This document shows, one piece after another, positions 1 to 64,000 of a stretch of DNA of 64,000 bases (within the stretch, counting starts at the first letter, position 1; each line of letters opens with the position of its first letter). The DNA comes from Eledone cirrhosa (taxonomy: Eukaryota). Position numbers and translations under genes: made by a program. The stretch lies in contig OZ024745.1 of the NCBI GenBank assembly GCA_964016885.1, positions 86,924,001 through 86,988,000 of the forward strand, given 5' to 3'. The notes beneath the pieces were generated by a model that saw nothing but the letters and a program-made list of their open reading frames with translations, was not told the DNA's origin and ran no database searches.

Positions 1-1969
1 GGCTAGAGTGTTAGCGTCGAGAACGGCACTGGACCAGTTCTTCGATGCGAAACACGAAGGCTGCGTGGTCAGAAGCTGGGCCCGAGTGGCGGAGGCGAAA
101 AGTGGCAACAAGTTCACGATTCGGTCTTTGAAAGAACAAAACGGACGTGTGCTACTTGAGCCCAAGCAAATGTGCGCGGTCTTTCAGCAGCAATTTGCGC
201 GACTGTTTGAGCAGAACGACGGCGAGCCGAACAAGGCAATGGACTTTAGTTAATACCTCAACGGCCTGCCGCGTCTCTCGAACATGGACGCCGAGTTCTG
301 CGAAAGACCGATCACGAACACTGAGATACGGGACGCTCTGGGCCGCTGAGGGAAACGCAAGTCACCCGGTCTAGATGGTCTACCCTATGAGTTTTACATA
401 GGCATGCCGGACTTGTTCTCTGGCGTCCTCGAAGCCGTCTACTGCAATTGGCAGCAGAACGTGAGAATTCCCAGTTCTGCAGGAAAGGGTGTAGTAACGC
501 TGATCAGGAAAGACGAGAACAAGGGGGACGAAATTAAGAACTTCAGGCCCATAACTTTGCTCAAAACCTGGTAGGGAAAGCGCAAAAAATGTGCAATCGC
601 GACCAGGTCCATACACGACAACCTCCACCTCATGCGATACATCATAGAGAGGGTGGGTAGTAAACCCGGCTTCGGTGGGGCTCTGATCAATTTGGATCAG
701 TTTAAGGCATTCGATAGGGTCGACCATCGATACTTGGAAACGGTTCTCAAGGCGGCCGGTTTCGGTCCCGTTTTCAGAGGATGGATCGAGGCGATGTACA
801 TCAGCATCTGCTCGAGGGTGAAGGTGAAGGGCTACTTATCGGAGCCGTTCGCAATCATGCGTTCTATTTTACAGGGGTGCCCTCTCTCCTCCATTCTGTA
901 TGTATTGACTCTAGAGCCACTACTGCGGAAATTGGAGCTGTTGCAGGGCATCTCTCTAGAACCGGGACTGCGCAAAGCGGCGTCGGCTTATGCCGACGAC
1001 ATGATGGTAATGGTGTCGAGCACTTCGGAAATCAAGGTGATCGGCAACTTACTGAAAGAATACGAAACGCTGACGGGAGCAAAACTAAACCCGGACAAGT
1101 CTGTCGGTTTGCAACTCGGTACGTGGAGAGGCAAACCGATGACGTCCGACAGCGTCGTTGGACGCTGGACGGACGGACCAGTGAAATTGCTCGGGGTCTG
1201 GTTCGGTCCAGACCGCCAGGTGGAGAAAAACTGGAACGTGGTCATGGCCAAGGTGTTTGCACTCACCCAGAAGTGGGCAGAGTGCAAACTGTACTTGAAA
1301 GGTCGAGCGGAGGTGGACGTGTCTAAGATGTACGCAGGACATTGAAACAGTCCTGCACGCAATTGTACACTTCCCGGGCGTAACCGACCTGTGGAACTAT
1401 GCAGAACAACTTCTGTCGCGTATGGAACAAATCCAGTTGACTGCGGAGTCCATAGTAAGGATCAAACCGCCAGCATCTTTCAAAAACGAAAGAGAGGCGG
1501 TTTTCCTCTGTACAGTGGCTATGGTGAAAGAACTTATATGGTGGACGAGATTGAGAGGACTGAGGACAGATCTCTTTCTCTCCGGGCAACAATTGATTCC
1601 CTTCTTTAAGTATCACTTTAGAAGGAGAATCAGAGTGGAGAGAGAGGCACTACACCCCAGTAAATTTACTGAAAGGTGGGTGAATGAAGCGAAAATGGCC
1701 CGAGTGATTGGGCCTTCTCTGTTTATAAGCCTGTAGGTTGAAGAAGAGAGCAAAAGGAAGAAGGGAACACTTGCACAGCACGCTCCTGGAGTTGAAGTTT
1801 GTTCTATCGACGGGGTATTAAACAACCCATTTGCGGCGCTTCTCCCCTATTGGGGATTTCGATTGTTGTAATTGTTTGTTTTTATATTTTTTACACGACT
1901 GTATGTAAAATCCCTGGTATGTCTTTGTATTGTCCCCTTTTCTTGTGCTCCCTTGTGGCAAATAAAGAA

Positions 1970-1970
<1 letters not shown>
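1..1970 (+). mobile_element. Tx1/L1-clade LINE, decayed ORF2 plus 3' UTR (5' end outside the window)
   Basis: ORF 632-1345 has RT motifs LDQFKAFDRVDH, QGCPLS and AYADD; C-terminal fragment at 1422-1736; stops and internal deletions; AATAAA at 1961 followed directly by (ATCT)n. Confidence 0.92.

Positions 1971-2056
<86 letters not shown>
1971..2056. repeat. (ATCT)n microsatellite between two tandem Tx1 elements
   Basis: Pure TATC repeat read directly. Confidence 0.98.
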
Positions 2057-2273
2057 AGACGTGTGTAACTTCGCGGAGAAGTTTCCGTTAATTTATGTAA
2101 GAAAAAAACGTGAGTTTTTAGTTAAATTTTATATCATTGTGTAACTTGACCCCCGTCTGAACCTTCAGGTGGTGGGTCAACTCATTTTCGCCCCTGCAGG
2201 GGCGGAATATTCATTTGAAAAATTTTTTCTCCATCGAATCTTGGAAAAAATGTTGTAAAGTTTTGATTACGTT

Positions 2274-4193
2274 ATGAACGCTGCGTCCAACGATAATGGT
2301 GGTGGAGAGGCGGTAAGACTACAAAGCTCGCAGTCAACAACGTCTTCTTCACTAGATACTATAGAAATGGAAAGACAAAATGAAAATATAAAAACGAATT
2401 CATATCCAAACAACACAAATGACACCAAACAGTTCAATGACAACAAAAATAGCAGCAACACCAATAATGATGATAAAAGCAACAATGATAAAAGCAACAA
2501 CAAAGAAAAAAATAAAGACAACACCAATAACACCAGCATCAAAGACAACAACAACACCAAGGAAAAGACGAATACTATCAACATCGGTGACAACAAGAAT
2601 AACAACAAGAATAACAACAATAATGACAACACCACCAATACGGATTCCACAAAGAAACCAAAAATCTCCTTTGCAGAGAAAGTTCAAAAGAAGGAAGAAT
2701 TGATATATCTCGACATAACAAATGCCGAACAACTTTTAAAGGACGCTAAGAGATATGTCACTTTCGAAAAAAATGGTGCTTTCAGCATCAATTCTCCGGT
2801 AGAAATTCGCAAGGAAACTGCTCTCAAAACGATAGTTTTTAGGACAGTTTCCAATTCTACCCGAAAACCAGTCCAATTGTCACAGAAAGAAATTGAACTG
2901 GTTTTCAAAAATTCAATGAATGATATTGCATTCATTCAAAGAAGCAAACTTTTTGGGAGTATTTCGGTACTCATGAAGGATCAATTGACGGCCCAAAATT
3001 ACTCTGTGTCGCCAATTGTATCCAACCTGTACACCTTTTTCCCTACATACATGGGAAAAAGGACACAAAAGATCAGAATCACGAGTGTCACACCAAAGGT
3101 GAACATATGGTGGATACTGTGCGGCTTCATCAATTTTGATGAAGACAGAATACTGTCAGTAGGAAAGTCCCCCAGAGATGTATTCAATGGGACTAGCATT
3201 GAAGTTCTGGTGCAAATGAGCCCAGAGCGAATAGCTATGATCCCACAGCGTGTACTCCTGGACGGACTCACCTACATAAACTTTTCGGTTGAGGGTAGGC
3301 GGCCTTCATGTTACCATTGCTTTAGCAGGGGTCACCTGAAGGCTTCCTGTCCTAAATTAATGAACCAAAAAAAGGCTCTTCTGCCAACACCCATCAAAAC
3401 AACACAACCACCAACACCACCACAACAACAACAACACCAACACACAAAAATAACCACAACAAACACAGTCCCACCCAACCCCACTCCACCTAAAACCACT
3501 GCAAAATCACATACAGACACAACAGCTCCCCAAGACATACCCCTCCCCAGTCACACAGACGATACAACAGATGAGGCTATCTCGCCATCACCCAGTGAAG
3601 ACGAGGGAGAACCCCATCGCTCGAAAAGAAAGAAAAGACATCACAAAAGCGATAAACCAGCAAACACTACCACAAACATACAACCACCAACACAAAAAAC
3701 AAAAACATCACAAACAAAACCCCCACCTCCTGAAAACAAAATACCTACAACAAAACGAAAGCACACACAAGAACTACAGACAAAAACAAACACAACACAA
3801 GAAAATTACACTTACACTTACATAAACACTGAAAACAAAACACTAATGGAGACTATCACGAACGACCCTTCGGTGAAAACCGAAGGGAAAACTTTCGCCC
3901 ACTCTATTAAAAATAGCAAAAAACTGAACCTAAATCTGATTAGGGTCCCTATACAAACTTATAGGTCCCTAAAAGAAACATTTCAGAAGGATGTGGGGAA
4001 TTCCTGCGTGAAACCACTCAACCGAGTCCTTCTCAAATGTCTCCCCACCCCAGACACCCCCATCCCACCAGACCCCACCCCACCAAACATCTGCGTCCCC
4101 ACCCCGCCGGAAACCATCACCCATCCAGAAAACCCCTCCAACACCCCCATGGAAATCGTGCGTCCTGGTCCCCAGGAGGCGAAGGGTGAGTGA
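2274..4193 (+). CDS. LINE ORF1, gag-like RNA-binding protein with a CCHC zinc knuckle (639 aa, open)
   Basis: Asn-rich N-terminus, VEGRRPSCYHCFSRGHLKASCP (CX2CX4HX4C), Pro/Thr-rich linker; lies directly upstream of ORF2. Confidence 0.88.
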   Translation: MNAASNDNGGGEAVRLQSSQSTTSSSLDTIEMERQNENIKTNSYPNNTNDTKQFNDNKNSSNTNNDDKSNNDKSNNKEKNKDNTNNTSIKDNNNTKEKTNTINIGDNKNNNKNNNNNDNTTNTDSTKKPKISFAEKVQKKEELIYLDITNAEQLLKDAKRYVTFEKNGAFSINSPVEIRKETALKTIVFRTVSNSTRKPVQLSQKEIELVFKNSMNDIAFIQRSKLFGSISVLMKDQLTAQNYSVSPIVSNLYTFFPTYMGKRTQKIRITSVTPKVNIWWILCGFINFDEDRILSVGKSPRDVFNGTSIEVLVQMSPERIAMIPQRVLLDGLTYINFSVEGRRPSCYHCFSRGHLKASCPKLMNQKKALLPTPIKTTQPPTPPQQQQHQHTKITTTNTVPPNPTPPKTTAKSHTDTTAPQDIPLPSHTDDTTDEAISPSPSEDEGEPHRSKRKKRHHKSDKPANTTTNIQPPTQKTKTSQTKPPPPENKIPTTKRKHTQELQTKTNTTQENYTYTYINTENKTLMETITNDPSVKTEGKTFAHSIKNSKKLNLNLIRVPIQTYRSLKETFQKDVGNSCVKPLNRVLLKCLPTPDTPIPPDPTPPNICVPTPPETITHPENPSNTPMEIVRPGPQEAKGE

Positions 4194-4226
4194 TCTCTTT
4201 TCCTCTTTTAACTTTTCAGCACCAAC

Positions 4227-7200
4227 ATGGCCAATATAAGAGTTGGATGTGTGAACGTACGCGGCCTGGGGATGCCCTGGAAACAGGGCAAACTCGTAAA
4301 CGACGTCAGGTCGCACAGTATGGATGTGGTAGCCATTTGCGAGTCCAGGATCCACGGCGAGCGACAGCTGTCCCCCATCTTCGATGACTTTGAGATCTAC
4401 GCATCTCTCTGTCAACCGGGGGGTGGGGGCGGAGTTGCCGTTTTGCTGCGGAAACACCTGGGCCTTGTAACACAGACGGTACATCTGGACCCGGTGGGTC
4501 GACTGGTGGTCCTAGACGTTGACGGTAGTGAAGGTGGAGCCTTCAGGCTGGTGGCCGCATATGCCCCATCCGGAACACCGCGGCCAGACTTCTTCAAACG
4601 TCTAGAGACTTTTCTGGGAACGTCCCGCTCCTTGCTTTTAGTGAGGGACTGGAATGGGATCCTAGATGCACGTTGGGACTATGTGGGAGCATGTCCCGAA
4701 AAAGGGTGGCGTAACAGCCTCAAACAGTTAATTGATCGATTTGACCTGGCCGATAGATATCGACTAGATTTTCCGACTGTGCCACTGTGGACGTGGACTA
4801 ATCGCTGCGGAACATCTAGATCATACCTAGATAGGGTTCTAGTTAGAAATAAGGATAGGGACATGTTAAGATGTCCACAAATGTTCATGGTTGCCTATTC
4901 AGATCACAAACTAGTGACCTGCATGGCCAACCTTGATAGAACCCATAGACAAGGACCCGATTACTGGAAGCTGAACTTGTCGTTACTGACAAGCAAAGCC
5001 TACAGTAGACGGATTAGCACTTTAGTTAAACAGCACTTGACAGGGGCCATTGTCAACAACAGATGGTGGTACTCTCTCAAGAGGGCAGTTAGATTAGACT
5101 CGATAGTTTTTAGTAAAGAATTAGCGTTAGATAGAAATAGAACCGAGAAGGAACTGGTAGATAAAGTAGAAGAGGCTATTAGAAGTGGCAACGTAGCCAG
5201 CGTGCTAGCAATGAGAACGGCCTTGGACCAGTTCTTCAACGAAAAGCACGAGGGCTGCGTTGTCAGAAGCAAAATACGTGCTCTGGGAAACGAGGGAGCC
5301 AAAATTGTTAGCTGGGCCCGAGTGACGGAGGTAAACATGGCAACAAGTCCACGATTCGGTCTTTGAAGGACCAAAACGGACGCGTGATACGTGAGCCGAA
5401 GCAAATGTGTGCGGCTTTTCAGCGGCAATTTGCTCAGCTGTTCGGGGGTGGGGCCGGGAGAGGCTATGAATTTCGGTCCATACCTCGACGGCCTACCGCG
5501 ACTCTCGGACAGCGAGGCAAAGTTCTGCGAAAAGCCGATTTCAATCGCAATCCCGACAAGATCCATATACGACAACCTCCACCTCATGCGATACATCATA
5601 GAGAGGGTAGGGTGTAAACCCGGCTTCGTTGGGGCCCTGATCAACTTGGATCAGTCTAAGGCTTTCGATAGGGTTGACCATCGTTACCTGGATGCGGTGC
5701 TCGAGGCGTTAGGCTTCGGACCCCTGTTCAGGGGCTGGATTGCTGCAATGCACAACAGCAACATCTACTCAAGGGTCAAGGTGAACGGCTACCTCTCGGA
5801 GCCGTTCCATATTACGCGATCCATTCGACAGGGATGCCCTCTCTCCTCCCTTCTGTACGTACTGAATCTCGAGCCACTACTGCGGAAGTTGGAGCTATTG
5901 CAGAGCATCCCTCTGGAACCGGGACTGCGGAAAGCGGCGTGGGCCTATGCCGACGACGTGACAGTAATGGTGTCGAGCACCTCGCAAATCGAGGAAGTCG
6001 CCACCTTACTGAAGGAATACGAAAGTTTCACAGGAGCGAAGCTGAACCGGGACAAGTCCATCGGTTTGCAACTAGGATCGTGGAGAGGCAAACCGATGCC
6101 TTCCGATGGCGTCGCCGGACGCTGGACGGAAGGACCGGTAAAGCTGCTCGGGGTCTGGTTTGGTCCGGACCTCCAGGTGGAGAAGAACTGGAACGCAGTG
6201 ACGGCCAAGGTGTTTGCACTCACCCAGAAGTGGGCTGAGTGCAAACTATCCTTGAAAGGTCGAGCGGAGGTGGCGAACACTTTTATAGCGTCCGCCATCT
6301 ACTACCGCTTGACCGTCGTGCCTTGTCCAGCCAAAACGCTCGCCAAAATGGAACGCGTGCTCTCCCAATTCCTTTGGAAGAAGCGGGCTCCTTTGGTGAG
6401 AAGATCCATCTGCTGCCAACACCCTTCTAACGGAGGGCTGGGGATGCCGTGGTTGACGATGCGCAAACAAGCGCTCAGGCTGCGGCATCTCTACGTATTC
6501 CTCACCGGACAACCGGTGTGGTCCTCGTTCGTGAGGCGAGCCTTCCCACGACTCGTCTCGCTGACCGAGCTGCAGTCCTGGGTCAAGCAAAGACCGAGGA
6601 AAATGGGCGACTGGCACATTGAATGTGCTCAGGCGCTCACAGCCCTCTGGCAGGCGGACCCGGCGATCAGTGGAGACTCCACTTCGTCATTCTATAGAGG
6701 GTTGATCCGCAGCAAGTGCGACGACGCGCTCGGTGAAACTCTAGGCGTAGAGGAAGATGAACTGGACAGTCTGTTCGGTAGGACCTTCCGCCCGGGACCG
6801 ATGGACAACTTCCAAAAGTCCCTGGCCTGGCAGTGCTACCGAGGAGCTCTACCAGTTCGAGACAAGCTCTACAGACATGGGCGCCCGGGCAGGGACCCTG
6901 CAAAAAATTCTGGCCGAGGTGCGTGCGAGACGAAGAAACCGTCGCGCACGCATTCATACACTGCCCGGGCGTCACTGACCTGTGGGGCTATGTGGAACGA
7001 CTATTGTCGCGGGTGGGACCAATCCAGTTGACCACCGCGTCCATTGTCATGATCAAACCGCCACCCTCCTTCAAAAACGAAGGAGAGGCGGTTTACCTTT
7101 GTGTGATAGCTATGGCGAAAGAGGTTGTATGGTGGACAAGGTTGAAAGGGCTGAGGTCAGACACCTTTCATCCGGCCAACAACTGATTCTTTTTTTCAAA

Positions 7201-7326
7201 TACCACTTTGGAAGAAGAATCAGGATGGAGAGAGAGGTGCTGTACCCCAGCAAGTTTTATGAAAGGTGGGTGAAAGTGGCGAGAATGGCCCGAGTGAATG
7301 GGCCTTCTCTCTATATCAGCCTGTAG
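4227..7326 (+). pseudogene. Tx1 ORF2 (AP endonuclease + reverse transcriptase), frameshifted and internally deleted
   Basis: APE motifs NVRGL, AICES, YAP, DWN, SYLDR, SDH; RT motifs LDQSKAFDRVDH, RQGCPLS, YADD; split into 4227-5366, 5391-7031, 6833-7186 and 6982-7326; ~0.3 kb missing near 5540 relative to the 28.5-kb and 34.4-kb copies. Confidence 0.92.
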
Positions 7327-7566
7327 GTTGAGGAAACGGAGGAGGAGAGGAAAGGAGTACAAACTCTTCGTACTCCTGGAGATGAGGGTTGCACATTTTT
7401 TTCGGGGGTATGTGTTACCCATATAAACTGTCTCCCCCTATTGGGGAAAATCGATTAACTTTTTAAATTCCATTTGTGATAACATTTTACACGTTTTTAT
7501 TGTATGTAAACTTCCCCCTTTGTATTTGTCCCCTTCTTTTGTGCCCCTGTGGCTAATAAAGAAACA

Positions 7567-7604
<38 letters not shown>

Positions 7605-7680
7605 CCTCTCTATCTATGTTTTTAACTATCCATCCATACATACATCTATCTATCCATCAATCCATCTATCTACATATCTG
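7567..7680. repeat. (ATCT)n, pure then degenerate
   Basis: Direct reading. Confidence 0.9.
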
Positions 7681-7684
7681 TGGA

Positions 7685-7716
<32 letters not shown>

Positions 7717-8022
7717 CGTGCACATGTCTGTGTTACGTATATGTGTATGTGTGTACATAAAAATAGGGTATCGCAGCCTGAATAATGAGAGTGGAAAAGA
7801 GAATTGAATCAACTGAGACTATCCTTGCAATTTCAAAGCCGAAATTCCCTCTCGTTAAAGTGGTTGTTTATGAGTTAAGAAATAAGTAAAGGTGAGACAA
7901 CCTATCATCTGAGCAGGTTTGAGTCTTGTCTCACAGGAATTTATTTTGTTAATGCCTACTACCTACTCTTGTTGTTTACGTCTGTCACGTTCTTGGAGTT
8001 CAGAAGCATGAACATTCTATTG

Positions 8023-8483
8023 CAGAGGTTCTTAAACCTTTGGGGCCACCGCCCCCTCACGACCACGTAATACCCTCAGCTCCCCCAACCCTATTTCCAG
8101 AGAGACCTGCCTACATGCAAATTGTAAATAATATATAATAAATACAATCGTTAATTTATATATAATAAATAATTGTTTCTACTTTAGGCACAAAGCCAGC
8201 AACTACCAAGTACATTAGTGGCACTTTATTTTATCGACCCCGTAAGGATGAAAGGCAAAGTTAACCTCAGCGGAATTTGAACTCAGTCCGTAAAGGGACG
8301 TAACTGTGCTGCAAAGCATGGCGTCCGACTCTCTACCGATACTGCCAATCCACCATATTATATTTATATATATGTATAATTTGGTATTTAACATACTATT
8401 ATATCATCTCTACCGGCTTCAATGCCCCCTGGACCATCTCAACTCCCCCAGTTGACTGGTAGCGCCCATTTTGTGAAACGCTG
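8023..8483. mobile_element. hAT (Charlie-like) MITE
   Basis: Ends CAGAGGTTCTTAAAC and TTTTGTGAAACGCTG; 8-bp TSD TTCTATTG/TTCTATCG; the empty site TTCTATCG is present once in the uninterrupted unit at ~8604. Confidence 0.8.
8168..8355 (-). mobile_element. tRNA-derived SINE nested in the MITE
   Basis: A box TGGCAGTATCGG, B box GAGTTCAAATT, core GCCTTTCATCCTTACGGGGTCGATAAAATAAAG (resembles the MetaSINE core as I recall it). Confidence 0.88.
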
Positions 8484-9279
8484 TTCTATCGTCTAAGTTG
8501 GTCCGAGTCTTGTCTCACAGGAATTTATTTTGTTAATGTCTGCTATCTACCCTTGATAGTAACGTCTGTCACGTTCTTGGAGTTGAGAAACAAGGGTGAG
8601 ACATTCTATCGTCTGAGCAGGTCTGAGTCTTGTCTCACAAGAATTTATTTTGTTAATTTCTACTACCTAGCCTTGATATTAACGTCTGTCACGTTCTTAA
8701 ACTGTAGCTAACACCAAAGAGTTTAATCTTCCTTCATCACAAGAATGGTGGGTTGTTAAATAATTAAAACCGTAAATAAAATGTATGAGAATATTGTATC
8801 GATATTACGATTTTAGTTCAGGTACTGCTGTGATCGGATATTCACTTCTTTCATCATTCTGAGATAGATCAAATATGAACAAATGCGTACTGGGTCACTA
8901 TAACCAACGTTGCCGCACAATCAAAATTTGTGGTTTAGTATCTACGTAAGAATTCAATATAATGGCTTTCATTTTTTCAGATGCAAGCCTGGCTATATGG
9001 TATATAATATTTCTCTATGTAAAGTAGAAGTATTCCTTCTTTTTTTGTTTGCATATTTATTCTTTGTTTATGTTTTGTGTGTTTGTTACTGTGGTTGCTG
9101 CGGTTTTAGGATTTTCGTGAGATGCGCATAGTGTATATTTTGATTGTTATATATCTGTTTTCGATAGCGATTTTGGAGATACTGATTGTCAGATTCAAAT
9201 CTATGTAATATTATTTTTTGTTGTATGTGTGTCTACATTCATTTTGTGATCATATGTTGCTCTAGATGTGTATGCTTAG

Positions 9280-9323
<44 letters not shown>

Positions 9324-9357
9324 ATATATATATATATTTATTAAAATAACAGATTAA

Positions 9358-9407
9358 AGTTTAAGCAAAGAATCGCTGCTTTCACCCTTAACGGAATCTT
9401 CTGAAAC

Positions 9408-9408
<1 letters not shown>
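9358..9408 (-). ncRNA. Hammerhead-like motif (CAGAAGA core) in a solo pLTR fragment of Naiad family B
   Basis: 9335-9410 is nearly identical to 58005-58080 and is flanked by (TA)n. Confidence 0.6.
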
Positions 9409-9474
<66 letters not shown>

Positions 9475-9550
9475 ATATATGTATATGTATATATGCATAT
9501 ATATGTATACATGTATATATAAGTATGTATATGTATGTAAGTATGTATTT

Positions 9551-9922
9551 CTAGGGCGGGTAAAATTCCAAAGATCCATGGACGAGTTCTCTCCAGCGGT
9601 CTCTGCCCCTCATTATCGCTGCCATGTCCTGCATCTCTAACAGACCAGTGTCTGTTCTTAGGGCATCAACATACGTTAACCTTGGTCTTCCTCTTCCAGT
9701 GTGTCCATGTAGGGGCTCCCACAGGAGCACTGAGTGCAATGTCAACTCTGGATGTCGGTGAGCATGTCCAGCTAACCTCAGTCTCCTCTGTGTCTCTTTT
9801 GAGCTGACTTTTGGGAGGCTCCCATACAGCTCTGAGTTTTTCATCCTCAGTGTATACTGATTAATGTTCAGAACCATCCTCACCATTCTCGTGCAGGACC
9901 TATCCACCATCTGAGTGAGTTT
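9551..9922 (-). mobile_element. RTE/RTEX-like LINE 3' fragment
   Basis: RRLRLAGH...[21 protein letters not shown]...DRDRW-type C-terminus; sister copy at 42766-43099. Confidence 0.8.
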
Positions 9923-10395
9923 CTATATGTACATGTATAAATCTCTCTCTATATAAATGCATATATATAAATATGTATAACACACACATACACACACACA
10001 CATATATAGGATTAAACATAATTCTATTACAACAGCTATTCTGATAAATATAATATAGCTCGTTCGTTATAGATTTATTTGTTTATATATTTAATATGTT
10101 TATTTATACTACTGTCGAACATTAAGCAATAATAATAGGAACATTGATCTGAATAAGATGAAAGTTAGGTAAAGGCGAAAAAATAACGTAAAATACAAAC
10201 ACTCCCAAGTATTTCGCTGTAAATTTAGTGCCAGATACAAAGTATATTCATAAACAATTAGTTTGTTTTCACCTATTCAAATTGAAATTGTCCGGTCTTC
10301 ATGTATTGCATGGATTTGTGCCGGACATTGAAGGGGAATGAGTTGGAAACGGATCCAAAATAATGTTAATATATATATAATTATATATATATATA

Positions 10396-11232
10396 TGGAA
10401 AAAATGAAATTTCATTTCTCACTCTTAGTACGGCTGATACTTAAATGTGAGTATGTATACGTACATACATATATGTATACAGACGTACAGTAGTATGTAT
10501 ATGCATACATACATGCACATATATATATATATATATATGTACGTATGGGTTTACCGAACATTTATTATGATGCTCGGTTTGTTTGTAAACAAATAGCCCG
10601 AATTATTAGCCGTACAGTGTTCGGCAACCATCGTGGCCATTTTGTTCAACACTCACAAAGGAACGATGAACTAGTTTCTAGCTTTTTTTCTGTCATCAGC
10701 ACCGTATACCTTCCTGTCACTTGATTGATCGTTTGAAAGTATATACCTTCCTTATGCATATTAACGGCTGAGCAGCCTAATTTGCATATCGAGTGAGTTA
10801 GTCGGCCGGGCGTACCGAAAACGATAAATGGAAAAAATGAAATTTCATTTCTCATTCTTAGTACGGCTGATACTTAAATGTAAGTATGTATACGTACATA
10901 CATATATGTATACAGACGTACAGTAGTATGTATATACATATATACATGTACACATATATATATATGTACGTATGTGTTTACCGAACATTTATTATAATGC
11001 TCGGTTTGTTTGTAAACAAACAGCCCGAATTATTAGCCGTACAGTGTTCGGCAACCATCGTTGCCATTTTGTTCAACATGGACAAAGGAACTATGAACTA
11101 GTTTCTAGCTTATTAGCTATTGTACGTCTGTATACATATATGTATGTACAGTTAAGTATCAGCCGTACTAAGAGTGAGAAATGAAATTTCATTTTTTCTA
11201 TTTATCGTTTTCGGTACGCCCGGTCGACTAAC
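10396..11232 (-). mobile_element. Non-coding PLE-like / retrozyme-like element: 433-bp partial tandem plus an inverted end
   Basis: 10396-10684 is repeated at 10829-11111; 11121-11232 is the reverse complement of ~10797-10923; contains a hammerhead; (TA)n on the left. Confidence 0.75.
10663..10705 (-). ncRNA. Type I minimal hammerhead ribozyme
   Basis: acggug-CUGAUGA-cag..cua-GAAA-cuag-UU-caucgu: 6-bp stem I, palindromic stem III, short stem II. Confidence 0.75.
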
Positions 11233-11703
11233 AATACAACAGGAGGAACATAATAGCACCATTGATGATTTAGCAGATGTGCAACGAAAGAACCTTGTTA
11301 GACTATATATATATGTTTATATCTGTATTTTTGACCGTTGGTCAGTCAATGATAACCACTGAGGACCAAATGAATTAACTGTGGAGATATAAAAGATACA
11401 GAAGCGAAAACCAACTAAACAGTGAGTGTGTTCTGTTATCTTTTCTGGCAATATTATTACAACAATATTACCCTCCCCAAGTATAACAATATTTGTTTCG
11501 ATACACGATTTCATATCAAAAACCTCGCAAAACAAATTCATCGCCGTCATATTCATATATATATTTATATATATATATATATATATCTCCCTCTCTTTCT
11601 CTCTCTTCTTTCTCTCTCTCTCTCTCCATCTCTTTCTCTCTCTCTGCTTTCTCTCTCTCTACTCTCTCTATTTATCTACTTATATATATATATTATAAAA
11701 ATT

Positions 11704-12155
11704 GACTTTCCGTATTTATTACTGTTATGGGATATTGTGGTTTTTTTGTTGTAACTTCTCTGTTTTTTAGCCTCAGAAAAAATATATATGCCTATGTATA
11801 TAATTACATGCATACATTTATTTTTTAAAATTAATTGAGTTCTTTACACGAGGAATTGATATTAGTTTTGTAATAACTAATTAACCCGAGTGTGTTTTAT
11901 ATTTTACTCTTAATTCGGCCGGAGATTTACATTCCCATTTGCCCTTTAAAGCATAACTTTCCGTATTTACTACGGTTTTGAGATGCGGTTTCTTATTCGG
12001 GTACAACTTCTGATTTTAGCCTAAGAAAATATCTATATGCGTGTGTAATTTATACACGCATATATTTATTTTTTTATTTTCAATTGAGTTCTTAACACGT
12101 TGGATTGATAATGTTTTCGAAAAAATTAATTAACCCGCGTGTATATTATTTTTTT
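11704..12155. repeat. Diverged tandem duplication, period ~250 bp
   Basis: ACTTTCCGTATTTA...TTTTAGCCT...AATTGAGTTCTT...AATTAACCCG is present twice. Confidence 0.7.
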
Positions 12156-12647
12156 TTCCTCCTTTCGTGGATCGTAGTTGTCTCCCCTTCCCGCTTGGTG
12201 ACGCTATAATACTTCCTCAGTCAAAAACTGCTGGAATTTCAAATTTGGCGGTCATTCGATGCGAGAGGGAGCAACTTAACTGACACGATTTTTAACTGCG
12301 GTAAGAATTTTTTTCTTATATCAAAGTTTAATGGGCTTCCACTGATGATTTATAAGCACCTACCTAAATATATTCTTACATGAATGTATATTAGGCTTCT
12401 ACATAAACTGGAAATATTCTCCCAATTTGTAGAAAACTTATAATGAAACAATTGTTTGGAAAGAGAGATGTATTTTAACTTTAATTATATCTCATAAAAT
12501 AATACAACTGGCTTTTCCACATAATACATATTGTTAGCACCCCAAACACTTAAATTGGGTTTATATTAAAATATAACCTAATGTTTGTTGAGTGAGAAGG
12601 TTACCAGTCAGAGTTTAGCTTTAAACTATCTCTGTTATTATATTAAA

Positions 12648-12707
<60 letters not shown>

Positions 12708-12830
12708 TAGATAAATAGAGAGAGTAGAGAGAGAGAAAGAAGACAGAGAGAAAGAGAGAGAGAGAGAGAGAGGCAGAGATACATTATTATATCAATATAT
12801 GTATAAAACTAAATATATTCATGAGTTTCA

Positions 12831-12888
<58 letters not shown>

Positions 12889-13765
12889 CAGTTCAAGAGT
12901 AACCAATCTTAAAGAGAGAGATGGAGATAGGAGAGGAAATATGAGAGGAGAGATTGGTGAATTAGGTAGAAGCCAGTTAGTAAATTCCAACTAAATCGGT
13001 GATTTGCGCGGAGTCACTTGAGCCCATCGTAATGTCAAAGTTATCTGTTCTATCTTTTCTAGTCCAGAGTGCTCCGTTGAATTCAATGCCATAAGTATGA
13101 TGTTAATCTCATTATTGGTTATGTCCGAGCTGGTGCTGGCTAGGGTTAATGCTTTGTTGAGCAGTTCCGGGGTTATTGACGCGTAATAGGTGTCGATGTC
13201 AAATTGGATGAACCTCATAGATTGCTTGGACCTTAGATCGGAGAACCATCTAATGACTTGGCCGGTGTTGGACCACAACTTGTAGGTGATATCATCCCGT
13301 AGCCCAGGGATTATCCTATCAAGGATGTTCTTACTGATGCGGCCCAGGTCAGATGTGGTTGGGCTTATAAGTCTAATAGATGGGTTCTGTATTACTTGGA
13401 AGTCGATTACTTATAAGTCTAATAGATGGGTTCTCTTTTACTTGTAGCTAATAAGTTAAATAGCTATGAACAACTTAGATAATTATAAGTTACCTCCCCT
13501 ACATTGTCTCTCAATTAAAAAATTTAAAAAATAGCACAACTATAAATACCCACAATTTCTAATCTCTCAAGGAGTTACTTCCACTGAAATCACCCTCTAA
13601 TTAGTAAGGTAAATATGTCCTTTGGCAGCCATTTTGTTACCCATACGCAGATCTCACCAAATGCAGCCTCGACAGATGAATACTGCTTGATTATGGCTGA
13701 CAACTGATGCAACCAAGACACCATAGTGAAAAACCAATATACGGAACATTATATTATGTAACAGA

Positions 13766-13950
13766 CGTGGATTGGCAGTATCGGTGGAGGGTCGGACGCA
13801 ATGCTTTCCAGCATAGTTACGTCCCTTTACGATCTGAGTTCAAATCCCGCCGAGGTTGACTTTGCCTTTCATCCTTACGGGGTCGATAAAATAAAGTACC
13901 AGTAATGCACTGGGTCATTGCTGGCCTTGTGTCTAAAGTAGAAACAATTA
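13766..13950 (+). mobile_element. tRNA-derived SINE (a partial copy also at 14130-14225)
   Basis: A/B boxes and the same core as the other copies; absent from the homologous 53.4-kb region. Confidence 0.9.
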
Positions 13951-13995
13951 TACTATGTAACATTATCTCATTATTTAAATTTATATTCCTTTGAA

Positions 13996-14115
13996 GTTCC
14001 GATGAGCAGCTCTGTCTTTTAAATATGTTAATTATTTTCAACTGAACCAGATCAATTATGATATATAGTCATCTGATCCAGAAATATTATATGGAGTAGC
14101 GAAACAATTGTAAAC
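13996..14115 (+). ncRNA. Hammerhead-like motif with CCGAUGA core and long loop II
   Basis: guu-CCGAUGA-gcagcu...aguagc-GAAA-caauug-UA-aac; homolog of 53434-53551. Confidence 0.6.
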
Positions 14116-14339
14116 GAACAGTATTATTATTTGCCTTTCATCCTTACGGGGTCGATAAAATAAAGTACCAGTAATGTACTGGGTTATTGCTGGCCTTGTG
14201 CCTAAAATAGAAACAATTATTATTAATATTATTATTATTATTATTATTCTCTACATTCCTTACATCAAACTAAAATATGTTGACAATCTTTTAATAATGT
14301 CTTCCTTGTGAAATGTTTGGTCTTGTTTTGCTTAACTAA

Positions 14340-14426
<87 letters not shown>

Positions 14427-14466
14427 GATATTAAACAAATGGAAACTACATTTATAAAACCATATT

Positions 14467-14532
14467 TATTTCATTATATATATTTCAGGGATATCATATT
14501 AAAAATATGGTATGCCCTCTTCAGACAAAATA
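14467..14532 (-). ncRNA. Type I hammerhead ribozyme (inverted copy)
   Basis: Reverse complement of 15833-15898. Confidence 0.72.
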
Positions 14533-15832
14533 CAATATATAAACAGTTTTATAAATAAATTTGACATACCTTAAACTTTACAACTTCCATTTAAAAAGTT
14601 GTTTTGGTAGTGAAAATGTTAAGGACAGTTAGAAAGAAAGACGAAGAGAAAAAAGAAAGAAAGTGTATAGTGCTAAGGACAGTTAGAGAGGAATAAATTG
14701 GAAGGGTTGATTTCTGTGGTTGATATGCGGGGCACACTGTGTTTTCTTACGGCCCTAGATACTCTGGGGAGTGAAATATTCTTGGCGTTTTTAATATATT
14801 GATATCTGTTGTCTATTCTATGCTTGAACGATAATCATGTAAGAGAGGGCAAGAATATTATTATTAATAATGTATATTTTATGTATATATATATGTATGT
14901 ACATATATGTATGGTAGAATCTTTTGTAACGCAATGAAGATTTTCATGTGAAATAAAAATTTACAGAGCTGATCACGTAAACTCACATGTGTGTCTATAA
15001 TGTCAACTTGAATTTGAGATAACCTTCTCTTTTTCTTTCTCTTTTTTCTTTTTCTTTTTTCATGAAAATACATATATACTTATGTATTTCAGTATTTTTT
15101 TGAAGTTTTATCTCATATTTTGATTATAAACCTAAGAATTTTTAAACTAAACATATAGTCATTATTTTTTCACACATTATTGATGTGTCTCATTCATGAA
15201 TATTGATATTTACATTATAATACCTAATTCATATGAATTGATAAACTGATGAAACATAATATTTTAAATCTATCATCTTTCTTTCTGAATATATCTCTTC
15301 TCCTCCTCCCTCTACACTTGACGGGACTTATGTATCGGCTGATTTAACTCTACCTCCTGTATCTCACCCCTCCCCTATCTCTCCCACCTCGTATAATAGA
15401 TATTACTCGATCTACCTCTTTTCTCCCACCACCTATATCTCTCTCTACCTCTCTTTATTTATTTTTATTTTATTTTTATTTCTCTCCGTATCCTTAATAC
15501 TATAACTAAATAAATAAATAAATAATTACAGTACCCCTTCCCCCCTAAATCTCTCATTTGTACGTTATTCATTTTTCACCTCCTCAATATTTTTCTCTCC
15601 CATATCTCTCTCTCTCTCTCTATCTCGCTCTGTTGTATTTTCTTTACATACATTTCTTCATTTTCTTCGTCTTCCTCTCTAACTGTCCTTAGCACTATAC
15701 ACTTTCTTTATTTTTTCTCTTCGTCTTTCTTTCTAACTGTCCTTAACATTTTCACTACCAAAACAACTTTTTAAATGGAAGTTGTAAAGTTTAAGGTATG
15801 TCAAATTTATTTATAAAACTGTTTATATATTG

Positions 15833-15898
15833 TATTTTGTCTGAAGAGGGCATACCATATTTTTAATATGATATCCCTGAAATATATATAATGAAATA
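15833..15898 (+). ncRNA. Type I hammerhead ribozyme
   Basis: uauuuugu-CUGAAGA-ggg..cauauu/aauaug..cccu-GAAA-uauaua-UA-augaaaua: 8-bp stem I with G-U pairs, palindromic stem III. Confidence 0.75.
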
Positions 15899-16025
15899 AA
15901 TATGGTTTTATAAATGTAGTTTCCATTTGTTTAATATCGTAAAATACTCCAAAACTTGTTGAGTGCTTTTATATCAGTTATAAAATATTTACTCGTTGTA
16001 ACCCAACAATTTTAAATAAAACTTT

Positions 16026-16063
<38 letters not shown>

Positions 16064-16587
16064 ATGGGAAAAGGCTAAAACAATGCAAAATGGACAATAA
16101 GAAGAGGGTAACGAAAAAGTTAGTGGACTGGTAATCTTTGTTTTTTCTTGTTTCTTTCGTTCTAATACTTTTGGATATAAAATTCCCTTCGAAAGAGAAT
16201 AGGAAACTCTCAGAGAAAAGTGTTCTGGTCTATTCGCTTTGAGATTAGATTTAATACATACACACACACATATGAAAGAAGTTCAAAATATATTTGGAGT
16301 CTATAAGGAGATTTATTTACAATAATTTATGACTTTACCGGTTTCACTGGTTTCACGAGGTTAAGAGAGTTGGAGAGATGTGTGGCTATGCCCACTTGTA
16401 ATTCATATTTAACTGATGCTGGGAATTTATGCAAAAGAAAAAAGAACTGCTTCCGATTGCTGCAATCTCCGGTTGTCGGACTCTCAAATGCTACGGGGTT
16501 GATATGATCGACTAAATCAAAGTCCCATTATGGCTGCTGTCTAAGGACTGAAACTAGCAATAAAATCTCTCTCTCTCTCTCTCTCTA

Positions 16588-16622
<35 letters not shown>

Positions 16623-17380
16623 TTATATATATATATAGCTGTCAAAACGGATCTAGCTGTCGAAACGGCCGGAGCTCAGCCATCGGGGTCCTGAACCTTT
16701 TCATATATACATAGAGTGATAGATAGGAAGGTATGTATGTAAAAATGTATGGATGAATGTCTGGATGGACAGACTGTTGTATGTATGTATGTCGGTAAAT
16801 ATGTATGCATCTATGTATGTATATTTGTATGCATGTATGTACGTACGTATGTATGCATGTACGAACGTTCGTATGTATTATGTATGTATGATATATATAT
16901 AGAGAGATATGTATATATTATGTGGGTATGTACATGTGTAGGTAGGTAAGTATGAATATGTCTAGAGTTTTTTTTACAACGTGTTAGTTATTTCGATGAT
17001 AAGCTAAGCGAAAGAACGTGGGATTAAATTATACTGATATCAGAGATAGTCATTATTAGTTTTATCCATCACTTAAATAGAAGTAGAATAAAAACTAGAT
17101 TCTATTGAAGACATAACACAATCATAACAAAATAAGAGGCGAAACATTGTTAAAGAGCAGGCTGTATAATTAGATATTGTATAATCAAATGAGAGTTAAC
17201 AAATATAAGAAAAACAAAAACAACAAAAAAAAAACTGAAAACACATCACAGTAAAGATTAAGCAGGAAATGGAAGTTTTTTTTTTATATTGGAAATCGGA
17301 AACTCTATAATTGATGAATTTAAAATTATAAATGATCTAATTATTCTTAAAATTGATATTATTTATTTTTTTGTACGTGT

Positions 17381-17381
<1 letters not shown>

Positions 17382-17439
<58 letters not shown>
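17382..17439. repeat. (ATT)n; further tracts at 19047-19068, 19627-19660, 24526-24615, 26211-26281, 32197-32226, 38074-38081 and 38719-38779
   Basis: Direct reading; each tract sits at a LINE boundary. Confidence 0.97.
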
Positions 17440-18931
17440 GTTCTTTGAGTCTCAGTCATTGATGTTATTTAACTGGAAAGTTTGTTGAAATGAATATCAA
17501 GCTGCTACCTGCAGCCTCAGATATTCAGGATGTATCGGAGGGTTCTTGCTGTTCCCAGCAAGCATGCCTTTTGAAGTGTTCCAAGAAGCGGGGTTGGACT
17601 AATCTTCTTTAACCATCCCTGAAAACTCTTTGAGATAGTACCTAGTGCGCCTATGACAATCGGGACCACTTTGACTTTATGGCAGTTCCAAATCCTTTTT
17701 ACCTCCCACTTTAAGTCCTGGTATCGGTTAATTTTCACCCTCTCCTTCCCTTGCACTCTCGTGTCGAATGGGCAGGCCACATCCACAATCAGGCACGATC
17801 TTTTTTCCTTGTCCAAAACCACGAGGTCAGGTCTATTGTGTTCCAGTTTCTTATCTGTCTGTATCCTAAAATCCCACAGCACCTTCACCTGATCGTTTTC
17901 TATCACCGACTTTGGCTTATGCTCATACCACTTCTCAGAATGTTGTAAATTGTTTAGTTTGCATAGGTGCCAGTGGATCACCCTGCCCATCACATCATGT
18001 CTCCAGCCTTTATAGTGTGTCTGGGCTAGGTGTTTACACTCGGATACAATGTGAGCCACAGTCTCCCCCCTCTCTCCACAGATCATTCACATTGGGCTAG
18101 CCTCCTCCTTATAAATATGGTGTTTCAGCCACTTCGTTTTGAGAGCCTGCTCTTGCGCAGCCATTAGCATTCCTTCTGTAGCCTTTTTAAGGTCTCCTCT
18201 TTTCAACCAGTTCCATGTCTGTGGATCTCTGAATTCCGTTTTCTCAAAGTAGGTACTATGAAGGGATTTTTAATGAAGGCTGCTCTTTCTCCTTGTTGTT
18301 ATTTCCTCCTTGGAGATCCCCTGGTCTATTGTCCTCTCCTTCAGTACAATTCTGAGCATTGGCTCCTTACTATCAGTCCGGTATTTGTGTAGGTTGTTTT
18401 TCTCCATCTGAACACAGTCCTCTATGCTGATAAGAACTCTTCCACCTTCAGATCTCTTTAAGTAGAGTCTATCGACATCAATCCTCTTGTGGAACATGTT
18501 GTAGATAGTCAATAGCTTCCTAGTCTTCCTATCCATTTCTTTTTGTTCAGCAACATTCCATCTCAGAATTCCCGCACTGTACCTATTAATAGACACAGCT
18601 CGGGAATTTACTGCACTTATGGCATTTCTACTGTTCAGATGTGACTTTAATACTCTCCTTACTCTCCGAATGTATTCAGATCTTATCAATTCCTTCATTT
18701 TTTTGTTCTTGTTGTCATCTGCCTCCAGAACACCCAAATACTTGTATCCTTCTTCAGTGTCAATTTCCTTTATCATCTCACCTGTTGGTACCTGGATTCC
18801 GTTGCTTCTGCTCAATTTACCGTTCTTCATCACAAGGACTCCACACTTACTAATACCAAATTGCATACATATATCATTGCTGAAAATACGGACAGTGTCA
18901 ACAAGCACATCCAACTCCTTCTGACTCTTCC
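17440..18931 (-). mobile_element. R4/Dong-type RLE LINE, family B, 5'-truncated
   Basis: YKYLGV, RLYLKRSEGGR, zinc finger C..CGERGETVAHIVSEC, RLE motif NRPDLVVLD...IVDVACP...KINRYQDL; 3' end abuts (TAA)n. Confidence 0.88.
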
Positions 18932-19072
18932 CGAGAGAGAGATAGAGATTGCTCATACACATACGCATATTCACACACACATACACACACACACCTATAT
19001 ATGGAGAGAGGAGAAGAAAGTGATAGCGAAGGAAATAATCTTTATCTTATTATTATTATTATTATTATAATC

Positions 19073-19625
19073 CGTGTAGGACGGATCCAGCTATCAGCTC
19101 AGTCCATCGTGAGGATTGCCCGCCCTCCTCCTTTAGCCGGGAAGGGCAGGCAGTTTTTATCTGTCTGGTGGCCATGGCGAAAGAGATAGTTTGGTGGACA
19201 CGTTTGAAAGGGCTGAAGACGAGCACTTACCTCTTCGGTGATGCCCTGATTAACTTTTTCAAATTTCATTTGAAAAGGAATATCAGAGTAGAGAGGTAAG
19301 TGCTCTCTTCCCAGCATTTTGTTGAAAGATGGGTGAGAGAAGCAAGAATGGCCCGTACTCTGAGTACGTATATGTAAATTAAAGGTGGAAAACTGGGAGA
19401 GGGCACTTGCCCTGGTGGTCAGGGTCACTGTGGCCTTTTAATGGGCTTTCTCCACAAATGTCCCTCCGAAGTCTCCCCCCTATTGGGGAATTTTTCATTG
19501 TTATTTTTTTTATTACATCCTCTGTTTTTTTTTACACGCAGAAATGCCCATTAGTACCGTCCTGTATTGTCCTGTACTGTCCTTAATGTCAACTTTATGT
19601 AAACCCTTGTGGTTAATAAAGAAAG

Positions 19626-19626
<1 letters not shown>
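19073..19626 (+). mobile_element. Tx1 3' fragment (same subfamily as 32227-38073)
   Basis: Near-identical to 37508-38073; (ATT)n on both sides. Confidence 0.92.
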
Positions 19627-19661
<35 letters not shown>

Positions 19662-19662
<1 letters not shown>

Positions 19663-22600
19663 TGCATTTATCTTGCTTTATGTTCATACGAGTTATCACC
19701 AAGTCAGAACCAGTGACCTCAAGAGACAACAAGGTCCGCCATGTTCAAGAAAGAACATACATACACACACATGCATCCTTAGTGTTTAGACTTGTGATGT
19801 ACTTATATTGACAGGATCTTCCTTAGTATATGGGCAGTTCCCATTAGTACTATCTTTTGTATTTCTCCTATACGCGGGTTTCCTGGGATTTGCGATAAGT
19901 AGTCGTTAGACCCCTTAGGTATCATTCCCAGAGCGCCTACAACCACTGGTATTGTTTTAGTTCTCAATTTCCATATTTTTCCAATTTCTATCTCCAGGTC
20001 CTTATACTTGCTCAATTTTTCAAATGTTTTTATAGATACATTCTTGTCTATTGGAACAGACATATCAATTAGCAGGCATACCCTCCTTTGAAAGTCCTTC
20101 AATATTATATCAGGTCTATTTGCATCTATTTTTCGGTCTGTTTGAGATGTGATCTTTTTCAAGTATGGGAGGTGGTTGATGCTCCCACCAATTCTTTTGA
20201 TGGGGCAGGTCAAAATGCTTACACATTATCCAATGTATGTATTGTGCAGCTGTGTCATGCCTGTTTAGGTATTCGGTTGGAGCTATAGGACTGCACATTG
20301 AAATTATATGGTCAATGGTCTCTGGTTGTTTTTTGCATACACGGCATAATGGGCTGCACCCATTTTTTATTATGTTGGCTTGGTAATTTTTTGTTGGCAG
20401 ACACTGATCTTGTGCCGATATAATCAGTCCTCCAGTCTCCGATTTCAGTCCAGAGGATGCCAACCACTGATGGGTTAAAGTTTTGTCAACATCAGGATTG
20501 TTAGCTCGCTCTGGGTATTTTCCATACAGAGGCTTTTCTTGCCATTTCTTAGCCAGTTTCTGTAGCAGTTCTTTCTTTGCAGTTACTTTTACCTGCTTTG
20601 CTTTTTCTGTGTTTTCCATTTCAGCAGTAAATGGGACTTCTGAAATTTGTATTCCATTACTGTATCTTTGTGCATCTTTTGTAATGGAATATGATATTTT
20701 GGTGCTTTCGTGTTTCAAAACGAGTTTGATCATCCAATCATGTGATTCCCTTAGATATGTGGATAGTCCAATTGTTGCAGTTTTCAACGCAATGTCTAAC
20801 TGGATTAACCCACGTCCTCCTTCTTTCCTAGGGAGATATATTCTATCTATGTCTGCCTTAGGGTGATGCATTCTGTGCATGGTTAATAATTTTCGGATTT
20901 TTGTATCGAGCCTACGGATCTCTGTGCTTGACCAGTTGATGACATTGTAACTGTAGGTTACTACTGGTATGGCAAGCGTGTTTATGCCATCGATCCTATT
21001 CCTTGCATTCAATTCCGTTCTTAAGATTGCTCTGACTCTGCGGTAACATTCCTTCCTTATCCTTTCCCTCATTGTCGAGTGCTTGATTCCGTCTCCTTCA
21101 CAAACACCTAGATATTTGTAAGTTTTTTTTTGATCAAGCTCTCTTTCCCCCGATCAAGATTAATGTCTGAACTCTTCAGCAGCTTTCCTCTGGTGAACGT
21201 TGCTTTGGTGCATTTATCCAGTCCAAACTCCATTTTAATGTCATCACTGAACTGCTTCACAGTGGATAATAGCCCTTGCAATTGTTCATCATTTTTTGCA
21301 AATAGTTTCAGGTCATCCATGTAGAACAGGTGATTAATGGTTTTGTCATAGACTCTATATCCATGTTTTGTTTCTTTGAGCATTTTACTTAATGGTATAA
21401 GTGCGATGCAGAATAAAAGCGGTGATAAAGAGTCACCCTGAAAAATTCCACAATTAATATTAACTTCTCCAGCTTCCAGTGAATTTGTTTCACTATTCAA
21501 AAGGAGTGTCGTTTTCCATGTCTTCATACTGAATGACAAAAACCTCCTGACAACGGGGGATATTTTGAAAATCTCTAAACATTTTCCAATCCAACTGTGT
21601 GGCAAACTATCGAATGCTTTTTTATAATCTATCCAAGCAATCGATAGATTTTTGTGTCTATTATGACAATCTTCCAGTATCATTTTGTTAACCAGAAGCT
21701 GATCCTTACAGCCATATGAGCCTCGTTTACACTCTTTCTGCTCAATGGGAAATAGGTCATTTGTTATCAGGTGGTCATATGTGTATTCAGTTAGGACTGA
21801 TGTTAAAATTTTATACATTGTGGTCAAGCAGGTTATCGGTCTGTAATTTTTGGGATTGTTTGTCTCATCATTCTTCGGTAGCAGGAATGTAATGCCGTTA
21901 ACTAGCCATGATGGTATCTTTTCTGGCTCCTTAACTATTTCATTGTAAAGTTGGGCTAACAGCTCATGAGACTCTGTGAAGGCATTTATCCAAAAGTTTT
22001 GTATTTTGTCTTTTCCTGGGGATTTCCATTTGCTGGTTTTTCTTAGAGCCAAGCGCAACTGTTCAACTGTTATATTTTCCCATGTTTGTTCTTCAAGGTG
22101 AGCTGTTTCTTTCATTTGTCTGTCTATCCATAGGGCATGTATGTTATGAACTTTTTCTTCGGCCCAGATCTTTTCCCAGAATTCTTGCACTTCCTCCTTG
22201 GGTGGTATTGATTTAGCAGTTATTGTTGACTTACCAATTTTTCTGTAGAAGTTTCTTTGGTTGTTTTTGAACATATTATTTTCCTTATAGAATCTAGATC
22301 GTTTTTCAAAGCGCCTTATACGAGCAGCTTTGGCCGACTCTTTTTGCTTGATTGTTTCTATCAGCATGTCTATGTCACATGTTGATCTTATACTGTACTT
22401 TTTTTTCAATTTTCTAAGTTTAGTTTGTTTAACATGTTCACCTACTTTATAGTTTGTTAAAATTTCTATGTCAGATCGGAGAAGGTTTATTTGGCGATTG
22501 ATGTTATCTTGCCAAGTAGATTTCTTGTGGGAATTCCTTTGTTTTTTCATCTTCACTCCACATAAGTGAGTGGTGACTTTAGCCGATGCATAATAGAGAT

Positions 22601-24525
22601 GATTTAAGTCAGTAATGTTTAGTTTGTTTGTGATGATAATGTTTTTGAGAATTATGTTAGTCTTGTGTATTATCTTTTGGTTCTGTTTGGAGTTCTGGAT
22701 CTTAGGGAGGGTGTCTCGTTGCCCCATGTCAGATTCTTTCATTTTCATCCATTCGATCATAATTTCATCCTTCAAGTTGGCAAGTTCATTCTCATTCATT
22801 TCTTTATCCTTTACGATCTCATTATTTTCATTTGGAGTTTCATCCTGAGCATGCACTCCCTCCACTTTTTCGCTCCTTTCTTTAATTTGTTCTGTTGCCA
22901 GTGATTCCGCCCCAACCCTGGGATTCGAAGTGTTACAGTTTACTTCGTTTTCACTGACACATGTTTCATTTTCCCTTCGCTGACTTTGTGCTACTAGCTT
23001 GATCTGATCAATTTCTATATCAGTTAGTAACTTTTTTCTTACAATATTTCTTCGTATATTGGCTAGTTTGTTACTGTCAATATAGACTCTGTTTTCGGGA
23101 TGTTTCTTTTTCCAGTTGATATATGTCTGTTCTGTATTCGATGTATTTGATGGGTAGTACATGGCAGTGTAGAAAGCCTCAAGGACTTCTTTATTATCTT
23201 CCCTTGACCATTTTTCTCTCTTTTTCTTTGGATTTCTTGGTGGTGAGCATGGAGGGCCAACAGTAGGAGTATTCCGGTTATGGGAGGTCTCCAGCTCCGA
23301 AGTGATGGGAAGGTTTGAACCATTAGCTGATTTTTCGACCCCAGTCTGGTTCCTCTCTGAGGGACGCGGCCCTTTTTTACCCGGGTGACGGCCGATCCGG
23401 TATGAGATTTTATCATTAGACATTTACTTTATTTTGTCGCGTTTTATCCTTATCCGCCAAGGGGTATCATTTCGTGTTACCACTTCTAGAACGAGTGTCA
23501 ACCAAGACTAGAGGGGTCGTTCTCCCCTAGAGACATGGCTATTCCCCGCCGGCCGCCATCCCGGTATTTCTTGGTCACGGGGTTTTCTTTTTGTTGTTTT
23601 TTTTAAAATTGTTATTATCATGAGTGGTTCCTTAATGTGAGCATTGCGTGGCTTAAGAATGAAATTATTAATAATTGTCTCCACTCCAGGCACAAGGCCA
23701 GCAATCACATAGTGCATTACAATAATATAATATACTTTTTGTTGTAGTTGGCTGTTATTGTTGTTGGCTATGTCGGTGGTGGTGCCGGGGCTTTTTATAT
23801 TGTTGGTGAGGAAGGGGTGAGCCAGCAGTCCCATAATTGTTGATGTAGACGTTTGGCCGGTGGCAAGGTCACCAAGTCAATCTATTTATATCTTTTGCTA
23901 GCCTCTCTCTTGTCTAGTGATACCGCCACCTTCCCTTTTCTCTCTCAAGTTAACAGGGGAATAGTGTCAGTAGCATTGAATGAGTAGTGGCGGCGATGAT
24001 GGATGCGGTGGGGTGGTGGCAGCGGTGGTGTTGTGGTTACTGATATAGTATCTATGAGTTTGTGTTCGTATGTTTAATATATATTTTTATTATATTTTGT
24101 GTTGACATATTCCCGTAAAATTTGAATTAAACATTTTTTAAAATTTGAGACAATAATAATAGTAATTATTATTATGATGCTGGTGAAATTGCCGTTATCT
24201 GGCTGTTATATTTAGTGTGATGGGATAGGTAGTGTATCAAGTTTCTGGTGTTGGTGAAATTGAAATTGCTGCTATTTGGCTGTTCTATATAGTGTAGACA
24301 GAGGGTGTTTTGTTCCATTTATAACCATTTTCTTTTTTTGAATACAAAATATATAATACAAAATTGAATATTTGAGCGATACAACAATATAATATGGATC
24401 CGAAACTTTATGGGACCTCATTCGGTGCATTTATGCAACATTTGTGCTAAGAATTGTTCTTTCACAATTGATATAAATATGTTAAAAATCAAAAACTTAC
24501 GGGAGCAATTTCGTGACGTTCTACC
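19662..24525 (-). mobile_element. R4/Dong-type RLE LINE, family A, probably full length
   Basis: One long frameshifted ORF with RT, CCHC and RLE; ~1.1-kb putative 5' UTR; (TAA)n at both ends. The 5' boundary is inferred from the repeat. Confidence 0.85.
19803..23423 (-). pseudogene. Dong ORF (RT + CCHC + restriction-like endonuclease), two frameshifts
   Basis: NYRPITCL, WIDYKKAFDS, GIFQGDSLSPLLF, HLFYMDDLK, CRVCKKQPETIDHIISMC, NRPDII...IDMSVP...KLSKYKDL. Confidence 0.92.
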
Positions 24526-24616
<91 letters not shown>

Positions 24617-26210
24617 GCTGCATTTATCTTGCTTTATGTTCATACGAGTTATCACCAAGTCACACCCAGTGACCTCAAGAGACAACAAGGTCCGCCATGT
24701 TCAAGAAAGAACATACATATTCACACATGCATCTTTAGGTGTTTAGACTTGTGATTTACTTATATTGACAGAATCTTCCTTAGTATATGGGCAGTTCCCA
24801 TTAGTACTATCTTTTGTATTTTTCCTATACGCGGGTTTCCTGGGATTTGCGATAAGTAATCATTAGACCCCTTAGGTATCATTCCTAGAGCGCCTACAAC
24901 CACTGGTATTGTTTTAGTTCTCAATTTCCACATTTTTCCAATTTCTATCTCCAGGTCCTTATACTTGCTCAATTTTTCAAATGTTTTTATAGATACCTTC
25001 TTGTCTATTGGAACGGACATATCAATTAGCAGGCATACCCTCTTTTTAAAGTCCTTCAATATTATATCAGGTCTATTTGCATCTATTTTTCGGTCTGTTT
25101 GGATGCTAAAGTTCCACAAGATTGCGATGTGATCTTTTTCTAGTATGGGAGGTGGTTGATGCTCCCACCAATTCTTTTGATGGGGCAGGTCGAAATGCTT
25201 ACACATTATCCAATGTATGTATTGTGCAGCTGTGTCATGCCTGTTTAGGTATTCGGTTGGAGCTATAGGACTGCACATTGAAATTATATGGTCAATGGTC
25301 TCTGGTTGTTTTTTACATACACGGCATAATGGGCTGCATCCATTTTTCATTATGTTGGGTTGGTAATTTTTTGTTGGCAGACACTGATCTTGTGCTGATA
25401 TAATCAGTCCTTCAGTCTCCGATTTCAGTCCAGAGGATGCCAACCACTGATGGGTTAAAGTTTTGTCAACATCAGGATTGTTAGCTCGTTCTGGGTATTT
25501 TCCATACAGAGGCTTTTCTTGCCATTTCTTAGCCAGTTTCTGTAGCAGTTCTTTCTTTGCAGTTACTTTTACCTGCTTTGCTTTTTCTGTGTTTTCCATT
25601 TCAGCAGTAAATGGGACTTCTGAAATGTGTCGTCCATTACTGTATCTTTGTGCATCTTTTGTAATGGAGTATGATCTTTTGATGCTTTCGTGTTTCAAAA
25701 CGAGTTTGATCATCCAATCATGTGATTCCCTTAGATATGTAGATAATCCAATTGTTGCAGTTTTCAACGCAATGTCTAACTGGATTAACCCACGTCCTCC
25801 TTCTTTCCTAGGGAGATATATTCTATCTATATCTGCCTTAGGGTGATGCATTCTGTGCATGGTTAAGAATTTTCGAATTTTTGTATCGAGCCTACGGATC
25901 TCTGTGCTTGACCAGTTGATGACATTGTAACTGTAGGTTACTACTGGTATGGCAAGCGTGTTTATGGCATCGATCCTATTCCTTGCATTCAATTCCGTTC
26001 TTAAGATTGCTCTTACTCTGCGGTAACATTCCTTCCTTATCCTTTCCCTCATTGTCGAGTGCTTGATTCCGTCTCCTTCACAAAGACCTAGATATTTGTA
26101 AGTTTCCTCTTGATCAAGTTCTCTCATCACGTTCCCCCGATCAAGATTAATGTCTGAACTTTTCAGCAGCTTTCCTCTGGTGAACGTTGCTTTGGCGCAT
26201 TTATCTAGTC
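24617..26210 (-). mobile_element. Dong family A, 5'-truncated tandem copy
   Basis: ORF 24760-26130 is near-identical to the 19.8-21.1 kb protein and lacks its RLE-region frameshift; (TAA)n on both sides. Confidence 0.92.
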
Positions 26211-26216
26211 TTATTA

Positions 26217-26281
<65 letters not shown>

Positions 26282-26496
26282 GGTTGGTGAAACCACGCTT
26301 CTTATCGCCTCCAGTCTTTTTCAACGTTTTACCTCTTTTTCAACCGTTCTAAACCTTTTATTCAAGTTTTAAATTTGATAAAAGTTTAGAAGAAGTGACC
26401 CACCTAATACAGGGTTTCACTAGTAAATAATACGGCACCCCTTTACGGGGTGTCGTATTCGTATTTGTGTAAAAATACTTTTTGAAAAATTCCAAC

Positions 26497-28496
26497 ATGG
26501 ATAACACAAAAGAGAGAGAGAGCGCTGTCAGACAACACAGAGAGACGGAGACTTTATCAGCATGTCAACAAGACAGCGTTCCAGCGGAGGTAAATATAAA
26601 CGAAAATATTACAAAGGAAAAAAAGATTGTTACAGATTTAAAATTAACAAATATTTCTAACACAAACAACACCAACAATAACACCAACAACATCACCAAC
26701 AACAACACCAAAAATAACAGCGGTAAAGTCGAGAACGCCAATAACAAAAATAACAGCGGTAAGGTCGAGAACGTCAATAACAATGACAATAACAACAGCC
26801 ACAACAACAATAATAGTAGGAACAGTATCAACAAAAACAACAATAATAACAACAGCCACAATAACAGTAACAGCAGCAGCAGTATCAACAAAAACAACAC
26901 CAACAACTGTTCCAGCGAAAAGAACAACAATGACACCGATACCTGTAATAGCGACCTCAGCACCACCAGTAAGACCAATAGCGGCAGCAATAGTGGTGCT
27001 GCTGAAAAAGGGACCACTTCCTTTGCAGGTGTCGCCCGAAATATCGAGACTGTGTTAGTCACAGAGGAGGAGATGGCAGTCGCAAGGGCCATGGTTACAA
27101 GAAGCGCAAATAGAGTTTCCCTGAAACCTCCACCCGATTTTTTCAAGGATCAGCAGCTACGAACGGTGACTTAAGCAAAATCTCACATCGAGTGGAGAGA
27201 GCCACGGAGGCTCAAATCCAAAGGCCTTGGGGTGCGTCTGGGCACGCAAAACCCACATCACCCGAGGCAGAAAGTACGCCACAGTAGACGTACTTTTCGC
27301 CACCCCCCTGGAAGCAAAGTCTCACTCTTTGGAAACCCTAAAGAGTGAGGAGTTAGTCTTGGTGCCCTCCTACTGCGGGCAGAAAATTGTGAGGGTCAAA
27401 GTGACACAGGTCCCACCCGACATGCCCATACCTTGGCTGGCCGCGTCTGTCCTTGTTGGAATTGAGAACAGGGCGACCATGCTGCAAGTAGAAAAAATAG
27501 GGAGAGAGAATTGGTCAGGTATAGGCATGCAAATGCTTATACAAACTGACCAGGAATGTATCGAGGCTATCCCCGATATCATAGACTTTGAGGAAGGACT
27601 CCAACTCCCTATAAGTGTAGAAGGAAGACGGCCAAAATGTTATCTCTGTGGGTCGAAAGGTCACCTCAGGGCCTTTTGCCCGCAGAAGACACCGAAGAGG
27701 GCCCCTCTCCTTCCAATAACTGGTCCGCTGCTACCAAGAGCAGGACAGGCAACAAACGAAGAAGCCCCTTCTACGGTGAGTAGGAGGGCAACGTCCGTAG
27801 CACCCGTACTAAGACCACGGATAACTAAAGCAGCATCATCAGTAGCGGCAACACCAATAGCTACATTGGAAATAGCTACACCAGCAACAGCATTGCCGAA
27901 GAGGGCTCCACTACCACCACCAACAGCCGTGGAGCACATACCCCTCCCAGACGCCACAGAATCCGACATGGAGTTTGAGGCGGGAGTGACGTGGCAAACA
28001 GTCTGCCACAAAAAAACAAAAAACAATAAAACCCTTAGATTCACCCTCCAAAAGCGAAGGCATACAAAGAGGGGTAAAGGCAGCAAGGAAACTTGCAGCA
28101 ACACCACCACAAACACCAACAACGCAAACACGACAAGACACGCACACCAAACAGCAACAAGAAGAAAACGGCAACAAAATCACCCCTCCCCCCAAAAAGT
28201 ACACAGCCATAAAGATAGCAAAAAAAGAACTCATAAAATATATAAAGCAGCATACAGACATCACGGAAAAAAATTACTACACCCCACCAGCACCAAGAAT
28301 TCTCCCGACAAACATAAGCATCATCGAAATCTCATTAGAACAATACAAACCTTTAAAACAAAAACTCCCAAACGCAGTTGGAGACTTCAGAGGGACGGTT
28401 ACCAAGAGGATATACACTGACATCCTCTTGGAAACACCCATGACCAGCGAAAGGGACGATTCTACTGTCCCTTCACCACACGTACAAGGTAAGTGA
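26497..28496 (+). pseudogene. Tx1 ORF1, frameshifted
   Basis: Asn-rich N-terminus, LVPSYCGQ, VEGRRPKCYLCGSKGHLRAFCP; my translation of the last frame ends ...HVQGK*. Confidence 0.85.
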
Positions 28497-28528
28497 CCCT
28501 TTCTCATTTGCCCCATTTCTCATCCAAC

Positions 28529-31500
28529 ATGGCTGTACTCAGAATAGGCAGTATAAATGCACGTGGCCTGGGGTCATCTTGGAAGCAGGGTCACCTGCTC
28601 AATGACCTCAGGTCACTAAACATAGATGTGGTGGCTATCAGTGAAACCAGAATCTCCGAGGCACGGGCCTTCGCACCGATATTCGGCGGCTACGATGTAT
28701 ACGCATCTCCCAGCCGTCCAGGACCGGGGGGAGGGGTTGCCGTCCTTTTTCGGAGAGGCTTGGATCTCGCGATACGGGCTATCTTCCTGGACCCAGAAGG
28801 TAAGTCGGTGGTCCTGGACTTGACCGGCAGCGAAGGCAATGCTTTCAGGCTAGTAGCCGTCTACGCCCCAACAGGGGCAGGACGGTCAGATTTCTTAAGA
28901 CGTCCAGAGACCTTTCTTGGAACGTTCCGCTCTTTAGTCTTAGTGGGCAACTGGAACGGTATCTTGGATGCACGCTGAGATTGTGTGGGGCTAGTGGATA
29001 GGGGAGGAGGGTGCAAGAGCCTCACCAACCTGCTCAGACGTTTTGAACTGTCTGACAGGTATCGACTGGATCACCCGAATATGCCAATATGGACATGGAC
29101 AAACCGCATCGGGTCATCCAGATCGTATCTAGTTAGGGTATTCTGCAGGGAACTAGATAAGGCTAGTATAAGTTGTCCACAATTTAAAATAGTCGACTAC
29201 ACAGACCACAAATTTGTGATCTGTGAGATCGACATAGACAGACTTCATAGACAAAGTCCTGGTTACTGGAAGCTGAACGCGTCTTTCCCGGCGCGCAAGG
29301 CCTACAGAGACCGGATTAGCGTATTAGTTAAGCGGGTGTTGACGGGAGCGGTCGTCAACAACAGGTGGTGGTTCGCCCTGAAAAGCGCAATTAAAGTAGA
29401 GTCGATTAGGTTTAGCAAAGGAGTAGTGATAGAGGAAAATAGAGTAGAGGGAGAGCTAGTCAGAAAGCTAGAAGAGGCGTTTAGAACAGGCATCGCGACC
29501 GACGTGCTTGCGGCGAGATTGGCACACGACCAATTCTTCAACGCAAAACACGAAGGCTGCGTTGTCAGAGCTAGATCGCGTGCTCTGAAACACGAGGGGA
29601 CAAAAGCCGTCCAATGGGCTCGGGTGGCAGAGGCGCGACGTGGCATTAAAGCCACAATTCGGTCTTTGTCTGACCAAAACGGGTGCGTGATGCTCGAACC
29701 CGAGCGGATATGTGAAGCTTTTCAGCAGCACTTTGCTGAACTGTTCGGGAGCGGCGGCGGCCCGGATCGGGACATGGACTTCTGTGCATACCTCGACGGA
29801 CTGCCTCGGCTCTCGACGACCGCAGCACAGTGTTGCGAAAAGCCAATAACAGCCGGTGAAATACGGGAAGCGATGGCTAACTGCACAAGAGGTAAATCAC
29901 CAGGTTTAGATGGTCTGCCCTACGAGCTTTATGCATTTATGCCAGACTTGTTCGGTGACCTCTTGGCAGACGTCTACTGCAACTGGCAGCAGAACGGGAG
30001 CATTTCCAGTTTTGTGAGCAGTGGCGCATCTGAGAAAGACCCGAACAAGGGGGATGTTATTGATAATTTCAGGCCCATAACTCTGCTAAACGCAGAGTTC
30101 AAGATTTTGGCCAAGGTGTTAGCAACGAAGTTGGCACTTGTCGTCAAGGGTCTAGTGGGAGAGGCGCAGATATGCGCAATCCCGGACAGATCCATACACG
30201 ACAACCTCCACTTCATGCGATACATCATAGAGAGGGTGGTTAAGGAACTTGGCAAGGGTGGGGCCCTGATCAACTTGGATCAATCCAAAGCATTCGATAG
30301 GGTCGACCATCGGTACCTGGCGGCGGTCCTCGAGGCAGCCGGTTTCGGGCCCGTTTTCAGGCGTTGGATCGCAGCAATGTACAGCGACACCTGCTCAGTT
30401 GTGAGGGTGAACGGTCACCTGTCGCAGCCGTTCAGCATCATGCGCTCAGTCCGCCAGGGTTGTCCCCTCTCGTCCCTCTTGTACGTATTGGCTCTCGAGC
30501 CGTTACTGCACAAACTGGGGCGATGAGGGGCGTCCCACGTGAACTAGGATGCGGGAAATCCGAGTCGGCTTACGCTGACGACGTCACCGTAGTGGTGTCG
30601 AGAACCAGACACGTCCAGATGCTCGGCACCGCTCTCAAGGAATACGAAACGGTGACAGGAGCAAAGATAAACCAGGAAAAGTCGGTGGGCTTGCAGCTAG
30701 GCACCTGGAGAGGCAAGTCCATGCCGTCCGACAGCGTCGTGGGGCGTTGGACGGACGGACCGGTTAAATTGCTCGGGGTCTGGTTCGGACCGGACCTCCA
30801 GATGGAGAAAAACTGGAACGAGGTGACGAGGAGGGTGGCCTCCCTCACCCAGAAATGGGCTGAGAGGAAGCTGTCCCTGAAAGGCCGGGCGGAAGGGGCG
30901 AATGCGTACATCCCATCCGTCATCTGCTACCACCTCACCGTCGTCCCTTGCTCCAGCCCAACTCACACCAAAATGGAGCGCCTCCTCTTCCGCTTTTTGT
31001 GGAAGGGACGCGCTCCCATGGTCAGACGATCCATCTGCTGTCAACACCCGTTGCGTGGAGGACTGGGCGTGCCATGGCTGATGATGCGCAAACATGCGCT
31101 GAGGCTGCGACATCTCTGGTGCTTCCTTGATGGTGAACGGGTGTGGTCGCCGTTCGCCAGGCACATTTTCCCCCAGCTCGTCTCCTTGACGGAGCTGCAG
31201 TCCTGGGTCAGAAAAAGACCGAGGGATAGCGCTTGGAAACTGGAATGTCTCCAGGCGCTCACTGCCCTCTCCCAGTTGGGCACCAGTATCGGTGGAACAT
31301 CTACCTCGGCGTTCTATAGAGGACTAGTGGAGGGGAAGAGCGACGACGTTCTCGGAGAGATCCTGGGCGTCGAAGAAGATCAGCTGCTTGCTCTCTTCCG
31401 GAGAACTTTCAGCCCGGGGCCTATGGATAACTTCCAAAAATCCCTGGCCTGGCAGTGCTACCGGGGAGCGTTGCCGGTTCGAGATAAGCTCTACAGGCAC

Positions 31501-31923
31501 GGAAGTGCCGTCAGCCGAGCCTGTCCGAGTTGCGCGCATAGCAACGAAACCGTTGTGCACGCACTCGTTCAGTGCCCAAGCATTGCTGACATGTGGAGCT
31601 ATGTCGAACAGTTGCTGTCACGTGTGTGACTGATCCGGTTGTCGACTGAGTCCATTGTGCAGATGGTCTCGCCGTCTTCCTTTGAGGAGGAACGGCAGGC
31701 GGTTTTCATCTGCCTGGTGGCCATGGCGAAAGAGATTGTGTGGTGGACAAGTTTAAAAGGATTAAAGACAAATACTTTCCTCTTCGGCGAATCCCTGATT
31801 AACTTTTTCAAGTTTCACTTGAAGAGGAAAATCAGGGTGGAGAGGCAAGTGCTGCTTTCTAGCAAGTTTGTTGAAAGGTGGGTGAATGTAGCGAGAATGG
31901 TCCGAGTGAATATACGTCTGTAG
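28529..31923 (+). pseudogene. Tx1 ORF2 (APE + RT), disrupted
   Basis: NARGL, ISETR, YAP, KSPGLDGLPYE, NFRPITLLN, KAFDRVDH, YADD, CPSC...H..C. Confidence 0.92.
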
Positions 31924-32194
31924 TTTGAGGGATGGAAAAATTGAGTAGTCAGGGTGGCCATGGTCTTTTGTGTGGTTTTCGCCACGAGTAACCCTCGGAG
32001 GTTTCCCCCTTATTGGGGAATTTTTCATTGTTTCAATTTTCATTTTATTGTTTATATATATATATATGTTTTATGTCCTTTTTCTTTTCTTATATAAATA
32101 ATAAAAATATTTACACGCACAAAACCCACATCGTACCGTCCTGTTCCGTCTGTGATGTTTTTCTTGATGTCAGCCCTTGTGGCCAATAAAGAAA

Positions 32195-32226
<32 letters not shown>

Positions 32227-32436
32227 GGCGACCTACGTAGTAAATCGTATCATCGTGAGCTCCGCAAAGGTTTGTTATTTCCATTTGTTAAAAATTGCCA
32301 TTTATGAAAATTTTTTATTGTTAACTATATATAAGCGCACATACATTGTTTTCCGAAAAGGACATCCAAAAAGATTGGGGCCTTGAGCCCAAAATTTAAA
32401 CTTTTATGATTATCAAAAAATTTCTTTGAAAAAAAA

Positions 32437-34398
32437 ATGGCTAATTCACCTCTGCACCAAGCAGCTGAAAGCCTTCCTCACAAATTAACACCTCACACCG
32501 ACACCACCATTGTAAATGATACTACGTTTGCCAACACAAACAATTTAAGCACTAGCAATATTTTAAATTTGTCTCAGGCAGACATTCATTTCCCACCATT
32601 ACCAATGACTGCAGGTGTTAAAGCCGCCGCCACCACCACCACCGCAACAACCACCACCCCACCACCACCGCGACAACAGAAACAAAAGGAAAAAATAAAT
32701 CAACTCGCGATGTCGAAATATTTTCAAACAAAATGGACTCTTCCAAACCGAACTCCACTGACGTCACCACCACCACAACTGAAACTAAAATTAATAATAA
32801 CAAAAATAACGATAGCAACAACAACAACAATGACATTAAAAAACCACCCTGAGTTTTGCCAGAGTAGCAAAACAGTGCGAAGCATTTACGGTAACTCAAG
32901 AGGAATTGGAAAATGCCAAAAAAATGGTAAAGAAAGATGGGTACAGGGTCAGCCTCACCCCCCCACCTAATAAAATGGAGCATCGGCGCCTATGCACCGT
33001 GTCGTATCGAACAATAAATGTAAAATCGCGCCGAGTGGAACGGGCATCCGAGTCCCAAATCCAAAATGCTCTGGGACATGTGTGGGCAAGAAAAACCCAC
33101 ATCAGACCTGGGCAGAGTATGGAACCGTGGACGTGTTCTTTGAAAGATCAGAGGAGGCTAGAGAACACTCCATGGCCCCATTAAGAAGTGACGACTTCAC
33201 ACTCGTCCCAAGCTATTGTGGCCAGAGACTCGTAAAGATCAGGGTGACCCACGTTCCACCGGCCATCGAAATTCCCTGGCTAATAGCGGCCGTCCTCGCC
33301 GGAATCGAAGCCAACACAAAGATAATAGCAATAGCAAAAAGAAAAGCAGGAGAACTGGTCCGGATCTGGGATGGAGCTCCTGATCCAAGCGGACCAAAAA
33401 AGCATTGAGGAGATCCCAGAGGTAATAGACCTCACTGACGGCAGCCACCTCACCGTAATTGTCGAAGGCAGAAGGCCTAGATGTGTCGTTTGTGGTGAAG
33501 GAACCCACCTAAGGGCTTTCTGCCCTCAGGCTAAAAGGTTGAGGCCACCTCTCCTACCCACCCCAGTGACTCAACCATCAACACCACCAGTAGCAGAGAT
33601 GGCAACAACAACTGTAGCAGCAACAACAGAAGCAACTATAACAGCAACAACCCCAGCAACTAGCAAAACCAACACCACCACCACCCAACGCTTCAGAACT
33701 AGCACCAGCGCCTACACCATCCACCACGCCACAACCAAAACTAACGCCTGTGGAGGATTTTCCACTCCCCAGCCTATCACAACTGGAGACAGATTGTGAC
33801 GACGAGGAGTGGGAAACGGTAACAGGAAAAAAGAAAAAAAGAAACCAAAAAAGAAAAAAATTCTCTTCCTGCCCCCTCCAAAAACAAAATACAGAGGGAA
33901 ACAGATAAATTAACAAACAAAAAAGTTAGGACAGATATGCCACCATCCACACCAGCATCACCAACCCCATCACCCCAAACACCAACACCATCACCATCAT
34001 TAACCCCAACACCACCATCACCTACACCACAAAAGTCACCAAAATGCGAAACAGAAACAAGCCCACAACAAACGCAAACAAAACAAAACAACCAAAACTA
34101 TACACACTACACAGCATTAAATTTGAACAACAACCAATTATTACACTACATCCAACACAACACCAGCATCACAGAAAAAAACTACACAACAACCCAAAAA
34201 TTCACACCACCACCACACATACAAATCACTCGCATCACACAGAAAACGTACATGACACTAAAACAAAAATTTCCGAAAGACATCGGAGACTTCCGACAAG
34301 CACTCTCCAGGAGGATTTATAAGGACATCCTTCCTGAGGAGGCCACACGCAGTGAAAAGGATGGAAAAACCGTCCTTCCTCTACGAGAAGTAAGGTAA
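32437..34398 (+). pseudogene. Tx1 ORF1, multiple frameshifts
   Basis: LVPSYCGQ and VEGRRPRCVVCGEGTHLRAFCP in fragments. Confidence 0.83.
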
Positions 34399-34432
34399 GT
34401 GGTCTTTCCCATCTTTTCCACTCCATTTCAAC

Positions 34433-37400
34433 ATGACCTCACTCAGAATAGGTAGCATAAATGCGCGTGGCTTGGGGTCGTCATGGAAGCAGGGCCACCT
34501 GCTTAACGACCTCAGGTCACTAAACATAGATGTAGTGGGCATCAGCGAGACCAGAATCTCCGAAGCACGGGCCTTCGCACCGATCTTCGGCGGCTACGGG
34601 ATCGGGGGGAGGAGTTGCTGTGCTTTTTCGGAGAGGTTTGGATCTTGCCATACGGGCCATCTTCCTGGACCCAGAAGGTAAGTTGGTGGTGCTGGACGTG
34701 ACCAGCGGAGACGGGCAAGCTTTCAGGCTAGTGGCCGTCTATGCCCCGACAGGAGCAGGGCGGCCTGATTTCTTCCGGCGTCTGGAGACCTTTCTTGGAA
34801 CGTCCCGCTCTTTAGTGTTAGTGGGCGACTGGAACGGGATCTTAGATGCACGCTGGGACTGTGTGGGATTAGCGGATAGGGGTGGAGGGTGCAAGAGCCT
34901 CACCAACCTGCTCAGGCGTTTTGAACTGTCTGACAGGTACCGATTGGATTTCCCGAATGTGCCAATGTGGACTTGGACAAATCGCATAGGGTCATCCAGA
35001 TCATATCTAGATAGAGTATTTTGTAAAGAAATAGATAGGTCTAGCATAGGCTGTCCACAATTCAAGATAGTCAGCTACACGGACCTCAAATTCGTGATCT
35101 GTGTACTTGATTTAGATAGGCTTCATAGACGAGGACCCGGCTACTGGAAGCTAAACGCGTCCTTACCAGCGCGCAAGGCCTACAGAGACCGCATTAGCGA
35201 ACTAGTTAAGCGGGCGTTGACGGGGGCCATCGTCAACAACAAGTGGTGGTTTGCTCTGAAAAGAGCAATTAGAATAGAGTCCATTAGGTTTAGTAAGGCT
35301 TTAGCAATAGAGAAAAATAGAGCAGAGGGAGAATTAGTTAGAAAATTAGACAAGGCGCTTAGCAAAGGCATCGCGACCGACGTGCTTGCGGCGAAATTGG
35401 CCCTTGACAAATTCTTCAATGCAAAGCACAAAGGCTGCGTTGTCAGAGCTAGGGTGCGTGCTCTCAGACACGAGGGGACGAAAGCCGTTCAATCTGCCCG
35501 AGTTGCGGGGGCGCATCGTGGCAACAAAGCCAAGATCCGGTCTTTGGTGGACCACGACGGGCGCATGCTACTCGATCCCGGGAAAATGTGTGAAGCTTTT
35601 CAGCGACACTTCGCTCAGTTGTTCGGGGGCAGCAGCGGGCCGGATCGAGGGATGGACTTTAGTGTCTACCTCGACGGACTGCCGCGGCTCTCGGCCACTA
35701 AGGCGGAGTGTTACGAAAAGCTGATAACAGCCTCTGAAGTACGGGAGGCAATGACTAGCTGCACAAGGGGTAAATCGCTTGGTTTGGATGATCTGCCCTA
35801 TGAACTTTACGTACAGATGCCAGACTTGTTCGGAGGCCTCTTGGCGGACGTCTACTGCAACTGGCAACAGAACGGGAGAATTCCCAGCTCTGTGAGCCGA
35901 GGAGCGGTGGCGCTGCTGAGAAAGGATCCGAACAATGGGGATAACATAGATAATTTTAGGCCCATAACTATTCTAAACACAGAGTTCAAGATTTTGGCCA
36001 AGGTGCTAGCAAAGAGGTTGGCGCTTGTCGTTGGTGGTCTGGTGGGAGAGGCGCAGACATGCGCCATTCCCGACAGATCCATCCACGACAACCTCCACCA
36101 CATGCGATACATCGTAGAGAGGGTAGCTATGGAACCTGGCACGGGTGGGTCTTTGATCAATTTAGATCAGTCGAAAGCCTTCTATAGGGTCGACCATCGT
36201 TACCTAGCGGCAGTCCTGAGGGCGGCTGGCTTTGGTCCCGTCTTCAGAGGCTGGATCGCTGCCATGCACAGCGACATCTGCTCTGTAGTGAGAGTGAACG
36301 GTCACCTTTCGGAACCGTTCAACATCATGCACTCGGTCCGCCAAGGATGTCAGCTCTCGTCCCTATTGTACGTATTGACTCTCGAGCCATTACTGGAAAA
36401 ACTGGAGACGTTGAGGGGGTCCCGCGAGAACTAGGATGCGGAAGATCCGTGTCAGCATATGCGGACGATGTCACCGTAGTGGTGTCGAACGCCAAACACA
36501 TCGAGGCGATCGGCACTACACTAGGAGAATACGAAGCGGTGAAAGGAGCAATCATCAACCAGGAAAAGTCAGTGGGCCTGCAGCTCGGCACCTGGAGAGG
36601 CAGGTCCATGCCGTCCAACAGCGTCGTCGGGCGCTGGACGGACGGACCGGTTAAATTGCTAGGGGTCTGGTTCGGTCCAGACCTCCAGACGGACAAAAAC
36701 TGGGACGAGGTGACGAGCAGGGTGGCTTCTCTCACCCAGAAATGGGCCGAGAGGAAGCTATCCCTGAAAGGTTGAGCGGAGGTGGCTAACGCGCACATCG
36801 CGTCCGTCATCTACTAACGCCTGACCGTCTTACCTTGTCCTAAGCCCCGCCTGACTCCACTGGAGCGTTTGCTCTTTCGCTTTTTGTGGAAGGGACGCGC
36901 TCCGATGGTCAGGCGGTCCATCTGCTGTCAACACCCGCTACGTGGAGGGCTGGGAATGCCGTGGCTAATGATGCGCAGACACTCGCTCAGGCTACGACAT
37001 CTCCACCTCTTCCTCGACGGTGATCAGGTGTGGTCGCCGTTTGCTAGACACGTCTTTCCCCAGCTCGTCTCCTTGGCGGAGCTGCAGTCCTGGGTCAAGC
37101 GAAGGCCGAGAGGGAGCGCTTGGAGACTGGAATGTCTTCAGGCGCTCACAGCCCTCGACCAATCGGGCAATGTGATCGGTGGAAACTCCACCTTGGCGTT
37201 CTATAGAGGATTAGTGGAGGGGAAGAGCGACGACGTACTTGGAGAAACTCTAGGCGTCGACGAAAATCAACTAGCCAATCTCTTCGGAAGGACTTTCGGG
37301 CCGGGGCCTATGGACAACTTTCAGAAATCCCTGGCCTGGCAGTGCTACCGGGGAGCTTTGCCAGTTCGGGATAAACTCTACAGGCATGGAGGTGCCGTCA

Positions 37401-37825
37401 GCCGGGCATGTCCGAGATGCGCACAGGGCGACGAAACCGTCCTGCACGTACTCGTCCAGTGTCCGAGCATTGCTGACTTGTGGGTTTATGTCGAACACCT
37501 GCTGTCACGTGTAGGACGGATCCAGCTATCAGCTGAGTCCATCGTGAGGATTGCCCCGCCCTCTTCCTTTTGCCGGGAAGGGCAGGCACTTTTTATCTGT
37601 CTGGTGGCCATGGCGAAAGAGATAGTATGGTGGACACGTTTGAAAGGGCTGAAGACGAGCACTTACCTCTTCGGTGATGCCCTGATTAACTTTTTCAAAT
37701 TTCATTTGAAAAGGAAAATCAGGGTAGAGAGGGAAGTGCTCTCTTCCCAGCATTTTGTTGAAAGATGGGTGAAAGAAGCAAGTATGGCCCGAATGAATGG
37801 GCCTTCTCTGAGTATGTGTCTGTAA
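34433..37825 (+). pseudogene. Tx1 ORF2 (APE + RT), disrupted
   Basis: NARGL, GDWN, SYLDR, NFRPITILN, YADD, CPRC...H..C. Confidence 0.92.
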
Positions 37826-38081
37826 ATTAAAGGTGGAAAACTGGGAGAGGGCACTTGCCCTGGTGGTCAGGGTCACTGTGGTCTTTTAATGGGCTTTCTC
37901 CACAAATGTCCCTCCGAAGTCTCCCCCTATTGGGGAATTTTTCATTGTTATTTTTTGTTACATCCTCTGTTTTTGTTTTTACACGCAGAAATGCCCATTT
38001 GTACCGTCCTGTATTGTCCTGCACTGTCCTTAATGTCTACTTTATGTAAACCCTTGTGGTTAATAAAGAAATCATTATTAT

Positions 38082-38716
38082 GTGCATTACTGACTTGTGG
38101 AGTTATGTCGAACAGCTACTGTCGCGTGTGGAACGAATCCAGTTATCGGCCGAGTCCATAGTGAAGATCGAGCCGCCACCTTCCTTAGGTCAGGAAGAGC
38201 AGGACATTTTCCTCTGTCTGGTGGCAGTTGCGAAAGAGATTATATGGTGGACCAGGTTGAAAGGACTAAAGACAGACACTTTTCTCTTCGGCCAATCCCT
38301 CATCAACTTCTTCAAGTTTCACCTGGAAAGGAGGGTGAGGGTGGAGAGAGAAGTGCTGCCCCCCAGTACATTTGCTAAAAGGTGGGTGAATGTGGCAAGA
38401 ATGGCTCGTGTGAATGGGCCTACTCTGACCATGCGCCTATAGGCTGGCTAACTTGAGGAGAGGGGTGCTCTCCTGGGTGCCCTAGAAGCGCAGGCTGGTT
38501 CAGGATTGGTGGGGTACCCGAATCACCCCAGGGTCGTCCACCCCCTATCGGGGAATTTATTTTGTTATATTTTGCATAGTTTATTTTATATTTTATATTT
38601 TCATTGTTAAATTAGTCTTGCCATTGTGCACTTTTACTCGACCTTATTGTAAACCCCCACTGTCCCTGTCTTTGTATTGTCCCCTACATGTCGGCCCTTG
38701 TGGCTAATAAATGAAA

Positions 38717-38718
<2 letters not shown>
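38082..38718 (+). mobile_element. Tx1 3' fragment, another subfamily, in (ATT)n
   Basis: ITDLWSYVEQLLSRV...WWTRLKGL...RWVNVARM; distinct 3' UTR ending AATAAATGAAATC. Confidence 0.9.
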
Positions 38719-38783
<65 letters not shown>

Positions 38784-38825
38784 ACTCAGTCACCGGTTTA
38801 TCATCTATATTTCCTACCCAACCTC

Positions 38826-38887
<62 letters not shown>

Positions 38888-39015
38888 TAGAGAGAGAGAA
38901 AGAGAGAGAAAGAGAGAGAACGAGAGAGATATTGTTACATACCCACACGCACACACACATATATATATGTTTTTTGTTTGTGTACGTATATGTAGACTTA
39001 TGAATAAATATACAA

Positions 39016-39081
<66 letters not shown>

Positions 39082-39778
39082 CATGCACATACACATATTC
39101 ACACATACACACACACACACCTATATATGGGGAGAGGGGAAGAAAGTGATATCGAAGGAAATAATCTTTATCTCTACATAAGTTACACGGACAGCCAATG
39201 GGAAACATATACGAATTATGTTGCCACACCTATACACATATATAGAAACATATTTGTGTAGGTGCGCATATGTGTGTGTATGAGTCTGAATTTATGTATA
39301 TGTGTGTAAACACACCGGTGTACCCACAACATATACCCTTACCGACACTAAGACAATACAAAATTACTCCCTCATTATCAAAATGTATCTATGTAACATC
39401 TTCCACTAAACATTCAATTTTGTGTTTCACTTAATTGATATGATTAGCACCTCCTTTTCATACTATATTCATGAACTGATAAAAAAATCCATATTTTTTA
39501 TAATTTTATTAGTTTTTCTTTTGTGAAGTCTAATTGCTGTTAAATATGTACTTGGAGCGAATTTTAACAAATATCAGGAAACAATAAAGTACAAGATTGA
39601 AGCTAACTACACAGCAGAAAATTATTTAGATTAGAACAAAACAACAGAAAATATTAAAATAAAAGCAACAAAAACTAGTTTGAAGTAGAATTCCAATATA
39701 TATTGGAAAAGAAAAGCGGCGAAAAAACATTCCATGGTCAATGACTCAACAAAGAGGAGATAAACCGTAACGAAATCT

Positions 39779-39968
39779 AATAATTGTTTCTACTTTTGGC
39801 ACAAGGCCAGCAATTAACCAGTACATTACTGGTACTTTTGTTTTATCGATCCCGTAAGGATGTAAGGCAAAGTTAACCTCGACGGGATTTGAACTCAGAA
39901 TGACAAGGGCCGTAACTCTATGCGTCAAAGCATGGCGTCCCACCCGCTACCGATACTTCCAATCTACT
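39779..39968 (-). mobile_element. tRNA-derived SINE
   Basis: Same family as 13766-13950. Confidence 0.88.
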
Positions 39969-40037
39969 AATGTTTCAAATGTAGTGGCCAAAATACAGAA
40001 CTAGATTTTACCTGCACATGACCAGTGTCTAAAAATA

Positions 40038-40293
40038 TACAGAGGCGCTGAAAAGTTCCTGGATTTGTGTAAAGAAAATACAGGAGGATCAGTTAACAGA
40101 AAATACAGGAGAATCAGTTAAAAGAAAATAGAGGAGGATCAGTTAAAAGAAGATACAGGAAGATCAGTTAATCATGATTTTATTCAACATATTCCCTTCT
40201 CAGATTCACTCACTTATTGCTGTGGTCCTACCTCCTCAGTAAAGGTAACATCTCTACCTTTTAAAGCCAGGAACGTTTCAGCACCCTCTCGTA
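40038..40293. mobile_element. Tc1/mariner-type MITE with an internal ~25-bp tandem repeat (4 copies)
   Basis: TIRs TACAGAGGCGCTGAAAAGTTCCTGG / CCAGGAACGTTTCAGCACCCTCTCGTA, TA at both ends; repeat AAAGAAAATACAGGAGGATCAGTTA. Confidence 0.8.
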
Positions 40294-40439
40294 TAAAAAA
40301 TAATAAAAAAGAGGCTAGCATCAAGTTTAGATAAGGCAACTAGTCCAATGAGACAATGTTGTTTCCTACTGCCTAGATGATGACAATTCCATAGGCACCA
40401 TTGAGACGACAACTTGCTCATTGAATGAAATGCCGTCTC

Positions 40440-40745
40440 TTTATGGTGAAACGGATAAGAACCAAACATAGCACCAGACATAAACCTGGCAACTATCATC
40501 TGGAACATTCCTACCCAAACGGATAAGGAGATCAAAGCAAACCATCCAGATATAATTTAACTAGAACTGGAACCAATATCACAGTAATTTCACCCCAGTA
40601 CAAAAACATCGCTCTGGAAAGAGTTTAAGAAATTATCAGAACGCAATAGGCAAGATACTGTTTTTTTTTTTTAAATAGAAACCGCATCAATAAAAATTTC
40701 TAAAATTTCTAAAATTTCTAAAATCTGTGTCTTACAAGAAACTCT
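40440..40745 (+). pseudogene. Highly decayed RLE-LINE (Dong-like) endonuclease remnant
   Basis: Translates in part to TIIWNIPTQTDKEIKANHPDII, matching ILWNFSIQTDRKIDANRPDII. Confidence 0.7.
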
Positions 40746-40790
40746 GACCTGTTCGAACTTTGTTTTCCGTTCATAAAATGCGTCATTATT

Positions 40791-41190
40791 TGGATTGGCA
40801 GTATCGGTAGAGGGTCAGACACCATGCTTTCCAGCATAGTTACGTCCCTTTACGATCTGAGTTCAAATCCCGCCGAGGTTGACTTTGCCTTTCATCCTTA
40901 CGGGGTCGATAAAATAAAGTACCAGTAATGCACTGGGTAATTGCAGGCCTTGTGCCAATAGTAGAAACAATTATTATTCATGGATTGGCAATATTCGGTA
41001 GAGCGTCATACACCATGCTTTGCAGCATAGAGTTATGGCCTTTTACGTTCTGAGTTCAAATCCCACCGTGGTTGCCTTTGATCCTTGCGTGGTCGATAAA
41101 ATAAAGCACCAGTAACGTACTGGAGTCGATTTAATCGATTTTTCCCTCCCCTCAAATACTGGCCTTGTGCCTATACTAGAAATCATTATT
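40791..41190 (+). mobile_element. Two tandem tRNA-derived SINEs
   Basis: Heads GGATTGGCAGTATCGG at 40792 and GGATTGGCAATATTCGG at 40982. Confidence 0.88.
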
Positions 41191-41194
41191 AAGG

Positions 41195-41640
41195 TCAGCT
41201 GACTGGGCACTGCCCACAGCAGGACAACCCGTCTAATCCATGCTAGCGTGGAAGAATGGACGTAAAACAGTGATCATGATGATGATATATATCATCATCA
41301 TCATCATCATCATTTCATTTTACGTCCGCTTTTTCCCTGCTTGCAAGGGTGGGACGGGAACTGATTCTGGCTTGATTTCTACAGCTGGATCCCCTTCCTA
41401 ACACCAACCTCATTTACAGTGAGTGCTGGGTGCTTTTTTGCTGTGGCACCTCCACAACCACTTTGCAGTGGAATGATATGGACCAGAGTCCCTATCATCT
41501 CATTTCTACAGTTGAGTAAACTGGAGCAATGTGAAATAAAGTGTTTTGCTCAAGAAAACAACACATCACCCGGTCTGAGAATTGAACTCACAACCTTTTG
41601 ATTGCAAGGCCAATGCTCTAACCACTAAGCCATCTGCCTG
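41195..41640. mobile_element. Tail-to-tail SINE/RTE 3' ends with (GAT)n tails, plus the head of a second SINE family on -
   Basis: CCATGCTAGCGTGGAAGAATGGACGTAAAA(GAT)n faces its reverse complement; 41490-41640 matches 48385-48515. Confidence 0.65.
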
Positions 41641-42261
41641 CATATATATATATAATTCCGTTGAGAATTTTTTACTGCTATTTTTTATAATTTCCCATAG
41701 TAATATTGTGATTAAGAATCAGTATTTATTAATGACAAAAATGTTTTGTAAGTCTCAAGAATGATAAGAAGTTAATGTCCCGAATCTGTCTATAATACAG
41801 ATTTTATACAAAATCTGTATAGAACACGGATATTCTGAAGGTCTTTACATTGTGGAGAATTTTGAGCAGTTTCTATTGTAATCATTCATACTATCTAATA
41901 ACACACACAAGCCAGACTTTATCTTAATATCAGTCAGTACATAGAGACACTTGTAGCCAATTCAAAGTTGTTAGCTTAACACTTGAATTTGTTTACAATC
42001 CTTACATAATTGAATATGATGGTCTTCTTTTTTTTCTTTTTAGTGTTGTTACTTATACTTTTTCTAACTTTTTTGTAATATACAAATGATTGTATTATCC
42101 ATAAGAGAAAGATGACTAGATTTATAGAACAAAATAAAAAATGTAGTCTATGAGTTTCTTTATGAAAAGTATCTCGTGATGTAGGTTTATCTGCATTCCA
42201 TAGTCATATATATTCATTTTTTGTTGTTTTTTTTGTTGATATAGCTATAAATTGGTCAAAC

Positions 42262-42378
42262 ATAATCCCACCGAGGTTAACTTTGCCTGTCATACTTACG
42301 GGGACGATAAAATGAAGCATCAGTAATATACTGGGGTAATTGATGGCCTTGTGCCAAAAGTAGAAACAATTATTATTC
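42262..42378 (+). mobile_element. SINE 3' part
   Basis: Core and tail match the main family. Confidence 0.8.
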
Positions 42379-42765
42379 ATGGTGTAACTTCCAGAAAAGA
42401 AAGGTTAAGGATGAGAATAATTATGAGGGAGAATATTGGATCACTAAGTATTATAAAGAACATGAACAATAACATAAACCCTATGAAAAATCTCACAATT
42501 AAGCCGAGTCAAAACAATGACAATGATAAACATAGAAAGTTCGTATACAAGACACTTCTAATTTATTAGCACAATCCACACAGTACACTCCCGGCTCAGT
42601 TCACACAACACATAATATTCACCCAATAATACACAGAATACATATTCAGCATCATCACCACAAGATAATATAACAAACACATATTCTTACGTAATCGACA
42701 CCGGATAGTTTAACACGATTAACTCACACAACACGTATTCTATATAATTCCTCTCCAATATCTAT

Positions 42766-43099
42766 CTAGGGAGGGTAAAATTCCCGAGATCCATGGACGA
42801 GTTGTCTCCAGCGGTCTCTGTCCTGCGTCTCCAAGAGACCGGTGTCTGTCCTTAGGGCGTCAACATCGTTCTCCCTATTCTAGTGTGACCATGTAGGAGC
42901 ACTGAGTGCAGTGTCAACTCTGGATGTCGGTGAGCATGTCCAGATAACCTCAGTCTCCTCTGTGCTACTTTCGAGCTGACTCTTTTGGGGAGGCTACCAT
43001 ACAGCTCTGAGTTCTTCATCCTCAGTGTATACTGATTAATGTTCAGAGCCATCCTCAGCATTCTCGTGTAGCACCCATCCACCATCTGAGTGAGTTTCT
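42766..43099 (-). mobile_element. RTE/RTEX-like 3' fragment, sister of 9551-9922
   Basis: Direct nucleotide similarity. Confidence 0.8.
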
Positions 43100-43530
43100 C
43101 TTTAATATATGATAGCTTATACAAGTCAAGTTACTTATACGCTACACAATCACTGGCCGACACTTCATCGCATTCTCTACAAAAACAGTATACAATTAAA
43201 TAACAAAATCTCATGCTCCACATACACTATTCAACAAAATGACGAAACACTAAATTAACACCGGAATCAAACAAACAAATCACACGAACAAAGCCTGACA
43301 CAACACCAAACTTACACAAATATATGATCTATCAATTTTCATGCTATTAAGTAACATGTCTGCAGACACAAATCAACTCACATATCTGAGATGTCGAAAA
43401 AGAGTTGGGTCCCGCCGTCATCTTCATTGTACCCTAAGCTAATCGATATCGAAACAATTGTAATATGCCAATAAAGCTTGTACATATGCTGCAACACTGA
43501 TTTCGATTCTTCTTAATCCCCCCTCTCTCT

Positions 43531-43600
<70 letters not shown>

Positions 43601-43636
43601 TTATTTTCAAAGTCCAGCAGTTGCGAGTGGGAGGGA

Positions 43637-43680
43637 TTGTGCTGATGAGAACCAGTTTAGTACGAAATGCGCATCCATGA
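43637..43680 (+). ncRNA. Type I minimal hammerhead ribozyme in a ~200-bp solo pLTR-like segment
   Basis: uugug-CUGAUGA-gaac.caguuua.guac-GAAA-ugcgca-UC-cauga; segment 43596-43800 lies between two (TA)n tracts. Confidence 0.75.
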
Positions 43681-43794
43681 GTGTCCTCCTTGCTTGCCGT
43701 GGACACAGCCAGTCAACGTTAGTCGTTGGTATTTTAGCATAGCTACGGCTCTCTAAATGTTTATTTTAATCGTATTTCTCTAGAAATACGAAAT

Positions 43795-43860
<66 letters not shown>

Positions 43861-45979
43861 CCCTCCCAAAGTATAACAATATCGGTTTCAACACACGTTT
43901 TCAGATAAAGAATCTTGTTAAACATATTCAGAAACGATATATATATATAAGTAACAATTAACACTCTACCATCTACTTACACAACATATACACTATACAA
44001 TCATCAAGGAATAAAATAACAACACACACACATACGAAACACAATCATTTCCCAACAAATTAACATAACTTTCATAAAACAAATGTTCTACACTACAAGG
44101 ATATGAAATAACATCCGGATTACAAAAGAAACCCTATCACAAAGTAAGGCAAATAAAATATATAAACATCCTAACCCCACCTAAAACATTAATACTATCA
44201 ATGTCACGAACAGGGAAATGTACTTGGTTAAGGAGTAGAATCTCGCATGAAACAGTTTAAAACATGATATCAATTATATGGTTGTTACTATTGATACACT
44301 CTCTAGCCTATAGTCCGGCGAAAATATTTTGTTCTGCTGTATAAGTACCAGTCCAGTACTGAGGATAATTTTCCTGTATATCTCTTTCTCAATTCCTCTC
44401 TCTCTCACTTTCTATCCTTCTAAGGAAGAAATCTGCTGTATCCAAACATGGAGAAGGAAGGGCGCTTCAGGTTTTAAACTGCCTTAGAAAGGACATATTT
44501 CAGTACGGCGCCCAACGACTCATTCATGAGTTACAAGATCGAAGAAAGCAAAAAAAAGGAGATTACCTCCACAAGGTCTCAAGGAATGCCCTAAAAAAAA
44601 CGGTGTGTGTTAATACGGCGCCCCTAAGACTCCCTCGGTAGTTTTTGGTTCATTCCATACCGCAACTGCAGTTATTTTTATAATATTACTGTGCGATTAG
44701 AGAGGGATTAATAAATGATAAATGACAATTGTATAACAATAACTAATGGAAAATATCAAATATTCAGCAACACTATTTTGTAAATATTCCTCCACAGAAA
44801 GAAGAAACATTCGTTTTGAAAATACTTCTGATTATCCAACATAAAATAGGCGTCTCGGGAATTGTGGAAGACCAGCAGTCGCCCATTCATACCACTCTCC
44901 TCTCTCCACGCCACCAATGTTGTCCAAGGGAATGGCGATGGCCGATACAGCTTGGTACCAGTGACGTCGCAACTCATTTCTACATATGAGTTAGCTGTTT
45001 GATGTTTGTGTATTTGATGAGTTCGCAACTACCAAACAACCTTACAACCACGAAAATTTAATACTATTAGGACACGACTTCTCTCTACACATATTGTTGC
45101 TATAGCGTACAGCTTCTGAACGAGTTAGTGTACATATAATATTTCAGAGAAATAGTGATATCAAACAAGCTTTAAAAAATACAAATAAAAAATATATTTC
45201 TAATTATCAAAGATGCAAAATAATATTGAATGTATTCGATCGTAAATGCAAATTATGTTATCCAAACGGAGACGAAAACCAGGAATCATTCAAAACGTAA
45301 TATCTATATTGAAAATTTATCTAAAGAATATAATTAGATTTAGAATATTTTTACGGCGTAAACACACCAGTAATTTATCAATAATCAATTAAAATATTAT
45401 TCAGAAATTCAACTAATATATCGAATAATTTTATTAAACAGTCGATTAATGTAAATTCAGACAAGTAAACAGACATCATGTAATCATTAAGAATATTAAA
45501 CCATCAAATAACTCAATATAATTATTAAATTATCAGACTATCATGTGTAACGAATAACTTAAAAGAATATGAAATAGTCACCCCAGAAACAATCAATAAG
45601 GAAACTAACAAACAAATTATGTTGCAACAATTATTTGCTCACGAAACAAACATTATTTAACTAGAAATTATTTAACAGCTTCAAGCAATCTATAAACTGT
45701 CAAACATTTGTAAAAGTCTTGGACAAGCAGACGATCATGAAGCAATGAATGAAATAGTAATCAGCCCATTATAAAGTAGAACAAACAATTATTAGACTCT
45801 GCTTTTCTACAGAAACCAAACAATCAGACCATGATCAAACAATGTTGTTAACAGAAAACAAGCGAATATGTAGGAACTTTCACGCTATCAAACAATTGCC
45901 AAACAATCTATCGCTTGATTAAATATTCACACAATCAATTGATCAAACAAGCTAGTTACCTTATCAAACCATTTCATAG

Positions 45980-46430
45980 CCATTATGCTGCTTTTAACGA
46001 GGTCTTAAAGCATGGCTTGGATGCTGCAGGCTTCCTCTCCCAGCTCGAGCAGGAGGGGCTGGACCGAGGGCACGGCAAGAGGCCAGACGGCATGACTATC
46101 TTCCCGTTCCGCAGTGGCAATCCTCTAATCTGGGATGCCACATGTAGTGACACATTCTCTAGCGGAAACCTTGTGCAGTCTGTGACTAACGAAAGCTCTG
46201 CTGCACTTTGGGCCGAGGAGGGTAAACTCTCCAAATATCGGTCACTCTCCGAAATGTCTGTGGTCGATCCCGTAGCAGTGGAGACCTCTGGTGTACTTGG
46301 CTCTAGAGCCACCCCCTTCTCACCACCATCGGCACAGTGTTGGCTACACGCAGGTGTGAGCCTCGCGAGCTGGAATGACTCTTCCAGTACTTCTCCGTCA
46401 CCATCCTTCAGGGAAACGTCTTCTCTATTC
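45980..46430 (+). mobile_element. CRE-clade-like LINE RLE fragment
   Basis: GLDRGHGKRPDGMTIFPF...LIWDATCSDT...AEEGKLSKY...PVAVETSGVLG. Confidence 0.8.
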
Positions 46431-46464
46431 TGTTATTCCTTTCAAGCACCCCTAAACTAAATAT

Positions 46465-46600
46465 GGTTTCTGATTTAGGCACAAGACCAACACTTTTCTG
46501 GGAGGGGAAAGTCGATTAAATCGACCCCAGAGCGTTACTGGTACTTTATTTGAACCCAGTACGTAAACGGACGTAACTATATTCCGCAAAGCATGTTATG
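46465..46600 (-). mobile_element. Deleted SINE copy
   Basis: AGGCACAAGACC...GTCGATTAAATCGACCCCAG...TACTGGTACTTTATT. Confidence 0.75.
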
Positions 46601-48254
46601 CCCCAAAGCTAAATATAATATTTCATTTAAACCAATAGTTTCCGCCAACCCGCCACTACTCTATCTGTTTATACACAGAGGATGTTGAAATAGCTTAATA
46701 TAAGTACCATACACAGCCACTTATTCCCAAGTTCACAAGTATGTACTTAAACATATTCGCATGTAAGCGCATACATCTATTCACATACACACACATACAT
46801 GATATGTATATTCACCAAGGTAACACGTGTACACATAATCAGTACAGAAGAGTTAAATAAAAAGAAGAGAGAATGTTAATGATTGTGTTGCAAGTTGTTG
46901 TTTTGCCCCAAGTCAAACATGATCCAGCTGACATATCATTAAAAGTATTCTACAAAATACATTTCCTATATACAAACTCGCATTATCAAATGCGTTCTTT
47001 TTTTTAAGACAGTAGGGTATGATTGATAAAGATAAGGAAGATATGGTATGGATTAATGGATGTGCATCAGTACAAGATCGGCTCAGAAACTTGTGTGGGT
47101 GTACGCACAACAGTTTAAACGGAAAGACGAAAAAAAAAACGTAGAAGGAAAGAACGAAAAGAAAATTCTGAGAAGGAAAAATGTAAAAGCAAAGAAGAGA
47201 AGAAAATTATGAGAAGGAAAAGCATTTTTTAATATCGATAACAGAAATACTAACATTTGGGAGTGTAAATGGATCAATGTTGTAAGGTGACATTTCTGAG
47301 AGCTGTTCTAGAGTATATGTAGCTTGATGGTTTGAAATGATTTTAAACGCCTAGGCGCGATAGAAAGAATGTCGAGCGAGGTGCTATGTATTTTGTGTTC
47401 TGACTCTTTGTGTTCAGATTTCAAATCTCACTGTGGCCTAACTCGGGGTGGTAGACCTAATCCCTCCCTCGGTTTAACATTACTTGGCCCTTACATGCCT
47501 TTAGTGATGTCCACTCAGACCAAATTTTTAATTTGAGTATCCTGTCCTCCGCCACTCCTACCAGTCATTCACTCCCTGATCAAGCAGTAAAAAGATAATT
47601 TCTCTCAGCTGCTAATTTCTTTGAGAAAAACACGCACAGTCATATTATTTCATCTCCACCTTCGACAAGAAATTACCGAATAAAATCAATATTTAAGTAC
47701 ATCTGATAATATTTAAAATTCATAAACATAAAATATAAAAAGGTTTTACCCCCGAAATGAGGAAATGAGAAGGTCAATAGCTGTTGCTAAATAACACCAT
47801 TGATATAAATAACACAAACAGATTGATATTCGAATGTCAAGCATTCATACACCCTAAAATATTTCTAGGATTAATACTTCAACACCCGAACATCTTAAAG
47901 TATTCTAGAATTCTCCATCTCTTAATTTTAGATGCCCTATTATCTATTTTTCAAATGGTATTTAGAAGGAGGTGAATGCAAATATATTTTCTTTGTTGTT
48001 GTAGTTAGTTTTTTTTTATCTTTGGTTTGTTTTTAATTTCTTCGTTTCATATTTGCATCTTTTTTCTTTTTGCCAATCGATAGATTGAATTTATGACGAC
48101 TATGGGGTTTGTAGTTCGTATTTCCCCCTTTGTTACCCTGTGGCCTAACTCACCAAGATGTAAATAAATAAAATATGTAAACATAGATCACCGCTGTCTT
48201 AAGACCGAAAGCATTGTGTAATTTATAAATTAGTTAAAGTTAGTCTGTTCTAAG

Positions 48255-48520
48255 CCGAAGGCTCGTCAGGCCAGTGTCTATCCCCGGTTTTCTTGGCGTT
48301 AAGCGATTCAGAGTACAAGACTTCCCGTGGATAGGACGCCGGTCTGTCGCAGGATTAACTTCTCAGCTATTGCTGGTACTCACTCTCAGCTGAGTGTACT
48401 GGAGCAATGTGAAATAAAGTATTTTGCTCAAGAACACAGCACAGCAGCCTGTCCAAGAATTGAACCGACGACATTACGGTACAGCAAATATCCCAACCAT
48501 TAGGCCATGCGCCCTCACGT
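48255..48520 (-). mobile_element. tRNA-derived SINE, second family
   Basis: A box TGGCCTAATGG, B box GGTTCAATTC, then TCTTGAGCAAAATACTTTATTTCACATTGCTCCAGT. Confidence 0.75.
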
Positions 48521-48611
48521 TATTTATAAATTGTGAGATAATTATGAATTTTATTTATGGAATATATCATGTAAATACAGTTTGATAGAAAAAGAAAAAA
48601 ACAGAAAATTT

Positions 48612-48805
48612 ACACAAGGCCAGCAATTTTGGGGAGGGAAAGTCGATTAAATCGACCTCAGTGCGTGACTGGTACTTTATTTTATCGACCCCGTAAGGAT
48701 CAAAGGCAAAGTTAACCTCGGCGGGATTTGAACTCAGATCATAAAGGAATCTATGCTGCAAAACATGGCATCCGACCCTCTACCGATACTGCTAACCCAC
48801 CGCCT
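48612..48805 (-). mobile_element. tRNA-derived SINE
   Basis: Same family as 63473-63692. Confidence 0.88.
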
Positions 48806-48889
48806 TTAGATTGAGAAGAATGGAATGTAATATAGGAAAATATAAAGAAAAAAACAGAAAAAAATGAAAACAATGGAAAAGGGAGGGAA

Positions 48890-49130
48890 TGGTAAGGACT
48901 CTAGTGTGACAGAAGAGGTGGTGTGGCTATTGCAGCGGGTGTCGCTGGCCATTGTCCGCAGGAATGCTTTTGAGGACTTGTCCGCGAGACGCATCGCCTT
49001 TACCGCCGCGCCCTAGCCCCAGAGTCAAATCCTCCTCCCCTCCCCCATCCCCATTGACACATTCCCTTCCTTTTCGTTTTTTTCTTTTTCTATTAAACTG
49101 TATTTACATGATATATTCCACAAATAAAAT
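48890..49130 (+). mobile_element. CRE-like LINE extreme 3' end
   Basis: Translates EVVWLLQRVSLAIVRRNA, similar to the QR.S.A..RGNA RLE terminus; AATAAA at ~49123. Confidence 0.55.
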
Positions 49131-49149
49131 TGTTAAAATTTTAAAATCG

Positions 49150-50110
49150 GTTTCATAATAAGTACACAATAGCCCCGGCGGATAAGTCAGAGGGTAATTT
49201 CGTTATAATATGCAAAACATACAACCTGTCTATTTTATCGGCTGATATATGGTCGATTTGACCTACTTAGAGGTAATGTAGCATTTTATTTTGAGGTAAT
49301 ACATTTAAAAGGATTCCTTCTACTGATTTTGGTGATATTTGGCCGAAATGCCATAAGTGAAGTTAGTGATAGGACTAAAAGATTTGGGTGAAGCAATGGC
49401 TCCTGTCATTGTTTTCTTTCTGTTTTGTTTCTTTCTGTCTTTGTTTACTTCCTTTGTTTGGGTTAGCCACAAGGGATAGACACGTCTTTAAGAGATGGAT
49501 GCTAATCTGGTAGAACTTGATTTTGTTGAGTAATTTGGCAAATGTCTATTTGCGTAGTTGATCTTATTTGTACTTATGTTTTTACATCCGTTTATGTATA
49601 TTTATATGGATATCTATGTAAATAATGAAATTGAAGTTTATGACTTTTAAGTCGCCTTTTGATATCGTATTTTGTGATTTTCATCTTGGGTTTATATTTG
49701 GGTTTTTTTATGTTGTGTTGTACGAACTAGACTTCCCAATGCGCGACATCACATCATTTAGGTGGGTTTGATGTTGAGAGACGACGGGAGAAGGTGGAGC
49801 ACGGTATATTGCGTAATGGGGTCGTTTAAACTGCTACTACCTCTGTTGGTCAACACTAATAGAGAAAAGAAAGAAAATTTCGACCAAAATTAAGAACTTT
49901 CCTCTCTAAATATGTATGTAAAGAGAAAAAAAAATGTTTTTTTCATTTTACTATTATTCGTATAAATATGCAATTTAATTTTACTATACACTTCCGTCGT
50001 TGAAAAAGCATATAAAGCTGAAACCGGTACACGATTAAATGCGGAAATTCCTACTTTATAAATAAATGTTTTGATATTATACTGAAAAAATCCCTCCAGC
50101 ATTTTCTACT
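49150..50110 (+). mobile_element. Decayed PLE remnant with a 3' pLTR
   Basis: YTIAPADKSEGNFVIICKTY at ~49163-49222 (PLE ADK-type motif); hammerhead variant and AATAAA downstream. Confidence 0.62.
49995..50033 (+). ncRNA. Hammerhead variant with U3-A8 covariation
   Basis: cgucg-UUGAAAA-agc.auauaaa.gcu-GAAA-ccgg-UA-cacg; stem I needs one bulge. Confidence 0.55.
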
Positions 50111-50179
50111 TGCTTTTTTTTCTTTTTACTATTTGTTTATATATATCAACTCATGTGTCACTTTTCTACGCTCCATATA

Positions 50180-50276
<97 letters not shown>

Positions 50277-51086
50277 CAAGAGTATCCAATCTTAAAGAAA
50301 GAGATGGAGATAGGAGAGGAGATAGGAGAGGAGAAGAGAGATTTGTGAAGTAGTTAGAAGCCAAAACGTAAAGCATGTGCTCAATGTGCAATATGCAGTG
50401 GAAGGCAGCTAGGTGGCTGGGTTCATGCAGAGGTTAGGTGGACAGAGCTGGAAATATTCATTAGTTAAGCAAAACAAGACCACAAATTTCACAAGGAAGA
50501 CATTATTAAAAGATTGTCAACATATTATAGTTTGATGTAAGGAATGTAGAGAATAACAATAATAATATCATCAACAATAATGTCCGTTTATAATTGTTTC
50601 GCTACTCCATATAATAGTTCTGGATCAAATGATTATAGATCATTATTGATCTGGTTTAGTTGAAAATAATTAACTTAGGTAAAATTAAGCAGCTCATGGA
50701 AACTTCAAAAGGAATATAAATTAAAATAAGGAAAGAATGTTACATGAATGTAATGTTCCATATATTGGTATTTCACTATGGTGTCCTGGGTATATCTATT
50801 GTCTCCCATAGTCGAGCAGTATTCTTCTGTCGAGGCTCCAATGTTGAGATCTGCCTATGGGTAACAAGATGGCGGCCGCCAATGGACATATTTACATTAA
50901 TAATTAGAGGGTAGTTTCAGGGGAAGTAACTCCCCGAAAAATTAGAAATTGTGGGTAGTTTATAGTTAAGAAGTGCTAATTTTTTAATTTTTCAATTGAG
51001 AGACAATGTAAGGGAGGTAACTTATAATTATCTAAGTTAGCTATAACTAATTAAATTATAACTACAAGTAAAATGGGGCGAGATGA

Positions 51087-51634
51087 CTATGTTGGGTCAA
51101 ATATTCTGTTGGCGAAGGAATTAGGCCTTCGATGTTGACAGCTAATAGTTACCTCCGTTTTATCGTTAATCGCTAGAGGTCGTGATAGAGTTATGTAATA
51201 TGCTTCGGTAAGACAGAGGTCACAAGAGTTTCTTCGTCCATTGAACGGTTGGGCTCTAGACAAGATATCCCATGTTAGTGAGTGTTCAATGTTTGTTAAT
51301 TTAAGGTTTTTAGTGAGCCTAGCTAGAGATGTCGAACATCTGTTGTTAGGGTCTCGGAAGGAAAAAGAGTGCGCGTTATAGCGTACCTTAAAAGGGTTAG
51401 AGGTAGAGCCGATATAGGAGCTGGTTTGCGAAGCAGTTTTAACTGTGCACCTATAAACTATATTGGGTGTCAGGCAATGTCCATTTAGTGGGCATGCATT
51501 AGGGTAACGGCAGTTGCAGTTACTTCGGCGGTTAGTGAGAGTAGGGTTGTTTAAACTAAGCGGTTGGTTAGTGCTAGAAGGATTAGGTGGGGGAGGTGTG
51601 CTACTAGAGTAAGTATTGGTGTAGTGGCGTGGTG
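51087..51634 (-). pseudogene. GIY-YIG endonuclease domain of Naiad A (inverted copy, open frame)
   Basis: CNCRYPNACPLNGHCLTPNIVYRC...YIGSTSNPFKVRYNAH...CDLCLTE...CQH. Confidence 0.85.
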
Positions 51635-53433
51635 AAGGCGGAATATATAGGGAGGACGCCCTATTTGCAGTCCACAATTGCACTAATCGAGGCATTGACT
51701 TGCTCAAAAAACAATTACATAGATTCTTTAAAAATAACGGTCTCTCTATCACAATCGAGCCGTACCATGAAGTAGTAAACTTCCTAGACGGTACCCTAGA
51801 TCTTAACAATAACATATATTACCCTTATCATAAACCAGGTGAGCAGTAATCAAATCTATCTCGTATAGGATCTCCATGCTATCAGCAAATGAGGAGATAT
51901 TTATAAACCATGCGGCATATTATAATAAGGCTCTTTCTGAATCTGGTTATGAACAGTCCATTTACTACGTACCTAAATGCCATAACACAGCACTTCACCA
52001 CAACCATAATAAACTTAACACTAAAACTAGAAATACCTTAGCACATAGCCAGATTCGCCGGAATTTTAGCAGTAACAGCACCTATACAAGGAACCTTAAT
52101 GGTGGCAGTGGCCTGCTTCCCACTCCAAGTAGCAAGCTAAAATTAACCCTAGAATAGGAATGAGCAATGGGATGACAAATAACAAATGCCCAGGTAATAA
52201 TAACCCTATGAAGGCCCCTACCAACTCCACTAGAACCCCTAGAAGGAATAGGCCTAGAAATATCACCTGGCTTAACCCCCCATTCTCATCTAATCTACCC
52301 ATTAATATCCCTAAACGCTTCTTCTCTATCCTATCTAAAAATCCCCCCCCCCCAACCATAGATATTACAAACTCTTTAAAAAAAAATAACATTAAAATCT
52401 CATTCTCCACAACACTTTACCTAGCCTGCCACATCGCATTCAGTAACCATCATAAACTAAGACAGTATAACTCCCACACCGCGGTACCACCACCCCTATC
52501 AAATACACCACGCCACTACACCAATACTTACTCTAGTAGCACACCTCCCCCATCTAATCCTTCTAGCACTGACCAACCGCTTAGTTTAAACAACCCTACT
52601 ATCACTAACCGCAGAAGTAACTGCAACTGCCGTTACCCTAATGCATGCCCACTAAATTGACATTGCCTGACACCCAATATAGTTTATAGGTGCACAATTA
52701 AAACTGCTTCGCATACTAGCTCCTATATTGGCTCTACCTCTAACCCTTTTAAGGTACGCTATAACGCGCACTCTTTTTCCTTCCGAGAGCCTAACAACAG
52801 ATGTTCGACATCTCTAGCTAGGCTCATTAAAAACCTTAAATTAACCAACATTGAACACTCACTAATATGCGATATCTTGGCTAGGGCTCAACTGTTCAAT
52901 GGACGAAGAAACTCTTGTGACCTCTGTCTTACCGAAGCATATTACATCTCTATCACGTCCTCTACCGATTAAAGATAGAACGGAGGTAACTATTAGCTGT
53001 CAACATCGAAGGGCTAATTCCTTCGCCAACAGAATATTTGACCCAACATAGTCATCTCGCCCCATTTTACTTGTAGCTAATAAGTTAAATAGTTATAGCT
53101 AACTTAGATAATTATAAGTTACCTCCCTTACATTGTCTCTCAATTGAAAAATTAAAAAATTAGCACTTCTTAACTATAAACTACCCACAATTTCTAATTT
53201 TTCGAGGAGTTACTTCCCCTGAAACCACCATCCAATTAGTAAGGTAAATATGTCCATTGGCGGCCATCTTGTTACCCATAGGCAGATCTCACACATTGCA
53301 GCCTCGACAGAAGAATACTGCTCGACTATGGCAGACAATAGATATACCCAGGACACCATAGTGAAATACCAATACATGGAACATTACAATCATGTAACAT
53401 TCTCTCCTTATTTTAATTTAAATTCCTTTTGAA

Positions 53434-53551
53434 GTTCCGATGAGCTGCTTAATTTTACCTAAGTTAATTACTTTCAACTGAACCAGATCAATAATAATCT
53501 ATAATCATTTAATCCAGAAATATTATATGGAGTAGCGAAACAATTGTAAAC
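53434..53551 (+). ncRNA. Type I hammerhead-like motif, CCGAUGA core, 81-nt loop II (degenerate inverted copy at 50586-50703)
   Basis: guu-CCGAUGA-gcugcu-(81 nt)-aguagc-GAAA-caauug-UA-aac. Confidence 0.68.
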
Positions 53552-54654
53552 GGACATTATTGTTGTTGATATTATTATTGTTATTCTCTACATTCCTTAC
53601 ATCAAACTATAATATGTTGACAATCTTTTAATAATGTCTTCCTTGTGAAATTTGTGGTCTTGTTTTGCTTAACTAATGAATATTTCCAGCTCTGTATCTA
53701 ACCTCTGCATGAACCCAGCCACCTAGCTGCCTTCCACTGCATATTGCACATAGAGCACATGCCCTTACGCTTTGGCTTCTAACTAATTCACCAATCTCTC
53801 TTCTCCTCTCCTATCTCCATCTCTCTCTTTAAGATTGGTTACTCTTGAACTGTGTATACTTGAGCCCCCGTAGTTGAGCTATTTACTGTTAGAAGTCACC
53901 ATGTTGAGTAAGCAGGAACTCAGGATGTCACTTAAGTCCATTCCTATCCCGGACAGGAAGACATACCTCAAACTCCTAATACAGAGTGTCAACTCTTTCA
54001 TCCGAAGAATACGATGGAAGGCCTTCCATTTCGACCGTGCGGGTGCTGCTGACGCCGGGAGTACAGCAGACAGATATGGATTTACCACCTGCAAGACCCC
54101 TCCACACAACATCCTGCTGGACCCTTTTGAGAAAGATATATTTAACTTCAGGAGCATTAAATTCAAAAAGCATTATAGACACAAGAATAATTTCCTCACA
54201 AAATTAGAAAAACTATAAACAAATTTAAAGATAGCCACCTCTTACATGTTATGTATAATAAAACTAAAAATCTATACACCATCACTCCTGAAACTTACAA
54301 CTGTTTCCTTCTTAAGGAACTTAATAAAAACTAAAAAGACTATACCATCCAGTGTAAACTTACTTAACTGAAAAGCCCAGGCTTTGGTTAAGGACTTGCA
54401 TCTGGATAGATTTACCCACCCTTATGTGCCTACAACCCCAAGGTCTTCTCTCAAGGATCACCAGCCAAACTTTATAGAGAACCCATCTATTAGACTTATA
54501 AGCCCAACAACACCCGACTTGGGTCGTATCAGTAAGAACATCCTTGATAGGATCATCCCTAGGATACGAGATGATATCACCTACAAGCTGTGGTCCAACA
54601 CCGGCCAAGTCATAAAATGGTTCTCCGATCTAAGGTCTAAGGAATCTATGAGGT

Positions 54655-55358
54655 TTATAAAATTAACTTACTTACTAAAATAAGTAAGTTAATTTTATAA
54701 TTTTCTTATTTTACGTCTCTTATATTATTGTTCTGCAACCCCATGCATTGAACCACACTGTTATTAAGACAAAACCTATATATTTGCTAGCATTGATATG
54801 CATCTGTATGTATATATATGTTACTAGATATCAATTCTTTATTATTATCTCCAAATTATTTGTCGAGCAATATTGGCCATGACTGCTGCTACGGTTGTAG
54901 GCAGGCCGCTGTCTTATTAGCAAACCACTTTCCACTGATTGACCTCGATGTCACGTGTTCTATTCTTTTTGAATTTGCCACAGACGTAGAGGCAGTGATT
55001 TTCTCAATGGCTTGGAATTCAGTCCACGCTTCGCTATTTCCTATCCACTGAATTATTTTTTAATAAGTTTCCAGTGTCCTCGCCTTGCCTGGAAACTTAC
55101 ATGAGAATAGACTTTCCTGACGACGGAATGCTTCTAAATATTATTCTTCGGAAAATATATTTACTCCATTCCAGAAACTAATTAGTTGGAAGTGATATTT
55201 TAGTAAGTTAATTTTATAATTTTCTTATTTTACGTCTCTTATATTATTGTTCTGCAACCCCATGCATTGAACCACACTGTTATTAAGACAAAACCTATAT
55301 ATTTGCTAGCATTGATATGCATCTGTATGTATATATATGTTACTAGATATGAATTCTT

Positions 55359-55364
<6 letters not shown>
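54655..55364 (+). mobile_element. Non-coding PLE-like / retrozyme-like element, 519-bp period
   Basis: 54683-54845 is repeated at 55202-55364; short inverted copy at 54655-54680; hammerhead just before the second repeat; ends at (TA)n. Confidence 0.75.
55111..55193 (+). ncRNA. Type I hammerhead ribozyme
   Basis: acuuuc-CUGACGA-c.ggaaug...cauucc.a-GAAA-cuaauuag-UU-ggaagu; palindromic stem III. Confidence 0.78.
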
Positions 55365-55394
<30 letters not shown>

Positions 55395-55396
<2 letters not shown>

Positions 55397-57425
55397 TTAG
55401 GTCGTTTTGGAAGCCTCAACAATGCAGATGGGTAAATCTCCGGGTAACAAGATCCGGTGGTGGAGAGAGTGATGTAAGTGAATGTGTAGTGTGCAGAAGA
55501 GTGTAGGAAAGAGCGTAAAGGATGACAATAATAACAACACGAGATAGAGTTACCTTAGGAGAGATTTAATTGTCCCTATATATTTCGGATTCACATCCAT
55601 CAACTGAGGGTTTTTTCAGGGGGAGGGGGAGGTTGTCTGTCGGAAAGGTGCGAAACGTGTCCTCGGCTGTTCTTTGTTTTGAATATCTGAGGTATTCAGC
55701 AGAGCGCACATGCGCGTGAACTGGGGACAGTCAAACAGAGGTCGGCGGCTGAAATAGTTCTTTCAATTGTGGGAGTGGGGTGGCGTTAGCTGTCAGTCTA
55801 TTTTACTATCTACCCTGTTGAATAGTGTGTGGTTGTGATAGTATTCTCTGCCTGTTTGGTGAATGTTACTGTGTGTGTGTGTGCATGTGTTGTTGTCTCA
55901 TTTGAGTGTGTGTGTGTACGTGTTTTGTTACCTCGTTCGTCTGTATTAAGTGTAGTATGTTCGTATGGTGGAATGCTACTGTGTGTGTGTGTCTGTGCGT
56001 GTGTTGCTGTCTCGCTTGTGTGTGCGTGTGTTGCTGCATCGTTTGTTTACTTAAACAAACCACCTCATTTCGCTTCTCTCGGATCGGTTATTTATTTGTG
56101 GCCCTAGGCGTTTGATCCAAAGTGCTTCCTTGATTTGTAATGTGCCAACGTTTCTTTCTGTCGCTAGAATTGTGACAATTGGCCTTCTGTCTTTGTTTCC
56201 GCTTTTGGTTATGTGTTTCCGGAAAGACGAGGCCCTGGTGTTAATGTGCTCCTTGATCCGGATGTATAGCGACCGGATTGTGCTACCTATATAGTAGTGG
56301 TTGCACTTGTTACATTCTACCTTATACACGACGTATGTGCGTAGGCAACAGTTCGTATGGCGCATCGGGCAGTTTCTGAGGGAGCACGAGTCAGTTGATT
56401 TCCCGGGTTTCCTGGAGAGGCATCTTCGCAGGGAGGAGCCCGCGTGGGCCAGGTGGATGTCAAGGCCCTCCCTCCGTATAGCCTTGCGGATAGCGTTGGT
56501 GGTATTCTCGCCCAGGTGTGGTATTTTAAGGAAGCACTTGCCTTGGGTGTTTCTCTGCCTCTTGTGTCTCTTATTCTGTTTGTGAGTGAGGCAGGGTACC
56601 CGTTCGTCTCCAGCACTTCGAGGAATCGCTTGGTATGAGTGACGCCACTCGCGGGATCGCTGCATCGGTTTTTAAATAGCGTGATCTCGTTCGTGATGTA
56701 TCCTCTTTTAGCACTGTTAGGGAGGGCGGACTTGTAGTGAACGAACAGGTCCCTGCCAGCTGCCTTTCGGTAGAAGTTGCAGTGGATCACTCCCTGTTCC
56801 GTGATGTTGATTCGGAAGTCGAGGAGGGCAAGTGACCCGTCGTCGCTGTGGTGTTTAACACTGAAATCAATGTTCTCGTCCGTGTTGTTGAACGTCTCAT
56901 AGATTCTGTTCGCCATGTCTTGGGAAGATGTGAGGATGAAGCTATCGTCCACGTACCTTGAGAAAAAGGCGACGGCGTTGGGGTGGCAGGCGTTGAGTGC
57001 CTTGCGCTCTAGGCTCTCCATGTATGAGATCGCTAGCACACTCGACAGGCTTGATCCCATGGGAAGTCCCGAGGTTTGCTGGTATGTTTGGTCAAGGAAT
57101 CCGAAGTATGTGTTGTCAACGACGATGGATAGGAGTTGGTAGATGTCAGTGGTGGTGAGCCCGAAGCAGTGTAGGTCGGTGGATTGGACGCGTTCCATCA
57201 GTATATTAACGGCCGGGAGTGCCGGGACCGAGGTGTAGCGAGCGACTACATCAAGGCTGAAGGCATATCTGTTAGCCTTTCTGGTGTCGGGATCCATTTG
57301 ATGCAGGCGCTCCAAACACCTCCTCGGAGCTGTTAACGTGTCCCGGCAAGGTGTCTAAGATGGGTTTGAGTATTCTGGCTAGGAGCCATGAAATTTTGTA
57401 GAGCGGTCCTTCGACGCTCGATACA
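55395..57425 (-). mobile_element. PLE family C (Poseidon/Neptune-like), 5'-truncated, one frameshift
   Basis: FSLDVVARYTSVP, GLPMGSSLS, RYVDDSF, LLDFRI, FYRK; VVYKVECNKCNHYYIGSTIRSLYIRIKEH; (TA)n on both sides. Confidence 0.9.
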
Positions 57426-58027
57426 ATATATATATATATAGTAATAATAATACATTTGAAGATGGGTTACACGGGGTGTTATTATAGGTTTTAAACCCAA
57501 ATTTATCCTGTTTGTTGTCTGCTTTTCGCGGATTATCGAAATAAAAGGCACGCCAACGCAAGCTTTTAATGAACGCGTCTGTTTTCTGTATCAGGAGTTT
57601 TAGGTATGTTTTCCTGCTTGGTACGGGTATGTTCTTTGTAGAAATATTCAGATGTTGTTTCTGCATGATGAATATAAGTCAATAGAGTGCTCAACCGAGG
57701 GAGCCAAATAGTAATAATAATAAATTTGAAGACTAAAATCCAAAGAGGGCTCGATAAGGATAAATATATATCAAATATATAAGAACCGTAGAGCAAATAT
57801 TTATTAAAATAACAGATTAAAGTTTAAGCAAAGAGTCGCTGCTTTCACCCTTAACGGGATGTTGTTTCTGCATGATGAATATAAGTCAATAGAGTGCTCA
57901 ACCGAGGGAGCCAAATAGTAATAATAATAAATTTGAAGACTAAAATCCAAAGAGGGCTCGATAAGGATAAATATATATCAAATATATAAGAACCGTAGAG
58001 CAAATATTTATTAAAATAACAGATTAA

Positions 58028-58078
58028 AGTTTAAGCAAAGAGTCGCTGCTTTCACCCTTAACGGGATCTTCTGAAACT
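58028..58078 (-). ncRNA. Hammerhead-like motif, CAGAAGA core, sense to Naiad B
   Basis: aguuu-CAGAAGA-uccc.guua.agggu-GAAA-gcag.cgacucu.uugc-UU-aaacu. Confidence 0.65.
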
Positions 58079-58156
58079 AACAAAGTCAATCGGTAAACGC
58101 AGAAGTGGATATTTCAAAAAACGTTGCAACCGGAGGAAGACAGGAAGACGATACTT

Positions 58157-58421
58157 TGGTTCGTGGAAACGTTCCCTGGCAAAGAACGGGAAAAAACGAA
58201 TATAATACGTCATTAATAGGAGCGGTGAAAAACAATTACGCGCAAAGACAGAACCACGTTTATGGTATAAAAGAAGTCGTAGACTAATGTTCTCTTAGGT
58301 GGTTCATAGAGACGTTCTCTGGCAATGAACGGAAAATACGAAGATAATACGTCATATGTGGAGCGTGGAGAACAATTGCACACAAAGACAACGTAAAGGT
58401 ATAACTGAAGTCGTAGACTAA
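58157..58421. repeat. Diverged tandem pair (period ~140 bp) in the Naiad B 3' UTR
   Basis: TGGTTC...ACGTTCYCTGGCAA...TAATACGTCAT...GAAGTCGTAGACTAA twice. Confidence 0.8.
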
Positions 58422-59029
58422 AATTCTAACTAGGAAACCGAATGAATCTCCGCTTCAGAGTTAAGAATAAAGTAAATAAAATACAATACAGAGGTAATAG
58501 AAATTAAATAAATGCATACACGCATGCAAATACGTACATACACAAGCATACGCAAAACACTTGCCATAGGTATACAAAACCACGTACATATAAATATGTG
58601 TGTGTGTGTGTGTGTGTGTGCGTGTATACAAATAAATAAATAATTAAATAAACGTATATAAATAAATAGATACGTATATAACAAGCGCGCACACATACCT
58701 ACATGTAAATACACAAATGTTCGGAGACGTAAGTCAACCAAAACATGAAGTACACATATACACACACCCTACATACGTACGAACCTGCATACTCACGCAG
58801 ACGCAAAACACCCGTATACACATAACCAAACAATATGTACCAGACCATATAAAAAATTATACGCCATAACATATACAATCAAATATACGTACGAGAAAGT
58901 ATACGTACCTTCACAAAATATACAGGTAATATATACTTAACAATGCAAAAAAAGTAATGGTATAAACAAAACATATACTTAGCTACCACATCAAGATGTA
59001 AAATATCCACGTATAGATCGTACTATCTG

Positions 59030-60562
59030 TTAGGGTATAATGTGGGGCTGTAATACAGGAAAGTTTTGTGCAATTTTATGTTTACAAGCCGAAATTGCCT
59101 CAGATTTTTTGTTTAAGATGTGGTCTGTGGCATAGAGTATTTCCAGGGCCTCAGCGGCGTAGAGGTCACATGGTCTTTTATTTCCGTTATACGATCTAGC
59201 CCTAGCTAGGATCTCCCAGTGTAACTTAAATTGGGTGTGGTTGTCTTTTAGTCTCCAGATATAAGCTGAAAGTGGCGTCATAATCCTTCTTAGAGGGTAA
59301 CGAAAAGAATGGGTATGCATGTAAAGACGCTGCTTGAATCTATTGGCGGTTAACCCTATGTAGGCAATGTTACTAGAGAGGCATTTCCCGGATAGGGGGC
59401 AATCAACCCGATTCCTACAATTACAGTGAGTACTAACTACAGGGTTGCACGTGTTCCTAAGGCTAGGTAGTTTAGCCAAATTTGAAGCTGTGATGTTATG
59501 TGCAAGGTTAGGAGTCGTAGAGTAAGACATTTTAATAGTATTTCTATTAAAAATTTTACTATATTTATGTGTAGGGGGAAAATGCTTCGTAATAAGGGAA
59601 AGAAAGATCTTAGCTAATGGTGTGGCCACCTCCATATTATATGGTGGGTTATACCAACAAATGCGACGGGATCTATTTCTTCTAGGTCTATTTTCGTACT
59701 CTGTATATGCTACCTTATCGACAAATCCACTCCGAGCAAGAGCTTCATTGTAATAAGTGGAATGGTCGTTGAAAATATGCTCGTTAGTAGATAGACGGGA
59801 AAGCCTCAAGGAAACGTTTCTTACCAGGTTCTTGGTTATGCTGGCAGGATGGTTGGAATGCTTACTTATGAAAGAATTGTTCCACAGTGCAAGAGGGGCC
59901 AAACTTCTAATTACAGGTATAATTCTATTAAGAATCCTTTTACTAAGTCTACCTAAATCGGACTTCGTAGGGTTAATAAGCCGAATAGAGGGGTTGTTCG
60001 GAAAATTGGATTTGTGATCGTTCAGGGTAAAGTGGGGAGAAATAGGGTCCAGAGGTTCGGTCCGGTCCAGGATGTTGAGATAAGAGGTAATTTGAAACCC
60101 AGCATCGTTGATTTCATTGATGACGCACCGATTAGTTTTACGGTAATCCTTAGTTACGGCATTATGTAGTAGTTGATGGTAAGTACTGTGCTCCGCTTGA
60201 TATAAGTTGCCAGTTTTGTCGGAATGGACGTGCACGGCATTAGAATCCTTAATAGAACGAATTCTATTCTTCAGGTCCTGGTGGAAGGAATTGCTCCTAT
60301 TCCGAAATTTGATACTCCGTATGAGTTCCAAGACATCATTTTCGAAGGGTAACAATGATGGGTTACACGGGCGGTTATTATAGGTTTTAAACCCAAATTT
60401 ATCCTGTTTGTTGTCTGCTTTTCGCGGATTATCGAAATAAAAGGCACGCCAACGCAAGCTTTTAATGAACGCGTCTGTTTTCTGTATCAGGAGTTTTAGG
60501 TATGTTTTCCTGCTTGGTACGGGTATGTTCTTTGTAGAAATATTCAGATGTTGTTTCTGCAT
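59030..60562 (-). pseudogene. Naiad B ORF, 510 aa, open but lacking the RT core
   Basis: STKNIPVPSRKTYL, SDKTGNLY, RLINPTKSDLG, then directly SKHSNHP, WYNPPY, CNCRNRVDCPLSGKC, YIGLT; no YxDD. Confidence 0.85.
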
Positions 60563-60725
60563 GATGAATATAAGTCAATAGAGTGCTCAACCGAGGGAGC
60601 CAAATAGTAATAATAATAAATTTGAAGACTAAAATCCAAAGAGGGCTCGATAAGGATAAATATATATCAAATATATAAGAACCGTAGTGAAATATCCACT
60701 TCTGCGTTTACAGATTGACTTTGTT

Positions 60726-60776
60726 AGTTTCAGAAGATCCCGTTAAGGGTGAAAGCAGCGATTCTTTGCTTAAACT
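60726..60776 (+). ncRNA. Hammerhead-like motif (CAGAAGA core) in the inverted 5' pLTR
   Basis: Same fold as 58028-58078. Confidence 0.65.
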
Positions 60777-60796
60777 TTAATCTGTTATTTTAATAA

Positions 60797-60999
<203 letters not shown>

Positions 61000-61004
61000 C
61001 ATAC

Positions 61005-61064
61005 CATTTAGACTCTCCATCCTTCTTTTTATATATATAAGAAGAGGGATGGAGAGTCTAAATG
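61005..61064. repeat. 60-bp near-perfect palindrome
   Basis: CATTTAGACTCTCCATCC / GGATGGAGAGTCTAAATG arms around a (TA) centre. Confidence 0.9.
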
Positions 61065-61311
61065 ATAATAAAAGCTTTGCGTTTTTAAAGCCATTGATGA
61101 AACAAGGTGTATCCTACTAAACAAATAACTTTATTGCGTACATGGTACCTTATTAAATGTATATCACTTGCAAGTTGTTGAACTTGTATTTTGAACTGAA
61201 GTGTTTAAAAATCCTGTCCTTTAACATCAAGAATAACTTGTATCATTGTATAAATATGTATACCCAGTTAATTTGGCAAGCAAATAGGCAGTTACGAAGC
61301 TATATATGTAC

Positions 61312-61421
<110 letters not shown>

Positions 61422-61948
61422 GTGTGTGTGTGCTTGCTGAAAGCTATAAGTAAGCATGCGAATGCAAATAAGTGGATATATTTAGGTAACTGTAGATGAC
61501 TGGGTGCATGCGTAGGTAGATAGATAGCTAGGTAGGTTTTATAGATAGATATGTGGATAGGCATAGATTTCTTAAACTCTATATAGAAATATAATGCATC
61601 TTGAAATCAAATGCCATTAAAACGGATCATATACAAAATTCTTAATATTTTCAAACATAATAATAAATATCGCTATAGAGTTATCTAATATTTCTTATCT
61701 AATTTAAACGTTCAGTGATTGCGCTTGTATTGTTCATCTTCTATAATCATTACTTCTTCATGCAAATTCTTGTCTGTCTGTGTGTCCAGTAAATTCAAGT
61801 GAGAAATCAAATTATAACGTTGCGAGATCACTCTACTGTGACCAAAAGGTTATCTCACTTTTATATGCAATACATTACACAGTCACCAATATTGTGTACT
61901 CACGTTGATAACAATGGTAGCAAATATAAGTATCGTCATTAGTATTAA

Positions 61949-62169
61949 CCCTTTAGCATTTACATTACTCTATATTTACTATAGTATTTTTGCGGTAAAG
62001 GCTTTATCTTACATAATTACTTCACATAATATCGAATCTATAAGATTTTGATATTATTTATTTTGAGAACAATACCTGACCATCAGTATGAGTGGCTGGT
62101 TACAGACGGTTTGAACAGAAAGAGGTGCGAGAATTCTGGCCGGTTACAGCCAGTTTAAATGCTAAAGGG
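61949..62169. mobile_element. piggyBac-type MITE
   Basis: TIRs CCCTTTAGCATTTA / TAAATGCTAAAGGG; flanks TTAA and TTGA. Confidence 0.82.
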
Positions 62170-63472
62170 TTGAATATATAAATAAACTGTAAAATCATGT
62201 ATGTCGTTGGAAGTTGGTGTTGTTCTCTAATCACGAAAGAAGATTTTCCCTTTGTTTATAAGCGATTCGCTCCAGAACGACCTCCTAGAATAAAGACTAT
62301 GGAGGATCCGAAAGACAATAAAAATGTTTCACTCGAAATTTTTTTGAAGGTGTTGGTACAGAGTTAGTTCAATCATGCATCTGCTTATTACTGGTTCATA
62401 AAATATTTTCTTATTTTCTTAATTAAGTTGCGGTCACTATTATATAGAGAATCAACATCGTTGTAGTAAATTAAATAAACGGCAATACAAAATATATCTG
62501 TGCAAGTTCATATGAGTTGCATGTCAAAAATATAGTTTCTCTTTCATACATTTGTTTAGATTGATAAATATATTGCAAAATACATGCACCCACGCATACA
62601 TATTCTAGCAGAAAACCGCCCAGAGGAGGTATTTCTTCTAGTTATTTCATATTTGATCTTCCACCATAAATTACTTCTTTAATCCAATTCGTGTTAACTT
62701 TTGTTTCAAAATGTAGTTTTTAAGGTATCTTTAAGGATTTTATAGTTCCCATTTAAGGGATTAAAACATGTCTTTTAAAAAATAGGAAAGAAATTTTTGA
62801 CTTCATGATGAAATCGCAGCTTAGGGACAATCAAAATATAATTAAAAATACAAGAAAAAAAGAGAGAAAGTGATATTGCATTAATCCTTGTACACATAAT
62901 GATTCGCTCAGATCTAATGAAGAGGTTGAGTAATCAGAAAAAATTAGTCAAGCAGAAGTTGTTTTTATTAGAAATGGAAGAGCTACAAAATTAGTATCCG
63001 ATATGATAAAGTAGCGCATTGCTTCTTTGAATCACTACAAACAAGGTATGATTGTGTTGTTAAGAGGTTCTCTCTGTGAGTGTGTATATGACTATGTATA
63101 TGTGTGTCTATGTGTGTGAGGTTAAGCGTGTGTGTGTGTTTCTATGTGTGTATGTAGGAGTCTTTGATAACGGACGCTCTTTAAACTTCTATTGTTCAGT
63201 GATATCAAACAGTGGTTATATAGCGACTGAAGAATTGTGAGAGGATTTTACGAACCAATCCAATGTCAATACTAATGCTTTGTACTTTGCCCTGTGGTGA
63301 TGAAATAAAATTTCCTTGTCGTTTTTGTCAAATGCAATTTCTTAAATGGTTAATTGCTATCACATAACGTTGGTTAGTTATAGTTTCGTCTGCATTGATA
63401 TCTTCTAGGGTCGAAATAAAACACCCACTATCACATTGAATCAAACTATTTGTCATTATTGGCTTCGAGTGA

Positions 63473-63692
63473 GGGCGGTGGATTGGCAGTATCGGTGGAG
63501 CGTCGGACACCATGCTTTGCAGCATACAGTTACGCCCCTGTACGGTCTGAGTTCAAATCCAGCCGAGGTTAGCTTTGCCTTTCATCCTTACGGGATCTAT
63601 AAAATAAAGCACCCGTAATGCACTGGGGTCGATTTAATCGACTTCCCTAACCCAAAATTACTGGCCTTGTGCTTAAATGGGAAACAATTATT
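63473..63692 (+). mobile_element. Full-length tRNA-derived SINE
   Basis: A/B boxes, core and tail; ATTATTGGCTTCGAGTG occurs on both sides (probable TSD). Confidence 0.9.
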
Positions 63693-64000
63693 GGCTTCGA
63701 GTGTGGATGGAGATCATTTAACTAGCTACTCTCTTGACTCTTTATTTGTTAGTTCATACTCAGAAAACTATCGTCAGTAATAACTCCAGTGGAAAAGAAA
63801 TTGAGGATCAATGTCGAAAACGTAAATGAAGAAATTGCAAAACTTAAAACTATTTTGTAAAGAAACACAATTGTCAAAGACAATTGTCTTTTGACATTTC
63901 ACGCACGTGGCTGTCGCTAACCAGCACGCTACTCTATATCGCTCTATAATGGATGTTGGAATTTAATGTCCGGATAAAGGTTTTAGGAACTACCACTGTT

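Follow-up and report, generated by a model that had tools for sequence, protein, structure and literature searches.

Related L1/Tx1-type LINE lineages of Eledone cirrhosa sit in different microsatellites, one in (ATCT)n and the other in (ATT)n

The 64,000-nucleotide stretch of Eledone cirrhosa DNA analysed here (the window) carries Tx1-like elements embedded in two different microsatellites, which raises the question of whether related LINE lineages are each directed to a repeat of their own. The original prediction described two elements that end in (ATCT)n, one of which also starts there, and four relatives at 19-38.7 kb in (ATT)n, with a common AATAAA(T)GAAA end. Sequence reading and Tandem Repeats Finder bore out this layout, the common end was real, and the three positions given as APE starts (4227, 28529 and 34433) all proved to be the ATG codons of ORF2.

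The ATCT-lineage elements A0 and A lay head to tail on the + strand (window 1-7563), with (ATCT)n between them and on the outer sides. The 3' two-thirds of A0 occupied 1..1969, whereas its 5' part lay upstream of the window, beginning after a (TCTA)31 array directly 5' of the element start (locus L271, 4859-4983), so A0 too has the repeat on both sides. Its 3' end, GGCAAATAAAGAA, was followed by a 100% perfect (ATCT)21.8 array (1970..2056, + strand), which closed A0 as its 3' tail and at the same time flanked A on the 5' side. Element A (2057..7563, + strand), with both ends complete, began with AGACGTGTG, and its 3' UTR ended with GGCTAATAAAGAA, after which a decaying (ATCT)/(TATC)n array with 77% matches was found (7564..7713, + strand; reported by Tandem Repeats Finder as (TATC)n from 7567). 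ORF1 of A (2274-4193, + strand) contained a CX2CX4HX4C knuckle at about 3310-3351, and ORF2 (+ strand, ATG at 4227) contained the APE domain at 4227-4946 and the RT and C-terminus at 5388-7031. About 300 nt were missing near 5540, between the linker and the RT, and there were frame breaks too. A0 had an internal deletion of ~630 nt and in-frame stops, and its nucleotide identity to A was 74-84%. Upstream of the window there was also an (AGAT)11 array with no Tx1 adjoining it.

The four copies of the ATT lineage (B; 19069-38717, all on the + strand, as are the coordinates of their arrays) comprised two full-length elements, B1 and B2, and two 5'-truncated ones. The first truncated copy, of B2 type (19069..19625, 93% identity to the B2 3' end), followed a (TTA)7 array (19047..19068; Tandem Repeats Finder) and ended in (ATT)12 (19627..19662), which it shared tail to tail with a Dong-like LINE on the - strand (19663..23423). 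B1 (26282..32196) started with GGTTGGTGAA directly after (TTA)24 (26211..26281; Tandem Repeats Finder), with its ORF2 ATG at 28529, and contained in-frame stops. It was separated by (ATT)10 (32197..32226) from B2 (32227..38078), which started with GGCGACCTACG and had its ORF2 ATG at 34433 and a frameshifted APE. The sole repeat between B2 and the next copy was ATTATTA at 38078-83; this copy, of B3 type and 5'-truncated (38084..38717), ended with GGCTAATAAATGAAATC and was followed by (ATT)22 (38719..38783). All A0, A and B copies in the window were defective, and none was intact.

The Dong-like LINE at 19663-23423 had RVT_1 as its sole domain, with no Exo_endo_phos match and no APE domain. The C-terminus of this copy was degraded, and its full-length relatives P0123 and P0125 ended in CX2C..HX4C and an RPD..D..K nuclease motif. 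The predicted architecture, a large single ORF with RT, no APE and a C-terminal restriction-like nuclease, is that of Dong/R4 elements. The 3' end, AAGATAAATGCA, adjoined (AAT)n on its own strand, and a second, 5'-truncated Dong-like copy (24616..26210, - strand) had (TAT)30 (24526..24615, + strand) on its tail side. Fourteen of 15 distinct Dong-like 3' ends were followed by (AAT)n, consistent with (TAA)n insertion sites at the 3' side; the 3' probe gave 14 first-look candidates and missed the second copy of the window, and the counts do not measure abundance. These arrays show that two unrelated LINE clades use one microsatellite on opposite strands. A SINE was also considered as a strict (ATT)n dweller and was rejected, as the ATT tails of its 10 copies in the window were only short and most of these copies had no ATT on the 5' side.

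Domain searches of the Tx1-like ORF2 identified Exo_endo_phos (E 9.8e-07, above the cutoff), RVT_1 (E 3e-18 to 6e-20) and zf-RVT (E 4.5e-08). This order of APE, RT and C-terminal zinc-binding domain is that of the L1/Tx1 group, and judged from its predicted domains the family is an L1/Tx1-type (APE-RT-zf) LINE. The zf-CCHC match in B1 ORF1 was below the cutoff (E 0.0073), and A ORF1, which reads CYHCFSRGHLKASC at the zinc knuckle, had no Pfam match. A tree built without Repbase Tx1 or any L1 reference placed the elements in a cephalopod clade, with fish proteins across the midpoint root, one of which (P0097, 34% identity) was named 'Transposon TX1' by a source. Lineages A and B fell within one clade with a support of 99; the original prediction, which had called them close relatives, was right about their kinship but overstated its closeness, since the amino-acid identity between them was 57% in the APE and 70-72% in the RT. 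Within lineage A the values were 70-72% and 81%, respectively. An excess of APE divergence was considered as a sign of a target switch and was rejected because the APE was uniformly faster than the RT both within and between lineages.

Genome-wide counts excluded a chance origin of the repeat association: the shared 3' motif TGTGGNNAATAAAGAAA occurred 31,460 times in the 3.0-Gb genome, against 17 times for a reversed control. The first 90 motif places on contig C1 were taken as a positional sample (49 A-type, 35 B-type and 6 unassigned), in which at least two ATCT units or at least three ATT units were counted as a tail. A-type 3' ends had an ATCT tail in 34/49 cases and an ATT tail in 0/49; the other 15 showed no more than a single clean ATCT unit, a (TC)n or (TA)n stretch, or no tail at all. 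B-type 3' ends had an ATT tail in 30/35 cases, an ATCT tail in 0/35 and other sequence in 5/35. Full-length copies were analysed in three sets; for each, 40 matches from 626-1678 first-look candidates were scored and the best 30 retained, the copy in the window among them. The own repeat was present in the last 30 bases before the 5' end in 29/30 A, 30/30 B1 and 30/30 B2 loci, and the repeat of the other lineage in 0 of these 90 loci; at the 3' flank of the same loci, the own repeat was found in 26/30, 28/30 and 25/30, respectively. The junctions were base-precise, with TCTATC joined to AGACG in 27/30 A copies and ATTATT joined to GG in 28/30 B1 and 30/30 B2 copies, and the orientation relative to the repeat strand was constant. 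Across the genome, each lineage is associated with one repeat of its own and lies in a constant orientation to it. The original prediction that related families use different microsatellites thus agreed with both ends of the elements, and neither of the two outcomes that would have spoken against it, random 5' flanks or a family occurring in both repeats, was seen. The specificity is not absolute, and some copies of both lineages lie without their own repeat.

Truncated copies and target-site duplications pointed to the way in which these flanks may arise. Among the 27 readable junctions of 5'-truncated A copies, counted by hand, 21 had ATCT units upstream at varied truncation points and 6 had no ATCT. 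For lineage B, 15 of 25 rows of BLAST-defined 5' junctions were set aside by eye as alignment breaks within rearranged copies, and about 10 true 5' truncations, also judged by eye, showed clear ATT upstream in only 6. Target-site duplications with unique boundaries were found in five short A copies of a single family (L032, 16 bp; L052, 14 bp; L053, 13 bp; L036, 11 bp; L035, 10 bp), and all five started with TATCTAT. The DNA beyond the upstream array varied between loci, which argues for independent insertions. Each lineage is most probably flanked by its own microsatellite because the first strand is nicked and reverse transcription is primed in register inside that repeat. The APE-type endonuclease would nick (GATA)n or (AAT)n on the bottom strand, and the freed 3' end would pair with repeat units that the element RNA carries at its own 3' end, 7-9 nt past the conserved AATAAA. 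A second cut would be made 10-16 bp downstream, so that in long arrays the repeat stays on both flanks. As a new tail comes with each insertion, arrays of A elements are likely to seed more insertions.

It is also possible, although we consider it unlikely, that the target is chosen by the RNA tail more than by the endonuclease, with loose nicking and priming only where the DNA end pairs with (AUCU)n or (AUU)n. A copies retained one TATCT unit or more at the 3' end, after AAAGAAA(C/T)(A/T), even where no array followed, which fits this reading; the target-site duplications began in register with the TATCT unit, and in the 5'-truncated L032, L052 and L053 the second cut fell in unrelated sequence. 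However, none of the 84 assigned ends combined an A-type 3' UTR with an ATT tail or the converse, and the constant register at the 5' junctions of full-length copies suggests that the second cut is guided by sequence. The APE domains bear on both sides of this question. The equivalent of the L1-EN minor-groove hairpin loop differed between the lineages at only 2 of 8 residues, in keeping with a choice made by the RNA. Against this, 33 of the 249 APE positions compared carried lineage-fixed differences, including the position aligned with Arg155 of L1-EN (Tyr vs Cys) and position 194 at a loop tip (Cys/Ser vs Ile). The predicted APE model had its best match in the human L1 endonuclease (TM 0.78-0.80), which confirmed the APE fold at the level of the model. 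Its mean pLDDT was 73.5, but both loops of interest (148-161 and 189-199) had values below 50, so the lineage-fixed residues are not placeable on a DNA-binding surface. Any division of labour between the endonuclease and the RNA tail in target choice is inferred. If the RNA tail did make the choice, a change of target would start by capturing a new tail, and a few swapped tail bases would move a LINE to a new genomic niche; since a fresh (ATCT)n tail is left by each insertion, the A-lineage elements would then build their own landing pads.

It is very improbable that the repeat is only a 3' tail borne by the element, with the 5' repeats and arrays produced by unequal crossing-over or segmental duplication. 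Such an origin would suit the head-to-tail arrays of the window itself and the loci at which another Tx1 3' end was found beyond the upstream array (19/30 A, 6/30 B1 and about 10/30 B2), but elsewhere the upstream arrays started in unrelated DNA or a SINE tail (10-11/30 A and 24/30 B1). Moreover, neighbours within arrays came from different families (A0 beside the divergent A, and B1-B2-B3), and neither shared duplicate flanks beyond the arrays nor near-identical array neighbours were seen. The truncation points varied, yet the repeat was present at the junction, and the target-site duplications spanned the array boundary. Random insertion, with survival or accumulation only in microsatellite-rich harmless DNA, has a slighter chance still: it would account for the copies that lack the repeat, but passive retention cannot give a base-precise register or a fixed orientation to the repeat strand, and the strict use of one repeat per lineage among copies 96-99% identical to one another also speaks against it.

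Nicking and priming in register within the own repeat, the reading we prefer, bears on how APE-type LINE endonucleases read DNA, which is still poorly understood; human L1-EN co-crystal structures are described as showing few base contacts (PMC8565326). The two related lineages, whose copies together number in the tens of thousands, use unrelated repeats with no crossover seen, and the small number of lineage-fixed APE differences makes them a natural contrast between endonuclease specificity and RNA-tail pairing. A sizeable share of the ATCT and ATT microsatellites of this genome are probably retrotransposon tails or landing pads.

Human L1 ORF2p and its endonuclease (PDB 1VYB, 7N8S, 8UW3) resemble the present elements in the APE fold noted above, in the APE-RT profile (E 5e-32) and probably in target-primed reverse transcription with target-site duplications. 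However, the identity is only 18%, and human L1 has a TTTT/AA site and a poly(A) tail, with no microsatellite tail or target. In Octopus vulgaris, 13 recently active L1-Tx1 and 5 Dong-R4 families are listed in Table 1 of PMC13282606, and these are probably the same superfamilies as those found here; the main text of that paper describes no insertion specificity, with the word 'target' absent and 'microsatellite' used once, in a figure legend. The original prediction knew of no (ATCT)n- or (ATT)n-specific Tx1 family in molluscs, and none was found described in the published papers searched, Repbase entries lying outside that search. Dong (R4 clade) is reported as (TAA)n-specific, a snail copy included (PMC3812793). 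Its microsatellite is also that of lineage B, and a Dong-like LINE sits in the same arrays of the window, but the Dong clade is unrelated, has a restriction-like nuclease and lacks an APE, and its tail is (AAT)n instead of (ATT)n, on the opposite strand. The crocodilian Tx1-1_Crp group, described as using (TTCC)n/(TTTC)n (PMC4494074), is composed of Tx1 families whose microsatellite preference was judged by tabulating flanks; lineages A and B lie far above the threshold given there, more than 20% of flanks. Its host and its repeat units are not those found here, where two lineages with unrelated repeats share one genome. Kibi, with (TC)n, and Koshi, with (TTC)n, are Tx1-clade elements of teleost fish (Kojima and Fujiwara 2004, as cited in PMC4494074 and PMC3812793). 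They are likewise APE-type LINEs specific to one microsatellite, with members that differ in the repeat used, and, as expected of a Kibi/Koshi-type element, a high proportion of the copies here also lay between two stretches of one microsatellite. Likened by description only, they differ in their pyrimidine-only targets, against ATCT and ATT here, while the present elements have a mollusc as the host and a very high copy number, with their 31,460 3' motifs. As microsatellite-specific Tx1 families are thus known from Kibi, Koshi and the crocodilian group, the lineages of Eledone cirrhosa represent new targets and not a new principle.

The left end of the window, taken from a 3.0 Gb assembly, carried two LINEs in head-to-tail order, A0 and A. 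The 5' part of A0 (1-1969, plus strand) lay upstream of the window and started immediately past a (TCTA)31 array at 4859-4983 of L271, the locus reaching upstream. A perfect (ATCT)21.8 array (1970-2056) separated A0 from A (2057-7563, plus strand), which was followed by a decaying (TATC)n (7567-7713). Four copies of a lineage related to A, all on the plus strand, occupied the stretch from 19.0 to 38.8 kb: a 557-bp 3' piece of B (19069-19625), B1 (26282-32196), B2 (32227-38078), and a 634-bp B3-type fragment (38084-38717). (ATT)n-type repeats bordered every B copy in the window, the B2/B3 joint being weak (ATTATTA only). This layout confirmed the original prediction that A0 and A end in (ATCT)n, with A also starting at it, and that the four B copies are flanked by (ATT)n, and the ORF2 start codons were located at the positions given there, 4227, 28529, and 34433. 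In ORF2, Pfam searches detected Exo_endo_phos, RVT_1, and zf-RVT; ORF1 gave a weak match to a zinc knuckle. Every Tx1-type copy in the window was broken. In the three full-length elements A, B1, and B2, the ORF1 stop overlapped a splice-donor-like GT(A/G)AGT (4186-4191, 28489-28494, and 34395-34400), 30-40 nt upstream of the ORF2 ATG.

Probes made from the 5'-terminal ~220 nt and the 3'-terminal ~240 nt of A, B1, and B2 were used to collect genomic copies. Each probe gave 626-1678 first-look candidates, from which 40 were scored and the best 30 loci, including the window's own copy, were used. In the last 30 bases upstream of the full-length 5' end, at least two perfect ATCT units were present at 29 of the best 30 A loci, and at least three ATT units at all of the best 30 loci for B1 and likewise for B2; the other lineage's repeat was found in these 30 bases at none of the 90 loci. 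Thus the 5' flanks were not random. The junction register at full-length 5' ends was also fixed in both lineages: among the same best loci, TCTATC stood immediately before AGACG in 27/30 A copies (TCTATT in two, TCTATG in one), and ATTATT immediately before GG in 28/30 B1 and 30/30 B2 copies. At the 3' flank, the lineage's own repeat was present in 26/30 A, 28/30 B1, and 25/30 B2 loci. The truncation points of 5'-truncated copies varied, yet the repeat stayed at the junction. By manual count, at least two ATCT units lay within 30 bases at 21 of 27 readable A junctions, the exceptions being L038, L046, L048, L050, L054, and L059. The B 5' junctions defined by BLAST were mostly breaks within rearranged copies and were discarded as truncations; at about 10 true B truncations judged by eye, upstream ATT was clear in six, marginal in two, and absent in two.

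The 3' ends were sampled by position and not by score. The motif common to all lineages, TGTGGNNAATAAAGAAA, occurred 16,005 + 15,455 times in the genome (reversed control, 4 + 13), and the first 90 occurrences along contig C1 were typed by 55 nt of 3' UTR, with the tail classed on the first 30 nt downstream. A-type 3' UTRs (n=49) were followed by at least two ATCT units in 34 cases, by at least three ATT units in none, and by other sequence in 15; for B-type 3' UTRs (n=35), the corresponding numbers were 0, 30, and 5, and for the six ends of neither assigned type 1, 2, and 3. With cross-type tails at 0/49 A-type and 0/35 B-type ends, neither family was found in both repeats. The 15 other A-type ends mostly had one TATCT unit, followed by (TA)n, (TC)n, or unique DNA, so the association between lineage and repeat was strict in kind and not absolute in extent. 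A-lineage 3' UTRs were followed, in place of (ATCT)n, by (TC)n at L186, L227, and L233 and by (TA)n at L197; the repeat may have mutated, the insertion may have been off-target, or these copies may form a further sub-lineage. Many ATCT arrays were interleaved with (TC)n runs.

The 5' array of each of the 30 loci per probe was walked upstream. Arrays had median lengths of 89 nt (A), 33 nt (B1), and 46 nt (B2). The A array started at the 3' end of another Tx1 copy in 19/30 loci (20 by eye), often of a different subfamily ending in GGTAAATAAAGAA or GGCAAATAAAAGAAAC, and in unrelated DNA in the rest. For B1 this was 6/30, and for B2 about 10/30 (12 BLAST rows minus two short spurious matches); several B copies had inserted into a SINE's (ATT)n tail (...GCCTAAAGTAGAAACA). 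Duplicated blocks as the source of the stacks were set aside because the array starts differed between loci and the neighbours had diverged, with nucleotide identities of 74-84% between A0 and A and 81% between B1 and B2. The tandem stacks are thus repeated insertions into a growing target, and A elements largely insert into the tails of earlier A-lineage copies. In L271, (AGAT)n arrays at 892-936 and 1100-1123 had no adjoining Tx1 copy, indicating that some GATA/ATCT arrays in the genome are unoccupied.

Target-site duplications were readable for some short A copies that lay where a short array ended, the B arrays being too long for such reading: TATCTATGTGTGTGTG (16 bp, L032), TATCTATCTGCCTA (14 bp, L052), TATCTATATCTCA (13 bp, L053), TATCTATCTAG (11 bp, L036), and TATCTATCTA (10 bp, L035). 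All five started with TATCTAT immediately past the element end ...AAAGAAAT(A/T)(T) and ended 10-16 bp on, in any sequence present there. In these five copies of one family, the pattern is characteristic of target-primed reverse transcription: the bottom strand would be nicked first, inside the repeat and in register, and the second cut would be placed by its distance from that nick.

The original prediction regarded the two lineages as sister families. In a quick IQ-TREE analysis of 73 RT rows (SH-aLRT support), A+A0 (98) and B1+B2 (98) each formed a clade, and both were nested in a larger one (99) of 11 rows that also held a protein of Argonauta hians and database proteins without a name; membership of the same clade therefore held, while the branching order within it lacked resolution and the tree established neither sisterhood nor the direction of a switch. 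Outside this clade lay further proteins of cephalopod type, together with a fish group that includes a protein given the name "Transposon TX1" by its source. P0006, a database protein labelled as a Herbaspirillum MAG, was 63% identical to the C-terminus of the window LINE's ORF2 and fell inside the cephalopod clade; it probably represents host DNA that was placed in a bacterial MAG during binning. Contigs from sequencing runs X5 and X6, labelled organisms B and C, matched the A 3' region (7150-7553) with 2-5 differences per ~190-230 nt, and near-identical A copies thus exist under other organism labels. ORF1 and the UTRs gave no alignment between the A and B lineages. Amino-acid identity between A and B1 was 57% in the APE (238 aa), 61% in the linker, and 70-72% from RT to the C-terminus, and between A and A0 72% in the APE and 81% from RT to the C-terminus, showing that the APE evolves faster throughout, without special excess between lineages. 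A four-way APE comparison gave 118 invariant and 33 lineage-fixed positions among 249. Positions were mapped by profile alignment to human L1 ORF2p and with an L1-EN/DNA paper (PMC8565326). In this approximate mapping, Y152C corresponded to L1 Arg155, described there as a phosphate contact, and the 115-119 loop to the L1 Asn118 loop; position 194, where the hairpin has its tip and A/A0 carry Cys/Ser against Ile in B, was paired with L1 Pro197 on the basis of loop length. The AlphaFold model of the APE was unreliable in precisely these loops. The rest of the hairpin, TNRxG(T/S)SRS, was conserved, which would allow the RNA tail to share in determining the target.

Two Dong-like copies on the minus strand (19663-23423, and a truncated copy at 24616-26210) contained RT without an APE domain, and full-length relatives had a C-terminal CCHC and an RPD..D..K restriction-like nuclease motif. 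The element's 3' end reads AAGATAAATGCA, and at 14 of the 15 distinct ends found in the genome (AAT)n came next, identifying the element as Dong-like and on the strand opposite to Tx1-B; its tail is the same microsatellite as that of the Tx1-B copies, read on the other strand. All B copies in the window were plus-strand and both Dong-like copies minus-strand, and at L272 and L277 the two kinds of element adjoined tail to tail. SINE copies were found at 8171-8365 (minus), 13767-13949, 14130-14218, 39782-39964 (minus), 40791-40972, 40981-41121, and elsewhere, with the head GGTGGATTGGCAGTATCGGTAGAG and the 3' end CCTTGTGCCTAAAGTAGAAACA(ATT)n, similar to the Tx1 3' motif CCCTTGTGGNNAATAAAGAAA. The SINE may be mobilised by Tx1-B. 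Its ATT tails were only short in the window; outside it, the tail often hosted Tx1-B copies. Two further repeat families stood immediately past (ATT)n arrays, GAATGCCATGGTTGACGGAGG... (L125, L146, L161, L162, L166, and L176) and GTTATTGTTATTCCTTGAATCTCAGTCATTGATG... (L123, L124, L156, L160, L172, L188, and L196). On the other strand they would carry (AAT)n tails, and they may be partners of the Dong-like LINE.

The observation is genuine and has good support, and its value lies in a clean natural contrast between two lineages, with mechanistic hints from the register and the target-site duplications. A search of the published literature yielded no Tx1 family specific to (ATCT)n or (ATT)n; Repbase Reports lay outside this search, and priority there is possible. 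Octopus repeat annotations name L1-Tx1 and Dong-R4 families and give no targets in the portions of text available (PMC13282606, PMC8967140): supplements aside, the former has no "target" and one "microsatellite", in a figure legend, and the latter no "microsatellite". Microsatellite-specific Tx1 behaviour is already known. According to PMC4494074 and PMC3812793, Kibi is specific to (TC)n and Koshi to (TTC)n; PMC4494074 also describes a crocodilian Tx1 group at (TTCC)n/(TTTC)n, and PMC3812793 gives (TAA)n as the target of Dong, of a clade unrelated to Tx1. The E. cirrhosa lineages share microsatellite specificity with Kibi, Koshi, and the crocodilian group but differ from them in target repeats and host, which are what is new here.

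Follow-up and report, generated by a model that had tools for sequence, protein, structure and literature searches.

Tx1-like LINEs in microsatellite tracts

The window, meaning the whole stretch of DNA analysed here, comprises 64,000 nt from Eledone cirrhosa (GCA_964016885.1, OZ024745.1, 86,924,001-86,988,000, forward strand), and all coordinates are positions within it. The features needed to describe its LINEs are listed below.

1..1969, + strand: 3' part of element E0, whose ORF1/ORF2 junction lies upstream of the window
2057..7566, + strand: element E1, a full-length Tx1-like LINE copy flanked by (TATC)n tracts
2107..2117, + strand: donor-like site AAC/GTGAGT in the E1 5' UTR
2274..4193, + strand: E1 ORF1, low-complexity, with one CCHC knuckle and the C-terminus K-G-E-stop
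4194..4229, + strand: E1 linker, pyrimidine-rich, with CAAC, the ORF2 ATG (4227), an AG at 4218-4219 and a predicted 3' hairpin arm over the donor
4227..7326, + strand: E1 ORF2, with APE endonuclease, RT and zf-RVT; a broken copy and putative intron
26282..32196, + strand: element E2, a full-length copy flanked by (ATT)n tracts; ORF2 ATG at 28529, stop ending at 31923
32227..38072, + strand: element E3, full-length, inserted within E2's (ATT)n tail; ORF2 ATG at 34433
TAA ending at 37825, + strand: E3 ORF2 stop, which has no AG
38084..38718, + strand: 5'-truncated copy of E4

ORF2 of the E1 copy is short by about 330 bp relative to intact family copies (L098, L101-L103), where it spans 1145 aa; young intact copies are represented by these four and L188. 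The 1145-aa ORF2 matches PF03372, PF00078 and PF13966 in Pfam and thereby carries the APE endonuclease, RT and C-terminal zinc motif of L1/Tx1-group ORF2 proteins, its closest solved relative being human L1 ORF2p (E 6.5e-52). A separate ORF1 with a CCHC knuckle is a Tx1 trait; the CCHC pattern here is visible by eye, with a Pfam zf-CCHC match under the cut-off. Insertion sites show a Tx1-type preference for microsatellites, with E0, E1, E5 and E6 in (TATC)n and E2, E3 and E4 in (ATT)n. A protein search with ORF2 returned 75 proteins, one group of them at 33-40% identity and none a named Tx1 sequence, and it is from the features above that we take the elements to be Tx1-like LINEs. Protein searches for ORF1 relatives, which might have shown spliced C-termini, came back blank, and neither a metagenome scan with a five-family alignment nor a viral scan gave a match.

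A consensus 5' splice site is conserved at the end of ORF1

An earlier note on this DNA described consensus 5' splice sites at the ORF1 ends of E1, E2 and E3, and all three lie where it placed them.

4183..4192, + strand: E1 donor AGG/GTGAGTG, GT at 4186 (AGG/GTGAGTGA); phase 1, directly before the ORF1 stop
28486..28495, + strand: E2 donor AAG/GTAAGTG, GT at 28489 (AAG/GTAAGTGA); phase 1
34392..34401, + strand: E3 donor AAG/GTAAGTG, GT at 34395 (AAG/GTAAGTGG); phase 2, overlapping the TAA stop
upstream of the window: E0 donor AAG/GTAAGTG; phase 2
full-length E4 copies: E4 donor GAG/GTAAGTA; phase 0, with ORF1 continuing for 9 codons

The GT lies 41, 40 and 38 nt before the ORF2 ATG in E1, E2 and E3, the ATG is preceded by CAAC in all three, and E1 alone among them has an AG in its linker, each as previously described. 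The suspicion that the third motif owes its different phase to a frameshift in that copy can be dropped, since phase 2 is found at the level of the E3 family. The motif was present in 30/30 best-matching copies of each of E1, E2 and E3, a sample biased by its selection for likeness, with one E3 copy changed at -2 and another offset by a base.

Across families the motif takes the form RAG/GTRAGT or AGG/GTRAGT at the ORF1 end, matching the U1 consensus. It occurs in 8/8 families and in all three ORF1 codon phases, in a set short of a full and unbiased survey of the ORF2 starts in the genome, such that donor-less families could exist unseen. E0, E4, E5 and E6 were recovered blind to their junctions and E7 by pattern, and L295, an E2-like ninth family whose junction is lost, was left out of the count. 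Among 45.6 kb of sense sequence from the eight family representatives, RG/GTRAGT occurs 12 times, 8 of them at the ORF1/ORF2 junction, and the background rate is about one motif per 11 kb. Two families carry an equally perfect donor inside ORF2 (28798 in E2, 34676 in E3). The motif was found at none of 15 distant LINE loci.

Inspection of individual positions indicates that donor positions -1, +1, +2, +4, +5 and +6 are invariant in 7/7 families, as compared with 53 of 227 four-fold ORF2 sites (23%, seven families) and 0 of 27 upstream positions. By our own arithmetic, for six positions that no stop codon forces, the probability is ~5e-4; pairwise four-fold identity among families is 0.50-0.72. 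The only fixed change within +1 to +6 is A to G at +3 (E1, E7), which U1 tolerates. On a fully supported seven-family tree the ORF1 phases read 1, 1, 2, 2, 2, 2, 0, a pattern for which single-base shifts immediately preceding the motif must have happened three times independently, and in E1, E2 and E4 the stop has been displaced with the donor retained. Presence in 8/8 families, occurrence in three phases and the negative result in distant LINEs together extend the case for RNA-level constraint well beyond that made earlier. These comparisons support the view that the donor motif, in agreement with the U1 consensus, is under selection as a signal at the RNA level.

Candidate acceptors

The ORF2 stops read as previously described, CTGTAG at 1736, 7326 and 31923, CTATAG at 38442 and CTGTAA at 37825. 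Two acceptor candidates are considered.

7303..7331, + strand: E1 ORF2-stop acceptor candidate, CTGTAG ending at 7326 followed by the 3' UTR start
4616..4641, + strand: second candidate, in the endonuclease region, TTAG at 4638-4641, with homologous AGs ending at 28943 and 34821

The ORF2 stop is a YAG in 7/8 families. The pyrimidine-rich run attributed to it is there in moderate form, ranking 5 to 12 of 105-131 YAG sites per element. As an acceptor the site is plausible, being second by pyrimidine content among 36 conserved YAG columns, but its retention lies within the neutral range (G is retained in at least 6/7 families at 21 of 53 two-fold sites, and five of the 20 third positions before the stop are invariant) and it is absent in E3. 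E0, E1 and E6 have an extra AG 7 nt upstream. Splicing from the donor to this stop would meet an in-frame stop within 2 codons in E1, E2, E4 and E6 (4/7), and add unrelated tails of 27 and 7 codons in E0 and E5; between E1 and E6, which are sister families, there is a one-base difference at both ends, with matching register. The endonuclease-region TTAG, present in 8/8 families, tops the 36 YAG columns by pyrimidine content. Its Leu codon is the rare TTA, in the sole all-TTA column of 64 all-Leu columns, and is kept across a Val/Ala change. Neither candidate singly exceeds neutral expectation.

Search for spliced copies and joints

Genomic copies from which ORF2 had been removed were absent among the hundreds of copies of E0, E1, E2, E3 and E5 searched. 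For E1, no match to a donor-to-3' UTR junction was obtained, and the 100 copies examined of 311 listed were all unspliced. Counts elsewhere were 0/10 for E2, 0/27 for E0, E5 and E7 combined, and, for E3, 0/36 of the copies read from 54 (the remaining 18 being point mutants by their listing) and 0/46 in a further set. The search patterns used for E2, for the further E3 set and for E0, E5 and E7 also covered the junction to the endonuclease-region AG, with no match. The earlier note had looked to processed copies joining the ORF1 end to the 3' UTR as support, and had named their absence despite expression, along with loss of the motif in other family members, as counting against it; the motif is retained in 8/8 families, and the families searched yielded no such copies. 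A short spliced RNA with a full 3' tail would be expected to be copied in trans occasionally, which makes abundant splicing in the germline unlikely.

Joints in assembled contigs were inspected as well. For X4, X1, X5 and X6 contigs against an intact E1 copy, none of the 15 joints listed (194 more exist) starts at a donor or reads GT..AG, and the same holds for the 15 joints listed, with 32 more, for X4 contigs against 28150-38715. X4 contigs read through the linkers of E1, E2 and E3. With runs of unspecified kind behind the X sets, the joints count neither way.

Two rearranged copies were considered and rejected as splice products. The deletion in L207 (E3) ends just after a CAG in RT and starts at +3, which is non-canonical, and L145 is a chimera of a 3' UTR piece and an ORF1 tail joined at a short shared word. 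In a test for a donor-less E3 sub-lineage, shared derived sites were slightly more numerous within mutant classes (3.26 versus 2.06 and 2.22 versus 1.73).

Proposed facultative removal of ORF2 and competing explanations

The explanation we favour, tentatively and by analogy with copia and EVD, is that a minority of transcripts may lose ORF2 through an attenuated donor and become ORF1-only mRNA. U1 would bind the consensus 5' splice site that coincides with the last ORF1 codons, a predicted hairpin with the linker would partly hide that site and keep most RNA full-length, and splicing, presumably with the ORF2-stop AG as main acceptor, would raise ORF1p relative to ORF2p. Since the splice point always precedes the ORF1 stop, translation of the spliced RNA would end in the final exon and evade nonsense decay in any phase. 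Free phase drift would suit an acceptor that is not followed by an ORF. Against splicing to the ORF2 stop stands E3, which lacks the AG and yet has spread widely. Where studied, the excess of LINE ORF1p over ORF2p arises from weak re-initiation on one bicistronic RNA. A bolder version, which we consider doubtful, treats the whole of ORF2, starting at the final ORF1 codon and reaching to the ORF2 stop, as a facultative intron tuned by the hairpin, with ORF1p:ORF2p set by splicing and not by re-initiation alone; the copia solution would then have evolved twice, now in a non-LTR element, with a cis preference strict enough for zero ORF1-only copies.

The masking step draws on structure prediction. 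In the predicted folds the donor -1 G is paired in 8/8 families, and the linker is predicted to hide the donor in a hairpin. Tails fold more stably with their own linkers than with swapped ones (456-728 of 40320 permutations for eight families, 31-73 of 720 for the six distinct tails). Masking beyond that expected from composition is clear in E2 alone (p 0.01), and combined values are 0.03 for eight and 0.08-0.10 for six, suggesting a mostly compositional origin.

Almost as likely as ORF2 splicing is control of processing by U1 itself, where U1 binds the donor, splicing is rare or irrelevant, and the 6-kb intronless A-rich RNA is protected from early cleavage and polyadenylation or aided in elongation, with a 5' UTR donor as the first U1 site. 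This would jointly account for conservation, phase independence, the absent processed copies and the loss of the AG in E3, and the EVD donor acts likewise besides being spliced, according to the cited portion of PMC5580714. E0, E5 and E6 carry G/GTAAGT about 25-35 nt from the 5' end, the E1 site is shifted, and 0 E0 copies were spliced there (the total screened is not on record); E2 and E4, however, show no clear 5' UTR donor. An A[AT]TAAA lies 140-362 nt upstream of the junction donor in 5/7 families, a proximity that is unremarkable because such signals are common in the A-rich ORF1, and no poly(A) signal was found within 1 kb upstream in E1 and E5 or, in E0, E1, E3, E5 and E6, in the 1.5 kb that follow. 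Nor does protection by U1 give a reason for the tie of the donor to the ORF1 stop.

An unlikely third explanation attributes the conservation to translation, such that a hairpin whose loop contains the ORF1 stop, the pyrimidine tract and CAAC-ATG would promote termination and re-initiation at ORF2, and the resemblance to a donor would follow incidentally from a stop plus G, together with the G-C pairs of the stem. The TRA at +2 to +4 is the ancestral stop, +3 is always A or G, the -1 and +1 G are predicted to pair, own tail-linker folds beat swaps and the CAAC/ATG context is conserved. In contrast, the motif stayed in place when the stop moved in E1, E2 and E4, and positions +4 to +6 are predicted unpaired in four families and are variously paired in the others. 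In E2, where masking is clear, the predicted stem between linker and donor takes in the entire donor, which fits the hiding of a splice site.

Improbable, in our judgement, is an EVD-like short intron whose end would be the conserved AG that lies some 455 nt downstream, within the endonuclease region. The TTAG with its rare Leu codon argues for it, but chance alone predicts roughly one all-TTA column and the candidate was found post hoc. Its product would depend on phase, E1 and E2 giving an in-frame fusion of ORF1 with an ORF2 truncated in the endonuclease and E0, E3, E4 and E7 giving early stops; 5/8 families have no nearby poly(A) signal, and no copy with this junction was found in the families searched. 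We give as little weight to chance and inheritance, whereby an ancestral Arg-stop context resembling a donor has not yet decayed. All families share a single ancestor, the phase shifts are single-base slips, the second perfect donor in ORF2 is tolerated in two families and four-fold identity is still appreciable, but conservation at the donor far exceeds that of neutral sites, the background is only about one motif per 11 kb, and the donor's sole fixed change is one that U1 accepts. A micro-intron across the linker fusing ORF1 to full ORF2 is scarcely credible, for although E1 and E4 have a linker AG and E3 could be joined in frame through an AG 14 nt into ORF2, 5/7 linkers lack an AG, frames differ between families, and such an RNA would copy itself in cis, yet the linker is kept in 46/46 E3 copies lacking the +1 G. 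HUSH evasion was set aside since protection there is independent of the 5' splice site in the portion of PMC8770142 cited, as was ratchet-point (recursive) splicing, there being no pyrimidine tract before the donor.

Comparison with known systems

The proposed facultative removal of ORF2 has its closest parallels among LTR elements. The cited portion of PMC5580714 describes a spliced GAG-only RNA in Drosophila copia (Yoshioka 1990, as cited there), where an intron takes out the catalytic region in full and the remaining RNA serves the structural protein alone. Copia is an LTR element with one ORF and demonstrated splicing, whereas the present elements are two-ORF non-LTR elements with the donor at a real ORF1 stop and putative splicing. 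For Arabidopsis EVD and the plant Ty1/Copia shGAG, the same passages report a U1 site conserved at the end of the structural gene, U1 that also blocks early termination, and a donor kept better than the acceptor, as in these LINEs; EVD differs in that its short intron covers the protease and is coupled to early polyadenylation, for which no matching poly(A) signal was found here. A conserved U1-consensus donor stands at the end of the structural ORF in 8/8 families, and the single gag-pol ORF of LTR elements is lacking, such that these LINEs may work like copia and EVD without being members of their class.

Human L1, with its SpIREs and SpORF2, likewise has a conserved donor, located in its 5' UTR as in E0, E5 and E6 and retained as part of a RUNX3 site, with structural masking proposed; splicing there removes the 5' UTR or ORF1, is judged harmful and yields processed copies (131 of 6609) in the cited parts of PMC5860796 and PMC2896524. 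The donor here lies instead at the ORF1 end, and no integrated intron-less copy was found among those searched in E0, E1, E2, E3 and E5. In murine leukemia virus, RNA structure restricts U1 at the 5' splice site and unspliced RNA persists, as the cited section of PMC2794156 reports; that is a retrovirus with an upstream stem-loop and an imperfect donor, as opposed to a perfect donor and a predicted local hairpin. Kibi and Koshi are Tx1-clade LINEs that insert into microsatellites, with different repeat units and with no inter-ORF donor mentioned in the cited passages (PMC4494074); the microsatellites entered here are (TATC)n and (ATT)n, where elements follow one another head to tail.

LINE splice sites have been regarded as harmful leftovers (PMC5860796, in the part cited). 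That eight successful families have kept a perfect donor where ORF1 ends, across three frame shifts, suggests that U1 binding benefits the lineage. Stoichiometry set by splicing, or U1 recruited to finish the LINE transcript, would either way be new for LINEs as far as the literature searched extends. Microsatellite arrays contain strong donors by the thousand, and host transcripts could be captured by these as well.

Tx1-like elements in the window and genome

The window holds three full-length Tx1-like LINEs, each of a separate family (E1, E2 and E3), and 3' pieces of two further families (E0 and E4).

Tx1-like elements in the window
1-1969, 3' piece of a further family, E0
2057-7566, plus strand, full-length element, E1
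26282-32196, plus strand, full-length element, E2
32227-38072, plus strand, full-length element, E3
38084-38718, 3' piece of a further family, E4

ORF2 carries APE endonuclease, RT and zf-RVT domains, with human L1 ORF2p as the nearest solved structure; the nearest relatives outside the families studied here (E0-E7) are a group of ORF2 proteins, P0002-P0037, at 33-40% identity, found in assemblies with long contigs. The genome comprises 3.0 Gb in 1796 contigs. Element copies are embedded in tracts of (TATC)n or (ATT)n, frequently head to tail. Families in (TATC)n (E0, E1, E5, E6) versus (ATT)n (E2, E3, E4) form the two halves of the ORF2 tree, ((E2,E3),E4),(E5,(E0,(E1,E6))), which has support on all four inner branches. 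Families are also stacked head to tail inside one another's tails (window 26282-38718; G000 C2:208038970-208045136). For Octopus vulgaris, PMC13282606 describes 13 L1-Tx1 families as recently active.

A splice-donor motif is kept at the end of ORF1

The earlier note had described a consensus 5' splice site at the ORF1 stop of E1-E3, and its donor coordinates, distances to the ORF2 ATG and ORF2 stops all proved accurate. In each of these three families, the 30 best-matching copies all retain the motif. A frameshifted copy had been considered for the third element; because the open ORF1 frame places the donor GT in phase 2 across the best E3 copies, and in phase 1 across those of E1 and E2, the difference is genuine and family-level. 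For an out-of-sample test, E0 and E4 were reached via their 3' fragments and E5 and E6 as neighbours. E0 has AAG/GTAAGTG (slash, exon/intron border) in 23 of 25 ORF2 starts read, the exceptions being one point change and one deletion, and E4 has GAG/GTAAGTA in 10/10 (20 loci, the remainder truncated or of other families). The motif is present in the one full copy read of each of E5 and E6, and a pattern search found AAG/GTGAGTG in an eighth, E1-like family, E7. The loss in other family members that would have counted against the earlier proposal was thus not seen, as E0, E4, E5, E6 and E7 all keep the donor.

Donor phase is 1 in E1 and E2, 2 in E0, E3, E5 and E6, and 0 in E4, whose ORF1 extends 9 codons beyond the GT; the tail common to E7 and E0 suggests phase 2 for E7. 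By parsimony, the ancestral phase was 2, with three independent single-base slips directly upstream of the motif. One chimeric copy (L145:400-590) joins an ORF2 end and 50 nt of E5-type 3' UTR to an E0 ORF1 tail with donor and ORF2, breaking at a short word common to both parts.

Six donor positions are invariant across seven families and three further are kept in 6/7; among the same families, 0/27 upstream positions are invariant, and of 227 four-fold ORF2 sites 53 are invariant and 90 kept in at least six. Excluding three positions forced by the ancestral stop, our own arithmetic gives a product probability of ~5e-4. In 45.6 kb of element sequence there are 12 instances of the motif, eight of them at the junction. 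When the 280-332 GT sites of each element are scored simply for U1 pairing, the donor comes out at rank 1 to 3. No donor-like motif lies in the 110 nt before ORF2 in the 15 of 33 distant metagenome relatives that include the ORF2 start. Conservation above neutral sites, together with this absence from distant relatives, marks the signal as genuine and specific to the lineage. A second perfect AG/GTAAGT lies within Glu-Gly-Lys codons of the endonuclease region in E2 (28798) and E3 (34676) and is absent in the remaining families.

The ORF2 stop as candidate acceptor and the search for spliced copies

The earlier note had further proposed that ORF2 is spliced out, from this donor to an acceptor-like ORF2 stop, giving an ORF1-only mRNA. 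The stop is indeed YAG in 7/8 families (E3 has TAA). By pyrimidine content it places 5th to 12th among the 105-131 YAG sites of each element, and second among 36 aligned YAG columns that seven or more families share. But its conservation is at background: 21/53 two-fold A/G sites have G in at least 6/7 families, and third positions before the stop are invariant at 5/20, which is the background level. The hypothetical junction would bring an in-frame stop after 0, 0, 2 and 0 codons in E1, E2, E4 and E6, and only after 27 in E0 and 7 in E5. In the sisters E1 and E6, one-base differences at the two intron ends match each other, which is suggestive only.

Spliced copies, including the joins of the ORF1 end to the 3' UTR that the proposal had envisaged, were sought in E0, E1, E2, E3, E5 and E7 with patterns of the exon end plus one base excluding the intron, each single-base pattern missing ~1/4 of unknown acceptors; none was found. 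E1 gave 0 matches for the 3' UTR junction, and the 100 of its 311 copies listed are all unspliced, with GTGAGT intact in 98. The 10 E2 matches comprise 7 mutants and 3 unrelated repeats; the 54 E3 matches (36 read, 18 point mutants by listing) include none spliced, a second E3 set is unspliced in 46/46, and E0, E5 and E7 show no junction in 27/27 matches. In E3, ~40 substitutions fall at +1; at a G-site change rate of 0.10, this family alone would number some 400 copies or more that retain the donor exon end. One E3 copy with a 1.7-kb deletion (L207:1516) was rejected as a canonical splice: the deletion starts at donor +3, two bases off, and ends directly after a CAG in RT.

To leave genomic copies, an ORF1-only RNA would need copying in trans, and such copying is weak in L1. 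About 2% of human L1 copies (131 of 6609) are reported as spliced (PMC5860796); those encode ORF2 in cis. The absence of processed copies speaks against abundant splicing in the germline, though a minor spliced fraction would be compatible with it.

Possible uses of the donor

Conservation of the donor signal is well supported; its role here is putative. U1 binding, common to the two leading readings and a short-intron variant, is probable. Our tentative preference is that an attenuated donor at the ORF1 end would drop ORF2 from a minor share of transcripts. We favour this because the donor marks the ORF1 end exactly and always precedes the stop, because its phase drifts freely, as an acceptor without an ORF behind it permits, and because there is close precedent in copia and EVD, where, according to PMC5580714, the donor also protects full-length RNA. 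The mode of action may be alike; the LINE system described here is not a member of the copia/EVD group. In the full-text literature searched, mostly outside subscription papers and Repbase notes, no LINE was found whose ORF1 stop carries a conserved donor.

U1 binding without splicing, somewhat doubtful as an alternative, would fit the negative results better than ORF2 removal but leaves the donor position unexplained. Less likely still is a hairpin acting in translation. A short intron would end at a TTAG ~455 nt past the donor that is kept in 8/8 families, tops the 36 YAG columns and is the sole all-TTA among 64 all-Leu columns. It ranks lower because chance alone would yield about one all-TTA column and because the spliced product would vary with phase among families.

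Folding predicts that the donor -1 G is paired in 8/8 families and that pairing of the +1 G reaches at least 0.8, the partner being the linker pyrimidine tract (between ORF1 stop and ORF2 ATG); in E2, a predicted 9-bp stem spans the donor. A tail folds somewhat more stably with the linker of its own family than with a swapped one (p 0.011-0.018 across eight families, 0.04-0.10 across six distinct tails). The predicted cost of opening the donor, 5-12 kcal/mol, is nearly equaled by shuffled linkers, E2 excepted. Masking of the donor is thus predicted, but sequence-specific support for it is weak.

Other features of the elements

Near the 5' end, E0, E5 and E6 carry G/GTAAGT followed ~67-69 nt later by TTTGTAG (L285:620-705; 5' ends of L292 and L293), an arrangement resembling a small intron in the 5' UTR. 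In E1 the GTGAGT is shifted (2107-2117), and E3 has a weak GTTTGT; none is clear in E2 or E4. Among the E0 copies covered, none was spliced at this donor. The seven aligned families all have a GC-rich inverted repeat 40-90 nt upstream of the ORF1 start; its sequence differs among them, and it is likely a conserved 5' UTR hairpin.

5' UTR inverted repeats in the window
2182-2195, inverted repeat
26435-26453, inverted repeat
32376-32393, inverted repeat

All five 3' UTRs in the window have a short inverted repeat CCCC-TAT-[TC]-GGGG (1855, 7437, 32007, 37924, 38545), a candidate stem for recognition by RT. On the minus strand, 17517-26301 holds several copies of another LINE type with a single long ORF with RT and (TAA)n tails, which, judged by eye and a Pfam RT match only, has a restriction-like endonuclease look; an E3 3' fragment (19073-19624) splits one copy. 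Two exact copies of a 207-bp tandem repeat at 57651-58067 are possibly an assembly duplication.

Follow-up and report, generated by a model that had tools for sequence, protein, structure and literature searches.

How do seven LINE copies of two unrelated types come to lie in what looks like a single (ATT)n microsatellite, with each type facing one way? The question is raised by a 64,000-nucleotide stretch of Eledone cirrhosa DNA (contig OZ024745.1, positions 86,924,001 to 86,988,000 of the forward strand; hereafter the window), in which the nest occupies positions 17383-38778. The answer that we hold to be very probably correct, judging from the sequences, is that seven separate target-primed insertions entered one (ATT)n site, that the targeting was strand-specific and regenerated the tract, that a DongB element was likely the founder, and that nesting of this kind is a genome-wide habit of the families involved.

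As read from the window sequence, the nest consists of seven LINE copies of five families between eight ATT-phase tracts; the four on the plus strand are APE-type (Tx1-like), and the three on the minus strand are RLE-type (Dong/R4-like). An (ATT)19 tract (17383-17439) marks the left end, on the 3' side of a 5'-truncated, RLE-type DongB copy (17440-18932, minus strand). The 5' junction of DongB is occupied by a 115-bp filler (18933-19046, plus strand), and a (TTA)7 tract (19047-19067) with 5 nt of further filler after it leads to a 5'-truncated LINE of the Tx1b family (19073-19626, plus strand), of which the 3' 554 bp are present. An (ATT)12 tract (19627-19662) then forms a tail-to-tail joint between the 3' end of this Tx1 copy and the 3' end of a near full-length, RLE-type DongA (19663-24526, minus strand), whose ORF is broken by frameshifts. 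An (ATT)29 tract (24527-24613) separates it from a second DongA (24614-26210, minus strand), which is 5'-truncated and meets the next element head-to-head across a 71-nt ATT tract (26211-26281). That element is a full-length, APE-type Tx1a (26282-32196, plus strand), with one CCHC knuckle in ORF1 and an APE-RT-zf ORF2 that contains stops and frameshifts. It is followed by (ATT)10 (32197-32226); a full-length, APE-type Tx1b with broken ORFs (32227-38073, plus strand), 81% identical to Tx1a over ORF2 and the 3' end; an 8-nt ATT tract (38074-38081); a 5'-truncated copy of the third Tx1-like family, Tx1c (38082-38718, plus strand); and the (ATT)20 right tract (38719-38778). From left to right the tracts measure 57, 21, 36, 87, 71, 30, 8 and 60 nt, 370 nt in sum, and all of the copies are truncated or have broken frames.

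The order, strands and coordinates given in a preliminary description of this DNA match the sequence, and so does its claim that no LINE interrupts another, since each element aligns collinearly to other copies of its family. Its picture of a nest built by two clades stands as far as the two types are concerned and can be refined: the four Tx1-like copies represent three families (Tx1a, Tx1b twice and Tx1c), and the three Dong copies represent two lineages (DongA twice and DongB once) that are only 44% identical in the RT. The 5' 1.1 kb of DongA was considered as host DNA and rejected, as it is a 1.1-kb 5' UTR common to the copies at L062, L089, L094 and L122. A scan of positions 14-44 kb against Rfam gave no match at gathering level.

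The long plus-strand copies carry APE (PF03372), RT and zf-RVT domains, and intact 1139-aa ORF2s of the Tx1b type exist elsewhere in the genome (PF03372, PF00078 and PF13966). The best solved relative of the Tx1b ORF2 is human L1 ORF2p (E 1e-27, versus 2e-14 for R2), and the N, E, Y, GDWN, D and DH positions of its endonuclease align with those of the L1 endonuclease. The Tx1-like ORF1 contains a CCHC knuckle that scores under the cut-off of its profile (PF00098, E 0.007), with the motif visible. This combination of an ORF1 with an ORF2 containing APE, RT and a C-terminal Cys domain identifies the plus-strand elements as L1-group (APE) non-LTR retrotransposons.

The minus-strand copies carry an RT, a C-terminal CCHC and a PD..D region; the Dong RT belongs to PF00078, and CCHC-RHD and RPD..D motifs occur in the window copies. 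For a DongB copy elsewhere in the genome the best solved relatives are R2 (E 2e-31) and then L1 (3e-14), and its C-terminal PD..D..K/KY stretch is weakly aligned to the R2 endonuclease (domain i-E 0.036); the DongA C-terminal piece, searched alone, found no solved relative. The single-ORF layout of RT, CCHC and PD-(D/E)xK endonuclease identifies them as R2-group (RLE) non-LTR retrotransposons. Elements of the Dong/R4 clade have an N-terminal Myb-like domain without zinc fingers. DongA and 25 relatives have a conserved Trp-spaced domain N-terminally and no zinc finger, and a single-sequence model of this domain predicts three helices, weakly, at pLDDT 60.6. Neither the 120 matches listed nor the 10 clusters include any protein named Dong or R4, and none named Tx1 is among the matches listed in the homolog, cluster and atlas searches, where the best named match is an Argonauta protein (71%), which is suggestive of an octopod host. 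The putative clade names Dong and Tx1-like are thus based on architecture and insertion behaviour rather than on an RT tree.

The insertion behaviour can be read from junctions at other loci. The animal's own genome (3.0 Gb) was searched with the element ends, the 30 best loci by identity were taken for each (15 for DongA, whose 3' search gave 14 candidates only, common words being skipped), and the 30 nt beside each junction were scored, the window's own loci being left out. As background, an in-phase ATT run of at least 9 nt is found in 6 of 1152 30-nt windows from the flanks in the window (0.5%). In these samples, which comprise the best 30-40 matches per search and are biased to young copies, and in which neighbours inside one nest are not independent, the tract lies on the ATT side at 92 of 99 Dong 3' junctions (1 reversed, 6 without) and at 78 of 83 Tx1-like 3' junctions (0 reversed, 5 without). 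The same is true of all 64 full-length Tx1-like 5' junctions, with none reversed and none lacking the tract, and of 42 of the 62 5' junctions of 5'-truncated Dong copies (1 reversed, 19 without). For truncated Tx1-like copies the counts are 10, 0 and 17, but these include alignment ends that are not true junctions. Dong therefore inserts into (TAA)n with TAA on its sense strand, and the Tx1-like 5' ends lie far above the 20% rule for target specificity in the available text of PMC4494074. By family, an ATT tract precedes the 5' end in all other Tx1a (29/29) and Tx1b (29/29) copies and in all 17 copies of a third module, and the junction phase is constant among full-length Tx1-like copies. One full-length DongA 5' end has a CTT run in place of ATT, and 3 of 35 head-to-head joints between Dong and Tx1 are without a tract.

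The strand rule of the preliminary description, which had called for genome-wide orientation statistics, is upheld by these counts: both endonuclease types have a fixed and opposite polarity, seen at 78/83 Tx1 and 92/99 Dong 3' junctions against a background of 0.5%. The sharing of one repeat by APE and RLE types, also proposed there, recurs at loci across the genome. At two loci, L065 and L067, Dong and Tx1 face the same way, and at both the tract flips from AAT to ATT, which indicates that each family takes its orientation from the local strand.

An internal control is provided by the window itself. Two more Tx1-like copies, at window positions 1-7713, are bounded by (ATCT)n; the second of them (2057-7566, plus strand) represents a sister family with (ATCT)n flanks and lies outside the nest, 10 kb from it. 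At its other 5' ends in the genome, this family has a strict ATCT run in 27 of 29 cases, a shorter ATCT run in 2 and ATT in none. In each family the 3' tail matches the target. Sister Tx1-like families thus occupy different microsatellite niches.

The proposed mechanism is as follows. In the Tx1-like elements the APE endonuclease would cut the (AAT)n strand, and in Dong the RLE would cut the (ATT)n strand, since the cDNA of a plus-strand Tx1 copy would be primed by the former and that of a minus-strand Dong copy by the latter. The 3' end released by the nick would anneal to the corresponding repeat in which the element RNA ends and start cDNA synthesis, so that orientation would be set by which strand of the tract is read. 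The motif AATAAA stands just before the tract at each Tx1-like 3' end in the nest, a position from which RNA cleavage would fall within the tract, so that the RNA would end in the matching repeat. Each insertion would leave tract on both sides through target duplication and, probably, through the repeat tail. One tract would in this way become two, and targets would multiply and nests would grow between elements. Most copies do have tracts on both sides, and insertions fall between elements and not into them.

Regeneration of the target, which the preliminary description had inferred, is seen in the tracts on both sides of most copies, whereas a duplicated target can be recognized in two of 27 full-length Tx1-like copies. 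At these two, L225 and L227, the interrupted tract that precedes the element occurs again behind it, and L225 has extra repeats on the 3' side. Most of the remaining tracts among the 27 are pure and so uninformative on duplication. The ATT runs of SINE tails that touch a LINE have a median length of 18 nt (n = 19), as compared with 6 nt for free SINEs (n = 96; p 4e-9), which could reflect tract lengthening or a choice of long tracts.

The strongest alternative leaves the insertion history as it is and differs in the specificity step alone. It holds that RNA ends, not the endonuclease, mainly set the targeting: transcripts would start and end in tract-derived repeats and could pair with any nicked tract, so that a loosely specific nuclease would be enough. 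We regard this as unlikely. In its favour, the 3' tail of each family equals its target repeat, and the endonucleases of the ATCT and ATT families, which are 61% identical, have almost the same hairpin loop before the SYLD motif. This hairpin loop shapes target specificity in APE endonucleases. Further support comes from 39 copies sampled more cleanly, by anchoring on the 3' end of Tx1b, in which a tract of at least 9 nt is present at the 5' junction of all 22 full-length copies but of only 5 of 17 apparently truncated ones (Fisher p 1.6e-6); 2 further truncated copies have 6-8 nt, and 2 of the 17 are alignment ends in the divergent ORF1. Part of the 5' tract may accordingly be RNA-borne. However, even the truncated Tx1 copies are strongly enriched for the tract over background (binomial p 2e-8). 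In addition, a SINE with a similar 3' end and no long tail is flanked by duplications of 10-21 bp in 20 of 30 copies, 16 of them starting with ATTAT, which hints at an enzyme preference if Tx1 is its putative partner. Exchanging the endonucleases of SART and TRAS also changes the target, as reported in PMC7265360.

How unusual is such a nest? We inspected 20 kb around the 10 best other Tx1b 5' matches and the 10 best other DongB 3' matches, and extended 6 of these loci. Nests were sized by hand, as automated chaining fused or missed some elements and stopped wherever the tract flipped. At least six LINEs over at least 18 kb are present at 4 of the 20 surveyed anchored loci: C3 has a nest of 7 LINEs in 18 kb, C4 has two nests of 6 LINEs each (18 kb and 22 kb), and C28 has at least 9 LINEs in about 36 kb, of which one 2-kb stretch is unannotated. 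Several other loci hold a solitary copy or 2-5 copies. In the automated chains, broken at flips as they are, all 36 adjacent pairs share the same tract strand, and 12 of these are Dong-Tx1 pairs. Since anchored sampling favours large nests, the nest in the window is best placed in the upper tail of the distribution and is not unique. Nesting is thus a genome-wide habit of these families, and this locus is an ordinary large example. The special status given to it in the preliminary description does not survive the survey, since even a small sample contained nests of the same size or larger; convergence of APE and RLE types and opposite polarity also have precedents (see below).

These results also bear on the suggestion that the nest is a selected, piRNA-cluster-like trap that works by convergent read-through, a reading we consider improbable. 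The tail-to-tail pair at 19627-19662 and the mixed orientations would yield antisense RNA if the nest were transcribed through. Yet the elements of each clade all face one way, so that a single read-through transcript would be antisense to one clade only, and the AATAAA before the Tx1 tracts would tend to limit read-through. Moreover, such nests are common and follow from targeting alone.

Still less probable is a passive pile-up in a gene-poor region, with the tracts being 3' tails and nothing else. Every family does have the repeat at its end, and the window is rich in repeats, none of the 28 ORFs scanned showing a host gene domain, but tracts are also found at 5' junctions, including those of truncated and solitary copies, in numbers that contradict this explanation; random insertion into 21 kb of LINE would mostly have interrupted elements; and the ATCT family 10 kb away uses ATT at none of its 29 5' ends.

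The history of the nest can be partly reconstructed from the 115-bp filler at the 5' junction of DongB. It was considered as a dispersed repeat and rejected as such, because the genome contains only two full copies, the spacer itself and a segment of single-copy DNA in the right flank (39061-39173, plus strand), about 280 bp to the right of the nest, which is its likely source. The two differ by 6 substitutions in 113 sites (95% interval 2-11%; about 2.7% per copy) and one 2-nt indel. At the junction of the filler with DongB there is a GA microhomology, and at its other end the nest has TT where the flank has TC. It is most simply read as locally templated: while the DongB 5' end was being joined, the cDNA end would have copied 115 nt of the flank that then lay about 280 bp from the tract. 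Copying from the right flank ties both flanks of the nest to one ancestral site, and the single-microsatellite origin put forward in the preliminary description is in this respect supported. DongB is also the most diverged copy in the nest, at 2.5% from its family majority, as compared with 0.95-1.74% for the other six. The divergence of the filler matches that of DongB and exceeds that of the other copies, and DongB was therefore likely the founder insertion, with the qualifications that age intervals overlap for the short copies and that DongB subfamilies may inflate its value.

Later growth by separate insertion, not by duplication, is shown by the copies that belong to the same family. Between the two DongA copies there are 47 differences in 1592 positions, and both lie 1.0-2.3% from copies elsewhere; the truncated one shows 3.0% substitutions against its neighbour and 1.8-2.3% against copies elsewhere. 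In Tx1b, 19 of 567 positions distinguish the 3' ends of the two copies, and the full Tx1b copy is 1.1% from L002. A tandem duplication of the DongA or Tx1b pair was accordingly rejected, each copy being closer to dispersed copies than to its pair partner. An error of assembly, or a tandem duplication that spans the repeats, is as improbable an origin of the nest as the passive pile-up. The tracts do break short-read contigs and no read spans them, but all seven copies differ, each having its nearest relatives among dispersed copies and not within the nest; the left end of the nest is linked by the filler to the single-copy right flank; and similar nests recur on several contigs. Both flanks also match without differences the short-read contigs of one public run, which end at the tracts and possibly derive from the assembly's own sample, and so may not be independent; the RAD runs searched do not cover the flank.

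Separate components of this system have counterparts in the literature. Dong, of the R4 clade (Bombyx Dong, DongAg and the snail DongBg), is described as a single-ORF LINE in (TAA)n microsatellites (PMC3812793, PMC3636483); in the text available, one of these two papers, a review, treats it as APE-type and the other places it in the R2 group. The elements described here are likewise of RLE type and insert into (TAA)n, but they comprise two lineages with RTs 44% identical, occur in the same tracts as APE elements and form nests that reach tens of kb. Microsatellite-specific Tx1 elements include Kibi in (TC)n, Koshi in (TTC)n and crocodilian families in (TTCC)n or (TTTC)n (PMC4494074); those of the nest are also APE-type, L1-group and microsatellite-specific, with (ATT)n as the target and (ATCT)n as that of the sister family. 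SART and TRAS are two lineages that form arrays in opposite orientations in one simple repeat, the telomeric (TTAGG)n (PMC7265360, PMC10088271). Both, however, are R1-clade APE elements confined to telomeres, whereas here one partner is an RLE element and both insert into a dispersed microsatellite. Keno (Tx1, APE) and Utopia (RLE) have evolved in parallel towards one target, the U2 snRNA genes (PMC4640811), and so combine APE and RLE as in the nest; their target is a low-copy gene with identical 3' flanks, and the available text of that paper describes no mixed nests or opposite polarity. Locally templated fillers are known for human L1 insertions in cells (PMC11702581), whereas the present one accompanies an old germline RLE insertion and serves as a marker of order.

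In cephalopods and molluscs, Dong-R4 and L1-Tx1 elements are reported as abundant or recently active (PMC13282606, PMC8967140, PMC10294476), including Dong-R4 in octopus (PMC13282606), without target analysis in the text available; the words 'target' and 'nested' are absent from the main text of PMC13282606 as far as it could be consulted. Our literature search, with Repbase Reports, subscription journals and supplements outside its scope, found neither a Tx1 family that uses (ATT)n or (ATCT)n nor nests in which Dong and Tx1 are mixed. The nest thus combines known principles, namely opposite strands and APE plus RLE on one repeat, in a form that we did not find described in the literature searched.

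The significance of these elements extends beyond the locus. This genome contains a testable natural pair, two sister Tx1-like families whose endonucleases are 61% identical and whose microsatellite targets differ, and in addition an unrelated RLE that uses the other strand of the ATT repeat. The system bears on how LINEs change their target specificity, and on whether the nuclease or the RNA ends are decisive. More speculatively, and at a level that we would call doubtful, an octopod radiation of Tx1-like elements may have split into (ATT)n and (ATCT)n niches with related endonucleases, sharing ATT with two Dong lineages by strand. If RNA-end pairing sets the target, these LINEs would be RNA-addressed integrators that make their own landing pads through tails, duplications and a partner SINE. 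Regeneration of the target offers a concrete mechanism for LINE hotspots in octopus, and such feedback could partly explain both the hotspots and genome growth.

The ORF2 of Tx1b, one of the APE-type Tx1-like LINE families, is carried by two different 5' UTR plus ORF1 modules (among others at L193, L206, L223 and L224, loci elsewhere in the same genome that were matched by element-end searches). The modules always switch at Tx1b position 2125, close to where ORF1 ends, and the two modules represent module exchange within the family. A family 5' end is reached in 22 of the 39 best-matching Tx1b-type copies, a sample biased to young copies; for a LINE of 6 kb this proportion is high.

At the 5' ends of the RLE-type Dong elements, (CTT)n runs often lie between the element and the ATT tract (L062, L089, L096, L115 and L117), and at L115 the run occupies the site where a pure ATT tail was expected. 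Slippage during 5' joining is a possible origin of these runs, each of which would then be a new microsatellite. At L195, L215 and L118, a truncated Dong and a truncated Tx1 are joined head to head with no intervening tract; such joints may stem from 5' deletion, or from the ligation of one cDNA to another whose priming took place on the opposite strand.

Other features of the window include a Penelope-like reverse transcriptase and GIY-YIG fragment on the minus strand (56051-57354), which adjoins 207-bp tandem units, and a 1.37-kb inverted repeat with 94% identical arms (50266-51634 and 52506-53858) and an 870-bp spacer, pieces of which recur at 13436-14346. A minus-strand open frame of 514 codons (59030-60574), for which a Pfam scan gave no match, has a 340-bp direct repeat on either side (57461-57800 and 60357-60695).

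Outside the nest, positions 1-7713 hold a tandem pair of Tx1-like LINEs with (ATCT)n at its boundaries. In the family of the second copy, 27 of 29 other 5' ends have strict ATCT and about 15 of them follow another Tx1-like 3' end; the family therefore builds its own nests.

The window also contains a SINE-like repeat of 184 bp (40791-40974) that is present in many copies. Many nests are seeded by this repeat, and a piece of its 3' end lies inside the DongA 5' UTR (23654-23720). Target duplications of 10-21 bp were found in 20 of 30 copies, 16 of them starting with ATTAT. The 3' end of the repeat resembles that of Tx1a (none of 500 shuffles scored as high), and its resemblance to other families is weaker. 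The SINE-like repeat may be mobilised by the Tx1-like enzyme.
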